NCBI GenBank assembly: GCA_964581425.1
Contig: CAZOOM010000003.1
Coordinates: 1-56,646, forward strand
From: an uncultured bacterium
Lineage (GTDB): Bacteria > Omnitrophota > Omnitrophia > Omnitrophales > Aquincolibacteriaceae
DNA length: 56,646 nucleotides
Direction: 5' to 3'
The stretch's first letter is position 1, and every line of letters starts with the position of its first letter. A program made the position numbers and the translations under genes. This document shows, piece by piece, positions 1 through 56,646 of this stretch. The notes beneath the pieces were generated by a model. That model saw nothing but the letters and a program-made list of their open reading frames with translations, was not told the DNA's origin and made no database searches.

Positions 1-692
1 GGTATGGTGTGAAGCATGTTGAAAAGGCGCTGCTTGCCAAAGCCGTTTACGGACTGCCGGAAATGAACCGAAATGCAATTCGAAAATCAGATTTAATTGC
101 CAATCCGGGATGTTATCCAACCGCTTCTATTCTCGGTCTTTATCCTCTTTTCAAAGAAAAACTTTTGGACCTTGATTCAATCTTTATTGATGCCAAATCT
201 GGAGTTAGCGGTGCAGGAAAAAAGCTAAGCACAGCCACTCATTTTTGTGAAGTGGATGAAAATTTCGGTGCCTATAAAGTGAATCGGCATCAGCACACTC
301 CGGAAATCAATCAGGCTTTAACTCAAGCTGCGGGAAAATCAGTTGCGGTTACTTTTATTCCACATCTTCTACCGCTTTATCGAGGTATTTTGGCGACGAT
401 TTATGCCAAGAAGAAAAAAGGCGTTACAGAAGTTAAGATCAGAAATGCTTATCAAAAACATTTTTCAAAAGAGCCTTTTGTGCGCGTAAGAAAGGCCGGA
501 TCTTTCCCTTCACTCAAAGATGTGCAGGGAACAAATTATTGTGATATCGGAGTGGAAGTTGATTCTGAAAGCGACCGAGTGATCGTGATTTCAGCCATTG
601 ATAATTTAATCAAAGGCGCGTCCGGTCAGGCGGTTCAAAACATGAACATCCGGATGGGTTGTCCGGAAACTGCGGGACTAGAAACATGGTAA
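1..692 (+). CDS. argC: N-acetyl-gamma-glutamyl-phosphate reductase, C-terminal part (5' end lies outside the window)
   Basis: The frame is open to the window edge. It carries the PGCYPT active-site Cys motif, SGVSGAG and an NLIKGASGQAVQNMN tail. It is the first gene of the contiguous arg cluster. Confidence 0.9.
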   Translation, partial: YGVKHVEKALLAKAVYGLPEMNRNAIRKSDLIANPGCYPTASILGLYPLFKEKLLDLDSIFIDAKSGVSGAGKKLSTATHFCEVDENFGAYKVNRHQHTPEINQALTQAAGKSVAVTFIPHLLPLYRGILATIYAKKKKGVTEVKIRNAYQKHFSKEPFVRVRKAGSFPSLKDVQGTNYCDIGVEVDSESDRVIVISAIDNLIKGASGQAVQNMNIRMGCPETAGLETW

Positions 693-1909
693 AACTTAGC
701 TGGGAAAAAAAGAAATCCGGAACGGTCACAAGTCCAAAAGGTTTTTTTGCTTCAGGGATTTATTGCGGAATCAAAAGAAAACCAAAGCCTGATGCCACTT
801 TAATTTATTCAAAAACTCCGTGCGTTGCGGGCGCGACATTTACCACGAACAAGGTTAAGGCTTGGCCGGTTTTGTTTTCCATGAAAAGTCTCATGAGTCC
901 GCGTCACTATGCGATTTTGGCTTCTAGTGGAAATGCGAATTGTGTCAATGGACCGCAGGGTAAAACCGCAGTTGAAGAAAGTGTGCTCGAGCTTTCAAAA
1001 AACCTTGGGATTGGTTCTCAGGAAATCTTGATTGCTCAAACCGGAATCATTGGAGTTCCTTTTCCCATCACTCGATTCAAGAGGGGAATTCCTGACCTTG
1101 TAAAAAGTCTTTCTGAAGAGGCCGAGGGTGGACATGATGCGGCCCGAGGAATTATGACCACGGATCTTGCTCCAAAAGAAGTGGCGCTTTCTTTTAACTT
1201 GGGTGGTCAAAAAGTCACGATTGGCGCCATTGCTAAAGGTTCAGGCATGGTGCATCCCAATATGGCGACCATGCTGTGTTTTATTACGACAGATGCCGCC
1301 ATTACCAAGCCGTTGCTTGGACGAGCGATTCGACATGCGGTGGATGATACCTTCAACATGATTGCCATCGATAATGATATGAGCACGAATGATACGGCCT
1401 TTGTCCTTGCAAATGGAGAAGCGGGAAACCCTACGATTCATAAAGTGGATCATGATTACCGGGCTTTCCGAGAAGTCCTGGAAGAAGTTTGCCGGATTAT
1501 TGCTCACAAGATGGTGGAAGATGGGGAAGGGGTCTCTCACGTTTGCAATCTTCAAATATCAGGGGCAAAAAATCCAACCGAAGCTGAAAAACTAGCCCGT
1601 CAGATTTCAAATTCCATGCTTTTTAAGACCATGCTGGCTGGTGCGAATGCCAATTGGGGAAGAATCGTCGCTGCTCTCGGAGCAAGCGGGGTACATTTTA
1701 ATCTTGATCAAACGAACATTTTCTTTGATGATATCTCGGTCATCAGCAAGGGAAAGCTCAAAGCGCTTAATCTTCCCAAGGCAAGAAAAGTTTTACAGAA
1801 AAAGGAATATACGATTGCCATGAATATCGGAAACGGCCGAGGCCGGGCTAACTTTATTACCTCAGATCTCACCACTAAATATGTTGAAATCAATGGGTCG
1901 TACTCGTGA
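686..1909 (+). CDS. argJ: Bifunctional ornithine acetyltransferase / N-acetylglutamate synthase
   Basis: It has the autoprocessing motif ATMLCFITTDA and ends ...INGSYS. I chose ATG 686, which overlaps the argC stop (ATGGTAA), over the TTG at 659. Confidence 0.9.
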   Translation: MVKLSWEKKKSGTVTSPKGFFASGIYCGIKRKPKPDATLIYSKTPCVAGATFTTNKVKAWPVLFSMKSLMSPRHYAILASSGNANCVNGPQGKTAVEESVLELSKNLGIGSQEILIAQTGIIGVPFPITRFKRGIPDLVKSLSEEAEGGHDAARGIMTTDLAPKEVALSFNLGGQKVTIGAIAKGSGMVHPNMATMLCFITTDAAITKPLLGRAIRHAVDDTFNMIAIDNDMSTNDTAFVLANGEAGNPTIHKVDHDYRAFREVLEEVCRIIAHKMVEDGEGVSHVCNLQISGAKNPTEAEKLARQISNSMLFKTMLAGANANWGRIVAALGASGVHFNLDQTNIFFDDISVISKGKLKALNLPKARKVLQKKEYTIAMNIGNGRGRANFITSDLTTKYVEINGSYS

Positions 1910-2769
1910 ACGCCATGCAAGAGCTCGTAGACAAAGCCAGTATTTTGATTGAGGCCCTTCCTTACATCAAAAAATTCCGGGGCAAGGAAGTTTTGATTAA
2001 GTATGGCGGCGCAGCTATGACTTATGAAGACATCCGGGAAAATGTGCTTCATGATTTAGTGTTTATGAATTATGTCGGAATTAAACCGATTTTGATCCAC
2101 GGCGGCGGAATCGCAATCACAGAAAATCTCAAGAAGAAAGGTATCCAAAGTAGATTTGTGAATGGACTACGAGTGACGGATAAAGAAACCGTGGATGTAG
2201 TCATCGAAACTCTGGGTGAAATCAATAAAGGTATTGTTCACGACATCAACCGGTTTGGCGCACGAGCCATTGGGCTGTCAGGCCATGATGCTGAAATTTT
2301 AAATGTGGTTAAACATACTTCGGAAGGCGATGTGGGATATGTCGGTGATGTTTCTTCAGTGAATATTATGCCGCTTAAAGAACTCACGGAGTTTAATATT
2401 ATTCCTGTGATTTACCCGATTGGAATTGATGAAAACGGAGAAGCTTATAACGTAAATGCAGATGAGGCTGCAGCCAAAGTAGCGGCGGCCATGGGTGTCC
2501 AAAAGTTGATTATCCTCACAAACGTCAAAGGCATTCTTCGGGATCCTGCGGATGAAAGTACTCTGATTTCTTCTCTCCATGTTGATGAAACCGAAGCTCT
2601 GATTGAAAAGAAAGTCATTTCTGGCGGCATGATTCCTAAAGTCCGTTCAGCAATTACTGCGCTCCGGGGTGGGATTAAAAAAGCCCATATCATTGACGGA
2701 CGTATCAAGCACTCCCTGCTTCTTGAAATTTTTACGGATCAGGGTATTGGGACAGAAATCGTCCTTTAA
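1906..2769 (+). CDS. argB: Acetylglutamate kinase
   Basis: LIEALPYIKKFRGKEVLIKYGGAAM is a typical amino-acid kinase N-terminus. The GTG start overlaps the argJ TGA (GTGA). ATG 1915 is an alternative start. Confidence 0.9.
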   Translation: MNAMQELVDKASILIEALPYIKKFRGKEVLIKYGGAAMTYEDIRENVLHDLVFMNYVGIKPILIHGGGIAITENLKKKGIQSRFVNGLRVTDKETVDVVIETLGEINKGIVHDINRFGARAIGLSGHDAEILNVVKHTSEGDVGYVGDVSSVNIMPLKELTEFNIIPVIYPIGIDENGEAYNVNADEAAAKVAAAMGVQKLIILTNVKGILRDPADESTLISSLHVDETEALIEKKVISGGMIPKVRSAITALRGGIKKAHIIDGRIKHSLLLEIFTDQGIGTEIVL

Positions 2770-2785
2770 ACTGGTTTCCCTCAAA

Positions 2786-3985
2786 ATGAAAACTCAGGAC
2801 GTTCAAAAACTTTACGACGATTACATTCTCCCTACATACGCAAGGCTGCCGCTTTGTTTGGTCAAAGGGAAGGGGGCCAAGGTCTGGGATCTTGAAGGTA
2901 AGGTCTACCTTGATTTTTTTCCGGGCTGGGCAGTTTCGGGAATCGGGCACAGCCATCCGGCCGTTGTGAATGCGATCAAGCATCAAGCCAAATCCATTCT
3001 TCACGTCTCAAATAACTTCCTCAATATTAAACAGGCGAGGCTTGCCGAGGAAATTGTACGATGCGGATTTCCTGGCCGAGTTTTTTTCTGCAACAGCGGA
3101 ACTGAAGCTACGGAAGGCGCGGTGAAGTTTGCCAGAAAATTTGGAAGTGATACAGGACGATTTGAAATCATCACGCTGACCTATTCTTTTCATGGACGGT
3201 CGTCAGCTGGAATTGCGGCCACGGCTCAGGATAAGGTCAGAAAGGGCTTTGATCCCATCCTTCCCGGATTTAAATATGCGGAGTTTAATGATCTTGATTC
3301 TGTAAAAAAGCAAATCACAGACAAGACAGTGGCTGTTTTTCTCGAGCCTGTTCAGGGAGAAGGGGGAGTGAATGTTGCAACTCCAGAATTCATGAAAGGA
3401 CTTCGTAAGATTTGTGATGAGAAAAATCTCCTGCTTATGCTCGACGAAGTCCAGTGTGGCATGGGACGGACCGGAAAAATGTTTGCTTACCAAAATTATG
3501 AGATTGAACCGGATGTGATGACACTGGCCAAAACTTTTGGTGGTGGCGTGCCGATTGGGGCTTTTGTAGTCCATAAAAAAATCCAAAAAGAGCTTTTTAC
3601 ACCAGGAACTCACGGCTCCACTTATGGTGGAAACCCATTGGTGTGCGCCGCGGCGCTTGCGGTGTTTAAAACGATCCAGCAAGAGAAGCTTTTGACTCAT
3701 GCTACGCAGTTGGGTAAGTATTTAGGAGAGAGGCTAGAGGCCATGAAAGCTCGATTTTCTGTGATTGAAAAAGTCAAAGGGATTGCTATGATGAGAGGCC
3801 TTTCCCTTAAGGAACCGGGGCAGGCGATTGTGGACCGGGCCCGGGAAAAGGGGCTTTTGATCAATTGTACGCAGGACAAGGTACTTCGAATCCTTCCTCC
3901 GATCAATATTTCAAAGAGCCTTCTGGATCAAGGACTTAAAATTCTCGAAAGTGTTTTTGAAGAATTGCAGGCAGCTAAAAAATGA
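2786..3985 (+). CDS. argD: Acetylornithine aminotransferase (class III PLP)
   Basis: Motifs seen are YILPTYARLP, FCNSGTEA, DEVQCGMGRTGK and TFGGG. The start is trimmed to ATG 2786 because the 2669 start would overlap argB by 100 nt. Confidence 0.9.
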   Translation: MKTQDVQKLYDDYILPTYARLPLCLVKGKGAKVWDLEGKVYLDFFPGWAVSGIGHSHPAVVNAIKHQAKSILHVSNNFLNIKQARLAEEIVRCGFPGRVFFCNSGTEATEGAVKFARKFGSDTGRFEIITLTYSFHGRSSAGIAATAQDKVRKGFDPILPGFKYAEFNDLDSVKKQITDKTVAVFLEPVQGEGGVNVATPEFMKGLRKICDEKNLLLMLDEVQCGMGRTGKMFAYQNYEIEPDVMTLAKTFGGGVPIGAFVVHKKIQKELFTPGTHGSTYGGNPLVCAAALAVFKTIQQEKLLTHATQLGKYLGERLEAMKARFSVIEKVKGIAMMRGLSLKEPGQAIVDRAREKGLLINCTQDKVLRILPPINISKSLLDQGLKILESVFEELQAAKK

Positions 3986-4911
3986 AAAAAAATCATCTTA
4001 TTTCCATTTCCGATTTATCCGCGCAGGAAGCACGAAAAATCCTGGAGCTTGCGCATAAAATTAAAGCCAATCCCCAGCATTATCGAAGCATGCTCCAAGG
4101 TAAAATGTTCGGACTAGTTTTTGAAAAGCCTTCCATGCGAACCTGGGTTTCCTTTGAGGCAGGGATTTTTAGTCTTGGTGGAGCTGCGATTTTTATGGGC
4201 CCCGACGATGTGAAGCTTGGAGTCAGAGAGGAAGTTAAAGACGCAGCTCGGGTTTTGGATCGTTATCTTTCAGGACTGATTCTGCGAACTTATTCGCATG
4301 ACACGATTGAAGAAATCCGGGAGTATTTTCGAGGGGTGATCATTAATGCACTTAGCGACTTTGAGCATCCTTGCCAAGCGCTTGCGGATGTGATGACGCT
4401 TCAGGAAAAGTTCCCCAAAAACCCACAACCAGTTTTAGCTTATCTTGGAGACGGGAATAATGTTCTTCACTCACTGCTTCTTGTGTGCGGGCTGTTAGGA
4501 ATTCATATACGGTACGCGACTCCTAAAAATTTGAAGCCAAGCCCAAGCGTTCTGAAGAAAGCCAAGGACTTAGCTAAGCGAAGCGGCGGCACGATTTTTG
4601 GAACGCACGATCCGGTAGAAGCTGTGACGGATGCGGATGTGATTTATACCGATGTTTGGGTTTCGATGGGAGAGGAAGCGATTCGAGACAAAAAACTCAA
4701 AGAGTTTAAAGGCATGCAGCTCAACGGAAAATTGATCCGGCATGCCAAGAAAAAAGCCAAGATCATGCACTGCCTTCCTGCGCATCGGGGAGAAGAAATT
4801 ACAGAAGGTGTGATCGAGAGCAATCGTTCCATTATTTTTGATCAGGCGGAAAATCGTTTGCATATTCAGAAAGCAATTCTGCTCCATCTGATGAATTTAA
4901 ATTCCAATTAA
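3982..4911 (+). CDS. argF: Ornithine carbamoyltransferase
   Basis: Motifs HPCQALAD, DVWVSMG and HCLPAHRGEE are present. The start overlaps the argD stop as ATGA. The carbamoyl-phosphate loop reads SMRTW rather than STRTR. Confidence 0.88.
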   Translation: MKKNHLISISDLSAQEARKILELAHKIKANPQHYRSMLQGKMFGLVFEKPSMRTWVSFEAGIFSLGGAAIFMGPDDVKLGVREEVKDAARVLDRYLSGLILRTYSHDTIEEIREYFRGVIINALSDFEHPCQALADVMTLQEKFPKNPQPVLAYLGDGNNVLHSLLLVCGLLGIHIRYATPKNLKPSPSVLKKAKDLAKRSGGTIFGTHDPVEAVTDADVIYTDVWVSMGEEAIRDKKLKEFKGMQLNGKLIRHAKKKAKIMHCLPAHRGEEITEGVIESNRSIIFDQAENRLHIQKAILLHLMNLNSN

Positions 4912-4934
4912 AAAAATATTCTGAGGTTGATTTC

Positions 4935-6113
4935 ATGAAAAAAGTTGTACTCGCTTATTCTGGAGGTCTTGATACTTCCTGCGCGGTCAAATGGCTTAAA
5001 GACACTTATAACGTGGAAGTGGTTTGTTTTTCGGCTTTTATTGGAGAGGTAAGTGATCAGAAGGCCCTCAAAGCCAAGGCGTTGAAATCCGGTGCATCAA
5101 AAATTTATATTGAAGATTTAAAAGAAGAATTTGCTCAGGATTTTTTGATCCCAGCCCTGTGGGCCAATGCCCGTTATGAGGGGAAATATCCGCTCGCAAC
5201 GGCTCTCGGCAGGCCGCTCATTGCAAAGCACTTGGTGAAAATTGCCCAGCTTGAAAAAGCGGATTATGTGGCGCATGGCTGTACTGGAAAAGGAAATGAC
5301 CAGGTCCGAATTGAAGTGGGAGTCCGGACGCTGGATCCAAATCTGAAAGTGATAGCACCTCTTCGCGAGTGGGAATTTAAAACCCGGGAAGAAGAAATTG
5401 AGTATGCTAAAGAACACCAAATCCCTGTGTCGGCGACGAAGGCAAGTCCTTACTCGATTGATAAAAATATTTGGGGAATTGCGATTGAAGCTGGAATTTT
5501 AGAAAATCCTTGGAACGAGCCGCCTGAAGATGCCTACGTCATGACGCGTTCGGTGGATACGGCACCTTCCAAAGCCCGATCTTTAGAGATCGAATTTGAG
5601 GCTGGAATTCCGGTTAAGGTTGACGGAAAAAAGTATTCGCTCGTGGCTTTGATTGATCATTTAAATCAAGTGGGCGGAGAGCACGGAGTGGGACGGTTTG
5701 ATATGATCGAAAATCGTCTTGTGGGAATCAAGAGCAGGGAAATTTATGAAGCCCCCGCCGCTCATCTTCTTCTCATGGCTCATGAAGAGCTTGAGGGAAT
5801 GGTGATGGACCGGGAATACTCGCATTACAAGCGGGTGCTTTCTGAGAAGTATGCTGAGATGGTTTATTTCGGGCTTTGGTTTTCGCCGCTCAAAAAAGCA
5901 CTGGATGCCTTTTTTGCTTCGCATCAAGAACGCGTGACTGGAACCATTCGCCTGAAACTCCACAAAGGTCAGGCGGTATGCACAGGACGAAAATCAAAAT
6001 ACTCTCTTTATCAGGAAAAACTCGCGACTTATTCCAAGGGCGATGCCTTTGATCACAAAATGTCGCAAGGCTTTGTGAAAATTTGGGGCCTTCCTTACGA
6101 AGGGTTAAAATAA
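4935..6113 (+). CDS. argG: Argininosuccinate synthase
   Basis: AYSGGLDTS is the ATP-pyrophosphatase motif. The protein resembles ArgG along its full length. Confidence 0.92.
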   Translation: MKKVVLAYSGGLDTSCAVKWLKDTYNVEVVCFSAFIGEVSDQKALKAKALKSGASKIYIEDLKEEFAQDFLIPALWANARYEGKYPLATALGRPLIAKHLVKIAQLEKADYVAHGCTGKGNDQVRIEVGVRTLDPNLKVIAPLREWEFKTREEEIEYAKEHQIPVSATKASPYSIDKNIWGIAIEAGILENPWNEPPEDAYVMTRSVDTAPSKARSLEIEFEAGIPVKVDGKKYSLVALIDHLNQVGGEHGVGRFDMIENRLVGIKSREIYEAPAAHLLLMAHEELEGMVMDREYSHYKRVLSEKYAEMVYFGLWFSPLKKALDAFFASHQERVTGTIRLKLHKGQAVCTGRKSKYSLYQEKLATYSKGDAFDHKMSQGFVKIWGLPYEGLK

Positions 6114-6125
6114 CAACAAGGATTT

Positions 6126-7514
6126 ATGGCAAAAAAACTTTGGGGCGGACGGTTTAAAAAAGAAATGCATCCACTCCTCAAGGAGTTTAGTTATTCCTTG
6201 AGAACGGACAGCCGACTTTTCTTTTCTGAGCTAAAAGTTAATGAGGCCTACAGCCGGATGCTAGCCAAAGTGGGATTAATCACCCGAGTGGAATGTGCAA
6301 AAATCCAAAAAGGACTTCAGAAAATCCAAAAAGATTGGCACTCAGGAAATTCCTGCCTTTGCCACGGTGATTACGAAGACATTCATACTTATATTCAGCA
6401 AGAGCTCGAGCGTGTCGCTGGCCCTGTAGCTAAAAAAATCCATACAGGCCGAAGCCGCAATGATCTGGTGATCACCTCAACGCTGGTTTATCTCAAAGAA
6501 AAGGCAAAGCAAATTGAATCTGGAATTGCGAAAACTCAGACAGCACTAGTGAGTTTAGCAGAAGACGCAGATGATTTTGTGATTCCCGGTCTCACGCATC
6601 TTAGAAAAGCTCAGCCTGTCTTAGCGGCCCATCATCTTTTGGCTTATGTCGAAATGCTCGAGCAGGACAAGGACCGGTTAAAAGATGCACAAAAGCGACT
6701 GGATGTTTTACCTCTTGGGTCCGCAGCTCTTGCGGGCTCTGCACTGCCTCTGGACCGGGCTTTTTTGGCCAAGCAGCTTGGATTTTCAAAGATCACACGA
6801 AATTCTTTGGCCGCCACGGCGGACCGGGCTTCGCTTACTGAGGTCCTGAGCGCGCTCAGTATTCTTTGGATGCATCTTTCGCGGTTTTCTGAAGACATGA
6901 TTCTTTGGCAAAATGAGGCCTTTGGTTACATTGAACTTGATGATGCTTTTGCGACGGGCTCTAGTTTAATGCCTCAAAAAAAGAATCCGGATATTTTTGA
7001 GCTGATTCGAGGGCGAGCGGCTGTCATTTTTTCGCATCTCAGTGCTTTGCTTACTTTACAGAAGGGTCTGCCGCTTGCTTATAACCGGGACCTTCAGGAG
7101 GATAAGCCCGGACTTTTTGATGCGATTCGAAAAACAGAAATTGCGCTTGAGCTACTTGCCCTTTCAGTGCCATTGATTCGGTTTCAGGAATCCGCGCTTT
7201 CAAAAGCGCTTGAGGATGACGGCCTTTTTGCAACAGATATTCTTGAATACTTAATTCGAAAAAAAATTCCATTTGCCGAAGCGCATGAAAGCGTCGGAAA
7301 AGTTGTGAGACATGCGGTTGATGTCAAAATCTCTCTTCAAAAATTGCCTCTCGCAGAGTGGAGGAAATTTTCAAAAGCCTTTGATCAGGATGTCTTTGAT
7401 CTTTTAAACCCCCAAGTCTCAGTCAAATCAAAGAAAACGCTCGGTAGTACCAATCCTGGTTTGGTTCATGTTCAGCTGCTTGCCTGGAAAGCCGCTCTCA
7501 AGAACCAAGCCTAA
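6126..7514 (+). CDS. argH: Argininosuccinate lyase
   Basis: It starts KLWGGRF and carries TGRSRNDLV and the GSSLMPQKKNPD fumarate-lyase signature. Confidence 0.92.
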   Translation: MAKKLWGGRFKKEMHPLLKEFSYSLRTDSRLFFSELKVNEAYSRMLAKVGLITRVECAKIQKGLQKIQKDWHSGNSCLCHGDYEDIHTYIQQELERVAGPVAKKIHTGRSRNDLVITSTLVYLKEKAKQIESGIAKTQTALVSLAEDADDFVIPGLTHLRKAQPVLAAHHLLAYVEMLEQDKDRLKDAQKRLDVLPLGSAALAGSALPLDRAFLAKQLGFSKITRNSLAATADRASLTEVLSALSILWMHLSRFSEDMILWQNEAFGYIELDDAFATGSSLMPQKKNPDIFELIRGRAAVIFSHLSALLTLQKGLPLAYNRDLQEDKPGLFDAIRKTEIALELLALSVPLIRFQESALSKALEDDGLFATDILEYLIRKKIPFAEAHESVGKVVRHAVDVKISLQKLPLAEWRKFSKAFDQDVFDLLNPQVSVKSKKTLGSTNPGLVHVQLLAWKAALKNQA

Positions 7515-7531
7515 TCAACCCTCAGGTTTTT

Positions 7532-8788
7532 ATGCACGATTTTAATTATCGCAAAGATGAACTTTATTGTGAAAAAGTCCGCGTTCGAGACATTCTAAAA
7601 AAAGTTGGAACGCCAGCCTACATTTATAGCCACGCGACCATTGTCGGGCATCTCAGAAAAATTCAAAAGGCCTTTGCTTCGGTGAAGCCACTTATTTGTT
7701 ATTCGATGAAAGCCAACTCCAATCTTGCGATTTTAAAAACCGTGATCAGCACCGGTGCGGGACTCGATATTGTTTCTGCAGGGGAACTCTACCGGGCAAA
7801 GAAAGCTGGTTGTGATCCAAAAAAAATGGTGTTTGCAGGAGTCGGAAAAACAGAAGAGGAAATTTCTCAGGCCATTCGATTTGGGATCTTGCTTTTTAAT
7901 GTGGAGTCAGCGCCGGAGCTTGAGCGGATTGACACTGTGGCCCGAAGTTTGAACCGGAAAGTTAAAGTTTCACTCCGCGTGAACCCCGGTGTGGATCCTC
8001 ACACCCATCATCATATTGCTACGGGAAAAGCCGAAAGTAAATTTGGAATGGATCCTGCCACGGCCAAGAAGCTTTTTTTAAATCGAAAAAATTATTTCGG
8101 TGTAAATTTGTGCGCAGTTCATGTCCATATTGGATCGCAGATCGTGATTGGGGATCCTTTTGTGGAAGCCTTTGAAAAAGTCCTTGGGTTTGTGGATGAT
8201 CTTGAAGCTTCGGGTGTTTGTATTGAATTTCTTAATCTCGGAGGCGGGTTGGGGGTCATTTACAATGAAGAAAACCCTCAAACGGCTGAGCAATTTGCCA
8301 AGCGCATCCTTCCGCTTTTTAAAGGAAGAAAATTCCGGCTTATTTTCGAGCCCGGTCGTTTTGTGGTCGCGAATGCAGGGATTCTTGCGTCAGAAGTGAT
8401 TTACATTAAAGAAACCAATGTGAAGAAGTTTGCCATTATCAATGCCGCTATGAATGATCTGATACGGCCCAGTCTTTACGGAGCCTATCACGGCGTTTGG
8501 CCGCTCACGCGTCATGAAGATCGTCCTAAGGTAAAATATGATGTGGTAGGGCCGATTTGCGAAAGCGGAGATGTTCTGGCTAAGGATCGTGAGATAGAAC
8601 GGCTTTCTTCCGGAGATTTAATTGCGTTGATGTCAGCCGGGGCTTACGGCTTTGTGATGTCTTCAAATTACAATTCCAGGCCCAAGGTCTGTGAAGTGAT
8701 GGTGAAGGGAAGCCAATTTTCTGTGATTCGCAAACGCGAAAATTTTGCGACTTTGACGGCCGGAGAAAAAATCCCGGCCTTTGTTTGA
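7532..8788 (+). CDS. lysA: Diaminopimelate decarboxylase
   Basis: YSMKAN carries the PLP lysine. GGGLG and the CESGD motif are present. The gene directly follows argH. Confidence 0.9.
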   Translation: MHDFNYRKDELYCEKVRVRDILKKVGTPAYIYSHATIVGHLRKIQKAFASVKPLICYSMKANSNLAILKTVISTGAGLDIVSAGELYRAKKAGCDPKKMVFAGVGKTEEEISQAIRFGILLFNVESAPELERIDTVARSLNRKVKVSLRVNPGVDPHTHHHIATGKAESKFGMDPATAKKLFLNRKNYFGVNLCAVHVHIGSQIVIGDPFVEAFEKVLGFVDDLEASGVCIEFLNLGGGLGVIYNEENPQTAEQFAKRILPLFKGRKFRLIFEPGRFVVANAGILASEVIYIKETNVKKFAIINAAMNDLIRPSLYGAYHGVWPLTRHEDRPKVKYDVVGPICESGDVLAKDREIERLSSGDLIALMSAGAYGFVMSSNYNSRPKVCEVMVKGSQFSVIRKRENFATLTAGEKIPAFV

Positions 8789-8815
8789 AGTATTCTCGAG
8801 CTGCTTTTTTGGAGA

Positions 8816-9820
8816 TTATTTCTTTCCTTCGAGATTTGATTCAACAGCGTTGATCATACTTTCTTGAATTTCTTCTTCCTGTTTATCTTTCAGGATCATT
8901 CCGCTCACTCTCACGAGATCTGAATCAGACGCGCTTTTCTTTAAGTCATTTTCAGCTGATCCGGATCCTTGCTGCGGAAACATCAGAGGGGTTCCTTCCT
9001 GTGTCAAGGCTGAACGAATAGCTTCCATTTTCTGAAGATCATTTTTAGTCAGTTGCCATTCCTCTTTAAGTGCATGCAGAGTTGCTTCTCCTCCGGAGTG
9101 TTTTTCAATCTCAGCTTGGAGGGCGTCTTGCATCTCTTGGATTAACAGCACTTCAGAAGGATCCATGATGCGCGGTGCATTGATCGAAATGCCTTTTTCA
9201 GGATTTGAAAAATCCACCTCAATGGTCTCTAATTTTCGCACTGAAACGCCGCGGGTTTTCTGAGGAGTCAGGTGATCTTCTTTTAAGGGATAGACTCGAA
9301 CTTCACCTTCCGCTACAGAAAAACTCTCTGTGGATTTAACCGGGTTATAACTGGAAACAAAGACGGTTCCGCGTACAGAAGCAACGACGGTGGGAGAAGT
9401 CACTTCATAAGGTGAACCTGCTGGAAGTCCGTTCAGCATATTGAAAATCGTTCCATCCACGAGATTGACTTGCGTGGGTTCAATGGATTTAAATTCGGCG
9501 ATCGTATTTGCGCTGATGCGGCAGTGATTTTGCATAAAAAGATCATATTGAATATTGACCGCAGAATTTTCTGAAGTCTTGATTTGATCGCCTTGATCAA
9601 CTCGTGCGCCCGCCTTGAGCTCTTGCCATGAGGGGAATGACTTTTTTAAAATTTGAGCCGTGCCCTCAATGGATAAAACCGTGGCTTGATGATCAATAAG
9701 AGACTGGTCTTTGTCCGTGAGCGGCACAGCGGATTCACTGGCAAACATGGGTTGAATCATGATGGCGCTAAAGATCAAAATAAAAACAACGAATCCTTTG
9801 AAAATCATGGTTTTCCTCAT
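8816..9820 (-). CDS. Secreted FecR-domain protein
   Basis: It has an N-terminal signal peptide (FVVFILIFSAIMIQPMFA). A FecR-like beta core is suggested by VDQGDQIKTSENS and ASVRGTVF. The C-terminus is acidic and helical. Confidence 0.6.
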   Translation of the reverse strand: MRKTMIFKGFVVFILIFSAIMIQPMFASESAVPLTDKDQSLIDHQATVLSIEGTAQILKKSFPSWQELKAGARVDQGDQIKTSENSAVNIQYDLFMQNHCRISANTIAEFKSIEPTQVNLVDGTIFNMLNGLPAGSPYEVTSPTVVASVRGTVFVSSYNPVKSTESFSVAEGEVRVYPLKEDHLTPQKTRGVSVRKLETIEVDFSNPEKGISINAPRIMDPSEVLLIQEMQDALQAEIEKHSGGEATLHALKEEWQLTKNDLQKMEAIRSALTQEGTPLMFPQQGSGSAENDLKKSASDSDLVRVSGMILKDKQEEEIQESMINAVESNLEGKK

Positions 9821-9982
9821 GAAATCCTCCTCCGGACCGACGTTAGGCGTGCTTGTTTTTACTAATTTAAAGAGTAGCTCAGAATCAAGTCTATTGCAAA
9901 CGGACAGAAGGGAAAGCCCGTTCAGAGACAGTTGAATGGGAGTGCAACATCAAAAAGCAAAAGGAACTCGTTTTAGAAAGAA

Positions 9983-10621
9983 CTATTTTGCAATTTGGAT
10001 TAGATGACTCGCTTCGAAACGGGTGATATCGCTCTCGTGCTGAAGCGTAAGACCGATATCATCCAATCCTTCTAGAATCCGTTTTTTGATTCCCGGATCG
10101 ATTTCAAAGGAGTACGAAATTTCAGGATGGCTATGGACAGTAACTTTTTGTTGAGGGAGATCCACCGTTGCTTCAAGATTTTTTGTTTTTTGAATTAGAG
10201 CAAAGATTTGATCCACTTCTTTTTCTGAAAGCTCGATGGTGAGAAGTGCATTTTTAAGGCTGTTATTTCTAAAGATGTCCGCAAAAGCCGGGATCATGGA
10301 ATCGCCGCTTTTTTTCGAAGGGGCGATGACGGCTTGAAATCCAAATTGATGAATGGCCCAAACTGCGTGTTCTCGGCTGGATCCGCAGCCAAAATTATTT
10401 CGCGTAACTAAAATCGAAGACCTGTTAAAAGGACTTTGATTCAAAATAAAGTTTGGATTTGGTTTGCCATCTGGAAGATAGCGCCAATCAAAAAACAGAG
10501 CTTCACCAAACCCCGTGCGTTTGATTGATTTCAAAAACTGTTTGGGGATGATTTGGTCTGTATCCACATTGGCAATATCAAGGGGTGCTACGAGTCCGCG
10601 GTGAGTTTTAAAAGGCTTCAT
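9983..10621 (-). CDS. leuD: 3-isopropylmalate dehydratase small subunit
   Basis: Motifs DTDQIIPKQFL and NFGCGSSREHA are present. The gene lies downstream of leuC on the same strand. Confidence 0.9.
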   Translation of the reverse strand: MKPFKTHRGLVAPLDIANVDTDQIIPKQFLKSIKRTGFGEALFFDWRYLPDGKPNPNFILNQSPFNRSSILVTRNNFGCGSSREHAVWAIHQFGFQAVIAPSKKSGDSMIPAFADIFRNNSLKNALLTIELSEKEVDQIFALIQKTKNLEATVDLPQQKVTVHSHPEISYSFEIDPGIKKRILEGLDDIGLTLQHESDITRFEASHLIQIAK

Positions 10622-10713
10622 GATTTAAGCTCCAAGTACCAAATCCCAATTTCCAAGCATACTGATCAATGGGTTGGTTTTTATTTGGATTTTGGGATTT
10701 GTTATTTGGGATT
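10622..10713. repeat. Hairpin-forming spacer between leuC and leuD
   Basis: CCAAATCCCAA sits at 10639-10649. Its complement TTGGGATTTG is at 10692-10701. A TTTGGGATTT direct copy lies at 10705-10714. Confidence 0.5.
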
Positions 10714-12114
10714 TCATTGCCAAGTCCTGATATCGACAAAGTGTCCCGTGATCGCAGCTGCGGCTGCCATTTCAGGGCTAACCAGGTGAGTGCGGCCGCC
10801 TTTACCTTGCCGCCCTTCAAAATTGCGGTTTGAAGTGGAGGCAGATCGTTCGCCCGGCTTTAATTGATCAGGGTTCATGCCCAAACACATGCTGCATCCG
10901 GCTTCACGCCACTCGCAGCCGCTTGCTTTAAAAATTTTATCAAGCCCCTCGGCTTCAGCTTGTTTCTTAACGCGCTGGGATCCAGGAACCACGAGTACGC
11001 GAACGCCGGAGGCTACTTTGTGATTTTTAAAAATCGAGGCGCTGGCTCGAAGGTCTTCAATGCGCCCATTGGTGCAGCTTCCGATAAAAACCACATCCAC
11101 TTTAATTTGATCGAATGGAGTTCCAGGTTTGAGTCCCATGTAAGTGAGTGCTTGTTCAACATCTTTTGCGCTGTATCCAGGAACTTGATCTGGGGCAGGG
11201 ATTTTGCCAGTCACATCCATGACCATTCCAGGGTTCGTACCCCAGGTAACTTGCGGAGCAATCGAAGAGGCATCAATAGTTACCACCTGATCGTAAACCG
11301 CATCAGGATCAGATGGGAGCGATTTCCAAAGTGCCACGGCTTCGTCCCAAGCCTTTCCTTTTGGGGCAAAAGGACGATTTCCAGAAGCAATGTAATCAAT
11401 CGTGGTCTGATCCGGAGCAATTAATCCTGCACGAGCGCCAGCTTCAATCGACATATTGCAAATCGTCATGCGCGCTTCCATGGAAAGGGAGCGAATGGCT
11501 TCACCGCAATATTCCAGGACAAATCCTGTTCCGCCCGCTGTCCCAATTTTCCCAATAAGCTTGAGGATTAAATCTTTGGCGGTCACGCCTCGCCCGGGTT
11601 TTCCAATGAATTCTACTTTCATGGTCTTTGGTTTTTTTTGGGATAAACACTGTGTGGCAAGGACGTGTTCGACCTCAGAAGTTCCAATACCAAAAGCGAG
11701 GGCTCCGAATGCCCCGTGGGTTGAAGTGTGAGAATCTCCGCAAACCATGGTGGTTCCAGGAAGGGTAATGCCTAATTCCGGGCCAATAATATGAACAATG
11801 CCTTGATTTTCAGTGTGCAGATCGTAGAGCGTAACACCAAAATCCCTGCAGTTTTTTCGCAGGGTATCAATTTGTTCTTTTGAAATGGGATCCTTGATAT
11901 TGTACTGATCATCTGTGGGGACATTATGGTCAGGAGTTGCAAAAGTCAGTTTGGGTTGACGCACAGTACGTCCGGAGAGGCGCAATCCTTCAAAAGCCTG
12001 TGGACTTGTGACTTCATGAACTAAGTGGCGGTCAATATAAAGAAGCGACATGCCATCCGGCAAAACTTTTACCAAATGACGATCCCAAATTTTTTCAAAA
12101 AGTGTTTTTTTCAT
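10714..12114 (-). CDS. leuC: 3-isopropylmalate dehydratase large subunit
   Basis: The aconitase-family Fe-S cysteines are present (CGDSHT, GSCTNGR, CSMCLG). The protein is 466 aa. Confidence 0.92.
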
Positions 12115-12241
12115 GATAATTCCTGGACTGGTCCGTACGTTACTCCTAATCCTCGGGTCTTGAGGGGCACTTCGCGGAGAAATACCGGAGAAATGAGGCC
12201 GGTCACGCCCTTCATTATATTCAGCGATTTTTGAGGTTCAA
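12115..12241 (-). promoter_or_regulatory. Putative leuCD promoter and ~95-nt GC-rich leader
   Basis: Read on the minus strand there is TTGAAC (12236-12241), a 16-nt spacer and TATAAT (12214-12219). The leader contains a tandem 9-mer, CGGAGAAAT on the + strand, at 12175-12183 and 12186-12194. Confidence 0.3.
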
Positions 12242-12263
12242 GATATATAATACGAACCCTAAA

Positions 12264-12782
12264 ATGCTTATGAGCCGATCCAAACTCCTGAAAGTATCCT
12301 TAATTACCTTCCTCATTCTTCATGGGGGAGTGAACTCGCTCTTGGCAGAGGATCACAGTTTGGAGGTTTCAACGCTGGATCAAAATTTGCATCTTCAAGA
12401 GCTCAACCTTCAAATCAAGCGCGCAGAAAATCATTTATCAAATGAAAAAAATCAAGAAGAGCTTTGTTTAAAGGAGCTTCAGAAGCTTAAAGCTGAAAGG
12501 GCAAAACTAGAAAACGAAGCCAAACGCTATGAAGCTATGAATGCATCCATGCGCGGACTTTATCATAAAGAGACGAAAGCCTTGGGTGCTGAAGGTTTTT
12601 TTTATGATCAAATACAGATTTCAATTAAGGACGCGAATAATAAAGTGCGAACAAAAGAAGCGGAATGCGCTAAGATTCATGATCAAACCGAGGAATCTTC
12701 CCGTATTTTGAAGACCGCGAATCAAAGATTACAGGATTATGAGCAAGCCATTAAAGAGGGCTGGAAAAATAACCCCTTTTAG
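12264..12782 (+). CDS. Secreted coiled-coil protein, unknown function
   Basis: ATG 12264 gives a signal peptide (LLKVSLITFLILHGGVNSLLA). The rest is heptad-like and rich in E, K and Q. Confidence 0.6.
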   Translation: MLMSRSKLLKVSLITFLILHGGVNSLLAEDHSLEVSTLDQNLHLQELNLQIKRAENHLSNEKNQEELCLKELQKLKAERAKLENEAKRYEAMNASMRGLYHKETKALGAEGFFYDQIQISIKDANNKVRTKEAECAKIHDQTEESSRILKTANQRLQDYEQAIKEGWKNNPF

Positions 12783-12859
12783 CAAACGCAGGAGTTTACT
12801 TGTTTTTTACTAGGCGGAAATGGACAAAGCCAATGCTTGAATTTATACTGCCAAGATCT

Positions 12860-13990
12860 ATGAAAAGAAGACTTCCGTTTTTTGTGCTTATCCTCCTACT
12901 TAGTTTTGCCCCTACTTTAGCTACGGCTAAAGAAGACGCAAAATCATCTCATATCCAAACGCCGAAAATTATGGAAGCTTCAGGGGACTTTGTTTTCCAG
13001 GCTTCTGAAATTTCCTTGGATGCGCGAATGGAAACTGCGCCTCTTGAAATGTCCGGCTCAGACCAGGACTCAGTGCAGGCGCATTTATTCGGAGAGTCAC
13101 TGGTCTCTTTTGGGAAAAAGGCCAAAGATTTAGGCGAGACACTGATGGATCCGGCAGGGGCTTTTTCTGTGGATATTGTTTTTGCCAGGAAATCTTACGG
13201 GGTTTATCAGCTGGCTCTTATCTATGCCATGGAAGCTGCAGGTGGAAAACGCTACGAAGAAAAACATAATTTTGAAGTGAGTCCTGAAGAAGTCCCACAG
13301 TTTTTGGGAACAGTCTCGGTGAAATCTCTGCGGACAATTTTTATTCAAGGGACGATCCAGCACTTTTCTCAATCTGCCGCGCAAAGACCTGATTTCCAAA
13401 AAATTTGGAAACCTTACCTGGAAAGACTTTACCAGGAAATTTTAATTCAAGTTCAGCCTCAGTTGCTTGATTTTGCAGCTCATTTTGAAGATAAAAAAGC
13501 AGAGTTTCTTAAGAAGGCAAGGCTAAAAGAGGCCATTCAGTCTGAAGATGAAAAGCAGCCTGTTTTTGAGGAGATTAAAAAAGAAGAGCCAGTGCTTTTG
13601 AAAACAGAAGAAGACTTGAAACCGTTTGAAAATATTGAGGGAATAACAGAAGACCTAGAGACTGAGACAAAACCCGCAATAGATCAGGAGGCCGCGGATC
13701 TTGAACCAGCGGTTGTGGAGCCTTCAAACCAAAAACTAGCCAAAGAAAATTTTTCGGTTCAGGATCCTGGCGTATCCACTTATTTTGAACCTCTGGCTCT
13801 TTATCAGGAACTTTTGCAAAAAAGAAAAACACTGCAGCACGGCAGTTCTGAATTCCAATCTATTTCTTCCAAAATGGGAGAGATTCAGTCTCAGCTTCAA
13901 ACCATGGGGTATTACAAACTTTCCGCTTCAAAACGCGCGAAGATTGAACAGGAGATTGAAAACAGCAGAGCTCCTGTGAAGGTAAACTGA
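12860..13990 (+). CDS. Secreted protein with E/K-rich C-terminal half, unknown function
   Basis: ATG 12860 gives MKRRLPFFVLILLLSFAPTLATA. I recognised no domain. Confidence 0.6.
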   Translation: MKRRLPFFVLILLLSFAPTLATAKEDAKSSHIQTPKIMEASGDFVFQASEISLDARMETAPLEMSGSDQDSVQAHLFGESLVSFGKKAKDLGETLMDPAGAFSVDIVFARKSYGVYQLALIYAMEAAGGKRYEEKHNFEVSPEEVPQFLGTVSVKSLRTIFIQGTIQHFSQSAAQRPDFQKIWKPYLERLYQEILIQVQPQLLDFAAHFEDKKAEFLKKARLKEAIQSEDEKQPVFEEIKKEEPVLLKTEEDLKPFENIEGITEDLETETKPAIDQEAADLEPAVVEPSNQKLAKENFSVQDPGVSTYFEPLALYQELLQKRKTLQHGSSEFQSISSKMGEIQSQLQTMGYYKLSASKRAKIEQEIENSRAPVKVN

Positions 13991-13996
13991 CGATTT

Positions 13997-15142
13997 ATGG
14001 CAGCGCGTTTTAATCTTCAGAAACTCAAAAATAGGGCCTTTCTTGTTTTAGTCCAGACACGCGACCGCAAATCCGGCTTTCTTGATGAGAGTTTTGAGGA
14101 AATGAAAGAGCTCGCTCGAGCGGCTCTGGTTTCAGTGGTCGGGGGAGTGGAAGCCAAAATACAGCATCCCAGTCCCAGCCATTTTATTCGAAGTGGAAAA
14201 TTGCTCGAAGTCGTCACTGAGGCGAAAAAATGCGGCGCTAATTGCCTGCTTTTCAATGTCGAACTCACCCCTGTTCAAGCTAGAAATATTGAAAAAGAAA
14301 TCAAACTTCCTGTGGTGGACCGGACGGGACTGATTTTAGATATTTTCGGAAGACGCGCGCAGTCGCGGGAAGGGCAGCTTCAGGTAGAACTTGCGCGGCT
14401 CAATTATATTTTACCTCGTCTTGGAGGATTGGGCGGTGTCATGTCGCGTCTTGGCGGAGGTATCGGAACCCGCGGTCCTGGAGAACAGGAATTGGAACGA
14501 GATCGACGAAAAATCAGGGGGCGCATTGAGCGTGTCAAGGAGGAACTCAAAAAAGTCCATCAGCATCGGGAACTTTTAAGGCAGGGGCGCAAGCGCAGAA
14601 ATTTCCTGTCCGTGGCCTTGGTGGGCTATACCAACGCAGGGAAATCAACGCTGCTGAATGCGCTGACAGGTGCGGATACTTATGTTGAAGAAAAAATGTT
14701 TGCGACTTTGGATCCTAAGGTCAGGATTCAAAACATCAAAGGAAAAGGGAATATCCTATTTGTAGACACGGTAGGATTTCTCCGCGAACTGCCGCACGGA
14801 CTTGTGGAGTCGTTTCATGCAACTTTGGAAGAAGTCGCTGAAGCTGATCTCCTCATTCATGTTTTAGATGTGACGCATCCTCAATGTCATGAATTCTATG
14901 CCACGGTTCTCAAAGTGCTGGAAGAAATCAAAGCCAATCATAAACCCATGATTCTTGCGCTCAATAAAAGTGATCTTTTAGATGACGCAGGCAAGCGCAC
15001 GGCCGTCATCGATTGGCCCGGAGGAATTTTGATTTCTGCTAAAATGGGTTTGGGTACAGATCAATTGATGGAGAGCATCCAAATCCATTCTCCTAGAAAA
15101 ACAGTGATTGAAAATTCTTTTTCTGAAACCGACCCTTCATAG
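13997..15142 (+). CDS. hflX: GTPase HflX
   Basis: An HflX N-domain is followed by the G1 motif GYTNAGKSTLLNALTG, then DTVGF and NKSD. Confidence 0.9.
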   Translation: MAARFNLQKLKNRAFLVLVQTRDRKSGFLDESFEEMKELARAALVSVVGGVEAKIQHPSPSHFIRSGKLLEVVTEAKKCGANCLLFNVELTPVQARNIEKEIKLPVVDRTGLILDIFGRRAQSREGQLQVELARLNYILPRLGGLGGVMSRLGGGIGTRGPGEQELERDRRKIRGRIERVKEELKKVHQHRELLRQGRKRRNFLSVALVGYTNAGKSTLLNALTGADTYVEEKMFATLDPKVRIQNIKGKGNILFVDTVGFLRELPHGLVESFHATLEEVAEADLLIHVLDVTHPQCHEFYATVLKVLEEIKANHKPMILALNKSDLLDDAGKRTAVIDWPGGILISAKMGLGTDQLMESIQIHSPRKTVIENSFSETDPS

Positions 15143-15145
15143 CTC

Positions 15146-15829
15146 ATGATGACCCGATCTGTGATCACGCCTCAAATTTTATTTGAAGATACGCATTTGA
15201 TGGTGCTTTCAAAACCCGCGGGACTTCTTTCGCAATCAGACATTTCAGGTGAAAAAAGTTTGGTGGATTGGCTCAGGGAATACTTGGGAAGAAATTACGT
15301 AGGTTTGATCCATCGTCTCGACCGGAATACTTCAGGCGCGATGGTTATTGCCAAGAGAACAAAGGCGGCACGAAGACTTACCGAATCGCTGCAAGAGGGA
15401 AAACTCGAACGAACCTATCTGGCTTTTATAAATGGAAATTTAAAAGTAGATGAGTCTTGGAGAGACTGGCTTTGTAAAGATAAAAGAAAAAATGAGGTGA
15501 GCGTCGTTGCTCACAAAGAGAACGGAACTCAAGAAGCGTATCTTCACGTGAAGCCTGTTATTTGTGGAAAGCTTTCAGGACAAACGGTAACCCTCGCCTC
15601 CTTTTTCTTGGAAACTGGGAGATCGCATCAAATCCGCATCCAGGCTGCGCACCGGGATCATGCGTTGATTGGAGATGAAAAATACGGAGGGGTTTCCCAT
15701 CCTGTGATCCAAAGGCCGGCGCTTCATTCTTGGAAAATTGTTTTCCCCCATCCTATGTCTCAGGATAAACTGGCGTTTGAAGCTCCTTTTCCTGATGATT
15801 TTGAAAATCTAAAAAAAATGCTTAAGTGA
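15146..15829 (+). CDS. RluA-family pseudouridine synthase (no S4 domain)
   Basis: It has the HRLDRNTSG catalytic Asp motif and GRSHQIR. Confidence 0.85.
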   Translation: MMTRSVITPQILFEDTHLMVLSKPAGLLSQSDISGEKSLVDWLREYLGRNYVGLIHRLDRNTSGAMVIAKRTKAARRLTESLQEGKLERTYLAFINGNLKVDESWRDWLCKDKRKNEVSVVAHKENGTQEAYLHVKPVICGKLSGQTVTLASFFLETGRSHQIRIQAAHRDHALIGDEKYGGVSHPVIQRPALHSWKIVFPHPMSQDKLAFEAPFPDDFENLKKMLK

Positions 15830-16068
15830 GAATGACATTGAATTCAGATTTCGTGAGGGCCATTTTCGATGGGATGTTGCAAAATCTTTGGGTTTCAGTT
15901 TTGGTCGGAGGGATCCTGCTCATTTTATTGGGGAAATTTTTAAAGGCCTATTTTAAAGTTCTTGTGGTTTTGATCTTCACGGTGGGACTTGTATTTTTTG
16001 CAGTATATTGGGGTCACTGGAAGTCCGGGAATGATCTTGAAAAAACTTCATGGAGGCAGAGGTTATGA
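15826..16068 (+). CDS. Small 2-TM membrane protein
   Basis: It has two hydrophobic helices. Its start overlaps the upstream stop and its stop overlaps the downstream start. Confidence 0.5.
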   Translation: MRMTLNSDFVRAIFDGMLQNLWVSVLVGGILLILLGKFLKAYFKVLVVLIFTVGLVFFAVYWGHWKSGNDLEKTSWRQRL

Positions 16069-16541
16069 TAAAAAATAAGATCCAGTATTGGCTGCTTAAA
16101 AGTGAGCCGGAAACCTATTCCATAGAAGATCTTAAAAAAGACAAAACAACTTTTTGGGACGGTGTCAGAAATTATCAGGCTCGGAATTTTTTACGTGACT
16201 CTTTGCGTGTGGGGGATTTAGCTTTTTTTTATCACAGCAATGCGGAGCCGCCAGGTATTGCGGGAATTGTGCAAGTGGTCAAAAAGGGAGAACCAGATGA
16301 TACTCAATTTGACTCTCAAGATGTCCATTATGATCCCAAGGCAAAACCGGAACACCCGATTTGGTATGGAGTTGAAGTGAAGTTTGTGGAAAAATTCCCT
16401 GCGCTTCTTTCCCTGGAAACGCTTCGCAAGATCAAGAGCCTTTCCTCGATGATGCTTCTGAAAAAAGGTCAGCGTCTCTCAGTCCAGCCGGTGACGGAAA
16501 CAGAATGGAAAACCATTCTTGGGATGAAAGATTCTCACTAA
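16065..16541 (+). CDS. EVE (PUA-like) domain protein
   Basis: YWLLKSEPETYSIEDL, WDGVRNYQARNF and FYHSN are hallmarks of the EVE/DUF55 family. ATG 16065 overlaps the upstream stop as ATGATAA. Confidence 0.8.
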   Translation: MIKNKIQYWLLKSEPETYSIEDLKKDKTTFWDGVRNYQARNFLRDSLRVGDLAFFYHSNAEPPGIAGIVQVVKKGEPDDTQFDSQDVHYDPKAKPEHPIWYGVEVKFVEKFPALLSLETLRKIKSLSSMMLLKKGQRLSVQPVTETEWKTILGMKDSH

Positions 16542-16559
16542 TCTGTGTGGATAAGAAAA

Positions 16560-19154
16560 TTAATGATCGCTGATACTGCAGGCTTCTTCGCACTTCACGC
16601 TGGTTCGGCGATCAATGACGACTAAGTTATCGGATCGGTTTGCAGAGATATCAGAAAACGAGATGGAGCTGATTTCAAAGTCACCCAGCGGGTCTGAGAA
16701 CGCAAGATAATTGAGGGGAACTTTAACATCTTCCGGCAGCTCCGATTCAAAGGTGTACCACTTGCGATTCGAAGCCATCTTCACAGGGAATTTCTTTCCC
16801 ATAATTTGCTGCTCTTCATTTTTAATCTCAGCATAAAAACAGTTGCACTTGCGCGAAAGATTCCTGGCTTTGATGTGGAAAAAGCGGAATTTATCGAGTG
16901 CAATGTAGGGAAGATAACCGCCCTTCCATCCTCGTTTGCCGGGAAAATGGTAATTCTGAAGCCAATCATCTTTTCCTACGTCTAAGGTTCCGTGGCTTGT
17001 ACGCCAATACTGAATGACCTCCACATCTCCTAACACCGGTGCTTTGATTTTTGCGAGTTCAAAATGGGTGGCTTTGGGCTGAAGCGGATTTTCTCGCGTA
17101 AGTCGGATATTCCGGATTCGGATATCACCACTTCTGCCGTGAATGAGATGCTCTCCGAAAAGATAACTCGGGTCATGCATGGTGACGGAAAAATAGTCCA
17201 CGGGCTTGTAATCGGATTCCGGGATCAAGGTTATTTTTTCAACATACGTTTTCCATTTTCCATCTTCGGAAAGGATGCCTGGATGTTGAGTATCAATCGT
17301 GCAATGGGTCAGGACGATGTCGTCACTTTTAATTTCTAAATCAAAAAGAACCGGAGGCGTTTCAACGGGCAGACTGAGAGAAATATATTTCATCCCGGAA
17401 ATTCCCATGGTTTGATCAAGGTAAGTTCCGCGGAATGCCCACTGATCAAAGTAAGAAAGGTCTGAGGAAATTTGATAATGAAAAGAAAAATCCTTGCCAG
17501 GAGCAAGATCATCTTCGAGGGTTGGAAGCCCAATCGTCGTGACATTCTTCCCGTGCAAGTGTCCGGGCTGAACATGTTGACTGATATTATATTCCTCTCC
17601 CGCTTGCGGAATCGATTTTACTTCAACATGGATTTGATTCAGTGAAGGCATGGGATAGGGTTTGCTAGGCATTTGAACAGCGAGTCCGTTACGCGCTTTT
17701 AGCATTTGCTGATATTTCGATTCCAAAAGCTGCATCAGTTTGTCGTACATTGTGATATTGGTACCGGGCACTTTACGACGCTTCAGATATTTTTCTGTTT
17801 GATTGACCACGCCTCCGCTTGCAGCCACAAGGGTAAGTCCTTTTCCATCTGCGGTCATGACATCGGCGTATCCGTCGTGTGCAACAGATTCCACAGCGCC
17901 GTAGGGCGTCATGATGCCACGAAAATTCATAATATTTTGAAGCCACTTAATACCGGTTGAGGGAGAAATCAACATGCTGAGTGCAGTGGCAAAAATAACA
18001 GCCACATCGCTGCGGTCCACGGGCTGTGACGCAATGGCCGGAATTCCCATTTGGCGGTAATTTCCGTTCGTATCATAAGAAGTACTGACAAAACCCGGAA
18101 GGCCATGAGAGCGAGCATAGTCAGCCTGAATGTAAAGATAATTTTGATAAAGCGGAGCCAGACTGGACTTCATCAAAGGAAGAAAAATTAAACCCCAGTG
18201 TTCATGAAAAGAAGCACGATAGCCGCGAAGCGTTGTAATGACTTGACCATCTGAGGTTACGTAATCAATGCCATGAATTTCAAGATTGTTCCACGCATCT
18301 TCTGGGATTTGTCCATGAACAATTCCCCAAAGCACGGCAAGAATGCCTTCAAACATATCATTGAGATAATAGGTTTTATCGCCTGACCATGTTTTGTTGA
18401 CCGGGTTATATTGAATGGTCCCGTGCATTAATTTTTTCTTTGGATCATAAAATTTTCCATAGTTTTGAGACTTTAAAAAATTATCTGCCATTTTAGCCAT
18501 TTGCTTTTGGCGCGGATCCGCAGAGTCTTCAAGCGCTGCAACTACAGAGGCAAGAGCCCAGCTCATTTGTCCGTTATCCAGAGAAGGCATCTTGTACCAA
18601 GCCGGGACAATGGATCCATTGGAACGGATGTCCGACCAGGCTAAAAAGCCATCAAAATCAGGATATTCCACGCGGTAGCGTCGCAAAGTTTTAAGGCAGT
18701 TTTCTAAAAGGTTAGTCGCTTGTTCCGGGGTAAGTTTGGCTTTTTCAAAAACAGGCTGACGGGTCATGACGCCGAGCAAATAAGGAATCAAAAGAGAAAT
18801 TTTTGATGCGGCAGCATAATTCCCGCGCTCTCCAATTTGGCCTTTGGTCAGGCGAATGCGGATGTGGTCATAAGGCATTCCAGTTTTTTCATCCATGCCA
18901 ATACCTGGCTGAAAATAAATGGATTCACTTGGGATGAGGGTATCGACGATAAAGGGTGCGCTATCAAGAAAAATATCAGGAAGTGAAGTCATCTCCAGAA
19001 GAGAGCGGCTAATTCTGGTTCTGTTATTTGAGACAGTTGGAGATTCTTCAGTTGACTTAGGAGAGATTTGAAAGCTTTCTGCTCCGTAAACCTGAACAGG
19101 CGTTCCACTCCCAAGAAAAAAGAATATCATCCCAACCGCGATTGACCTTTGCAT
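16560..19154 (-). CDS. Secreted (alpha/alpha)6-toroid glycoside-hydrolase-like protein (GH144/DUF3131-like guess) with a ~370-aa C-terminal beta-rich extension
   Basis: Starting at M33 (19154) gives a signal peptide. Motifs such as SLDNGQMSWALASVVAAL and HEHWGLIF resemble glucoamylase-like toroids. The family assignment is tentative. The longest ORF runs to 19250. Confidence 0.5.
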   Translation of the reverse strand: MQRSIAVGMIFFFLGSGTPVQVYGAESFQISPKSTEESPTVSNNRTRISRSLLEMTSLPDIFLDSAPFIVDTLIPSESIYFQPGIGMDEKTGMPYDHIRIRLTKGQIGERGNYAAASKISLLIPYLLGVMTRQPVFEKAKLTPEQATNLLENCLKTLRRYRVEYPDFDGFLAWSDIRSNGSIVPAWYKMPSLDNGQMSWALASVVAALEDSADPRQKQMAKMADNFLKSQNYGKFYDPKKKLMHGTIQYNPVNKTWSGDKTYYLNDMFEGILAVLWGIVHGQIPEDAWNNLEIHGIDYVTSDGQVITTLRGYRASFHEHWGLIFLPLMKSSLAPLYQNYLYIQADYARSHGLPGFVSTSYDTNGNYRQMGIPAIASQPVDRSDVAVIFATALSMLISPSTGIKWLQNIMNFRGIMTPYGAVESVAHDGYADVMTADGKGLTLVAASGGVVNQTEKYLKRRKVPGTNITMYDKLMQLLESKYQQMLKARNGLAVQMPSKPYPMPSLNQIHVEVKSIPQAGEEYNISQHVQPGHLHGKNVTTIGLPTLEDDLAPGKDFSFHYQISSDLSYFDQWAFRGTYLDQTMGISGMKYISLSLPVETPPVLFDLEIKSDDIVLTHCTIDTQHPGILSEDGKWKTYVEKITLIPESDYKPVDYFSVTMHDPSYLFGEHLIHGRSGDIRIRNIRLTRENPLQPKATHFELAKIKAPVLGDVEVIQYWRTSHGTLDVGKDDWLQNYHFPGKRGWKGGYLPYIALDKFRFFHIKARNLSRKCNCFYAEIKNEEQQIMGKKFPVKMASNRKWYTFESELPEDVKVPLNYLAFSDPLGDFEISSISFSDISANRSDNLVVIDRRTSVKCEEACSISDH

Positions 19155-19554
19155 GAATTTTGGGGGAGATACAAAGGGAGCTTTCGAGGGATCCTTTATT
19201 TTGAGTTGTGGAACTATTTTTGATGTCATATTTAGTAAAAAAGAATGCAAAAATCAACAGCTTTGAAGCGACCCTGAGCTCGAAACAACACAGCGAGTTT
19301 CACGATGAGGCCTATCTTTGGGGGCGACTTTAAATTCTACTCGTCAAACAGACTAAATCCTAGAGTAAATTCTAAGAAATCTTCTTTTTTTAATTTTTGC
19401 AATAACGGGCATCCTAGACCGTCTCTCATCTATCTATAATAATTACTAGTGATCCTAAGCGATACTTACTTGAATTTTGGAATGCCTATTCAGGCTTTTA
19501 AGAAGATGCCGAAATTTACAGGTAGAATCAGACACCAAACAGGGAGCTTTATTC

Positions 19555-19950
19555 ATGACAGGTCCAGAAAGACGGCGTAATCAGAGAGTCAATGTCCGCC
19601 TCGAAACCATCCTTGAGTTATCAAGATCAGTTAAAACCCACGGCGTTTGTGAAAATCTGAGTGCCAAAGGACTTTTCTTTGCTTGTGATCCCAAACCCCA
19701 AGTCGGAGCCTTGTGTACTCTTGTTTTGAGACTCGGAGACGACCGTTATCATCCCTCGATCCGCATTCAAGGCAAGGTGGTGCGCGCAGATGATCGTGGA
19801 GTGGGAATCGAATTTCTTGCGATTGATTTTCATGATTTTGAGCATCTCAAAAATATCGTGCTTTATTCTGCAACAGACCCAGACAAAGTTGAGGCTGAGT
19901 TCCGTCAGTATCTTGAACTCTACCGGCTCGATCAGAACTCTTCCAACTGA
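19555..19950 (+). CDS. Stand-alone PilZ domain protein (c-di-GMP receptor type)
   Basis: It carries the RRRNQR (RxxxR) motif and NLSAKG (D/NxSxxG) motif. I used ATG 19555 rather than the upstream alternative start at 19477. Confidence 0.75.
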   Translation: MTGPERRRNQRVNVRLETILELSRSVKTHGVCENLSAKGLFFACDPKPQVGALCTLVLRLGDDRYHPSIRIQGKVVRADDRGVGIEFLAIDFHDFEHLKNIVLYSATDPDKVEAEFRQYLELYRLDQNSSN

Positions 19951-19968
19951 TTTTTCTTGCGTCATTGG

Positions 19969-19993
19969 ATTTTAGCAAGGCTTTTGCTAAAAT
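19969..19993 (+). terminator. 10-bp hairpin after the PilZ gene
   Basis: The stem is ATTTTAGCAA-ggctt-TTGCTAAAAT. A second 7-bp hairpin, ATCAACC-aaa-GGTTGAT (19998-20014), abuts the dapF ATG. There is no clear U-tract. Confidence 0.35.
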
Positions 19994-20017
19994 AGGGATC
20001 AACCAAAGGTTGATTGC

Positions 20018-20839
20018 ATGAAAAAGAAAAATCTGTCCTCCCTGCGTTTCCACAAAATGGTTGCCTCAGGCAATGACTTTATCGTGGTGGATAATCGTCG
20101 CGGAGTGATTAAGCACCCAAAAAATTTTGCAGCCGAAGTGTGTCAAATTCATCATGGCATTGGCGCAGATGGAGTTTTACTCCTGGAAAATTCTAAAAAG
20201 GCTGCTTTTAAAATGCGCATTATTAATTCTGATGGTTCTGAGGCGGAAGCTTGTGGCAATGGATTTCGTTGTATCGCCCTTTATGCCTATGAGCGTTTGG
20301 GTTTGCCGCATCATTTCCAGTTTGAATCGCTGGCTGGAATATTATCTGCAGAGGTTACGGCGCCTCGCGTCAAAGTAGGCATGGTGCAACCTAAGGATTA
20401 CCGGACGCGGCAAACCCTTGAAGTTTCAGGAAATCGCCTGCACTACTCATTCATTAACACGGGCGTTCCTCATGCGGTTATTCTTGTCGAAGGTTTGGCA
20501 AAAATCGATGTTGAAAATCTTGGAAGAGCCGTGCGCGAGCATCGTGCTTTTAAACCCAAAGGAACCAATGTGAATTTTGTAGAAGTTAAAAACAATCACG
20601 AAATCCAAGTACGCACGTATGAGCGGGGAGTGGAAAAAGAGACCTTGGCGTGCGGAACCGGATCCACGGCTTCTGCTTTGATCACTGCTCTTGCAGGATA
20701 CACAAAATCTCCGGTGGCGGTGCATACGAGCGGCGGAGAAGTTTTGAAAATTGGTTTCCAAATTACGAGTTCAAAAATTTTAGATGTATCGCTTGAAGGT
20801 GAAGCAAAAATTGTTTACGAAGGAGTTTTGGTGTCATGA
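20018..20839 (+). CDS. dapF: Diaminopimelate epimerase
   Basis: Motifs GNDFIVVD, ACGNG and CGTGS include the two catalytic cysteines. Confidence 0.9.
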   Translation: MKKKNLSSLRFHKMVASGNDFIVVDNRRGVIKHPKNFAAEVCQIHHGIGADGVLLLENSKKAAFKMRIINSDGSEAEACGNGFRCIALYAYERLGLPHHFQFESLAGILSAEVTAPRVKVGMVQPKDYRTRQTLEVSGNRLHYSFINTGVPHAVILVEGLAKIDVENLGRAVREHRAFKPKGTNVNFVEVKNNHEIQVRTYERGVEKETLACGTGSTASALITALAGYTKSPVAVHTSGGEVLKIGFQITSSKILDVSLEGEAKIVYEGVLVS

Positions 20840-21618
20840 CAAATCAAAGAAAAATTTTTCAAGGTTCGATGGTTGCCCTTGTGACGCCATTTAAAAATAA
20901 TGAGATTGATGAGAAGTCTCTTGCAAAGCTTCTTGATTTTCATCTTCAAGCAAAAACGGATGTGATTATTCCTTGCGGCACGACCGGAGAATCTCCAACC
21001 ATGACGCATGATGAGCACCGGCGTGTCATGTCATTTGTTGTGGACTATGTCAAAGGCCGTGCCACGGTGATTTGCGGGGCGGGATCCAACTCGACCCAGG
21101 AAGGCTTGGGTTTGATCCAGCATGCTGAAAAAATCAAAGCCGATGGTGTTCTTGTCGTCACTCCTTATTACAACAAGCCAACCCAGGAAGGTCTTTTCCG
21201 ACATTACAGTTATTTGGCGGAAAAATCAAACATCCCCATAGTGCTTTACAATGTTCCTGGACGTACGGGAATTAATTTGATGCCTGAAACCGTGGCGCGT
21301 CTTTATCAAAAATTTGAAAATATTGTTGCGGTCAAAGAAGCGAGTGGAAACTTAGATCAAGCCGATCAAATTCTCCAACTTTGCGATATTACGGTTTTGT
21401 CAGGAGAAGATTCTCTGACTATGCCGCTCATGGCGATGGGTGCGAAGGGCGTGATTTCAGTGACTGCGAATGTGGTTCCCGTGTTGGTGCGTGAGATGGT
21501 GCATGCTGCGCTTGAGGGGAATTGGACAAAGGCCCGTGAACTTCACAGAAAACATTATCCTTTAGCAAAAACACTTTTTGTGGAAACCAATCCGATTCCC
21601 GTGAAAGCGGCGTTGTGA
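20836..21618 (+). CDS. dapA: 4-hydroxy-tetrahydrodipicolinate synthase, as read to the first stop (260 codons)
   Basis: Motifs TPF, GTTGES and VKEASG (Schiff-base Lys) are present, then NPIPVKAAL followed by TGA at 21616-21618. A normal DapA is about 290 aa. Confidence 0.9.
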   Translation: MTNQRKIFQGSMVALVTPFKNNEIDEKSLAKLLDFHLQAKTDVIIPCGTTGESPTMTHDEHRRVMSFVVDYVKGRATVICGAGSNSTQEGLGLIQHAEKIKADGVLVVTPYYNKPTQEGLFRHYSYLAEKSNIPIVLYNVPGRTGINLMPETVARLYQKFENIVAVKEASGNLDQADQILQLCDITVLSGEDSLTMPLMAMGAKGVISVTANVVPVLVREMVHAALEGNWTKARELHRKHYPLAKTLFVETNPIPVKAAL

Positions 21619-21726
21619 CTGATGAAAATGATTCATCCTGAGCTGAGACTTCCTCTTTGCGATATCAGCCGGGAAAATCTTTCAAAGGTTCAGCAAGTTC
21701 TTAAGAATTTAGGGGTGATCTCATGA
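21619..21726 (+). other. dapA: In-frame continuation of dapA past the TGA, encoding the missing conserved DapA C-terminus
   Basis: Thirty-five sense codons follow in the same frame (LMKMIHPELRLPLCDISRENLSKVQQVLKNLGVIS). This matches the usual ...LMG.I..ELRLPL.P.S... DapA tail. It ends at TGA 21724-21726, which overlaps the dapB ATG (ATGA). Confidence 0.75.
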
Positions 21727-22523
21727 CGCGTATCGCGGTTGCAGGGGCTTTGGGACGGATGGGGCGCGCTATTTTGATCGCTGCCTCAAAAGATAAAAAC
21801 TTAAAAATCACGGGAGCGCTTGAAACTTCCTCTTGCCCGGATCTTGGAAAAGATATTGGAGCACTTTTGGGTCTTGGAAATTCAGGCCTCTTGCTTAGCG
21901 CAGATCTTTCAAGCGTTTTAAAAAACTCAGATGTGCTCATTGATTTTACGCATCCTACGGTAACGCTGTCTTTTTTAAAGGCTGCGGTGGAACATCGAAA
22001 AGGTCTTGTGATTGGAACCACTGGACTTAATGCTGAAATGTTATCTGAAATAAAAAAAGCTTCTCAGGTGATTCCTGTAGTTCAATCTCCCAACATGAGT
22101 GTGGGAGTGAATCTGCTTTTTAAGCTTACCGAGCTCACGGGTAAAATCTTGGATGCTTCTTATGATGTTGAAGTTTCTGAAATCCACCACCGCATGAAAA
22201 AAGATTCTCCAAGCGGGACCGCGGTCAAGCTGCTCGAGATTCTTGCCAAGGCTCGGGGCAGAGATTTGGACAAGGATGTAGTTTATGGACGCGAAGGAGA
22301 AGTCGGAGCCAGGTCCGCTGGCCAAATCGGCGTTTCTGCTCTACGGGGCGGGGATGTGGTAGGGGATCATACGGTCTTCTTCTTCGGTGATGGCGAAAGA
22401 ATAGAACTTACCCACAAAGCATCCTCTCGTGATGCCCTTGCATTAGGTGCCCTTAAGGCTGCAAAATATGTTGCCTCGGGTAGCAAAGGCTTTTATACTA
22501 TGCAAGATGTTTTAGGCATTTAA
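21723..22523 (+). CDS. dapB: 4-hydroxy-tetrahydrodipicolinate reductase
   Basis: It has a GAxGRMG Rossmann start and the EIHHRMKKDSPSGTA motif. Confidence 0.9.
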   Translation: MTRIAVAGALGRMGRAILIAASKDKNLKITGALETSSCPDLGKDIGALLGLGNSGLLLSADLSSVLKNSDVLIDFTHPTVTLSFLKAAVEHRKGLVIGTTGLNAEMLSEIKKASQVIPVVQSPNMSVGVNLLFKLTELTGKILDASYDVEVSEIHHRMKKDSPSGTAVKLLEILAKARGRDLDKDVVYGREGEVGARSAGQIGVSALRGGDVVGDHTVFFFGDGERIELTHKASSRDALALGALKAAKYVASGSKGFYTMQDVLGI

Positions 22524-22615
22524 GTTAGAGATACTTTCTACCGATAACTTAGTGTCAATCCGCATCGAAGAAAATTTACAATTAAAGTTTTATAATCTTT
22601 TTCGCGGGGATTATT

Positions 22616-24184
22616 TTGCGTTGTACTAAAATTCTTGCATTCTCTTTGGCGTGTTTTTTTTCAAGCCCGTTCCTTTTTGCTGCTTCGGAAAAAAATAGCG
22701 CACCTGCATCGAGTGGCGCTCAAAGTCCAAATTTATTTGCGCAGCAATTTTTTCTTTCCTCAGCGCAGCAAGTCAATCAGCAAACCTATTTGATTGATGG
22801 ATTTGCCTTTTTAGAAACTCCGGATCAGGCTCATAACAGCCGCTACTCCATCATTACTGATTTTGGAAAAAAAATGGTGAAGAGTCAGGTGGTTCCGGGC
22901 CTTCAATCGGTTCCTGATATTAAAACTTGGCTCAAAGATCATGTAGAGTCGAGCGATTATCAAGGGGTTGAGATTCGAAAAATTTCTTTACCCGTGGCGG
23001 ATCAAGGTGAAAAACCTCGCTATTGGATCGGGCAGAAAAGTTTTCTCGATCTCGATCATGCTAAGCAGGAAATCGAACAATTAAAAGCGGTGATCGAAGC
23101 CCAGGGGGGAGATATTTCCAAAGCCGCGCGAGAAGCTCAAGAATTTTACAAAGCTCCGGAAGATGAAGGCACGGCAGAAATCGGATGTGGATCCAACTGT
23201 CAAAAAGAAGAAGCCATCATGGTGGCGATTCTTGAGAAGATGGATTTTGGCGACAAGCTTTTTGGACCGCTTCAGGGAACAACCACAGGTGAGCCCATCA
23301 TCTGGAGATCTTTTGGTGAAACCGCCTGGCGTAAAACTGTTTTTGAATCTGAAACTTACAGCGCTGCAGTCGGTTATTGGACCAACCAAGTTGTTTTTGA
23401 AGGACTCAAATTTCCTCTTCACACCATTGATCCTTATCTTGAAATCACCACAGCACTTGATTCAACCGGAATTGATTTCAAATCCAATATGATCGGCACT
23501 GTAGGTGCAGAATGGCGTCCGCTTGCGCGAAATCCCTGGCTTGTCAATTTTCAACCTTACGGGATTCCGCTTTTGGAATGGGCGCGCAACATACGTTTCT
23601 ACACTCAGTACAGTAATCGATGGAATATCAAAGGTGAAATTCTGAATGCCCGCAACTATGATTTGCAGGCTGGTATTTCGCTTTTTTATGAATTTGGGAT
23701 TGATCTTCCTCCCATTGATCAAGGCGGGCCTACCAAGATGTCTGAATATATTCGTGAATACGTTTGGGGCGAACTTTATGGGAATTATTATTATTCTAAG
23801 ACCGGATTTTCTTCTGAGGATGATTATGACGCTTTGATTGCCAACTCTTCGATCACGCTTGGATTTAAAACTCCTGCTGTGCATTTACCTGACAATGTTT
23901 TCTTTGATCAAATTGTCCTCATGCCCTACATGCGCTTCGAGCATGTGAATAATGACCAGTTTTCATTTCCTTACTCCAATCGTTATTTTGTAGCAGCTGG
24001 CGTCCGTTGGATGCCTTTCCGCACTTACAAGCATAAAAATAATGAATGGCTTGCGAAGCTCAAAGTTTTTGGCGAGTACGCAGGGATTGGGGACGCTCAA
24101 AACGTGAAGCAGGACGAGGAAGCCCCCAATGCCATTACTCATGATTTGATGTTTGGCGTGAAATTTTCGAGCAATCGTTATTAA
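22616..24184 (+). CDS. Signal-peptide protein with probable C-terminal outer-membrane beta-barrel
   Basis: It has a TTG start and signal peptide LAFSLACFFSSPFLFA. The C-terminal half has alternating aromatic beta-strand patterns and ends ...KFSSNRY. Confidence 0.55.
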   Translation: MRCTKILAFSLACFFSSPFLFAASEKNSAPASSGAQSPNLFAQQFFLSSAQQVNQQTYLIDGFAFLETPDQAHNSRYSIITDFGKKMVKSQVVPGLQSVPDIKTWLKDHVESSDYQGVEIRKISLPVADQGEKPRYWIGQKSFLDLDHAKQEIEQLKAVIEAQGGDISKAAREAQEFYKAPEDEGTAEIGCGSNCQKEEAIMVAILEKMDFGDKLFGPLQGTTTGEPIIWRSFGETAWRKTVFESETYSAAVGYWTNQVVFEGLKFPLHTIDPYLEITTALDSTGIDFKSNMIGTVGAEWRPLARNPWLVNFQPYGIPLLEWARNIRFYTQYSNRWNIKGEILNARNYDLQAGISLFYEFGIDLPPIDQGGPTKMSEYIREYVWGELYGNYYYSKTGFSSEDDYDALIANSSITLGFKTPAVHLPDNVFFDQIVLMPYMRFEHVNNDQFSFPYSNRYFVAAGVRWMPFRTYKHKNNEWLAKLKVFGEYAGIGDAQNVKQDEEAPNAITHDLMFGVKFSSNRY

Positions 24185-24194
24185 TCAAAATCTT

Positions 24195-27100
24195 ATGGCA
24201 ATGAAATCTGAATCAAAAAAATCTCTTTCTGAGAGGGCGGGCTTAAGTAACAGCCTGTCCCCTCAGGGGAATAAATCAAAAAAAATCTGCAGCTTGGGCA
24301 GAATTTTTCTCCTCTCTTTTTTCCTTTTTGGAATTTGGAGTGCGAGCGCATTTGCGAACGTGATCCGCAATCCTAGTTTTGAAGAAGAGATTGATGGGGC
24401 CTCCAACTGGGACAAAACCAATGGTGCCGATCGGATTGATGTCGCTGCGGTGCTAACTAACCCTTTTCCTGATGGAAGCTGGGCTCTAAAGCTTGATAGT
24501 GCAGCTTCTGATGATTTTACTTTTGAAGTTCGCGATGGTGTCAAAGAAGGCGATCTGATTGTCTTTACTGCACGAGCTGAATCAAATATTCCTGTAGGCG
24601 GTGGAGCTCAGGGCGGTCTCATGTGCGTGGAATATAAAAAAGCCAATGAGTTTGGAACGGATCAACTCGTGACAAGTACTTGCTCGGATTACATCACGAC
24701 GGCTAATGCACCAGAAGGCGGCGGAACGGCTTTCCCTCGATTTACTGTGCGAACGACAGTGCCCCCGAATGCCGATCGACTTGTTTTTGTTTTAAAAACC
24801 CGCGGGAATGTTGGCGGTGGAAGTTATGTGGTTTTTGATGATGTGAGTGCGGATATCAATCCAGCAGCCATGTCGGTGGTCTCTTCGAAAACCCATGTCA
24901 AGCCCGGGGAAGTTGTGACCTTCTTCATGCAGTTTCAAAATAAAGTGGGTGTGGCGTTTAACGGCGTGGAAATCCTTTCTGAACTTCCTCCTGGGTTTGA
25001 TCTGGTTCAAAACAGTGTGCGTTTAAATGATCAAACTGTGGGATGGCGGGAAGGTTCTTTGATTATTCCAGTTGGAACTGTGCAAGCAAGTGAGCGAGTG
25101 ACGGCTGCCTTTCAACTTGTGGCCACACGCGGAGTCACGATTGGAAAATCCTACGAAGTCATTCTTCGAATTCGGGATGCTTCAGGCAATCTTTCTGAAG
25201 AAACCCACATGCGCTTAGTGGTGGAAGGGGATCCTGTTTTTGATGAAGGCACCATTGTTGGAAAAGTTTTCAACGATACCAATAAAAACGGAAAACAGGA
25301 TAACGGGGAAAAAGGCGTGCCGGGTGTCCGTTTAGCGACTGAAGAAGGCGTTGTGATTTTTACGGATAATAATGGGATGTATCACATCCCAGCGGTAAAA
25401 CCTGGAAGGCACGTGGTCAAAATTGATGGCCACAGTTTGCCTGATTGCACGCAGTACATTACCGAAGAAAGTCTTCTGGTTAAAACCACTCCTGGAATCA
25501 TGAACAAAGCAAGTTTCGCGGTTTTTATCCCGGATTCTGCCATGCCTAAAGAGTTTGGAGATGAGCTGCAGGTCATGGTGACTCAAGGCCTCGATACTTC
25601 TCATCCTGTTTTAGGCGTGAACATTAATTCTTCGATCATTCGTCTTGGCGTTGGGAAATTGGCGCACGATGCGGTTTTTCATTTTACAACCAATTACGCG
25701 GATTTTGCCAAACAGTGGTATCTCGAAATTCGCGATGAAATGGGCCGTGAAATCTGGACCGGCTTTGGTGTCTCGGCGCCTCCCAGTGAAGTGGTCTGGA
25801 GCGGTCAGATGGAAAATGGACTCGTGATTCCAGAAGGACTTTATTCTTATCAACTTAAAATGGAAGATAAGGACGGACTTCAAGATTGGAGCCCGCTTTA
25901 TTTTTTCCGCGTCATTCCGGCGAATGCTTCCAAGCTTGAAGAAAAAAGAGAGATCGAAATTCCTCCTGTCGGAGATTTCAATTTATTTAAAGATGGAAAG
26001 AAGTCCATTCCACTTGTGGCAAAACCTACAGTAAGAATTCAAGGCAATACCAAACCGGGTTACACAGTCATGGTGAATACCTATCCGGTTCCCGTGGATT
26101 CTACGGGCCATTTTTCTACGGAAATTTATACTAGCCCGGGTGAACGTGATATTCGCGTGGTGGCAACCAGTCCTGCCGGAGAAAGTATTGCGTATCAAAA
26201 CAAAGTCAAAGTCAAAGACAGCACGTTTTTCATGGCTGGACTTTCTGAAGGTCAGGGCGGAGTTAATTTCCAGGATGGATCGCTGGATGCAGCAGGAAAG
26301 GATGAATCTCTTAAAAAGGAACTCTACACCGACGGACGTCTTGCTTATTATTTAAAAGGAAAACTCAAAGGAAAATTTTTAATCAAATCTCATTACGATA
26401 CTGCGGACAAACGCTCGGCCCTTTTTACTAATCTTGATCCGGATTCTTATTATCCGGTTTACGGCGATAACTCCACGCGGGAATATGATGCGGACAGCGA
26501 GCAGCGATTTTACGTACTGGTCGAAATGGATAGGTCTTTTGCCAAGTGGGGAAGTTTCAAGACGGCTTTTACAGATACCGAACTTGCCACTTACAACCGC
26601 ACGCTTTCCGGCGCCAAACTTCATTTTGAAACCAAGTCAGCCACCAAGTACGGCGATCCTAAACGCGGAGTCACAGCTTTTTCTGCCAAGAGCGAACACC
26701 GTGCAGATCACAATGAGTTTGTTTCGACCGGTGGATCTCTTTACTATCTTCGCAATCGTCTGGTGATTGAAGGAAGCGAAAAAATCCGTGTTGAAACCCG
26801 GGACAAAATCCAAGGCATGCCGCTTTCGAGTGTGGATTTAACCGAAGGCACGGATTACGAAATTGATTACGAGCAGGGGCGTATTATTTTGAATCGTTCC
26901 ATTAACTCCTACGCCCAGTCGGATGTTCTTTTAAATAATGATATTGTTTCTGGCAACGAAATCTTTTTGATCGTGGACTACGAATATGATCCGGGATTTA
27001 ATTCCTACGATCCGGACAATCGTGGTATTCGAGGCTACACGCATTTAGGTCAGCATATTCGAGTCGGTGCCACGGCGGTGGAAGAAAAGCGCTCAAACGA

Positions 27101-28898
27101 AGATTACGATCTTCGCGGAGTCGATGCGCAAATGAAATTCGGCCGCAATACTAAAGTGACGGCTGAATACGCGGAGTCGCATCTTCAGCAGCAAGAGCAA
27201 GCGGTTTCTTATAACGGCGGCATGACGTTTGGAAATGTAAGTATTCTGAAAACGCCTAGAACGGAAGACCGTCCTGCGGGTTATATGTTCCGGGGCGAAA
27301 CAAAACCTGTGAAGCCGCTCGAACTTTCCGGATATTTACAAGGCATTGAACCGGGTTTTTCAGATAATCAAATGATGAGTCAGGAAGGAAATAAAAAATA
27401 CGGGATTTCCACAAAATTTAAAGCCACTGAGCACGCTTATTTACGATACCGTTATGATTACACCGAAGTTTCAGATCTTTTAAGTCCTTTAGATGAGTTT
27501 AATCTTACAGCGAACTACAATAAAAAAAGAAATCACACGATTGATGCGGTTTATGACGGGGAAAAGATCCTTGCTCAAGCCGAGTACGGTAATCAGCACT
27601 CAGAGCTTCCTGAAACAAGAAGCATTTTGCCTTCCTTTTACTCTTCGGTTCCTTATGAAAATGTGATTTCCGGAAAATTGGGATACCACTTAAACGAGAG
27701 GTTGCTTCCTTACTTGAAGGCTCAAAGTACTTTTCAAGGGGATAAACCCAATCATCAACTTGGCGGCGGAGTGCGTTATCAGCTCATGAATGGGGTGTAC
27801 TCGTACATTGAACAGCTCTTTGGAACCGTGGGCGATTCGACCTTGTTCGGTTTTGAGAAATATCATGATAACGGACTTCGTGATTACACGAATCTCCGCA
27901 TGTGGGATTACGGGTCTGGAATCCAAGGCCTGACTTCGACACTTGGAAGTTCTTATTCTCTTTCACCGAAATCCAGAATTTATGCGGAAAGGGAACACTC
28001 GTCTTATCAATCGTCAGACAGCATGGCAGACGTATTTGGAAATCAAACCACACTTACGGATCACTGGGATTTTGAAGGCAAGTTTGAAAGGCGCAATCTC
28101 AAAGGTTCCACTTTCCGACTTCTGGATAATGTGGCGGAAGCAGGGCTCGATAAGCCGAACACGATTAATACAGCGTCCACGGGATTGGTTTACAATAATC
28201 ACAAGGATTTGAAAGCGAAAATCTTCTTGGAAGGTCGCGCAGATCAGGACACTCCCAATTTGCGTCAGTGGGTTTCGCGCAATTACTTAGATTACAAACT
28301 CACCAAGGATTTGAGCTGGTTTTCCAAATTAGATTATGGGAATACTCGTTTTACCACGCTTTCGAGCAATGCCGCTGATTTTGCGGAAATCAATACGGGT
28401 TTTGCTTACCGTCCTTTGGACAATGATCGCTTGAATATCCTGGCGCGCTACTCCTATCTGCGAAACTTGGGCAATGATCTTCAATTTGATCCAGCTTACC
28501 TTGGCGCGCAATTTGATGATAAGGCCCATATTTGGGCGACTGATATTTCTTATGATCTGACGGATCGTTTGAATATCACAGAAAAAATTGCTTATAAAAC
28601 TGCGATTTCTGATAGTTCAGTGACCAGTCAGGCTATTGTGAACAATCTGCTGTGGGCGCATCGTTTCAATTATCACATTACTCGTAAGTGGGATGTGGCT
28701 CTCGAATATCGTATGCTCTTTCAGACGGATGCGACTGAAACCGTGCGTCACGGGCCGCTTATGGAAATTGATCGTGAAATTTTTGACTATATTCGTTTGG
28801 GAGTAGGGTACAATTTCACAGACTTTAATGATGATCTTAGAAAATCCAACAATTATTCAAGTCACGGACCGTTCATGCGCTTAACAGGGAAGTTCTAA
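24195..28898 (+). CDS. 1,567-aa surface/outer-membrane protein: CBM-like, DUF11-like, SdrD-B-like and Ig-like domains followed by a very large beta-barrel
   Basis: The signal peptide ends ...SASAFA/NV. NPSFEEE..W suggests a CBM4_9-like start, and GKVFNDTNKNGKQDNGEKGVPGV an SdrD B-type repeat. A FlgD-Ig-like block (YSYQLKMEDKDG) follows. About 900 aa of Y/F/G-rich strands end with LTGKF and a terminal Phe. Confidence 0.65.
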   Translation: MAMKSESKKSLSERAGLSNSLSPQGNKSKKICSLGRIFLLSFFLFGIWSASAFANVIRNPSFEEEIDGASNWDKTNGADRIDVAAVLTNPFPDGSWALKLDSAASDDFTFEVRDGVKEGDLIVFTARAESNIPVGGGAQGGLMCVEYKKANEFGTDQLVTSTCSDYITTANAPEGGGTAFPRFTVRTTVPPNADRLVFVLKTRGNVGGGSYVVFDDVSADINPAAMSVVSSKTHVKPGEVVTFFMQFQNKVGVAFNGVEILSELPPGFDLVQNSVRLNDQTVGWREGSLIIPVGTVQASERVTAAFQLVATRGVTIGKSYEVILRIRDASGNLSEETHMRLVVEGDPVFDEGTIVGKVFNDTNKNGKQDNGEKGVPGVRLATEEGVVIFTDNNGMYHIPAVKPGRHVVKIDGHSLPDCTQYITEESLLVKTTPGIMNKASFAVFIPDSAMPKEFGDELQVMVTQGLDTSHPVLGVNINSSIIRLGVGKLAHDAVFHFTTNYADFAKQWYLEIRDEMGREIWTGFGVSAPPSEVVWSGQMENGLVIPEGLYSYQLKMEDKDGLQDWSPLYFFRVIPANASKLEEKREIEIPPVGDFNLFKDGKKSIPLVAKPTVRIQGNTKPGYTVMVNTYPVPVDSTGHFSTEIYTSPGERDIRVVATSPAGESIAYQNKVKVKDSTFFMAGLSEGQGGVNFQDGSLDAAGKDESLKKELYTDGRLAYYLKGKLKGKFLIKSHYDTADKRSALFTNLDPDSYYPVYGDNSTREYDADSEQRFYVLVEMDRSFAKWGSFKTAFTDTELATYNRTLSGAKLHFETKSATKYGDPKRGVTAFSAKSEHRADHNEFVSTGGSLYYLRNRLVIEGSEKIRVETRDKIQGMPLSSVDLTEGTDYEIDYEQGRIILNRSINSYAQSDVLLNNDIVSGNEIFLIVDYEYDPGFNSYDPDNRGIRGYTHLGQHIRVGATAVEEKRSNEDYDLRGVDAQMKFGRNTKVTAEYAESHLQQQEQAVSYNGGMTFGNVSILKTPRTEDRPAGYMFRGETKPVKPLELSGYLQGIEPGFSDNQMMSQEGNKKYGISTKFKATEHAYLRYRYDYTEVSDLLSPLDEFNLTANYNKKRNHTIDAVYDGEKILAQAEYGNQHSELPETRSILPSFYSSVPYENVISGKLGYHLNERLLPYLKAQSTFQGDKPNHQLGGGVRYQLMNGVYSYIEQLFGTVGDSTLFGFEKYHDNGLRDYTNLRMWDYGSGIQGLTSTLGSSYSLSPKSRIYAEREHSSYQSSDSMADVFGNQTTLTDHWDFEGKFERRNLKGSTFRLLDNVAEAGLDKPNTINTASTGLVYNNHKDLKAKIFLEGRADQDTPNLRQWVSRNYLDYKLTKDLSWFSKLDYGNTRFTTLSSNAADFAEINTGFAYRPLDNDRLNILARYSYLRNLGNDLQFDPAYLGAQFDDKAHIWATDISYDLTDRLNITEKIAYKTAISDSSVTSQAIVNNLLWAHRFNYHITRKWDVALEYRMLFQTDATETVRHGPLMEIDREIFDYIRLGVGYNFTDFNDDLRKSNNYSSHGPFMRLTGKF

Positions 28899-28917
28899 TT
28901 TGCTGAGGGAGAGGGCT

Positions 28918-29313
28918 ATGACACGAATTCGTTATTCTGCTGTACTTTGGATGCTGTGCTTGGGAATCATGACCGTAGGTTGCCGCACGACTGATAAGAT
29001 GATAGCCGTTCCTCATGACCAGGTTTTGATTTACGCACTCCCTTATGACTTGGTTTATTTGAAAACCATGGATGCGCTTCAAGATCATGATGATTGGGAA
29101 ATCGAAATCACAGAGAAAGAAAGTGGTGTGATTCGCGTTTACAATACGGCTTACGGAAAACCTAATGATGCCGATGAGCGAACCATCACATTTTTAGTCA
29201 AACGTATTTCTCGAGGAGAAACGTCGATTCAAATTGCTCCAGATGATCAACGGATTCCAGGCGGCGATTCTCTCTTAAAGTTGATCGCCCAGCGTCTAAA
29301 TGATGCGGCCTGA
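28918..29313 (+). CDS. Small lipoprotein
   Basis: ATG 28918 gives MTRIRYSAVLWMLCLGIMTVGC with a lipobox. It lies immediately downstream of the barrel gene. Confidence 0.6.
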   Translation: MTRIRYSAVLWMLCLGIMTVGCRTTDKMIAVPHDQVLIYALPYDLVYLKTMDALQDHDDWEIEITEKESGVIRVYNTAYGKPNDADERTITFLVKRISRGETSIQIAPDDQRIPGGDSLLKLIAQRLNDAA

Positions 29314-29321
29314 TGCTTGAT

Positions 29322-29339
29322 GCGTCTTTGAGAAGACGC
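29322..29339 (+). terminator. 7-bp hairpin after the lipoprotein gene
   Basis: The hairpin is GCGTCTT-tgag-AAGACGC. The T-tract is weak. Confidence 0.35.
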
Positions 29340-29473
29340 AAACGATCCTTTTCCCAGCATTCTCAAAAATGCTAAGGTTCTTTATTTTTTTTGATCCTCG
29401 TGCTTAAATTCTCCCCGGCTTAACGAGTTTGATTAATCGACGCGTATTAAATTCTAATGCAAAAGGGCGAGTG

Positions 29474-32266
29474 ATGGACGTTCTCCAACTAACCGGTGTT
29501 AAAACTCATAATCTGAAAAATCTGAATCTCTCCTTTCCTCACAATCGTTTGTACGTGATTACCGGAGTTTCAGGATCCGGGAAATCATCACTCGCCTTTG
29601 ATACGCTTTATGCGGAAGGTCAGCGCCGTTATGTCGAGTCCCTTTCTGCTTATGCCCGCCAATTCCTTGAACGGATGGAAAAACCGGATGTGGAACATTC
29701 ATCCGGCGTGCGTCCATCTATTGCCATTGAAGCAAAGAATGTCATCACTAATGCCCGCTCCACGGTAGGCACTCAAACTGAAATCAACGATTACCTTCGC
29801 GTTTTGTTTGCCCGCATAGGGCTTACGATTTGTCCTGATTGCAAGCAGGAAGTGGTATCAAGCAGGCCGGATCGTGTTGCGCAAACTCTTATAGAAAGAT
29901 TCCCGGAAAAGAAGATAGAAATCTATTTCCAAGCATCTTGGTCCTCAAAAAATAAATCTTATCTCAAAGAGATTTTAATGGAGTTTGAGCGTCAGGGTTT
30001 TACGCGATTTTGGGTGGACGGACAAACTTTTGATGCAACCCAGCTCATTCGGACAAAGAAAAAAATCTCTAAACTTCAAGTTTGTGTCGATGCCCTCCAG
30101 ATTCTGGAGAAAAGCAAAAAGCGCCTTTTAGATTCTCTGGAGCTCGCCTTTCGCTACGGAAAGGGTGAAATCCAGATCTTGATCCCGGGATCAGAAACCT
30201 GGCAGCATTTTTCAGAAGCCTTTCGGTGTGCTTCATGTGCGCGATTTTTTAAACGGCCAAGTCCTAATCTCTTCTCCTTTAATAGTCCGCTCGGGGCGTG
30301 CCCTTCATGCCAAGGCTTTGGAAGGGTTATTACGATTGATTGGGATCTTGTTGTGCCTGATGCGCGAAAATCCCTTCAAGAAGGCGCGATTGACCCATGG
30401 TCAAAACCGGGCGCTGCTTGGGAATTCAAGCAATTGCTCGCTTTCTGTAAAAAACGGAAAATTCCAACCACTCTTCCCTGGAGTCAAATGGCGCAGGAGC
30501 ATAAAAAACTTCTTTTTTTTGGAGAAGAGGGGCTTTCTCAGGAGGAGTTTTTTTGCGTCAAAGATTATTTTGAATATTTAGAAAAGAAAACCTACAAAAT
30601 GCATGTCAGGATTTTCTTGGCCAAGTATCGAAACTTTATCCCATGTCCGGAATGTCACGAAACCAGACTAAAACCCGAGGCTCTTTGTGTCCAGATCGAA
30701 GGCCGTACGATTCATGATTTTCAATTGATGAGTTTGCGTGATCTTCTTCATTTTTTTAAGAGTCTCAAAATTTCTCCGGAAACATTTAGCCGTGTGGAGC
30801 CGGTTTACCTTGAGATTCTCAGGCGACTGGAATTTTTAACGGAGGTGGGGCTCGGTTATTTGACCTTAGCGCGCTTATCCCGGACTTTATCCGGAGGAGA
30901 GGTTCAGCGAATCCATTTAGCAACATCTCTAGGTTCCGCACTTGTAGACACACTTTATGTTCTTGATGAACCGAGCATCGGACTCCACGAACGGGATAAT
31001 GCACTCTTGATTCGACTGCTTCGAAAACTGCGCGATTTGGGAAACACGGTTATGGTTGTGGAGCACGACCGCACGATGATGGAATCTGCAGATGAAATTC
31101 TTGATTTAGGTCCTCGCGGCGGGGAACAGGGTGGGCAGTTGATTTATCAAGGCGCTGTCAGTGAGCTTAAGGCGAGCAAAGAATCTCTGACCGGGCGTTA
31201 TTTGTCCGGACTTGAAAAACTGGAAAGACGCAGCATTTCTCGATCTGGAAAGGACCGCTGGATCAGCATTCGGGGAGCAGCAGAAAATAATTTAAAAAAT
31301 ATTGATATCGATATCCCTCTTGGGAAATGGACAGTGCTTACCGGAGTTTCAGGATCTGGCAAAAGCACGCTTCTTTATAATGTTCTTTACCATCATTTTG
31401 AACGTTTTCGCGGAAGGCCGATCCAAGATCTTGGTAAGGTTAAATCCGTCAAAGGACTGGAGCAGATTGATGAAATGGTTTTGATTGATCAATCTCCGAT
31501 TGGTCGAAGCCCTCGCTCGAATCCTGCAACTTACATCAAAGCCTACGATGATGTCCGCACATTTTTTTCGCGTTTACCCGAATCCAAACGCCGAGGATTC
31601 GGCCCCGGCCATTTTTCATTTAACGTGGATGGCGGGCGGTGTGCTACGTGCGAAGGAGACGGCCGAGTCAAAGTGGAGATGCATTTTTTAGCGGATGTTT
31701 TTGTTCCTTGCGAGGCTTGTCAGGGTAAGCGGTTCAAATCTGAAATCTTAGAAGTTCGCTTCCGGGGAAAAAATATTGATGAAGTGCTTAATCTCACCGT
31801 CGATCAGGTGGGTGAGCTATTCGTACAGGAACCGCGCATCCTCAAAAAACTCCAGCTGCTTCAAGAAGTTGGGCTGGGATATTTGAAATTCGGCCAATCA
31901 GCGACGACCTTGTCTGGAGGAGAAGCTCAGCGGCTCAAACTGGCTTCGGAGATCAGCAGTTCTTCTGCAGGCCAATGTTTATATCTTTTTGATGAACCCA
32001 CGACAGGGTTGCATTATCACGATATTCGATACTTAATTGAGGCCTTTGATCGCTTGCTCAATCGAGGTCATTCCATTTTAGTGATTGAGCATCATCTTGA
32101 GCTGATACGCCTTGCGGACCACATTATTGATTTGGGTCCCGAAGGCGGTTCTGAAGGTGGGCGCTTGGTTTATGCGGGACCGCTTGCAGGGATTTTAGAG
32201 GTTCCCGGATCTTATACCGGGCAGTGCCTTAAAAATCATTTCGACACATTTAAGGGTCTTGAATAG
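29474..32266 (+). CDS. uvrA: Excinuclease ABC subunit A
   Basis: It has two ABC modules (GVSGSGKSSLAFDT and GVSGSGKSTL), LSGGE signatures and zinc-finger CxxC pairs. ATG 29474 matches the usual MD..L.I.G...HNLKN start. Confidence 0.92.
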   Translation: MDVLQLTGVKTHNLKNLNLSFPHNRLYVITGVSGSGKSSLAFDTLYAEGQRRYVESLSAYARQFLERMEKPDVEHSSGVRPSIAIEAKNVITNARSTVGTQTEINDYLRVLFARIGLTICPDCKQEVVSSRPDRVAQTLIERFPEKKIEIYFQASWSSKNKSYLKEILMEFERQGFTRFWVDGQTFDATQLIRTKKKISKLQVCVDALQILEKSKKRLLDSLELAFRYGKGEIQILIPGSETWQHFSEAFRCASCARFFKRPSPNLFSFNSPLGACPSCQGFGRVITIDWDLVVPDARKSLQEGAIDPWSKPGAAWEFKQLLAFCKKRKIPTTLPWSQMAQEHKKLLFFGEEGLSQEEFFCVKDYFEYLEKKTYKMHVRIFLAKYRNFIPCPECHETRLKPEALCVQIEGRTIHDFQLMSLRDLLHFFKSLKISPETFSRVEPVYLEILRRLEFLTEVGLGYLTLARLSRTLSGGEVQRIHLATSLGSALVDTLYVLDEPSIGLHERDNALLIRLLRKLRDLGNTVMVVEHDRTMMESADEILDLGPRGGEQGGQLIYQGAVSELKASKESLTGRYLSGLEKLERRSISRSGKDRWISIRGAAENNLKNIDIDIPLGKWTVLTGVSGSGKSTLLYNVLYHHFERFRGRPIQDLGKVKSVKGLEQIDEMVLIDQSPIGRSPRSNPATYIKAYDDVRTFFSRLPESKRRGFGPGHFSFNVDGGRCATCEGDGRVKVEMHFLADVFVPCEACQGKRFKSEILEVRFRGKNIDEVLNLTVDQVGELFVQEPRILKKLQLLQEVGLGYLKFGQSATTLSGGEAQRLKLASEISSSSAGQCLYLFDEPTTGLHYHDIRYLIEAFDRLLNRGHSILVIEHHLELIRLADHIIDLGPEGGSEGGRLVYAGPLAGILEVPGSYTGQCLKNHFDTFKGLE

Positions 32267-32338
32267 TCTATTATTTTGTTTGAATCTTAACGTTTTGCCG
32301 GGTAATCTATAGAAAGACCTAACAAGGAGCCAAACATT

Positions 32339-32857
32339 ATGAAATCAGCGCGTCTTCTATTTATCCTGCTTGTTTTATCAAGTGTTCATTTTGCTGCCAT
32401 TAATAAAAAAGAAGATCCCATTACAGACACTCAAACCAATCCCATTCGCTATGATGACAAAATGAATGAAGTGAAAGAGGGGGACAAGCAGGCACCTAAG
32501 CCTACCTATAAATTGTATCCCAAAGAAGATGTTGAAGCGGATACTAAGGCTCCAGCCGCTCTGGAGGAATCTGCACAAAACGAGGAAAATCTTGCCGAAG
32601 ACTCAGACCTGGCCAACGATGAATATTTAGATAAAGAGCCAGCTTCAGAATCAAAAGCAGATGCTTATTCTGACGAGGATTATCAAGATGAAGATCAAGC
32701 GTATCAGGGCGGGGATGAGGATCTGGCCGAAGACATTAAGGGAGATAAAAATCTTGATGAGGACAATTCGCTAACCGAAGACAAAGAAGCTGATGATTTC
32801 GAGGATTTTGCGCATCAAGACCAGGGGGAAGAGCAGTCTTCAACTGAGAAATACTGA
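32339..32857 (+). CDS. Secreted, extremely acidic low-complexity protein
   Basis: A signal peptide is followed by about 140 aa dominated by D and E, with recurring EDxxL/DED strings. Confidence 0.55.
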   Translation: MKSARLLFILLVLSSVHFAAINKKEDPITDTQTNPIRYDDKMNEVKEGDKQAPKPTYKLYPKEDVEADTKAPAALEESAQNEENLAEDSDLANDEYLDKEPASESKADAYSDEDYQDEDQAYQGGDEDLAEDIKGDKNLDEDNSLTEDKEADDFEDFAHQDQGEEQSSTEKY

Positions 32858-32963
32858 CACAGTGATCTTGCATGTGTCTCATTGATAGCATTTTCTGCCA
32901 AGATGATTCAAGAAGCATCTGTTTAAGCCGAAAGTTTAGAAATCTAGTGACTTTTGCCTTTTA

Positions 32964-32972
32964 TGATATAAT
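32964..32972 (+). promoter_or_regulatory. Extended -10 element (TGaTATAAT) upstream of the FtsH-like gene
   Basis: TGATATAAT lies 25 nt before ATG 32997. I saw no good -35 element. Confidence 0.3.
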
Positions 32973-32996
32973 TCCCGCTTAAATTCTCTTTAGGGA

Positions 32997-34706
32997 ATGC
33001 AACCTAAACCGAAAGGTTTTTTCAAAAGGAGTTTTTCCGTGAAAAAGTTCAGCGCCCGCTGGTGGATCATGTGGTGGGGTGACAACAAGACGACGATTAT
33101 TATGGTTGGCGGCGTTTTGATTCTTGTCGCTCTCTCAATTTGGGGATTGGCTTCTTTAGAAAGTTACTACCGTAATATTACTCTGGCTCAACTTCCTATC
33201 ACGATGCTCATGGCCATTGTGAATGCCCTTATTTTCGTCTACCTCTATATGGTCTGGGGGATGCGCGGATTTATGTCCCAGAAGAAAAAAGGAGTAAAAA
33301 GCTCTGAAGTCAATGTGCGCTTCAGCGACATCATTGGAATTGATGAAGCCAAAGAAGAATGCTGGGAAGTGGTGCAGTTGATCAAAGATCATTCCAAACT
33401 TCAAAAAATCGGCGGGAAAATTTTGCGTGGTATTTTGATGATTGGCCCTCCAGGATGCGGAAAAACCTATCTCGCTAAAGGCATTGCTACAGAGTCGGGA
33501 CTTCCTTTCCTTTCGATGGCTGCTAGTGAATTCAATGAAATTTTTGTGGGTGTGGGTTCTAAACGTATCCGCGAACTTTTTGATAAAGCCAGAGCCTTGG
33601 CTTACGGTCACGGCGGTTGCATTATTTTCATTGATGAAATGGATGCAATTGGTCACAAGCGCGTTTTTAATCAGTTTGGCGGCGCTGAAACTAATACCAC
33701 TCAAAACCAATTACTTGTGGAAATGGATGGACTATCGAGTGCCAGTGAAAACATTATCATCATCGGTGCCACGAACGCAGCTGAAGGCACTCTTGATGAA
33801 GCGCTCCTTCGTCCAGGACGTTTTGACCGTAAGGTTTATATCAGCAAACCTAATCTTGAAGGTCGTGAAGCGCTTTTTCGTTTTTATCTCGGGAAAGTGA
33901 AGCATGAGGCCTCGATAGATTGCAAGCGCCTTGCCCGCAAAGCGGTGGGGAAGAGCCCTGCGGATATTGAAAACGTGGTTAAAGAGTCAGCCTTGATCGC
34001 AACTCGAAACGGTAAAGAGGCCGTGACTCTGAAGGAAATTTCAGAAGCTATTGAGCGTATCGATTTGGGAATGAAACAGAAACTGTCGATGAACGAGCGG
34101 GAAAGAACGATGACCGCTTATCACGAAACCGGACATTTGATTGCCACTTATCTTCTTCATCCTCGTGATGATGTTTTTAAGGCCTCGATCATCCCGCGGC
34201 GCCGCTCATTGGGAGTTGTTCATCCCACCTCTGTGGAAGAATGGCATGGATATGATCGCGAAACCCTGCTTGCAGATATCAAGGTTTGTGTGGCGAGCTA
34301 TGTTGCAGAAAAAATTAAGTTTGGAACAACCACAACCGGAGTCGGGGGCGGACCTGGGAGTGATTTCCATCATGCAACCGGGATTGCTACGGCTATGGTT
34401 TGGCATTATGGAATGGGACCTTCAGGAATGATCGGAGATTTCACAATCCATCCGGAATTGCTTTCGGAAGAAATGAAAACCAAGCTTGGCAGTGATGTTC
34501 AAAAAATCATTCATGACTGCATGGCTGAAGTAGAAGCTTTGCTGCGAAAAGAAAAAGATATTTTTGAGCGCTTTGCCAAGGAACTTCTGGAAAAGCAGGA
34601 ACTTGATTACGATCAAATCGAAGCGATTTTTGCGGAGTACGGAAAGATCAATCCAAGACAATTCTCCGGACTTCCGAAATCACAGGAACCAACGCCTGGG
34701 GTTTAA
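32997..34706 (+). CDS. ftsH: FtsH-family AAA+ zinc metalloprotease paralogue lacking a periplasmic domain
   Basis: It has Walker A GPPGCGKT, Walker B IIFIDEMD, a second region of homology, and HETGH (HExxH). The two N-terminal TM helices are separated by only about 15 aa. Confidence 0.85.
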   Translation: MQPKPKGFFKRSFSVKKFSARWWIMWWGDNKTTIIMVGGVLILVALSIWGLASLESYYRNITLAQLPITMLMAIVNALIFVYLYMVWGMRGFMSQKKKGVKSSEVNVRFSDIIGIDEAKEECWEVVQLIKDHSKLQKIGGKILRGILMIGPPGCGKTYLAKGIATESGLPFLSMAASEFNEIFVGVGSKRIRELFDKARALAYGHGGCIIFIDEMDAIGHKRVFNQFGGAETNTTQNQLLVEMDGLSSASENIIIIGATNAAEGTLDEALLRPGRFDRKVYISKPNLEGREALFRFYLGKVKHEASIDCKRLARKAVGKSPADIENVVKESALIATRNGKEAVTLKEISEAIERIDLGMKQKLSMNERERTMTAYHETGHLIATYLLHPRDDVFKASIIPRRRSLGVVHPTSVEEWHGYDRETLLADIKVCVASYVAEKIKFGTTTTGVGGGPGSDFHHATGIATAMVWHYGMGPSGMIGDFTIHPELLSEEMKTKLGSDVQKIIHDCMAEVEALLRKEKDIFERFAKELLEKQELDYDQIEAIFAEYGKINPRQFSGLPKSQEPTPGV

Positions 34707-34709
34707 TCC

Positions 34710-36077
34710 TTGGCGATACGATCAACCGTGACCATCCGACATTTTTACGGGGCCAGCATTTTAGCGCTGGCCCTTTGTCTTTTTGGATGCTCCTCTCAGA
34801 CCTATAAAGGCGATAAACTCAAAGAAGCCATTGTCCAGATTTGCGCCAAAGAAAATGGCATTCAAAATGTGGATGTAAAGGTCGTGGGTACCACGATTGG
34901 TGTTTATCTTCCGCTTCAAAAACTTTTTTCTGCAGATTTTAAAAACGCCCTCCTCGCCGGCAAGGTCAAAGATGTTCAAGCTCTTTTAGAGCCTTCAGCT
35001 GAAGCCATTGAAAAAGTGGAAGACGTTCTCTTCGCTATTTCTCGCGTCCTTCTTAGTACGGAGCGGAAAATTGATTTTTACGAGCTTCAGGCTGTAGATG
35101 TGGAGAAAACAGGGATGTCTCTCATGCTTTTAGGGAATGTCGATGATATCCGCCGTGTTCGAGTTTGGGATATTTCCCGGGATGAATATCGCCGTCGAAT
35201 TATCCACGAACTTAAAGCCAACCGCACTGCGCGGTGGCATCAACCTGTGCGCCAGTTTTTTGATGATCTTAACCGCCTGAGTATCAACGACGTTCGTAAG
35301 GCTTATTTTGGTGAAAACCTTCCGGTAGATGCGCTCAAAGGTCTTTTCTTTTTTCAGGTTCAAGATGGCGCCAATTCTCCTCATCCGCAGTGGGATGTTT
35401 TAGATCTTCGCAGTATTCCAGCGCAGAAAAATCAAGTGCTTGTTTATGCACGCGTGAAATCTCATGGTGGCAATATCAAGGCAAATTATCCAAGCGAACT
35501 TCAGTATCTTTTTCTCCTGGGAGTTAGCGAGGAAAAAGTGGTGATTCTTAGAATTATCCCATTCCAGTATTTAGACGCGAACGGTGCACCGCAAAAAGTG
35601 CCTTTTCCGAAAGAACTTGGAATCCAGGACAATCTGGATAAATGGGATGAGGAGTTCATGGTAAAGGCCGTGGATATGGGGGAGTTTATTGCCGAGCAAA
35701 CGTCGCGTCGGATTCAAGCGATTTTAGCCCAGGATGAGAGAATGCAAAATACATTTCGCGAGGTAAAAGTTGATCTCGCTTATGACAAGGATAAAAAGCC
35801 TGCGATTTATCGTCTAAACATTGCCGCAACGCTCTCGGATTTCAATAATTATCCTTCGCAGTCCATCTTGTTTCATGAAGATATGCTTTATTTTTTAAAC
35901 TTAGTGATCAAAGAATTTAATACGGTAACTCATGCTTATCATTTTGATGCTTTTAGCGGGCTTGAACTTAAGCTTGCGCAAGAGCCAAAGATTTGGTCTC
36001 TGGATAAAAGTGAACTCGAGAGTTTTCGAAAGGGCAAGGTCAAAATCAGGGATCTTTTTGAGTCTTCCAAGACTTAA
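34710..36077 (+). CDS. Lipoprotein of unknown function
   Basis: The lipobox is LCLFGC. The TTG start sits 3 nt after the ftsH stop. GTG 34728 is an alternative start. Confidence 0.6.
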   Translation: MAIRSTVTIRHFYGASILALALCLFGCSSQTYKGDKLKEAIVQICAKENGIQNVDVKVVGTTIGVYLPLQKLFSADFKNALLAGKVKDVQALLEPSAEAIEKVEDVLFAISRVLLSTERKIDFYELQAVDVEKTGMSLMLLGNVDDIRRVRVWDISRDEYRRRIIHELKANRTARWHQPVRQFFDDLNRLSINDVRKAYFGENLPVDALKGLFFFQVQDGANSPHPQWDVLDLRSIPAQKNQVLVYARVKSHGGNIKANYPSELQYLFLLGVSEEKVVILRIIPFQYLDANGAPQKVPFPKELGIQDNLDKWDEEFMVKAVDMGEFIAEQTSRRIQAILAQDERMQNTFREVKVDLAYDKDKKPAIYRLNIAATLSDFNNYPSQSILFHEDMLYFLNLVIKEFNTVTHAYHFDAFSGLELKLAQEPKIWSLDKSELESFRKGKVKIRDLFESSKT

Positions 36078-36174
36078 AGTCTGTAGATCTCGTGAAATGT
36101 ATTTGTTTCGGTTTTTCCATGATCCCGGCCTCCTATCTTGAGATTTCACCTCATTTTTGATACTCTATCCGCCC

Positions 36175-36957
36175 ATGAAACTATTAACACCCAGACAAGA
36201 ATCCATTTTGAATCGTATTGTGGATACCCACATTGAAACAGGCCAGCCTGTGGGATCCAAACACATTACTGAACTTTATACTGAGCTTTATCGGAAATCC
36301 TATTCTCCTGCAACGGTTCGTAATGAGATGCTGCATCTTGAGACTAAGGGATATTTAACCCACCCACACACATCAGCGGGAAGGGTGCCGACTGACCAGG
36401 GTTACCGTTACTATGTGGATCATGGGCTTAAAGCGGATCCTGTAGATCCTGAGCTTTCGGATCAGCTTCGTGAGGATTTAGAAAAACACTTGGAACAGCT
36501 TCAAAATATTGTAAACCGCACCTCTCTCATGCTTGCTCAAATATCCGGGATGGCCTGTCTTTTGATGGTCTCCAACTCAGAGGCTTTGGAAGAAACTGAG
36601 CAATCATTTTATTCTTTTCGCGGCATGGGGCATTTTCTCGAACAAGAGGATTTTAAAAACCGAAAAAAGCTCGGTCTTCTTCTGCAATTCTTTGAAGATA
36701 GGGAACAGCTTTTAGATTGGCTTCTTTCAAAAAGAAACCCGGGCAGGCTTTCCATTCAAATCGGAAGAGAAAACGAGTCTGAAGTTTTTCAAGATTGCTC
36801 GGTCGTTTCTACCCCCATTTTTCGTGATCGGCAAACGGCTGGTATCCTGGCTCTTGTGGGACCGCGGCGTATGAAATACTCAAGGTCCATTGCTCTTGTC
36901 TCGGGAGTTGCTCAGACCTTAAGCTGGATTTTGCAACATCAAACTAAAGAAGGGTGA
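36175..36957 (+). CDS. hrcA: Heat-inducible transcription repressor HrcA (short form)
   Basis: LTPRQESILNRIVDTHIETGQPVGSK marks a wHTH domain. TSAGRVPTDQGYRYYVD and the C-terminal LVGPRRMKYS are also present. Confidence 0.85.
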   Translation: MKLLTPRQESILNRIVDTHIETGQPVGSKHITELYTELYRKSYSPATVRNEMLHLETKGYLTHPHTSAGRVPTDQGYRYYVDHGLKADPVDPELSDQLREDLEKHLEQLQNIVNRTSLMLAQISGMACLLMVSNSEALEETEQSFYSFRGMGHFLEQEDFKNRKKLGLLLQFFEDREQLLDWLLSKRNPGRLSIQIGRENESEVFQDCSVVSTPIFRDRQTAGILALVGPRRMKYSRSIALVSGVAQTLSWILQHQTKEG

Positions 36958-36961
36958 AACT

Positions 36962-37528
36962 GTGAGTTCCAAGGATTCTGAAAAAGAAGAGAAATCGACT
37001 CAAGGTAAAGAAGCTTCCTCGCCTGAAGCCCATATTTCTGCCGAAGAGCTTGAGGCTTTGAAGGCTCGCGTTACTGAACTTGAAGCCATGCGGGAAAAAA
37101 TGGTCCGTTCTGCAGCTGATTTTGAAAATGCAAAAAAGCGTTTGATTCGTGAGAAAGAAGAGTTTGCAAAATATGCTCAGGAAAATCTCCTGCGGGATCT
37201 GCTTCCTATTCTTGATAATCTTGAGCGGGCGCTTGCACACAGCAAAGAAGATGAATCTACGTTAAAGCAAGTGGTTCGCGGTGTTGAGATGGTGGCCAAG
37301 CAGTTTTTAGATACCATGAAAAAAGAAGGGCTCGAGCGTTTTAAATCACAGGGAGAAATGTTTGATCCTCACCGTCATGAAATTTTGACGACAGAGGCGG
37401 GTGAGGGGAAAGATCACGAAATTCTTCAGGAGATCGAACCTGGATACTTGCTTCACGGCCGTGTGCTCCGCGCTGCTAAAGTGAAAGTTCGCGTTTTGCC
37501 TAACGAAACTTCTTCAGATCAACCTTAA
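36962..37528 (+). CDS. grpE: Nucleotide exchange factor GrpE
   Basis: It has a coiled-coil N-terminus, ADFENAKKR, and a FDPHRHE..-containing beta domain. The start is GTG. Confidence 0.9.
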
Positions 37529-37545
37529 AGCATTCCAATTCCAAT

Positions 37546-38664
37546 ATGGCTACCAAACGCGACTATTACGAAATTCTTGGACTTTCCAAAACAGCAAGTG
37601 CGGAGGAAATCAAAAAATCCTACCGCAAACTTGCAATGCAGAATCATCCCGATCGTAATCCGGGAAACAAAGCTGCTGAAGCTGCATTTAAAGAAGCCTC
37701 TGAAGCCTATGCCGTTCTCAGCGATTCAGAAAAGCGTGCTCAGTATGATCAATTTGGTCACAACATGGGCGGCCGCGGATTTCAAGGTTTTGAAGGATTT
37801 GAAGATGCGTTTCGAGGATTCGGAGATATTTTCGGGGATATCTTTGAAGATTTTTTTGGCGGGAGCGGTGGAGCCCGAGGTTCTCGAGGCCGTCGAGGGT
37901 CTGATCTTGAAACTGGAGTCGAGATTACTCTGGAAGATGTTTTAAAAGGAAAAGAAATTAGTCTTGATATTCCTAGACACGAGGCTTGCGGGGAGTGCCA
38001 GGGTTCAGGTGCAGCTCCGGGATCAAGTAAAAGAACTTGTGCGACCTGTGCAGGCCGCGGAGAAGTCCGGCTCTCTCAGGGATTTTTTACCATCCGCCAA
38101 GCTTGCTCAGCCTGTCATGGCGAGGGTGAGGTTTTAGAAAAACCTTGTGTGCGTTGTCATGGTCAGGGATTGGTAAAAAAGACGCGAAAATTGAATGTGA
38201 ATGTCCCGGCGGGAATTGAATCTCAAACGCGCATCAAAATGTCCGGAGAAGGAGAGGCTGGACTACGCGGCGGAGGACGCGGGGATCTTTACATTCTGAT
38301 CCGCGTCAAGCAGCATTCTCTTTTTGAGAGAAAAGATTCAGATTTGTACGGCGAAATTGCTGCGCCTTTTACCATTTTAGCCCTTGGCGGATCCATCACA
38401 GCGCCTACCTTGGATGGAGAAGAATCTCTTGAAATTCCCGCAGGCTCTCAATCCGGAAAAATATTTAAGATCAAAGAAAAAGGGTTGCCTGAACTCAGAA
38501 ACCCTGATGTGCGCGGAGATATTTATTACCGGGTGGAAGTGGCTGTCCCGACCAAACTTAATGACGATGAGAAAAAACTTCTCAAGGAGTTTGCTAAGCT
38601 CCGCGGCGATAAAGTTCAGCCGAAAAAGAAAGGGTTGTTTGACCGCATCAAAGAAAATTTATAA
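37546..38664 (+). CDS. dnaJ: Chaperone DnaJ
   Basis: It has a J domain (DYYEILG..HPDRN), a G/F region and four CxxCxGxG zinc motifs. Confidence 0.92.
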
Positions 38665-38701
38665 TCTGAGACAGCGCTGGCTCGGGGGCTGGCTGCCTTG
38701 G

Positions 38702-39058
38702 ATGGTGGTCACAGGATTGATCCTTCGCGGGTCATGGATGCCTCCCGACGAAATCCCCAAAATTCTTTTTCGTTTTTCAGATAAAGTGATTCACGGCTCC
38801 GAATTTTTGATTCTTTTTCTGGTGACCTTGAATGCCTTTTCGCGCACTTTCCAAAACGTGATATCGCGGCATCTTTTTTGGGGCGCTGTATTTTATTCTT
38901 TTGCTATTTCCACTTTCACTGAATGGGGCCAGCAATTTGTTTCTGGAAGAGCGTGCGATGTTTGGGATTGGGTGGCAAATGCCTGCGGGATTCTAATCGG
39001 CGGAATCCTCATGCAAATGATTCCTTTGATATTTCAATCACGAATCGAGGCTTCATGA
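38702..39058 (+). CDS. VanZ-family membrane protein
   Basis: Motifs DKVIHGSEF, TEWGQQFVSGR and DVWDWVAN resemble VanZ. The start is uncertain and a non-ATG start could lie just after the dnaJ stop. Confidence 0.65.
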   Translation: MVVTGLILRGSWMPPDEIPKILFRFSDKVIHGSEFLILFLVTLNAFSRTFQNVISRHLFWGAVFYSFAISTFTEWGQQFVSGRACDVWDWVANACGILIGGILMQMIPLIFQSRIEAS

Positions 39059-39474
39059 AATACTTTGATCACGAATATCGTGTTCGTTACGCGGATACGG
39101 ATAAGATGGGGATTACCTACTACGCAAATTATCTGGTTTGGTTTGAAGCCGCTCGTACCGAGTATTTCAGGGCCCTTGGGCTGCCTTACACAGAATGTGA
39201 AAAAGAAGGGCATTTTTTACCTGTGATTGAGTCGAGGGTCAAGTATCTCGCTCCTTCCACTTACGATGACTTCGTGGTTGTGCGGACGAGTGTGGCCAAG
39301 ATGGGGCACTCGTCCTTGCATTTTGAATATCAGGTGTTTTTAAAATCATCTCAGAAGCTTTTAACGACCGGAATGACGGCTCACGTTTTTGTGGACCAAA
39401 AAATGAAGCCTGAACGCATCCCTGAAAAAGTAAAAAATCTTGTAGAAGTTCACAAACTTCTTTCAGAGGGTTGA
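39055..39474 (+). CDS. YbgC/4HBT-family acyl-CoA thioesterase
   Basis: YRVRYADTDKMGITYYANYLVWFE is a hotdog-fold signature. The start overlaps the vanZ stop as ATGA. Confidence 0.8.
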   Translation: MKYFDHEYRVRYADTDKMGITYYANYLVWFEAARTEYFRALGLPYTECEKEGHFLPVIESRVKYLAPSTYDDFVVVRTSVAKMGHSSLHFEYQVFLKSSQKLLTTGMTAHVFVDQKMKPERIPEKVKNLVEVHKLLSEG

Positions 39475-39525
39475 TAAAAAGATCCCTCAACTTACCTCGG
39501 CTCTTCGTCAGGCTAAGGGTAGTGT

Positions 39526-39585
39526 GGTTCGACAAAATACGCTCACCATCCCGAGCAAGGTCGAGGGAGTGAGCGAAGTCGAACC
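39526..39585. repeat. GC-rich 60-nt compound hairpin (REP-like intergenic element)
   Basis: Nested arms are GGTTCGAC/GTCGAACC and CGCTCAC/GTGAGCG, with an inner TCCCGA/TCGaGGG stem. The 13-mer GAGCGAAGTCGAA (39571-39583) recurs exactly at 41218-41230. Confidence 0.6.
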
Positions 39586-39631
39586 AGATCAAATTCGCAT
39601 TTCAATCACTTGTGTTCATTTGACATTTTCT

Positions 39632-39660
39632 TTGACCCACCTACCGTTGCGTGATAAATT
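39632..39660 (+). promoter_or_regulatory. Putative sigma70-type promoter for gpsA
   Basis: TTGACC is followed by a 17-nt spacer and TAAATT. A 7-bp GCCTTGC/GCAAGGC hairpin lies in the leader at 39676-39692. Confidence 0.3.
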
Positions 39661-39732
39661 ACTGCTCCGCTGAAAGCCTTGCGCCGCAAGGCAGAGAGCG
39701 TTCTTAAGCATTGGTTAGAACCGAGAGATTGC

Positions 39733-40746
39733 ATGGCTGAAAAGTCGCGGGTTACAGTTTTGGGAGACGGCGGGTGGGGAACGGCACTTGCGCTCCTGAA
39801 CCTTCGACGGAATAATCAAGTCACTCTTTGGTCGGCCTTCCCGGAATATGCGGCCGAGCTTCAATCCAAAAGAGAAAATAAAAAATTTCTTCCTGGAATT
39901 TCTCTTCCTGCGGATCTTCACATTTCTTCGGACCTTAAGACCTCTTTGGAATTTGCTGATGTGGTTGTGCTTGCAATCCCTACCCAGTTCTTGCGCCGTG
40001 TCCTTATCAAGGTCAAAGATTTTGGCTGTGACAATAAAATATTTGTGAGCGTTGCCAAGGGGATTGAAAAGGAAACATGCCTTCGTCCTTCTGAAATTAT
40101 CCGGTCTATTCTAGGCAACAAAGCTTCGGTGGTGGTTCTGTCAGGGCCTTCACATGCCGAAGAAGTGGCTCGCAATGTTCCGACTCTTGTGGTTGCGGCT
40201 TCAGACCAAGTGGAGCAGGCCCGAAAAATTCAAACTCTTTTTATGGAAACCAATTTTCGTATTTATGTCCAAAGCGACATGATTGGTGCTGAACTTGGCG
40301 GAGCCATCAAGAATGTGATTGCCATTGCTGCCGGAGTTTCTGACGGGCTTGGCTACGGCACCAATACCAAATCAGGGCTTCTGTCTCGCGGTCTTGTGGA
40401 AATGACGCGTTTTGGAACCAAACTTGGGGCCAATCCCAATACTTTTTTCGGCCTGTCGGGGATCGGAGATTTGATGACCACTTGTTTTTCTGATTACGGC
40501 CGCAATCTCAAAGTGGGGCGCCTGCTTGGATCTGGAAAAAAACTCAAAGAAATTCTGGCCGGCATGGAAATGGTGGCCGAAGGTGTGGATTCCACCACAA
40601 GTGTGATGGCGCTTGGAAAAAAACATGAAGTCTTGCTTCCAATCGTAACTGAAGTTTCGCGGATTTTATTTGAAGACAAAGATCCTCGGCAGGCAGTGCT
40701 CGACCTTTTGAATCGTGCCCCGGCCGAAGAAATCAAGATGTTTTAA
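39733..40746 (+). CDS. gpsA: NAD(P)H-dependent glycerol-3-phosphate dehydrogenase
   Basis: It has the VLGDGGWGTALA Rossmann motif and resembles GpsA along its full length. I used ATG 39733. Confidence 0.9.
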   Translation: MAEKSRVTVLGDGGWGTALALLNLRRNNQVTLWSAFPEYAAELQSKRENKKFLPGISLPADLHISSDLKTSLEFADVVVLAIPTQFLRRVLIKVKDFGCDNKIFVSVAKGIEKETCLRPSEIIRSILGNKASVVVLSGPSHAEEVARNVPTLVVAASDQVEQARKIQTLFMETNFRIYVQSDMIGAELGGAIKNVIAIAAGVSDGLGYGTNTKSGLLSRGLVEMTRFGTKLGANPNTFFGLSGIGDLMTTCFSDYGRNLKVGRLLGSGKKLKEILAGMEMVAEGVDSTTSVMALGKKHEVLLPIVTEVSRILFEDKDPRQAVLDLLNRAPAEEIKMF

Positions 40747-40761
40747 AAAAGTGTAGGATTT

Positions 40762-40802
40762 CCGGAGGGGACAGGCAGTTACCGCATGCCTGTCCCCTCC
40801 GG
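40762..40802 (+). terminator. Perfect 15-bp stem hairpin after gpsA
   Basis: The hairpin is CCGGAGGGGACAGGC-(11 nt)-GCCTGTCCCCTCCGG. No U-tract follows. Confidence 0.5.
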
Positions 40803-40888
40803 GGAGTTTCCTGATTACTGGCAACTGGTTACTGGTTTCTTTTGAAGAAAAAGTTTTTTCGAACGACGTAATAAAGGAGGTGAATCAA

Positions 40889-41161
40889 ATGAATAAAGGT
40901 CAACTCGCAGCAGAAATTGCCAAGAAAACCAAAGTTTCCAAAGCCAAAGCTTGGGAAACTGTGAATGTCACTTTTGACGCGATCAAAGGATCGCTCAAAA
41001 AAGGACAGAAGGTGGCATTGGTAGGTTTCGGATCCTGGCAGGTGAAAACCCGCAAGGCCCGCACCGGTCGTAATCCTCGCACCGGAGAAACCATCCAGAT
41101 CAAGGCCCGCAAAGTGCCGACATTCTCGGCAGGCGCGGAACTTAAGAACGCCGTCAAGTAG
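40889..41161 (+). CDS. hup: HU-family DNA-binding protein
   Basis: MNKGQLAAEIAKKT and RNPRTGE are typical of HU. AAGGAGG lies 8 nt upstream of ATG 40889. Confidence 0.92.
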   Translation: MNKGQLAAEIAKKTKVSKAKAWETVNVTFDAIKGSLKKGQKVALVGFGSWQVKTRKARTGRNPRTGETIQIKARKVPTFSAGAELKNAVK

Positions 41162-41195
41162 TTTTGAGAGGCGAGATGTTTTCGCCTCACTAACC

Positions 41196-41216
41196 CTGAG
41201 CGGAGCTCAGTTTTTT
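41196..41216 (+). terminator. Intrinsic terminator of hup
   Basis: CTGAGC-gga-GCTCAG is followed by TTTTTT. A second hairpin, GAGGCGA/TCGCCTC, precedes it at 41168-41188. Confidence 0.6.
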
Positions 41217-41217
41217 A

Positions 41218-41322
41218 GAGCGAAGTCGAATGGGTCTAAATCAGGGTGAATGGTTTCGCTTGCGTTAAGCTCATCGTTCAAAAATGATCAGCGTAATTCG
41301 AGAAAGCCGTTCACCCTTTTTT
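41218..41322 (+). ncRNA. Candidate structured small RNA between hup and bcp
   Basis: It has no ORF. A long-range stem GGGTGAA (41244-41250) / TTCACCC (41310-41316) is followed by TTTTTT. An inner hairpin lies at about 41269-41292. A further palindrome, TTCGCCTGCGCA..TGCGTAGGACGAA, is at 41321-41347. Confidence 0.25.
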
Positions 41323-41426
41323 CGCCTGCGCAAATGCGTAGGACGAACCTCGCCAAAGCTCGAAGAGCGAAGGCGGGTTTGCCGTGATTTTTCCCAAAAA
41401 AAATTATTAAATCATAGGAGGAAATT

Positions 41427-41900
41427 ATGGCAGTGATTGCCGAAGGAAAACTTGCGCCGGATTTTACGCTGGAGTCGACCGCAGGTAAAAAAGTGAGTTT
41501 GTCTGATTTTCGCGGAAAGAAAAATGTCGTTCTCTATTTTTATCCCAAAGATAATACTTCAGGTTGCACCCAGGAAGCTTGTGATTTCCGCGATGGCATC
41601 AAGAAATTTAAGGCATCGGATACCGAGATTTTAGGCGTGAGTCCGGACAGCCTTTCTTCGCACGATAAATTTCTTGCCAAGTTCGAGCTGCCTTTCCAGC
41701 TTTTGAGTGATGATGAGAAAAAAGTTTCAAGCCTTTACGGCGTTTGGAAAGAGAAAAGCATGTACGGAAGAAAGTACATGGGCATTGTGCGCTCCACATT
41801 TGTGATCGATAAAAAGGGCATGGTCCAAAAAATCTTCTCCAAAGTCAAAGTCGCCGGCCATATCGACGCCGTCCTCGAATCCATCAAAGCCTTGAAGTAG
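41427..41900 (+). CDS. bcp: Peroxiredoxin, Bcp type
   Basis: [15 protein letters not shown] carries the peroxidatic Cys. There is a strong AGGAGG ribosome-binding site. Confidence 0.9.
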
Positions 41901-41914
41901 AAGAAAATTGGGCA

Positions 41915-42000
41915 TTGGTCGCTGGTGGCTAGTCGCTAGTCTCTAGTTGCAGAAGATTCTAAAAATCAATCAGTCACGAGCGACCAGAGACTAATACCAA
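41915..42000. repeat. GGTCGCT/AGTC-type low-complexity inverted repeat after bcp
   Basis: AGTCTCTAGT (41938-41947) pairs with ACCAGAGACT (41983-41992) at 9 of 10 positions. The outer arms are TTGGT and ACCAA. Confidence 0.45.
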
Positions 42001-42219
42001 ATCTTCGGAATTTCCCCCCGCTTTTTTGAACCTTCAGACGGGCACGATAAGCTCCTGGATGAAGCGCTCCGCTCCCAAATTTCTTCCGCATTTAAGTTAA
42101 AAACGCCGATTATCCACAACGCCAAGAACGAGATCCATGTTGTTTACGAATGCGTGTGATTGCGTGTTATTAAATTCGATCTTAATTTTTAAAAAGTTTT
42201 ATAACTTTTTGTGAATGTG

Positions 42220-42242
42220 AAAATTGAAAATATTTCAATTTT
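42220..42242. promoter_or_regulatory. Perfect 10-bp palindrome (operator-like) in the giant gene's upstream region
   Basis: AAAATTGAAA-ata-TTTCAATTTT lies about 380 bp upstream of ATG 42621. Confidence 0.25.
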
Positions 42243-42620
42243 TATAGTTGTTTTTTCGAGAATCGGTTTTACCATATCCACTGTTGATGATGCTTCGCCC
42301 GGGGCAAGTAATTCAAATCATCAGCCTATTTTTAGCGAACAGTCGCATGCGGAATTCTCGAACGCCGGAACTCATTCAACGGCATCTATCTTACAAGTGC
42401 AAATCATGTCATTGCGTCGGAACACCTGCGGGTATCATGAATCTATTTATGGGAGACAATTCATCTATTGAAATAGGATTCTCTAAAAATAAATGGTTAA
42501 ATGCTTTTTCTCCCGCCCTGATTCGGCCTTATGATAGAGAACAACAAAGATGCAATTAAACGATGCGATCTCATGATCAGGGGATGAAATACTTTCAAAT
42601 TTCAAAATCTAGGACCTAAA

Positions 42621-45600
42621 ATGTCGCGGACCAATTCATTGCAAACTGATTTTCTGTTTCCACCTTTTCTAAGAATCACAGCATTTCTCACAGCTTTTAT
42701 TTTTTCCTTCGAACAATTTTTTTATGGCGCTCCGCCGCAAGATCTCTTTGTTCCTGCAGCTTCCTCAGATACGCAGCCTACAGTTTCTTTATCTCAAGCG
42801 AACTCAGTTCGGGCTGTTAATAGCGTACCGACGCCAGTGGGTGCGGTTCCAATCAAAGATGGGACGGAGTTTTTAGCAAAAGACAGTCCTCTTTCTCCTG
42901 TGGAACCGACTCCTTCATCGAAGGTACTCGCGCCAAGACAAGAAATTAATAAGCCGCTTTCATCCGATAGCGAATTAGAGTTTTCTCAGAGGTATTTTTC
43001 AGATCAGCAAAAAACGGTGCGCTTAGCATCGCTTGAAAGTGTGTCAAGCCAGGCTGCTGCAACTCCAATCAAAGTATTGGCGCAGCGCACCGAGACGACT
43101 CCTGCTGGAAAAGTTTCCCGATTTATTGCGAGTGTTGCAACAGAGCCTGGAATTTCAGGTTTTACGGTTTCTTACAGTACCGACCTCATTAATTGGAAGG
43201 TCATTTCAGATTCTCAGTCAGGTTTAGCGATGGTTTGGGCACCTACATCCAGTGGAAAAATAATCTGGTATGACGATGGATCTCTGACCCCCGCGCTTGG
43301 ATCCATGCGCTTTTATCGATTTCTATCCGTGCCATTCGAAGCCAAGCTTGAGTTGCCTCCCAGTACTGTGAAATTAAGCGATGGTTCAATGATCGAATTC
43401 CAGAAGAATGGGGTGAAGGGTATTGCTATTTATGATGCACAAGGAAAACTTTTAGAAATCATTGACCATCCTGTTCCATTGGTAAAGCAGGAACAGGGGA
43501 TGTGGAATGTTTTAGCGAATGGTACTCGGGTCTATTTATCGGATGGAAAACCCTATGTGATTGAAATGACTGACGGAACCCAAATTACAAATTTTGTTTT
43601 GGATTCAAATAACAAATTTCAAGAAGCGCTCATTACCTATCCTGACGGAACCCGGGAGCAGATTTGGAAAGGGGCATTAATCCGCAGAATTCGAAGTGAC
43701 GGATGGGTTGAAGATTTTTTTCCGAATGGAAATAAGGTTCGAGAAATTTATCAAAACACTTTGCGAGAGTTCGCTTATCTTAAAGGGCCTCAGTCAATAG
43801 TGTTGGAGACGATTGTATTTGAAAACGATATTAAGCGCACCTACAACGCTTTAGGGATTCTCAAAGAGATTTCATTTGGTGACGGCCGAAAACTTGTTTA
43901 TGACATCGATTCAAATTTAGACGGAACTTTTGCTACCTTTAATAAGACCAAAAGTGTTCTTCCAGCTACTACGGATCCCAGATGGTCTCAGCACACGGAT
44001 GATTTAATCCAAGGCTATTATGATTTAAAAGGAAATCCAATCACACTTACGTTTCGTGATAAGACCCAGATTCATTTTGCAAACGGCCGTATTAATAGCA
44101 TTACGGATTCGTCTGGAAAAATCCGGTATTTTGAGTACATCTTAAATAAGGATCTAGTCACTGAAATCCATGTCCGCTGGTTGGAGGGGACTTCTCCGCC
44201 TACTGGTACAAACATTCCGATCAAGCCGACTTATTACGTTTATGACAATCAGGGAAAACTGAAGGGGGCTCAAACTGAAGAAGGATTTGTGACATTTGAT
44301 GCTTCTTCATCATCGGAAACAACACTCTTTCGTACAGCTGATGGCTCTTTACTGGAACTCACAGATAAAACTCTTCAGAGGATTTTCCTGAAAGACGGGA
44401 CAAGGGTGAGCGGGCTTGACTGGAATGGTACCCAGTTTACGGATCTTACTCGGATCACTGTGGATGGTTCACAAACCTCCTACAATGCTGAAAAAATCAC
44501 AGACCAAAAGAACGCTTCAGGAAGTATCGTTAATTATGACCTGTCTGAAAAACCAGATTTGGTTACCATGGAGGATGGACGAGTTTATCTTGTTACGAAT
44601 AAAGATCTTGGAAACGCTCAGAGCGAGCGTACTCTCAATCTTCAGACCATGATGTTTGCAGACGGTTCTCATCTTGAATTCAAGGACGGTGTAGTGGTTC
44701 GTTATGTTCAGAAAGTGAAGACTGAAATTACAGCGATAGCTGAGGCTCCGAAAAATCTTCCGGTAGGGCAGGTGTTTGTCCCAAAGCTTCGATTGGTTTC
44801 GGGTGAGCTTAGAAATGTCATTATCGAAGGAGCGGGACGGATTGTGAGCGGTGAGATTTTGATGAATGACGGCACCCAATATCTTTTTGAAAACAGAAAG
44901 ATTGCGCGTGAGATCACAGTCTCTGGCCAGATTCTATATTTTTCAAATACCCCGGCCAATCCGTTGCAGCTTTTTGAAAAAATCTCGGATCCTGATTTGG
45001 GAGACGCAGATTTAAGTGCAGTTTATTCTGCGGCTACTGATTTTTCAAAATTTACTTTGGAATTTAAGAAATCTGACGGATCAAGCCACAAAATCGCCCT
45101 TCAGGATTATTTAGTTCAGAACGGCCATGAGGCAATTTTGAATGCGCTTATGAAAGGGTTTAAACAGGATATCTTAAATGCCTCAAACGGTCAGTCTCGA
45201 TTTTTTGAGACAAACGATGGAAACCTCGCGGTCTCGATCCGTAAAGATGAGCGTTTTGGCGAAGTCCGTGAGCTTACTATGGATCTGAGAGCGAACTTTG
45301 GATTAGCGGGCTTTTATGCTGATTTTGACAATGGAGGACTCAATCTGACTGGTTATGATTTTGTTTCGATCCCTTACCGATCAGCCACTGCGCTTCCAGC
45401 AGGCACTAAAATCAAAGTCGAATTTAAACATGGTTGGAGTACTTTTACAACGGATACGGCTTATTCGGAATCTATTACGACTGACTGGCAGTATCTTCAA
45501 ATTCCGATTGTGAAGGATTATGGTCCTATCCGTCAGATGACGGTTGTCATTCTTGCTCCAAGCGGAGAGGCATTAAAAAACACCATCGAATTGGGTCCTC

Positions 45601-48600
45601 TATCCGGATTTCAAAGACGGGCAACTCAGGATTTTCAGTGGGCTGGTCTTTTTGGAAAAACCGAACTTGATATTCAAACTCTTCTCGTGGCTGAAGCGAA
45701 GAAATTGCCAACCGGTGGGACTTTGATTGAGGAAGAAGTGCTTACCGATTTCAAGGTGGATTCTAAAGGCCGCGTAGTGAGTGGTACTTTAAATCTGAAA
45801 GATGGCAGCACTCAATATTTTCAGGACGGAAAACTGAGTAAATGGGTGTTCCAAAACAGTAAAACCTATATTTATGAAAATGGGCTTGCTAAGTATGTTT
45901 TTTCTCTTATCGACGGCAAACTGACCCAGAGTGCTTTTTATTATGACATGGCTTTTAATGGCACCATCCGTTCGTTTGTTTTGGAAGATCAAGATGTGAG
46001 ACGTGAATTTTCAAACAGTGGGGAAATTCTTAAGCTTACAGCCAAAGGCTACATTGTCGGATTCAGAGATGGGAAAATAGACACGATTGAGGTGCAGAAT
46101 AAAGGCACCTGGAGAAATTTGATATTTGCCGCAGATGGGAATTTATTGAAAGCGGAGTTTGATTATCTGGATGATAAGGTTCTCGTGATGGATCTTGAGG
46201 CGGGGATTTATAAGGTAACAAAACCCGGAGGAATTACGGTGGAATACAAAGGTTCTTTTATTCAAGCAATCAATGTTAATACACCTAACGGTACAACAAA
46301 CACAAGAGTTGAATTTAAGTATACCGTCACATCTGACCAGAAACTTCTGGACGCGATTGCGATCGATACGGATCTTAAAACTGGCCAGACTCGTACCATG
46401 GCTCTTGCGGAGTTTCTGGCTCTTCCGGGCCGCGAGACTGAGCGGAATGAAATTTTGACCAAACCCAAAGTTGATGTCCTGAATTTAGCCAATGCTACAG
46501 GGAATGGGCTTTACAGCACGGGTGCTCTTGATTATCCCGCTCCTCAGTCCGGGGAAGGCAATTCCGTGGCTCATACGCCTAGACAGGAAGTTCAAGCGAC
46601 AGAGACTTTTACGTATCAGGAATCAAGCCCTAAGAGCAGTATTATCGGGATGTATATCAACCATAAGGATTCTAATCGGGGTTGGTATAACCCTTTCTCG
46701 TTTAATACAGGGTCTTCCAGCTCAAGCTATAATTTCCTTTCGATCACCATGCGCCAAGATGCTTCCATGTCATGGAATCAGGATTACCAGGTCAATGTCA
46801 AAGGAACAAATTTCAATCCTCTTTATTCTTTCCGTATTCCCGATTTATCTTCAAATTTTCATACGTTTATGTACTCCATGGAAGACCGGAGCGGAACCGA
46901 AGGTGAAATGACGCTTGAACTTATCCGGGAACACGACGGTTCCGGGAAAGCCGGTACAGTGTATCTGAAGGATGTTTCATACTGGTCAGTCATGAAAGTA
47001 AGCGATCAATTTTGGCAGGATCAGACCACTGTAACAGCGCAGCAGATGAAATTTCTGAAAATTGAAGCGGACCAATTGATGCGTGTAAACGCGAATGTCA
47101 CAAACAAGAAATCGGTTCAATATGACTCGCTTGCTGCCCTGTCCGATATTCCGACGAAACTTGTTTATCATGGGAAGACAGCGAATGACTTAACACTTCA
47201 GTCTTTTCTTAAAGCAGATGGATCCTTTGTGGAACTGACAGAAGATCAGCATGTTAGCAAGATGACCTTGGGCGACGGAACGGTTTACGAGTATCAAACC
47301 CAGGGATCTTCTGCCAAAGGCACCATTCAAGACCCCGCCATGGCAGGAGAAAGTTCAGATCACTTGGATTATCAATATGGAAATATCCGAACAATTAATC
47401 AAACGGACGGCAAAAAAATTTATTTTTCCTATGAAACAGATCCTGAGACAGGAGATGAAATCACAGTGATGAAGGATCCGGATACGCTTGAAGAAAGACG
47501 ATTTAAAGACGGCGAACTTTATGAGGTCCGGTCCGAAAATGGAATTCGCTCACGGTATCAATTTAAAGAAGGAGAACTTTTGGCAGCGGATACAACTTTT
47601 CGTAATCGAGTCATGGACAGTGTGAGTTATGAGTACCGGGATGGCGAAACCTTTTCTACGGACGAACGAGGGACAACCTGGGTCTTTGATAAGGACGGAA
47701 ATCTACTTCGGCATCTGACAAGGGACGGATATTTGTATGTGTATTCCAGTACAAGCCAAGAATTTGATTCTGGAGTAAGTACCAACGGGACAAATCTTAA
47801 TTTTGATCCGACAAAAGAAAATTTGCCCAAAACCCAGGAAGCTTTTGTGTTAGCCGCGAACAATTATAAGCGGGAGTTTTTATTGGGCACGGATTTTCAC
47901 GCAGTAAGTCTCGGAGGATATGAAAGCTCGAACGGTGCGCAGCTTACTTTTGATTTCAAAAAAGGCGGATTGGGAGAAATTAAACTGCCGGAGGGAGATC
48001 ATGCTGTCAATCTCATCTTCGGTGACAACCAGGAAATACAGAGCGGACAAATTCAATTTCGCGATGGAAGTCTAATGAATATCCAAGAAGGAATCCCTGT
48101 GGAGTATCGTACCGCACAAGGAACCTTCTACAAGGCGCCTCTTGACCTAGCACAATTTGACAAGATTGAAGTTTTGGAAAATCCGGATAAAACATTGGGA
48201 GGATGGAAACTTGAAAAAGGAGATAGCTGGTATATTTATGATGCAGATGGGACTCTCAAACAATATGAGAATTCAAGCGGGGAATCTTATCTTTTCACAA
48301 AAGATCCAAATCAGGGAACCGTTACGCAGAGGTTCAGGCAAAGATCTTCTCAAGAAGGTGTTTTTTATCCTCAAGAAATCAAATTTCAATATCTTTCCAA
48401 TAAAATTGTTTTTTCGAATGATGACCAAGTCTTGGCTGAGCAGGGAGGAAATGGTTTTATCGTTTCGGTTTACAAACCCGAGTTTAACCGCTGGGATACC
48501 TTTTCAGGGAATATGGCTGCCGACGGGGATCGGCTGCAATTAAGACTCATTTTAGAAGATGTCCAGCCTGATCAATCGATTGCCTTAGCCACCCGGGATC

Positions 48601-51600
48601 CGAATTTTTCAAAAGCTGAACCCGAATTATTAAGAATACTTCAATCCTTTGGGTCCTCAAAAGCAGAATCGGCAGCTAAAGGCGCTAATCCGGGATCCAC
48701 TTTTACATTATTAGGGCGGCCGGGATTGTCTTCAGGTCAGGCGCGTGAATCAATCGGCGTTGATTCCTGGGCTTCCTATGATGAAAAGTTTACGCCTTTT
48801 ACTGGACAAAAGTTTTTTAAACAGGTTCCTTATCAACTGGTTGCAAATGAAAGTCGCGATGGCTGGGTATTTACTCAATATGCCCGTTTTGTTCAGCTTT
48901 ATTCTTCTCTCAAACTTCAACCAGATCTTCAGATCCTCACGGTTTATAATAGCAAAGATGAGATCGTTTTTTCAAAACGTGTGGATGGAGCAGTTTCATT
49001 TTACGAGCACGGAAAAATTCGGGAAACATTTAATCGCCGCGGGGAGCTAATCAGCGAGCACCACTACCAGTGTCCGTCGACGGGTTGTGCGAGTGCAGAT
49101 GATATGACCCTGATTTGGGTGGAATTGAAGAAAGCACGGCGAGACTTTGAAGATGAAACTCGCAAAATGAATTCTCAAATTGAAAGGGCAGAGCTGGATG
49201 CACTCATGCAGCTTGGTAATACCAAGGAACCTGCGAGGCTTAATATTATTCAAACCATGAATGAAGCGATAGTCGAATATGATAAAGCCCTTTCTTATCT
49301 GGAAAGCGTTAGATTTCAACAGGTCAAAGTCTGCCGCAATTTTCTTTTTTTTAAATCCTGTGATGAAGTCACGGTTGAAGTCCCTGGAGTGAAAGAGCAA
49401 ATCGACCGTTTTCAGTCGGAACGTTCCGGAGTCATTCAGACAGCTCAGACGCAGCTTGCAAATTTAGACGGTGAGATTGCTAAAAAGGAAAAAGAAATTA
49501 AGGATGCTGTAAACGAGCAAAGGCGGGAACTGGAAAAGAAAAAACAGGAGTATGAGAACGATATTCTTCGTTCGGAAATCGAGCCGGTCCTGATCGATTT
49601 TTTTCGCCGTCTGCTCGGGCGTGATCCTTCCTCAGAAGAATTGAATACTTGGATTGAAAAATCAAAAACCAATCAACGGCTTGATATTACAGCTTTGACT
49701 TCAGATTTAAATAAAAAAGCGCAAAGTGAAAACCGCCGTGTAGAAATCAATCAAATTATTGAACGCGTGCGGACTTTACTCGAGACTTATTTGAAGGCAT
49801 CTGATTCCGAGCGGCTTGCCATGCTGGATACTTATCATATCAATCATGATCTTGCCGTGGAATTGGACCAAACCGACAAAAATCTTATTCTTGAATGGCT
49901 GCAAAAAAGAGACCTGCATTTTGGATACTCAGCCTTTTTGTCACTCAAAGAAACTTTGCTGTCTCAAGGAATTTCCGTGGATGTGAAAACCTTGGCGGAA
50001 GAGACTCTTTTTATCGACATCCTTACCGGAGTGATCAATCAATTTACTGAAGGGGAAGTCCTGATATCCCTTTATGCGCTGATGCAATCAGCGAAAATCC
50101 ATGGTGCTGAATATTCGGGGGTGAAATACAGCTATGAAGATCTGCTGTCCCTTTACCGTCAGGCCTGTCCGGATGTCAAAGATCCTTGCAAGAAGCGTGT
50201 GATGGCTCATATAGGCGAGGATCATTTTGTGGTCATCACATCCGTAACGGATCATGAAGTGAAATATTTAGAAACGATTCGCGGCAGATCAGGAGAAATG
50301 GTAACGATCAGCAAAGAGCAATTTCTGAAAGTTTGGGACTTGAAAGGAAGCGGCGGGTATTTGATGGTTAATCAAGCGGATGCCGCTCCAACCAAGATTT
50401 TGGACCGTAAGACAACTTTGAAAATTCGGGGGGCCTGCTGGCCTTTATTTTTTGTCATTCTTTTCTGGACATCGGTGGCGCTTTCGGTGGCCAGTATGAT
50501 TGTTTCGGTTTACAGTCCTAAATGGGGAAAAATTCTAGGATACGCTGCTTTGGTTGCAAGCATTGTTTCCATTGTCGGTAGTGTTGGACAGCTTGCGATT
50601 CAGGGACTTAAAAGCGGACTTTCTTATATCACAAGCCACAGTCTTCTTGAAATGGTCAAAGCCGGAATTTCCCAGATCGGTAAACTCATCATGCTGCCTG
50701 TCAAATTTATCGGGAGGTTATTTCAAAATGGCTTCCAATTTTTAAAGGATGCTTACCGAACAGGACTTGAAAAACTTGGGTCTGGGATTACCCATCTGAG
50801 AGGATATTTGTCAACCGGACAAGGAGCGGTCTTGAAAGATGCCTCAGGGAAAATCCTTCTCAATTCCAAAGGGGAAGCCATCCGCGCATTTACCGGCACT
50901 CAAACAGCGGCGCGTCAGCTTTTATCAGTCGGACTTAATTATGGTGTTTCCTATGGACTCGAAGGAATGGGTTTAGATCCAATGATTGCCCGCTTGAGCG
51001 GGGCCTTTGTGAGCGGCGGTGTGCTGGGAGTGGGAGGTGAAGGCGCGAGTTTTATCAAATCCGGACTGGAAGGTTTTCTGCTTCAGGGAGTCAATGAAAT
51101 GGCGCTTCATCTTGGAGTGCCTCCGCCCATGACTGCCGGACTTTCGTTTTTAACGCAGGGCGCACTGAGCGCCTATTTTGATTCCACGCTGACGTTAAAA
51201 GATGCCTACAAACAACTCCTTCCTGAAACCATGGGCAAGATCACTCAAGGGGGTTTGGAACTCCTGGCCCAGGATTTAAAAATCGATCCCTGGATCACTC
51301 AGCTCATCAGCGTCCCGCTTGGGTTATGGAACCAAAACTTTACCCGAGGCGCTCTCCAGCTTGGATCTCAGTTGAACAGCCAGAGTGTTCTCGATATAGG
51401 GGGAAGGAGTTTGAGGGATATACTTGATGACCGAGGAATCGCGGGGATCGGAGCATCAATTGGGCTGGATGCGATCGGAGCACCTGCCGTGTTGCAGAAC
51501 TTTATTCCCGGTTTAATCGGCCAGTTGATTGGCGATGCGGAAGGAGGGGGTCCCGATCCTGGTGTGGTGGATGATTCGCACTCCAATATTCTCTCAAAAA

Positions 51601-53192
51601 TAGGGAACGGAATTCAAAAATTCGGGAAAGGGTTTACAAAAGTTGTCGGAACGGTGCTGGATTTTGGAAAGAAAGTAGTGAGCGGTGCTGGCTCGATCAC
51701 AGCGGAGGGATTTAAAAAAGGAGTTGGAGCCTTCCGTGCTATTTTCAGCCGCGAGACGCAGGAAAATATTATCAAGGAAGAAACGGGCTTACTGGTAGGG
51801 CATGCAACCAAGATTGGGAATAAATGGGAGTATCAAATTGATGATACTCGAATCAACTATGATTCCCAAACGGGAGTTTTAGAGGAAAATTTTGGGGTGG
51901 GCGGGGTTGCGAGGATAGAAGGTCTTGGCCAGGATGAAGCAGGAAACTTATTTTACGAAAAATTGACGTCTGAAAATGCGATGCCGGGCGGGACTCTGAA
52001 GCAGAGTTATGACAAAGGACATCTTATCAGTTGGACTTTTGACGCCGGAGGTCAATCAACGATTCAATTTTCAGGGAAGGACTCGAATGGATTTGATGCG
52101 AATGGAAATCTGATCAATGGTTCGATCGATTATTCCGAGACAGGAACAAAATATAAAATTTCTGATGGGTACGTCCAGGATGTCGAAATCAACTGGAATG
52201 AAAGTGATTTGGGAACGACGCCTCCGGCTCATATTAAAGAACCGTGGTTTGAAAAATTTGCCTTGTCAAAACCTGCGGATGCAGTCGATTCATGGCTGGA
52301 TAATGCTGCAGATTGGCTCATTGGGCAAACAGAAAATAAGATAGGCTGGATTTTAGTATCACCCGCTGAGATTAATTTTGCGAAGCTTTTAATAAAGGCC
52401 ATAACCACGGATGTGGTGCGTTTTGGTGGTGAAATGCCCGCGATGGCAGACAATTTGAGCGGGATGTGGGCTGCTTGGAAAGCCGGGAAGCCGGTTGACT
52501 TAGCATTTAAATTCTTTGCCTTAAGTGGTAATATTATCACCGAACTTGGCCGTGCGCTTGTGATCGGCAGTATCGCAAAAGGGCTCGCGACGGCAGCTAT
52601 TAAGGGCTCCGCGCCTCTGATTGGCGGACTGCTTGGTCTGAATGAACAGGGATTTGCAAGAATCGCGGCGGAAGATCTCTCAGCCTGGATGTATCGATTA
52701 GCTCATAGCGACGATCCCAAACTCCTTGAAGAGTTAATGCAATTTCTCAAGCGCAATCCATCCATGATGGAGGATTTTCGCAGTTTTATTAAGGATCCAG
52801 ATGAAATTATTAATGCCCTTAAGAAGGGGATTATTAATTTAGAAGATGCAGGCCGGATTCCGTTTAAGAAGGGTGAGGTATTAAAAAGTTTAGTAGATGA
52901 TGCAGTCACTAAATTTGAAAAAACTGGGCGCCAGACCACAGTTTTAGGTAATTACCCTGAGAATATGATCGGTTTAGACAAAAAGGGTATGAATGTTTTA
53001 AACCTTCCTAAGGGGGAATGGTCATGGGGAAAAAATATAGATTGGCTAAATGATGCCATTAATCGAGGTGATGATATATTGCTCGCCACTGAAACACCAA
53101 GCATTCCATCATCATACGCGGATGAGTTGAAATATTTATTTGAAAAGGGGTATGAACAGTATGGTAATTGGCTTATTAAGGTGAAAAAATGA
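42621..53192 (+). CDS. 3,523-aa membrane-anchored YD-repeat giant protein with C39-like domain, TM/glycine-rich segment and C-terminal variable (toxin-like) module
   Basis: It is a single uninterrupted ORF with an N-terminal hydrophobic anchor (aa ~17-36). It has many xDG(T/S)..(Y/F) beta-hairpin repeats, including clear YD repeats (YEYRDGETF..WVFDKDGNLL..DGYLYVY). Other parts are two beta-sandwich-like modules, a coiled coil, a DUF4214-like FFRRLLGRDPSSEELNTWI, a C39-like block (..EDHFVVITSV..), 2 TM helices, a Gly-rich region and a distinct ~110-aa tail. Confidence 0.9.
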   Translation: MSRTNSLQTDFLFPPFLRITAFLTAFIFSFEQFFYGAPPQDLFVPAASSDTQPTVSLSQANSVRAVNSVPTPVGAVPIKDGTEFLAKDSPLSPVEPTPSSKVLAPRQEINKPLSSDSELEFSQRYFSDQQKTVRLASLESVSSQAAATPIKVLAQRTETTPAGKVSRFIASVATEPGISGFTVSYSTDLINWKVISDSQSGLAMVWAPTSSGKIIWYDDGSLTPALGSMRFYRFLSVPFEAKLELPPSTVKLSDGSMIEFQKNGVKGIAIYDAQGKLLEIIDHPVPLVKQEQGMWNVLANGTRVYLSDGKPYVIEMTDGTQITNFVLDSNNKFQEALITYPDGTREQIWKGALIRRIRSDGWVEDFFPNGNKVREIYQNTLREFAYLKGPQSIVLETIVFENDIKRTYNALGILKEISFGDGRKLVYDIDSNLDGTFATFNKTKSVLPATTDPRWSQHTDDLIQGYYDLKGNPITLTFRDKTQIHFANGRINSITDSSGKIRYFEYILNKDLVTEIHVRWLEGTSPPTGTNIPIKPTYYVYDNQGKLKGAQTEEGFVTFDASSSSETTLFRTADGSLLELTDKTLQRIFLKDGTRVSGLDWNGTQFTDLTRITVDGSQTSYNAEKITDQKNASGSIVNYDLSEKPDLVTMEDGRVYLVTNKDLGNAQSERTLNLQTMMFADGSHLEFKDGVVVRYVQKVKTEITAIAEAPKNLPVGQVFVPKLRLVSGELRNVIIEGAGRIVSGEILMNDGTQYLFENRKIAREITVSGQILYFSNTPANPLQLFEKISDPDLGDADLSAVYSAATDFSKFTLEFKKSDGSSHKIALQDYLVQNGHEAILNALMKGFKQDILNASNGQSRFFETNDGNLAVSIRKDERFGEVRELTMDLRANFGLAGFYADFDNGGLNLTGYDFVSIPYRSATALPAGTKIKVEFKHGWSTFTTDTAYSESITTDWQYLQIPIVKDYGPIRQMTVVILAPSGEALKNTIELGPLSGFQRRATQDFQWAGLFGKTELDIQTLLVAEAKKLPTGGTLIEEEVLTDFKVDSKGRVVSGTLNLKDGSTQYFQDGKLSKWVFQNSKTYIYENGLAKYVFSLIDGKLTQSAFYYDMAFNGTIRSFVLEDQDVRREFSNSGEILKLTAKGYIVGFRDGKIDTIEVQNKGTWRNLIFAADGNLLKAEFDYLDDKVLVMDLEAGIYKVTKPGGITVEYKGSFIQAINVNTPNGTTNTRVEFKYTVTSDQKLLDAIAIDTDLKTGQTRTMALAEFLALPGRETERNEILTKPKVDVLNLANATGNGLYSTGALDYPAPQSGEGNSVAHTPRQEVQATETFTYQESSPKSSIIGMYINHKDSNRGWYNPFSFNTGSSSSSYNFLSITMRQDASMSWNQDYQVNVKGTNFNPLYSFRIPDLSSNFHTFMYSMEDRSGTEGEMTLELIREHDGSGKAGTVYLKDVSYWSVMKVSDQFWQDQTTVTAQQMKFLKIEADQLMRVNANVTNKKSVQYDSLAALSDIPTKLVYHGKTANDLTLQSFLKADGSFVELTEDQHVSKMTLGDGTVYEYQTQGSSAKGTIQDPAMAGESSDHLDYQYGNIRTINQTDGKKIYFSYETDPETGDEITVMKDPDTLEERRFKDGELYEVRSENGIRSRYQFKEGELLAADTTFRNRVMDSVSYEYRDGETFSTDERGTTWVFDKDGNLLRHLTRDGYLYVYSSTSQEFDSGVSTNGTNLNFDPTKENLPKTQEAFVLAANNYKREFLLGTDFHAVSLGGYESSNGAQLTFDFKKGGLGEIKLPEGDHAVNLIFGDNQEIQSGQIQFRDGSLMNIQEGIPVEYRTAQGTFYKAPLDLAQFDKIEVLENPDKTLGGWKLEKGDSWYIYDADGTLKQYENSSGESYLFTKDPNQGTVTQRFRQRSSQEGVFYPQEIKFQYLSNKIVFSNDDQVLAEQGGNGFIVSVYKPEFNRWDTFSGNMAADGDRLQLRLILEDVQPDQSIALATRDPNFSKAEPELLRILQSFGSSKAESAAKGANPGSTFTLLGRPGLSSGQARESIGVDSWASYDEKFTPFTGQKFFKQVPYQLVANESRDGWVFTQYARFVQLYSSLKLQPDLQILTVYNSKDEIVFSKRVDGAVSFYEHGKIRETFNRRGELISEHHYQCPSTGCASADDMTLIWVELKKARRDFEDETRKMNSQIERAELDALMQLGNTKEPARLNIIQTMNEAIVEYDKALSYLESVRFQQVKVCRNFLFFKSCDEVTVEVPGVKEQIDRFQSERSGVIQTAQTQLANLDGEIAKKEKEIKDAVNEQRRELEKKKQEYENDILRSEIEPVLIDFFRRLLGRDPSSEELNTWIEKSKTNQRLDITALTSDLNKKAQSENRRVEINQIIERVRTLLETYLKASDSERLAMLDTYHINHDLAVELDQTDKNLILEWLQKRDLHFGYSAFLSLKETLLSQGISVDVKTLAEETLFIDILTGVINQFTEGEVLISLYALMQSAKIHGAEYSGVKYSYEDLLSLYRQACPDVKDPCKKRVMAHIGEDHFVVITSVTDHEVKYLETIRGRSGEMVTISKEQFLKVWDLKGSGGYLMVNQADAAPTKILDRKTTLKIRGACWPLFFVILFWTSVALSVASMIVSVYSPKWGKILGYAALVASIVSIVGSVGQLAIQGLKSGLSYITSHSLLEMVKAGISQIGKLIMLPVKFIGRLFQNGFQFLKDAYRTGLEKLGSGITHLRGYLSTGQGAVLKDASGKILLNSKGEAIRAFTGTQTAARQLLSVGLNYGVSYGLEGMGLDPMIARLSGAFVSGGVLGVGGEGASFIKSGLEGFLLQGVNEMALHLGVPPPMTAGLSFLTQGALSAYFDSTLTLKDAYKQLLPETMGKITQGGLELLAQDLKIDPWITQLISVPLGLWNQNFTRGALQLGSQLNSQSVLDIGGRSLRDILDDRGIAGIGASIGLDAIGAPAVLQNFIPGLIGQLIGDAEGGGPDPGVVDDSHSNILSKIGNGIQKFGKGFTKVVGTVLDFGKKVVSGAGSITAEGFKKGVGAFRAIFSRETQENIIKEETGLLVGHATKIGNKWEYQIDDTRINYDSQTGVLEENFGVGGVARIEGLGQDEAGNLFYEKLTSENAMPGGTLKQSYDKGHLISWTFDAGGQSTIQFSGKDSNGFDANGNLINGSIDYSETGTKYKISDGYVQDVEINWNESDLGTTPPAHIKEPWFEKFALSKPADAVDSWLDNAADWLIGQTENKIGWILVSPAEINFAKLLIKAITTDVVRFGGEMPAMADNLSGMWAAWKAGKPVDLAFKFFALSGNIITELGRALVIGSIAKGLATAAIKGSAPLIGGLLGLNEQGFARIAAEDLSAWMYRLAHSDDPKLLEELMQFLKRNPSMMEDFRSFIKDPDEIINALKKGIINLEDAGRIPFKKGEVLKSLVDDAVTKFEKTGRQTTVLGNYPENMIGLDKKGMNVLNLPKGEWSWGKNIDWLNDAINRGDDILLATETPSIPSSYADELKYLFEKGYEQYGNWLIKVKK

Positions 53193-53611
53193 ACAGCGAT
53201 TATGGAATGGATAAATACGTGGATTTGATCAAGAAATATTTTTTATTCTTAGAGCAAGAATATAAAGGCCACTTTATTAGCGCAGAAAGGAAAAGTTTGA
53301 TTTTCTATATTCTTGAGAAATCTCAAGTTCGATTTGCATTAGATAGAAATCAGCTATTTCTCAGCATTCAACCTTGTGGCGTTGATGAATGGTTTGATTT
53401 GAGTATAGTCATTCTAGCTAAAGATCCCCAATCTAATTTTCGTTATGAATATTTAACTGAGCAAAACTACGAAAAGTGTATCCAAAATCTTTCTACTGCG
53501 CTTGCGAAATATGGAAAAGATCTTCTTGGTGGTGATGCAACAATTCAACAAGCCTATATTGCAGCTGGAAAAGAAATATGGAAAAAAATCAAAGCTAAAG
53601 ACGAAAAATGA
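53189..53611 (+). CDS. Small cytoplasmic protein, candidate cognate immunity protein
   Basis: Its ATG overlaps the giant gene's stop as ATGA. It is 140 aa with no signal peptide. The KKYFLFLEQEY..F N-terminus is a pattern common in immunity proteins. The gene is AT-rich. Confidence 0.6.
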   Translation: MNSDYGMDKYVDLIKKYFLFLEQEYKGHFISAERKSLIFYILEKSQVRFALDRNQLFLSIQPCGVDEWFDLSIVILAKDPQSNFRYEYLTEQNYEKCIQNLSTALAKYGKDLLGGDATIQQAYIAAGKEIWKKIKAKDEK

Positions 53612-53772
53612 AACTCTGGCAAAAAGGGCTTTGGATTGTTTTGATAGGCGGGCTGGTCAATGCCGTTCTCATCCAATCGAATACCGGTGGTTTCTTTCGC
53701 GAACTTGACCGCCTCGCCATCCTGGCTGGTTTTGGCATCACTTTTTTCGGTCTCATCAAGAAAAAGAAATAA
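53608..53772 (+). CDS. 54-aa two-TM peptide (below the ORF track's size cutoff)
   Basis: Its ATG overlaps the previous stop as ATGA. The sequence is MKLWQKGLWIVLIGGLVNAVLIQSNTGGFFRELDRLAILAGFGITFFGLIKKKK, two hydrophobic helices with a KKKK tail. Confidence 0.5.
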   Translation: MKLWQKGLWIVLIGGLVNAVLIQSNTGGFFRELDRLAILAGFGITFFGLIKKKK

Positions 53773-53797
53773 GACCTCAGGAGAGCAAGAGATAAGT

Positions 53798-53865
53798 GAC
53801 AGGCACCGAAGCGGGGACGGTCAGAACTTTTTAAGATTTACAATGAAAAAGAAGCCGTGCCTGTC
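53798..53865. repeat. GACAGGCAC / GTGCCTGTC 9-bp inverted repeat, related to the gpsA hairpin core
   Basis: The arms are at 53798-53806 and 53857-53865. They share the GGGACAGGC/GCCTGTCCC core with 40762-40802. A GTGCCtGGCAC palindrome lies at 53875-53885. Confidence 0.45.
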
Positions 53866-54118
53866 CCTCCTTGAGTGCCTGGCACCTTCTATTTTTGATT
53901 TTAATGAGCGCACAGATATCGAGTTCTTAAAATGGGTAAACCAATTCGATGGCTGGAAGAAAGATGCTCTGCTATTCGTTAAATCCGTGGCTGATTCGAT
54001 TTATTTCTCCATTAATAATCAAAATAAATCACCGGAGGATGCTGCCAAAACAGGAATATGGGAGGCGTTGGATGCTATGTATAAAAAACAGAAATCTCAG
54101 AATGGCAAGGGACCTTAA
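53843..54118 (+). CDS. 91-aa hypothetical protein
   Basis: The first ATG (53843) within the ORF running 53660..54118. I recognised no domain. It is AT-rich. Its 5' end overlaps an inverted-repeat arm, so the start is uncertain. Confidence 0.4.
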   Translation: MKKKPCLSLLECLAPSIFDFNERTDIEFLKWVNQFDGWKKDALLFVKSVADSIYFSINNQNKSPEDAAKTGIWEALDAMYKKQKSQNGKGP

Positions 54119-54120
54119 AA

Positions 54121-54630
54121 GTGCTAAAAAAAACGATTAAGATTATATTAGGGATAATTATTGCCTTACTCTGTACATTATTTGTATTAACATTTCATTA
54201 TGGGAATTTAGCGCACTATCTTTTATTTTTGTCTATTCAAAATAGAAATCCAACCACTTTAACGGTCGATCAAAAAGTAATTTTATTTCATAGATATATA
54301 GAAGCCAAACAACTTGGGAAGGCGCTCAAGTTGGGATCTTATTTTGAGCACGATATTAAGAATCTGAGTAAGTCTGAACGGGTCTACATAGCTGGCAACC
54401 TTGGGTTGATTATGAGGGCTACCGGCGGAGTAAATCACGAACTGGAATTATATGAAGATTTCTTTAAGACGGATTATCCGATCTTATACCATGCATTCAG
54501 AGCGGCTGTTTTTAAATATAACAATGATATGACTACAGCAAGCCACGAGCTAGAAATCGCTCGGAGTATGGCCAGAGAAGAGAATGATTCCATAACTCTT
54601 TCCGTAATCAATGATGTGCGAGTAAGCTAA
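54121..54630 (+). CDS. N-terminally membrane-anchored helical (TPR-like?) protein
   Basis: It has a GTG start and a TM helix (IILGIIIALLCTLFVLTF). The rest is helical. It is very AT-rich. Confidence 0.5.
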   Translation: MLKKTIKIILGIIIALLCTLFVLTFHYGNLAHYLLFLSIQNRNPTTLTVDQKVILFHRYIEAKQLGKALKLGSYFEHDIKNLSKSERVYIAGNLGLIMRATGGVNHELELYEDFFKTDYPILYHAFRAAVFKYNNDMTTASHELEIARSMAREENDSITLSVINDVRVS

Positions 54631-54706
54631 ATACATAGACAAGTGAGTTAGCCCGGGTTTGACGGACACCTAAAAACGTGGACAATAAACCACGCGGAGG
54701 TGTTCA

Positions 54707-54859
54707 GTGTCAAGACGAGGAAGATATCCCAAAGAGTTTAAGCTTGAAGCGGTACGGTTGTTGAATGAAGGGCAGAAACCAATTTCGGAAATAGCTATGG
54801 AATTGGGAGTTAAACGGACGCTCCTTTATCGAAAAAAGGGGTCAAGACTTCAATTGTAA
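54707..54859 (+). pseudogene. IS3-family transposase OrfA N-terminal stub (HTH_Tnp_1), truncated
   Basis: (M)SRRGRYPKEFKLEAVRLLNEGQKPISEIAMELGVKRTLLYR then runs into the left inverted repeat of the adjacent element and stops. There is no OrfB or DDE part anywhere nearby. Confidence 0.7.

Positions 54860-56646: not shown

Follow-up and report, generated by a model that had tools for sequence, protein, structure and literature searches.

The giant ORF of the window, by which we mean the whole 56.6-kb stretch of DNA that was analyzed, is a real gene that probably encodes a Sec-exported giant polymorphic toxin of a family specific to Omnitrophota. As judged from sequence comparisons, its scaffold is that of a large family of giant, exported proteins with YD repeats, not described before and so far known only from Omnitrophota. 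Polymorphic toxins as such are well known, and it is the giant Omnitrophota scaffold that is new. Under the explanation that we favor, the C-terminal tail (aa 3410 to 3523) would be a toxin, putatively with a cytoplasmic site of action, given that the partner ORF lacks a signal peptide; this ORF, located at 53189 to 53611, would encode the immunity protein to the tail; and the pair may have been acquired through recombination, as its low G+C content suggests.

Family and architecture of the giant protein

Searches with the window protein alone against Pfam, NCBIfam, and PDB sequences gave no match above threshold, BLAST of the protein on itself found no internal repeats, and the contig index has no entry for either the giant protein or the 140-aa ORF that follows it (ORF140). 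A profile of aa 2134 to 3135 recovered 353 cluster representatives, nearly all of 2,000 to 7,000 aa, and the family proteins are labeled "hypothetical" in databases. Every family locus with an organism name attached comes from Omnitrophota, the lineage that the initial annotation had guessed. Five hallmarks characterize the family, i.e., a signal-peptide-like N terminus, RHS/YD repeats of divergent sequence, a helical region together with a DUF4214-like motif, a confidently modeled C39-peptidase fold without the catalytic Cys, and a two-helix transmembrane (TM) hairpin with a Gly-rich region behind it. All but the first lie in this order, with an ILEI-like domain between the repeats and the helical region, in a conserved body (aa ~250 to 3175) that aligns collinearly among family members (Table 1).

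Table 1. Features of the giant gene and of the DNA downstream of it (positions in the window)
Feature	Position	Strand	Remarks
Giant gene, 3,523 aa	42621..53192	+	ATG start; member of the probable polymorphic-toxin family of Omnitrophota
Signal-peptide-like N terminus, aa 1-37 (hydrophobic core aa 11-30)	42621..42731	+	Same motif at the N terminus of relatives
Beta-rich region with degenerate DG[ST]..aromatic/YD-type repeats, aa ~250-2133	43368..49019	+	Collinear with relatives
ILEI/PANDER-like domain, aa 1956-2032	48486..48716	+	E 0.0012 here (sub-threshold); 2.5e-14 in relatives
Charged helical region, aa 2160-2313	49098..49559	+	Interrupted by a conserved loop, C..FxxKxC..EVPGV
DUF4214-like motif, aa 2319-2360	49575..49700	+	RxxLGRDP
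C39-peptidase fold, aa 2425-2590	49893..50390	+	AF2, Foldseek, profile comparison, Pfam
Two adjacent TM helices, aa 2604-2631 and 2637-2663	50430..50609	+	Conserved in relatives
Gly/Leu-rich conserved region, aa 2664-3030	50610..51710	+	Gly 16.6%
Beta-rich YD-like segment, aa 3031-3175	51711..52145	+	Last part common to the wider family
Subfamily-specific pre-toxin region, aa 3176-3409	52146..52847	+	Common only to the window protein and P0143, 46-48% identity
Variable tail, aa 3410-3523 and stop	52848..53192	+	Candidate toxin domain; predicted alpha/beta
ORF140, 140 aa, candidate cytoplasmic immunity protein	53189..53611	+	ATGA overlap with the stop of the giant gene
Two further small ORFs	53660..54630	+	152 aa; 169 aa with hydrophobic N terminus, G+C 0.36; membership uncertain
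IS200-like Y1 transposase gene	54834..55895	+	54901-55887, DnaA_C-type HTH; bracketed by 31-nt inverted repeats
NTF2/SnoaL-like 151-aa ORF	56102..56557	+	G+C 0.37; Imm-NTF2 match weak, E 0.011

The hydrophobic N-terminal anchor assigned to the 3,523-aa ORF in the initial annotation stands: the segment is preceded by a basic n-region, and the N termini of the homologs carry a common motif (...AFLT..F[ST][FW]xQ...A) that is conserved family-wide, i.e., the kind of trafficking signal by which polymorphic toxins are recognized. Downstream of it, collinearity of the repeat region with relatives starts at aa ~250 (L010) or at aa ~570 to 790 (other relatives). The motif DG[ST]x2-8[YFW] occurs 13 times in aa 41 to 2133, compared with 1.1 ± 1.0 times in shuffles, and a strict YD core occurs three times against 0.19 expected. 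Thus, the degenerate repeats described earlier are enriched, but the term "canonical YD repeats" was an overstatement for this protein, because the Pfam RHS_repeat model reaches it only below threshold (E = 0.088) and the NCBIfam scan found no YD or Rhs match in it. RHS_repeat matches 8 of 13 full-length relatives (best E = 2.7e-12), and by these profile matches the N-terminal half of the scaffold is RHS/YD-related at the family level. The scaffold is therefore not wholly unplaceable, as had been claimed, although it does indeed lack a clean fit to the Rhs, CdiA, or MARTX families. One of the two beta-sandwich-like modules proposed earlier corresponds to the ILEI/PANDER-like domain, possibly a binding module; lectin-like domains (Laminin_G_3, ILEI, and FG-GAP) occur in the relatives, and we speculate that the repeat region might bind the target cell.

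The RHS_repeat matches, a TcdB_toxin_midN match in 1 of the 13 relatives, and the enrichment of the YD-type motif in the window protein would also be expected of a cocoon toxin of the canonical Rhs or Tc type (TcB/TcC-like), whose YD shell encloses the C-terminal toxin until an aspartyl protease in the Rhs core sets it free. We regard this interpretation as very unlikely. The release motif DPxG[LWF] is absent throughout the protein, as is VENN, and neither the Pfam nor the NCBIfam scan of the window protein yielded an Rhs-core or YD-repeat match. Between the repeats and the C terminus lie ~1,400 aa, two TM helices among them, a length that far exceeds the capacity of an Rhs cocoon. Further, neither the protein itself nor the scanned window ORFs include a PAAR, VgrG, TcA, or TcB partner. 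More generally, Pfam models for TPS, PAAR, LXG, the Rhs core, and FHA repeats are unmatched in the window protein, and there is no secretion system or TpsB/CdiB-type partner among the scanned ORFs; the earlier statement that DPxGL, VENN, LXG, PAAR, and TPS features and a secretion partner are missing hence held on motif, Pfam, and neighbor scans.

Joint exchange of tails and stop-overlapping genes

When 128 members were compared, the last 150 aa fell into 38 clusters, whereas the stretch ahead of the tail formed one cluster of 119/128 (single linkage of representatives at 50% identity, with some of the "tails" possibly stemming from truncated gene calls). The polymorphism is real but uneven, because one tail class accounts for ~58% of the members. 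This dominant class has no Pfam match and its profile found no significant match among PDB sequences; we call it "hydrolase-like" on the basis of conserved Ser-Gly and His motifs only. Tails of other relatives match Ntox10 (6e-25), RES (3e-5), Tle3 (1.6e-4), the lipase-like or hydrolase families Abhydrolase_8, DUF676, LCAT, and PGAP1, and Peptidase_C92. In the Ntox10 member (L013), an Imm27 gene comes directly after the tail and overlaps its end, and Ntox10 and Imm27 are a published cognate pair (Zhang et al. 2012, PMC3482391). The scaffold of L009 is 53 to 63% identical to those of L004, L005, and L006, whose tails are 65% identical among themselves and unrelated to the tail of L009. TPR-like downstream ORFs, which carry signal peptides, covary with two hydrolase-like tail classes, and ORFs that overlap the tail end in the window, L012, L013, L014, and the hydrolase-type loci differ as the tail differs. 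These alignments and gene contexts show that the C terminus and the stop-overlapping gene are exchanged together between relatives and that the tails of relatives are known toxin domains with known or plausible immunity genes.

For the subfamily of the window protein, the breakpoint is based on a single relative, P0143, to which identity is 46% as far as aa 3409 and then falls abruptly rather than gradually; past this residue the two tails are unrelated, as are the overlapping downstream ORFs. P0143 is a 5'-truncated copy adjoining a Y1 transposase and resembles an orphan cassette; its partner ORF encodes a DUF7957 protein, and L013, too, has a DUF7957 gene downstream of its main gene. The prediction that a conserved body would be found with its last ~110 aa and downstream ORF swapping was thus borne out both by P0143 and by the clustering, and the polymorphic-toxin logic read from the window alone gains support from the tail swapping, the toxin-domain tails, and the Ntox10/Imm27 pair. 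The pre-toxin region shared with P0143 contains a hydrophobic Gly/Ala-rich stretch and ends in ALKKGIINLED; speculatively, it might be an entry domain comparable to that of the bipartite CdiA-CT regions.

The tail of the window protein (114 aa; G+C, 0.380, versus a gene mean of 0.44) and ORF140 (G+C, 0.329; no signal peptide) together lie in the lowest 0.2% of G+C windows in the 56.6-kb sequence, which agrees with the compositionally distinct tail and overlapping small ORF of the initial annotation. ORF140 is preceded by a Shine-Dalgarno-like site (AAGGTG), and we estimate from base composition that the chance of a 140-codon ORF in DNA of 33% G+C is ~2e-5. Word-based homolog searches (aa 3136 to 3523 and a 127-aa tail query) gave no match, metagenome scans with the pre-toxin alignment and then the tail gave no relatives, the tail has no Pfam family, and for ORF140 neither a homolog nor a family or fold match was found. 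No activity is assigned to the tail, because its AF2 model is poor (pLDDT 51.5) and the Foldseek matches are not significant (best E-value, 0.08). Within the window there is no repeated DNA joining the tail junction to the downstream sequence and no orphan cassette copy; by eye, there is no conserved double-glycine cleavage site ahead of the tail, and P0143 lacks the GG present at aa ~3337. By analogy with the relatives, we infer that the tail is toxic and that ORF140 confers immunity at this locus.

The lack of any match for the tail and ORF140 would also fit a nontoxic giant surface adhesin or envelope protein, in which case the C-terminal differences would be due to antigenic variation or plain divergence and ORF140 would be unrelated or spurious. 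Repeats and binding-type domains do make up most of the protein, and the giant gene is located among housekeeping genes, to judge from its scanned neighbors. We nevertheless consider such a role improbable: the drop in identity at aa 3409 is abrupt, genuine toxin domains, and a gene for cognate immunity, are present in relatives, tails and downstream ORFs covary, and an ORF of the length of ORF140, with its ATGA overlap and Shine-Dalgarno-like site, is hardly accounted for by chance.

The central module and known delivery systems

The charged helical region of the conserved module (E/K/R/Q, 38%; Pro and Gly scarce) is the putative long coiled coil of the initial annotation; its coiled-coil-type PDB matches are weak. 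In the DUF4214-like motif, also recognized in the initial annotation, RxxLGRDP (aa 2329 to 2336) is invariant in the family, although Pfam DUF4214 is reached by only 2/26 members (at 5e-4). The C39-peptidase-like block that follows proved correct as a fold but not as a complete active site. Its AF2 model (pLDDT 94.3) recovered the PCAT1 peptidase domain in Foldseek (E = 3e-5), with PCAT1, ComA, LahT, and 3b79 all at probability 1.0; the family profile matched the PCAT1 sequence (E = 3e-7); and 20/26 members match Pfam Peptidase_C39 (PF03412), the window protein alone giving E = 0.01 and 16.1 bits against a cutoff of 22. With the predicted structure and the profiles in agreement, the presence of the C39 papain-like fold in the window protein is confirmed. 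His2535 is invariant and aligned with the catalytic His of PCAT1. At the site of the catalytic Cys in C39 enzymes, a helix N terminus, there is instead the motif LHFGxSA (Gly2435 and Ser2437); no aligned family member has a Cys at the nucleophile site, and Gly2435, residue 2436, and Ser2437 are the candidates for the equivalent position. A releasing-peptidase role is unproven because this conserved Cys is missing; speculatively, the domain might release the C terminus by means of a Ser/His variant site or serve in noncatalytic docking like the C39-like domain of HlyB.

The two TM helices and the Gly-rich stretch were also placed correctly at the outset. A role in membrane entry may be envisaged for this part of the protein, and the hairpin and the Gly-rich region might conceivably insert into the membrane and carry the C terminus across. 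We rejected a "glycine zipper" for aa 2664 to 3030 (7 GxxxG versus 10 ± 2.6 in shuffles). Alignment with the wider family ends at aa 3174 (L009) or aa 3135 (P0002).

A bolder proposal, which we put forward tentatively and at rather low odds, is that the module from the helical region to the Gly-rich region is a self-contained delivery device that works without a secretion system and that the polymorphic toxins built on it form a new class with respect to trafficking. Ultra-small Omnitrophota would use the device to drive exchangeable effectors through the envelopes of neighbor or prey cells; the C39 fold would then have been repurposed, either as a processing enzyme of the Ser/His type or as an intramolecular chaperone, and the tail and ORF140 would be a new toxin/immunity fold pair.

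Comparison with known systems places the family near, yet outside, several of them. WapA/WapI of Bacillus subtilis ("T2SS"-class RHS toxins; Zhang et al. 2012, PMC3482391) is alike in its signal peptide, long YD/RHS body, variable C-terminal toxin, immunity gene directly downstream, and lack of a dedicated secretion system encoded nearby. In contrast, the window family lacks an Rhs core and the DPxGL autoprotease, has a family-specific module of ~1,000 aa between repeats and toxin, and is known only from Omnitrophota, with members of 2 to 7 kAA. CdiA is likewise a giant, filament-like exported protein with an overlapping immunity gene next to it, an apparently bipartite C-terminal region (a subfamily-specific segment and then a short toxin), and 5'-truncated orphan-like copies (here P0143); however, the window protein lacks a TPS domain, FHA repeats, and the VENN motif, and CdiB has no counterpart among the scanned ORFs. 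A C39-like peptidase does occur as a CdiA-CT (PDB 8ssk), whereas the C39 fold of the window family resides in the conserved body and not in the toxin. The same fold is found in the C39 domains of the exporters PCAT, ComA, and LahT and in the noncatalytic domain of HlyB, and in PCAT transporters it directly precedes TM helices, as in the window protein. Unlike these exporters, which have the conserved nucleophile Cys, six TM helices, and a nucleotide-binding domain, the window protein has LHFGxSA and two TM helices, is not an ABC transporter, and embeds the fold deep within a giant exported chain. By analogy, its single-chain logic (repeats, internal protease fold, hydrophobic translocation-type region, and effectors) may be likened to that of large clostridial toxins and MARTX, but it differs in domain order, and the Pfam and NCBIfam scans gave no match to an InsP6-activated CPD (Peptidase_C80), RTX or CROP repeats, or a T1SS. 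Finally, the giant "Archaeovorins" and Dockerin-type proteins come from the same phylum, are reported to have C39 domains, TM segments, and RHS-like beta structures, and have been proposed to attack other cells (10.1101/2023.11.21.568195, 10.64898/2026.06.07.730766). They differ in being at least 10 to 30 kAA (3 to 40 times longer) and multi-enzyme, with SecA-like domains; toxin/immunity cassettes are not reported for them, and they are not described as polymorphic, a word that occurs in neither paper (10.1101/2023.11.21.568195, 10.64898/2026.06.07.730766).

Implications, possible targets, and downstream genes

At least 353 sequence clusters of "hypothetical" proteins of 2 to 7 kAA make up the family. 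A predatory or epibiotic life is assumed for Omnitrophota, and, to our knowledge, genetic tools for them do not exist; the family offers concrete, testable candidates for their attack on, or competition with, other cells. The conserved module is possibly a new device for translocation across membranes, the Cys-less C39 fold appears in a new context, and tails without a family assignment, including that of the window, are a source from which new toxin and immunity folds might come. The family shows that classical toxin/immunity cassette exchange is part of the large-protein biology of Omnitrophota, besides the multi-enzyme giants already described.

The family might alternatively supply effectors of predation or epibiosis directed against other species (prey or hosts) and not weapons against kin, with the downstream gene only shielding the producer. 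This possibility shares its mechanism with the main explanation and so partly coincides with it; only the target differs. Omnitrophota are reported to be predatory or host dependent, and their far larger giant proteins have been linked to prey attack (10.1101/2023.11.21.568195); lipase-like, i.e., membrane-attacking, tails are frequent in the family, and its lectin-like domains point in the same direction. Yet the polymorphism of tails and immunity genes, the orphan-like cassette, and the Ntox10/Imm27 pair are classic marks of intraspecific competition (PMC3482391), and on balance we consider exclusively interspecific use somewhat unlikely.

Downstream of ORF140, we considered the 169-aa ORF as a displaced TPR-type immunity gene and rejected it (hhalign probability, 0.3%). 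Y1 transposase genes, like the one in the window, again adjoin the 3' end of family genes at other loci. Close to the end of the window, the NTF2/SnoaL-like ORF is a possible orphan immunity gene.

The giant ORF and its family

The giant gene is a single unbroken ORF whose 3,523-aa product, searched whole or as ten overlapping segments, matched no Pfam or NCBIfam model above the cutoff and no PDB sequence; the hints from this protein alone were subthreshold (Peptidase_C39, E = 0.01, 16.1 bits against a cutoff of 22; RHS_repeat, E = 0.088; ILEI, E = 0.0012). Hydropathy analysis gave three hydrophobic segments, corresponding to the N-terminal anchor and two TM helices of the initial annotation. 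Its DG[ST]..aromatic repeat motif was likewise borne out, with 13 occurrences of DG[ST]x2-8[YFW] in aa 41 to 2133 versus 1.1 ± 1.0 in shuffles, together with 3 occurrences of a strict YD core (0.19 expected); BLAST found no internal repeats. The DPxGL and VENN motifs, reported there as missing, are absent by motif scan of the protein. Equally, no secretion-system gene was found among the window ORFs scanned, the neighbors being housekeeping genes (arginine and lysine biosynthesis, uvrA, ftsH, hrcA, dnaJ, gpsA, HU, and peroxiredoxin). The second large ORF of the window probably encodes another surface protein, and three sizeable ORFs gave no Pfam hit at a cutoff of E ≤ 1e-3 (see table).

A word-based search with aa 2150 to 3523 recovered two relatives, P0001 and P0002, which were aligned with the module of the window protein (alignment A2). 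The A2 profile, run against 1.84 billion representatives, recovered 353 proteins at E ≤ 1e-3, of which 182 reach E ≤ 1e-30. Nearly all of the 353 are 2,000 to 7,000 aa long, with the module ending ~400 to 650 aa ahead of the C terminus, and family members are annotated as "hypothetical" in public records. A scan of species-representative genomes yielded nine loci, and every one with a phylum name belongs to Omnitrophota, in agreement with the link to this lineage drawn earlier; among named genomes, the family is restricted to Omnitrophota. The giant body is conserved across the family: the nearest locus, from Candidatus Taenariivivens baikalensis, is 58% identical over aa 251 to 2862 and is truncated by a contig end, and the others are collinear with the window protein at 34 to 41% identity from aa ~570 to 790 to aa ~2,750 to 3,170. 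In the L001 homologue, a lone in-frame TAA, through which the tblastn alignment continues (window aa 907 to 3135), could reflect a pseudogene or a sequencing error.

Features of the window and of related loci (L handles)
Feature	Position	Strand	Remarks
Giant ORF	42621-53192	+	3,523 aa
Hydrophobic segments	aa 11-30, 2604-2631, 2637-2663
Module (profile region)	aa 2134-3135
Family-invariant loop	49326-49388 (aa ~2236-2256)		VKxC..FL..K.C..T.EVPGV; two conserved Cys; breaks helical region
C39-like domain	within aa 2310-2600 (modeled segment)
Conserved Cys pair	aa 2516, 2523		inside C39-like domain
Tail	aa 3410-3523		114 aa
ORF140	53189-53611		140 aa
Two small ORFs	53660-54630		152 aa and 169 aa
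Y1 transposase gene	54834-55895 (with inverted repeats)		IS200-like; fused to DnaA_C-type HTH
Inverted repeats	54834-54864, 55865-55895		31 nt; 97% complementary
SnoaL/NTF2-like ORF	56102-56557		151 aa; G+C 0.366
Second large ORF	24195-28898		1,567 aa; SdrD_B-like and Glucodextran_B-like domains
Sizeable ORF	16560-19250	-	896 aa
Sizeable ORF	22616-24184		522 aa
Sizeable ORF	34710-36077		455 aa
L001 in-frame TAA	1832-1834
L001 Y1	~13383-13532
L009 Y1	~15275-15883
L010 (Ca. T. baikalensis) insertion	~10425-10604		in-frame, ~60 aa; C39-like domain, right before invariant-His strand
L012 Y1	538-1194	-
L012 ORF behind P0143 tail	3687-4052		121-aa DUF7957 protein
L013 Imm27-to-DUF7957 run	19949-21794
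L013 Y1	20639-21250

Domains of the conserved body

Family-level Pfam scans of 13 full-length members recovered RHS_repeat in 8 (best, 2.7e-12), Peptidase_C39 in 6, Laminin_G_3 and ILEI in 4 each, FG-GAP_3 in 2, and TcdB_toxin_midN in 1; among 26 module-containing sequences, scanned separately, Peptidase_C39 was found in 20 (best, 1.6e-10) and DUF4214 in 2. The N termini are signal peptide-like, with a common motif across the family. The region behind the TM hairpin contains 16.6% Gly but, by motif analysis, is no GxxxG zipper.

The block earlier described as C39 peptidase-like does hold a C39 fold: a 26-row alignment yielded a confident AlphaFold2 model of this segment (pLDDT 94.3, pTM 0.91), which Foldseek matched to the C39 peptidase domains of PCAT1 (E = 3e-5, probability 1.0), ComA, and LahT, as well as to a CdiA-CT cysteine-peptidase toxin and the C39-like domain 3b79 from Vibrio. 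The family profile also found the PCAT1 sequence (E = 3e-7), aligning its catalytic His with the family-invariant His2535. However, where C39 enzymes have the nucleophilic Cys, at the N terminus of the central helix, the family has a near-invariant LHFGxSA, and none of the aligned members has a Cys at this site; the domain is therefore predicted to be either a Ser/His variant or a noncatalytic C39-like domain. The Cys residues of the invariant loop and the pair in the C39-like domain may form disulfides, as would be expected of a protein located outside the cytoplasm.

Polymorphic C termini and their downstream genes

We compared the tails of 128 members with at least 300 aa beyond the module. 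For the region between the module and the last 150 aa, 119 of the 128 share a single similarity cluster, whereas the final 150 aa split into 38 (sizes 74, 11, 3, 3, 2, 2, and 2, plus 31 singletons), with a comparable outcome for the last 250 aa; the body is conserved and the C terminus swaps, as the initial annotation had anticipated. Relatives carry known toxin and immunity domains: Pfam searches with 38 representative tails recovered Ntox10 (6e-25), RES, Tle3, Abhydrolase_8, DUF676, LCAT, PGAP1, and Peptidase_C92, and the gene for the Ntox10-tailed P0004 (4,983 aa) overlaps a downstream Imm27 gene of 85 aa, a pairing exactly as listed by Zhang et al. 2012 (PMC3482391). Tails and downstream genes co-vary. 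The dominant tail class, with conserved Ser-Gly and His motifs, comprises two subclasses, each paired with its own related TPR-like downstream ORF bearing a signal peptide, which resembles a lipase-effector/periplasmic-immunity arrangement; its putative hydrolase nature is unproven, since it has no Pfam or PDB match. Recombination is directly visible in L009, whose scaffold is as close to those of L004, L005, and L006 (53 to 63% identity) as these are to each other, while its tail is unrelated to theirs, which are mutually 65% identical.

The only protein matching the C-terminal 388 aa of the window protein is P0143, a 5'-truncated relative of 803 aa adjoining a Y1 transposase, whose frame is not extendable upstream because of a stop codon. 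The two are 46% identical over aa 2864 to 3409, the alignment stopping at ALKKGIINLED; beyond it, as had been predicted, the window tail is unrelated to the last 153 aa of P0143, and the overlapping downstream ORFs are also unrelated. The tail also proved compositionally distinct, as earlier claimed: G+C is 0.380 in the tail and 0.329 in ORF140 versus 0.44 ± 0.03 in the gene, and the two combined fall within the bottom 0.2% for the window. ORF140 starts at an ATGA overlap with the giant gene, with an AAGGTG site upstream, and has no signal peptide. No homologue, family, or fold match was detected for either product, and the tail is predicted, at low confidence, to be alpha/beta. We infer that the tail is a cytoplasm-acting toxin, ORF140 its immunity protein, and the pair an acquisition via recombination; this candidate pair is an orphan.

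Relation to known systems and neighboring mobile elements

The features that define polymorphic toxin systems are present, the toxin domains being those recognized in the tails of relatives. The window protein, whose architecture the earlier view could not place in a described toxin or adhesin family, does not qualify as canonical Rhs (it lacks the core and DPxGL), nor as a CdiA or MARTX/LCT protein. Its closest analogues are Sec-dependent RHS toxins such as WapA. Speculatively, target binding would fall to the repeats and lectin-like domains, and translocation of the C terminus to the TM hairpin and Gly-rich region; the C39-like domain might process or chaperone the C terminus, and aa 3176 to 3409 could be an entry domain akin to those of CdiA-CT regions. 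Two studies of Omnitrophota giant proteins (10.1101/2023.11.21.568195, 10.64898/2026.06.07.730766) concern proteins of at least 10 to 30 kAA and mention C39 domains and RHS-like structures; neither reports the 2- to 7-kAA family or a toxin/immunity reading. The underlying logic is a known one, but it is carried by a new, widespread scaffold in a poorly understood lineage.

At five loci, an IS200-like Y1 transposase gene lies ~0.1 to 5 kb from the 3' end of the family gene or directly upstream of the orphan-like copy. The copies are not one spreading IS, because most pairs are only ~28 to 37% identical, and they may participate in cassette turnover. With its bracketing inverted repeats, the window copy recalls REP/RAYT arrangements. 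Downstream of the Imm27 gene, L013 carries, in order, a 130-aa ORF, a Y1 transposase, a 56-aa ORF, and a DUF7957 gene, whose product is 35% identical to the ORF behind the P0143 tail; this run resembles a series of spare immunity genes or cassette remnants. L012 and L013 share flanking genes in differing order (a Peptidase_S15/response-regulator fusion and a methyltransferase). Neither of the two small ORFs between ORF140 and the window transposase has a family match; the 169-aa one has a hydrophobic N terminus and a G+C of 0.361 and shows no relationship to the TPR-like partners found elsewhere in the family. Past the transposase, the SnoaL/NTF2-like ORF has a low G+C and matches Imm-NTF2 weakly (E = 0.011); it may be an orphan immunity gene.

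What the first reader, a model, noticed from the sequence alone, without database searches (positions are those of the whole stretch)
52870..53772. Candidate toxin-immunity cassette: C-terminal module plus two translationally coupled small ORFs
The last ~110 aa of the giant protein read ...TTVLGNYPENMIGLDKKGMNVLNLPKGEWSWGKNIDWLNDAINRGDDILLATETP...ELKYLFEKGYEQYGNWLI. They look like a small alpha/beta domain unrelated to the preceding Gly-rich region. I cannot assign it to a named toxin family. Its stop overlaps the ATG of a 140-aa cytoplasmic protein (ATGA at 53189-53192). That protein's stop in turn overlaps the ATG of an unannotated 54-aa 2-TM peptide (ATGA at 53608-53611). My spot counts of G+C per 60 nt fall from 35/60 at 51001-51060, to 22-24/60 at 53041-53160, to 16-19/60 at 53161-53280. 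Such a drop is typical of horizontally swapped CT/immunity modules.
Basis: partly seen in the sequence, partly recalled or inferred. Interest (0 to 1): 0.75.

Follow-up and report, generated by a model that had tools for sequence, protein, structure and literature searches.

The report
Swappable toxin–immunity cassette ending a giant protein
The last ~111 residues of a 3,523-residue surface protein are a widespread but unnamed toxin-type end module, followed by its likely antidote gene and a small conserved membrane-peptide gene, so this is a bacterial-warfare cassette of a known kind on a rare, undescribed carrier.

Summary

- The last ~89-111 aa belong to an unannotated domain family with about 100 clusters. 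It sits at the extreme C-terminus of RHS, PT-HINT, PT-TG and PAAR-like proteins in several phyla.
- Close relatives of the giant protein share its core, and a newly recognised helical "pre-toxin" module, up to aa ~3409. Beyond that point they carry unrelated C-terminal domains and unrelated downstream genes.
- Copies of the window-type tail are followed by small cytoplasmic proteins that fall into recurrent families. The 140-aa ORF is a weak, collinear member of one of them.
- The 54-aa two-helix membrane peptide is real. It is conserved (28-63% identity) after five cassettes carrying three different tail types. It has normal G+C, so it is a conserved 3' flank or partner and not swapped cargo.

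No toxin activity, fold or immunity binding could be assigned, because both structure models were too poor. This is a new variant of polymorphic toxin systems, probably from an Omnitrophota-like bacterium.

The parts
42621..53192 (+). Giant ORF (3,523 aa), the carrier protein. It has an N-terminal hydrophobic signal-like segment (aa 11-29), a long beta-rich region with YD-like motifs (seen by eye only), a coiled-coil stretch, two TM helices (aa 2610-2660), a Gly-rich region, the pre-toxin module and the C-terminal toxin-type module.
   Evidence: No Pfam, NCBIfam or PDB sequence match. Only three homologues among 5.8 billion proteins.
47598..52025 (+). Conserved family core (aa 1660-3135), shared with the metagenomic homologues P0001, P0002 and P0003.
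   Evidence: blastp: 36% identity over 1,518 aa to P0001; 45% over aa 2134-2906 to P0002; 38% over aa 2303-2900 to P0003.
52200..52847 (+). Pre-toxin module (aa ~3194-3409), helical, with a conserved 'GW(I/V)L..A....IK..TD..R(F/L)G' stretch, a hydrophobic 'ALVIGS.AKGLA' stretch, and a terminal 'ALKKGxxxxxD' motif. It is shared by proteins that then carry different C-terminal domains.
   Evidence: P0006, P0007, P0022 and the L006 ORF. No Pfam model.
52857..53192 (+). C-terminal toxin-type module (aa 3413-3523). The core domain is aa ~3435-3523 (nt 52923-53189). All family-conserved residues are present: G3443, N3472, R3482, D3484, E3502, L3506 and G3510.
   Evidence: No Pfam, NCBIfam or PDB model. 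G+C 0.366.
53189..53611 (+). 140-aa cytoplasmic ORF, the candidate cognate immunity protein. Its start overlaps the giant ORF's stop (ATGA), with AAGGTG 6 nt upstream.
   Evidence: G+C 0.329, GC3 0.26, the lowest in the window. Weak full-length collinear similarity to L004_135 and L009_143, which follow window-type tails. No other homologue.
53608..53772 (+). 54-aa two-TM peptide ending in KKKK. It is a conserved third gene of the cassette and is independent of tail type. Its start overlaps the stop of the 140-aa ORF (ATGA).
   Evidence: Homologues lie in the same position in L004, L006, L007 and L008, at 28-63% identity. Invariant residues are L16, N18, G28, R31, L33, R35 and K52. G+C is normal at 0.461. 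No Pfam or PHROG family.
53843..54630 (+). Second low-G+C island: ORFs 53843..54118 (91 aa) and 54121..54630 (169 aa, N-terminal TM). These are possibly orphan immunity-type genes. Membership of the cassette is not shown.
   Evidence: No family hits and no similarity to immunity-position ORFs of the related loci.
54834..55895 (+). REP-associated/IS200-like tyrosine transposase gene (54901..55887), bracketed by 31-nt inverted repeats. Homologous genes flank related toxin cassettes elsewhere. A link to the cassette is an inference.

Best explanation
This is a polymorphic-toxin cassette at the 3' end of a rare giant envelope protein.

Shown:
- The giant protein's last ~111 aa are a self-contained module. 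It belongs to a widespread, unnamed domain family that otherwise ends RHS, PT-HINT, PT-TG and PAAR-like toxins.
- Relatives of the giant protein keep the core and a helical pre-toxin module up to an 'ALKKGxxxxxD' junction (aa ~3409). After it they carry other end domains, each with its own downstream gene.
- The tail plus the 140-aa ORF form the most AT-rich 755 nt of the window.
- The 54-aa two-TM peptide gene is conserved 3' of cassettes with different tails.

Inferred:
- The protein is exported through its N-terminal signal-like segment and held by two TM helices (aa 2610-2660). Its C-terminal domain is delivered into a neighbouring cell, where it acts on a cytoplasmic target.
- The candidate catalytic residues are N3472, R3482, D3484 and E3502. 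No His or Cys is conserved. A nucleic-acid- or nucleotide-directed enzyme is my guess, held with low confidence.
- The 140-aa cytoplasmic protein, made by translational coupling, binds and neutralises the domain in the producer and its kin.
- The conserved pre-toxin module and the two-TM gene are the fixed flanks between which tail and immunity units are exchanged.
- The peptide itself most likely partners the pre-toxin module at the membrane, either by blocking self-entry or by aiding release.
For: Tail family:
- The exhaustive HMMER search gave 104 representatives at E <= 1e-3, nearly all matching only query residues ~300-388.
- 93 of 100 matches end within 18 aa of the carrier's C-terminus.
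- Carriers include RHS_repeat (9), PT-HINT (5), PT-TG (3), DUF6443 (3), DUF4280 and DUF6531. Two are named 'RHS repeat-associated' by their sources.
- Conserved residues are G, N, RGD and E..L..G.

Swap:
- Comparing the window with L008, the flanks are conserved (47.6% over aa 2907-3409; two-TM peptide 63%). The tail and immunity gene between them are unrelated.
- Other ends occur in P0022 and L006. P0001-3 carry hydrolase-type ends followed by signal/TM + TPR proteins.

Immunity position:
- L004_135 and L009_143 are 36% identical (E = 2e-20). Both follow window-type tails.
- L012_133, L013_131 and the read-through part of P0037 are 45-90% identical. They follow the Bacteroidota RHS subtype of the tail.
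- The 140-aa ORF against L004_135: Smith-Waterman score 49 versus 28.9 +/- 4.8 for shuffles (10 of 3,000 reach it), aligned over the full length. hhalign E = 0.047.

Other evidence:
- Composition. G+C also dips at the tail and immunity gene in L008, L004 and L007.
- Tight packing or overlap of the three genes in all loci.
- An array of orphan modules in L004, one with a near-threshold PT-TG match of 22.6 bits against a cutoff of 23.5.
Against: - No toxin activity, fold or characterised homologue is known for the tail. There is no Pfam, NCBIfam, PDB or PADLOC match.
- Single-sequence AlphaFold models were unusable (pLDDT 50 and 43).
- Similarity of the 140-aa ORF to other immunity-position proteins is statistically marginal. 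It has no other homologue in 5.8 billion proteins.
- More distant copies of the tail are followed by unrelated proteins (L005, L007, L010).
- The carrier has no recognisable secretion or delivery domain, and no RHS, TPS or PAAR match. Its export route and topology are therefore inferred from hydropathy alone.
- Only four or five loci support the pre-toxin and two-TM architecture. Most are short metagenomic contigs.
Confidence: 0.75

Rival explanations
1. The C-terminal module is not a toxin. It would be a mobile binding, anchoring or sorting domain that happens to end many surface proteins, and the 140-aa ORF would be an unrelated small gene.
For: There is no homology to any characterised toxin. 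The domain is small (~89 aa) and has no His or Cys. The carrier lacks known toxin-delivery domains.
Against: The domain sits exactly where toxin domains sit: after the RHS core, PT-HINT and PT-TG modules. It is exchanged for other end domains at a fixed junction. It occurs as orphan copies beside transposases. It is always followed by a small cytoplasmic ORF whose family tracks the tail subtype. Invariant acidic and amide residues suggest catalysis.
Confidence: 0.1
2. The 54-aa membrane peptide is the true immunity factor, for example against a membrane-active step. The 140-aa protein would be a chaperone or adaptor for the tail rather than its inhibitor.
For: The peptide is the best-conserved gene of the trio, at 63% identity to L008. 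Small two-TM proteins serve as immunity factors for membrane-acting bacteriocins (general knowledge). Homology of the 140-aa ORF is weak.
Against: The peptide is the same after three unrelated tail types, so it cannot give tail-specific protection. The middle gene is the one that changes with the tail. RHS-borne copies of the tail have the middle-type gene but no such peptide (L005, L012, L013).
Confidence: 0.07
3. The G+C drop reflects only the Lys/Ile/Asn/Tyr-rich composition of two small proteins. There was no horizontal exchange, and the tail and ORF were vertically inherited with the gene.
For: Both products are rich in AT-coded residues. There is only one window, with no strain-level comparison.
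Against: GC3 also falls, to 0.33 and 0.26 against 0.41-0.56 upstream. The break coincides with the point where homology to P0006 ends. The 3' flank returns to normal G+C and is conserved. The same dip occurs in L008, L004 and L007.
Confidence: 0.05

Closest known systems
Rhs/YD-repeat polymorphic toxins with downstream immunity genes (RhsA/RhsI, WapA/WapI, T6SS Rhs effectors)
   Same: Both have a variable C-terminal toxin domain demarcated from a conserved body, an immunity gene immediately 3', and orphan modules nearby. The window's tail domain itself occurs on bona fide RHS proteins.
   Different: The giant protein gives no Pfam RHS_repeat match and has no DPxGL-type core end. It has no PAAR, VgrG or T6SS context. 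It has two TM helices and a Gly-rich region before a different, helical pre-toxin module, plus a conserved third gene.
CdiA/CdiI contact-dependent inhibition systems
   Same: Both have a very large surface protein, a short conserved pre-toxin motif (VENN in CdiA, 'ALKKGxxxxxD' here) after which CT domains diverge, a tightly linked immunity gene, and orphan CT/immunity arrays.
   Different: There is no TPS domain, no FHA repeats, no VENN motif, and no cdiB-like gene upstream, where GpsA and a peroxiredoxin lie instead.
Colicin-type operons (toxin - immunity - lysis/release gene)
   Same: Gene order is the same: toxin end, small immunity gene, then a very small membrane-protein gene. The genes are tightly coupled.
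   Different: Lysis proteins are lipoproteins with a lipobox Cys. The 54-aa peptide has no Cys and two TM helices and matches no lysis or holin family. The toxin here is the end of a 3,523-aa envelope protein.
Omnitrophota long/giant surface proteins (West-Roberts et al. 2023, bioRxiv 10.1101/2023.11.21.568195; 2026 preprint 10.64898/2026.06.07.730766)
   Same: Those proteins have TM anchors near the C-terminus of a very long, beta-rich extracellular protein. The only genome-resolved relative of the cassette is a Ca. Omnitrophota MAG.
   Different: A term search of those papers finds no polymorphic-toxin or immunity cassette described. The C39-like domain they report is not detectable here by Pfam or a PDB profile. 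At 3.5 kaa, this protein is far smaller than the 'giants'.

Membership tests
Polymorphic toxin systems (sensu Zhang et al. 2012, PMC3482391) | Homologous carriers share the N-terminal and central regions but carry unrelated C-terminal domains after a fixed junction. | tested here: met
   P0006, P0022, the L006 ORF and P0001-3 compared with the giant protein.
Polymorphic toxin systems | The same C-terminal domain is found at the end of otherwise unrelated carrier or trafficking architectures. | tested here: met
   RHS, PT-HINT, PT-TG, DUF6443 and DUF4280 carriers. 93 of 100 copies lie within 18 aa of the C-terminus.
Polymorphic toxin systems | A small immunity gene lies immediately downstream and co-varies with the C-terminal domain. 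| tested here: met
   Family A (L004_135 and L009_143, +/- the 140-aa ORF) and family B (L012_133, L013_131, P0037c) follow tail subtypes. TPR proteins follow hydrolase-type ends. Other ORFs follow other ends.
Polymorphic toxin systems | The C-terminal domain is toxic and is neutralised by the cognate immunity protein. | not testable with these tools
   This needs expression and rescue experiments. The structure models were too poor for docking.
Polymorphic toxin systems | A recognisable secretion or trafficking domain at the N-terminus. | tested here: inconclusive
   Only a signal-like hydrophobic segment at aa 11-29. No Pfam trafficking domain.
Rhs/YD-repeat toxins | RHS/YD repeats (PF05593) and an RHS core ending in a DPxGL-type motif before the toxin. 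| tested here: not met
   No RHS_repeat match in the giant protein at E <= 0.1. P0001 matches only at E = 0.65. YD-like motifs are seen by eye only.
CdiA/CdiB contact-dependent inhibition | TPS secretion domain, FHA repeats, VENN pre-toxin motif and a CdiB transporter gene. | tested here: not met
   No such Pfam matches. No VENN motif in the translation. The upstream genes are housekeeping.
Any named Pfam/NCBIfam toxin domain (Tox-*, Ntox*, and others) | Profile match of the tail or of its homologues. | tested here: not met
   The tail has no match at E <= 10 apart from noise. None of 103 homologues shares a toxin-domain family. NCBIfam gives nothing. A PDB profile search gives nothing.
Holins / bacteriocin release (lysis) proteins, for the 54-aa peptide | Family profile match; for lysis proteins, a lipobox Cys. 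| tested here: not met
   There is no Cys in the peptide. Only one insignificant Phage_holin_2 hit (E = 0.04, 1 of 5 members) and no PHROG holin. The shape (two TM helices plus a basic tail) is holin-like by inspection only.

The most novel reading that the evidence does not exclude
The cassette defines a new three-part delivery and immunity logic. In it, a previously unrecognised helical pre-toxin module and a conserved two-TM peptide form a fixed, co-evolving pair. The peptide would act as a tail-independent gatekeeper that blocks self-intoxication at the membrane, or as a release factor. Between these two elements, enzymatically novel toxin and immunity units are exchanged, possibly with the help of the adjacent REP-associated tyrosine transposases. 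This would give Omnitrophota-like, possibly predatory or episymbiotic, bacteria a contact weapon unlike Rhs, CDI or T6SS/T7SS effectors. The ~89-aa tail would be a new toxin fold or activity.
Probability: 0.3. Interest if true: 0.7.

Novelty: new variant of a known kind. Interest (0 to 1): 0.55.

Why it matters
The finding adds four things:
1. An unannotated toxin-type domain family that is spread across several bacterial lineages. Confirmed examples are Bacteroidota, Gammaproteobacteria and Omnitrophota, with about 100 clusters at 50% identity.
2. A new carrier and pre-toxin architecture for polymorphic toxins, in a lineage suspected of predatory or host-dependent lifestyles. In that lineage the function of very long surface proteins is an open question.
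3. A conserved third gene whose role is unknown. It could be general immunity or a release factor.
4. A clean natural "conserved flank, swapped cargo, conserved flank" example that is directly testable by expression.

It does not overturn any concept. It extends a well-known one.

Tried and rejected
- **Word-indexed searches.** The search with the last 175 aa found nothing. The search with the 140-aa ORF found only itself. A whole-protein query timed out.
- **Profile libraries.** Pfam, NCBIfam, PADLOC and PDB sequence searches found nothing significant for the tail, the 140-aa ORF, the peptide or the downstream ORFs. The PADLOC C3a168 hit for the 140-aa ORF (15.5 bits, E = 0.002, unknown function) was judged noise. 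So was the AphA 'RGDSIYFVT' hit (E = 0.15).
- **Structure prediction.** Single-sequence AlphaFold2 models of the tail and the 140-aa ORF reached pLDDT 50 and 43. They were too poor for fold search, so no fold search was run.
- **Pattern scan with the 43-sequence tail alignment.** A 9-sequence alignment found only two genome loci. The metagenome scan with the pre-toxin alignment found one locus.
- **169-aa ORF (54121..54630) as a relative of the TPR immunity-type proteins of P0001-3.** Rejected: only the N-terminal TM aligns.
- **C39-peptidase-like look of aa ~2430-2560, and RHS identity of the N-terminal repeats.** Neither was confirmed by Pfam or a PDB profile.
- **Immunity families A and B as one family.** Rejected by hhalign.
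- **Extra copies of the tail or the peptide in the window or other loci.** None found.
- **L015 and L011.** These contigs are too short to show downstream genes.


Full report
**1. The observation**

The window holds a 3,523-aa ORF (42621..53192, + strand). Its stop overlaps the start of a 140-aa ORF (ATGA at 53189-53192). That ORF's stop overlaps the start of a 54-aa ORF (ATGA at 53608-53611).

The 140-aa product has no hydrophobic segment. The 54-aa product has two (aa 8-22 and 36-50) and a KKKK end.

Composition, measured properly:
- The stretch from the tail to the end of the 140-aa ORF (52857-53611) has G+C 0.346, against 0.444 +/- 0.025 for windows of equal size. It lies in the lowest 0.02% of the 56.6-kb window (z = -4).
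- GC3 falls to 0.33 and 0.26.
- The 54-aa ORF is back at 0.461.
- A three-segment likelihood fit places the breaks at 52782 and 53647. Only 1 of 200 block shuffles reached the observed likelihood ratio.

One correction applies: the tail is preceded by a ~215-aa helical module, not directly by the Gly-rich region.

**2. Context**

Upstream are ordinary chromosomal genes: UvrA, FtsH, HrcA, DnaJ, GpsA and a peroxiredoxin. There is no T6SS, TPS or other toxin-export gene.

The giant protein matches no Pfam, NCBIfam or PDB sequence. Hydropathy shows a signal-like N-terminal segment and two TM helices at aa 2610-2660.

Only three relatives exist among 5.8 billion proteins, all metagenomic fragments. 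They align to aa 1660-3135, 2134-2906 and 2303-2900, and then diverge. Their ends resemble an alpha/beta hydrolase (by eye). Each is followed, with overlapping stop and start, by a protein with a signal or TM segment plus TPR repeats.

**3. The tail is a mobile C-terminal domain of polymorphic toxins**

A word-indexed search with the last 175 aa found nothing. An exhaustive HMMER search of 1.84 billion cluster representatives with aa 3135-3523 found 104 proteins at E <= 1e-3.
- Nearly all match only the last ~89 aa (TGRQTTVLGNYP...WLIKVKK).
- In 93 of 100, the match ends within 18 residues of the C-terminus. The proteins range from 48 to 3,413 aa.
- Their other domains are RHS_repeat (9), PT-HINT (5), PT-TG (3), DUF6443 (3), DUF4280 and DUF6531. 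Two carry source names of the 'RHS repeat-associated' kind, one from a Flavihumibacter MAG.
- A Sulfurifustis MAG has the domain after a canonical Rhs core end.

The domain has invariant G, E and G residues and near-invariant V, N, R, D and L residues. In the giant protein these are G3443, N3472, R3482, D3484, E3502, L3506 and G3510, and all are present. No Pfam, NCBIfam or PDB profile covers it.

**4. The junction and the swap**

- P0006 (803 aa) is 47.6% identical to the giant protein from aa 2907 to 3409. It then has an unrelated ~150-aa end.
- P0022 and the L006 ORF share aa ~3194-3409 and carry two further unrelated ends.
- P0007, P0008, P0010 and P0011 share the pre-tail region and the window-type tail.

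Homology stops right after a conserved 'ALKKGxxxxxD' motif. Tails of the window type then begin '(I/V)PF(K/R)(K/A)G', about 111 aa from the end.

The module at aa ~3194-3409 therefore behaves as a new pre-toxin module.

**5. The downstream genes**

*Immunity position.*
- In a Ca. Omnitrophota MAG (L004), a window-type tail (P0007) is followed by a 135-aa ORF and a 79-aa two-TM ORF.
- The closest tail (P0009, 52% identity) is followed by a 143-aa ORF that is 36% identical to the L004 one (E = 2e-20).
- The window's 140-aa ORF aligns with these over its whole length, but weakly. Smith-Waterman score is 49 against 28.9 +/- 4.8 for shuffles, and 10 of 3,000 shuffles reach it. hhalign gives E = 0.047. 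Shared motifs are F.FL..EY, L.KY...L.G(D/N) and EWKKI.
- The Bacteroidota RHS subtype of the tail is followed by a second family: L012_133, L013_131 and the read-through part of P0037, at 45-90% identity. That family is unrelated to the first.
- More distant tails are followed by other small proteins (L005, L007, L010).
- The immunity-position proteins read in full here lack signal peptides by inspection. The hydrolase-type ends, by contrast, pair with signal- or TM-bearing TPR proteins. This difference in location fits cytoplasmic versus envelope targets.

*The 54-aa peptide.*
- Homologues lie directly after the immunity-position gene in L004, L006, L007 and L008. Identity is 28-63%, with an invariant Asn in TM1 and a G..R(E/D)L.R loop.
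- Those cassettes carry three different tail types and four or five different middle genes.
- The peptide is absent after the hydrolase-type homologues and after RHS-borne copies of the tail.
- It thus travels with the pre-toxin module, not with the tail.
- It matches no Pfam or PHROG family.

Window versus L008 gives the clearest picture. The flanks are conserved (47.6% and 63% identity) around non-homologous cargo. G+C goes 0.507 -> 0.402 -> 0.355 -> 0.446 in L008, mirroring the window.

**6. Mechanism**

Shown: modular exchange of the tail plus the middle gene between conserved flanks; the tail's membership of a family that ends polymorphic toxins; and tight coupling of the three genes.

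Inferred:
- Export occurs via the N-terminal segment, with anchoring by the two TM helices.
- The tail is delivered into a neighbouring cell.
- The target is cytoplasmic, attacked by an enzyme using N, R, D and E residues. The alternating beta/alpha secondary-structure pattern comes only from the poor model. A nucleic-acid- or nucleotide-directed activity is a low-confidence guess.
- The 140-aa protein neutralises the tail.
- The peptide partners the pre-toxin module at the membrane, either as tail-independent protection against self-entry or as a release aid.

**7. Comparison with known systems**

The cassette works like Rhs and CDI polymorphic toxin systems, and it meets their comparative-genomic criteria. 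It fails the membership tests for Rhs (no RHS repeats or core), for CdiA (no TPS, FHA, VENN or CdiB), and for every named toxin domain.

The toxin - immunity - small membrane protein order recalls colicin operons, but the peptide is not a lipoprotein.

Papers on Omnitrophota long proteins describe TM anchors and C39-like domains near the C-terminus. A term search of those papers finds no toxin/immunity cassettes. A C39-like domain is not detectable here.

**8. Verdict**

- Novelty: a new variant of a known kind. The new elements are an unnamed tail family, a new carrier and pre-toxin module, and a conserved third gene.
- Limits: no activity or fold could be assigned, homology of the 140-aa ORF is weak, and the related loci are few and short.

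Noticed in passing
window 54834-55895 (gene 54901..55887); also L004 2112-3017 and 5022-5609; L008 538-1194 (minus strand): A REP-associated/IS200-like tyrosine transposase gene with a DnaA-C-like HTH is bracketed by 31-nt inverted repeats that are 97% complementary (54834-54864 and 55865-55895). The left arm lies in the 3' end of an IS3-like OrfA fragment (54707..54859). Homologous Y1 transposase genes (42% identity to L004's) lie next to toxin cassettes or orphan modules in the two related loci with enough flank. This suggests a possible role in generating orphan modules.
   Followed up: partly
window 53843-54630: This is the second-lowest G+C island of the whole window (53916-54315, G+C 0.325). 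It holds a 91-aa ORF and a 169-aa ORF with an N-terminal TM helix. Neither has a family match or any similarity to immunity-position proteins of related loci. They may be orphan immunity-type genes.
   Followed up: partly
L004 27-8015 (Ca. Omnitrophota MAG JAJVIE010000013.1): An array of three start-less or orphan toxin modules separated by two tyrosine-transposase genes. The first has an end with a near-threshold PT-TG match plus a 140-aa ORF. The second is pre-toxin + window-type tail + 135-aa ORF + two-TM peptide. The third is a 789-aa core fragment with a hydrolase-type end.
   Followed up: partly
L001 8143-8895, L002 4206-5063, L003 3642-4136: The three core homologues of the giant protein end in an alpha/beta-hydrolase-like domain (GxSxG-like and 'GAGHxD' motifs, seen by eye). 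Each is followed by a homologous protein with a signal or TM segment plus TPR repeats. This looks like a lipase-type effector with an envelope-located immunity protein.
   Followed up: partly
window 49900-50300 (giant protein aa ~2430-2560): A stretch conserved in all family members ('RDLHFGQSAF...IAHIGEDHFVVIT...') looks like a C39-type peptidase or pseudo-peptidase domain by eye, as reported for Omnitrophota giant proteins. Neither Pfam nor a PDB profile search confirms it.
   Followed up: yes
window 56102-56557: A 151-aa lipoprotein-like ORF (signal segment plus Cys) has sub-threshold SnoaL_3 and Imm-NTF2 (NTF2-fold immunity protein) matches (E = 0.003-0.01). It lies downstream of the transposase in another low-G+C stretch (0.355).
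   Followed up: no
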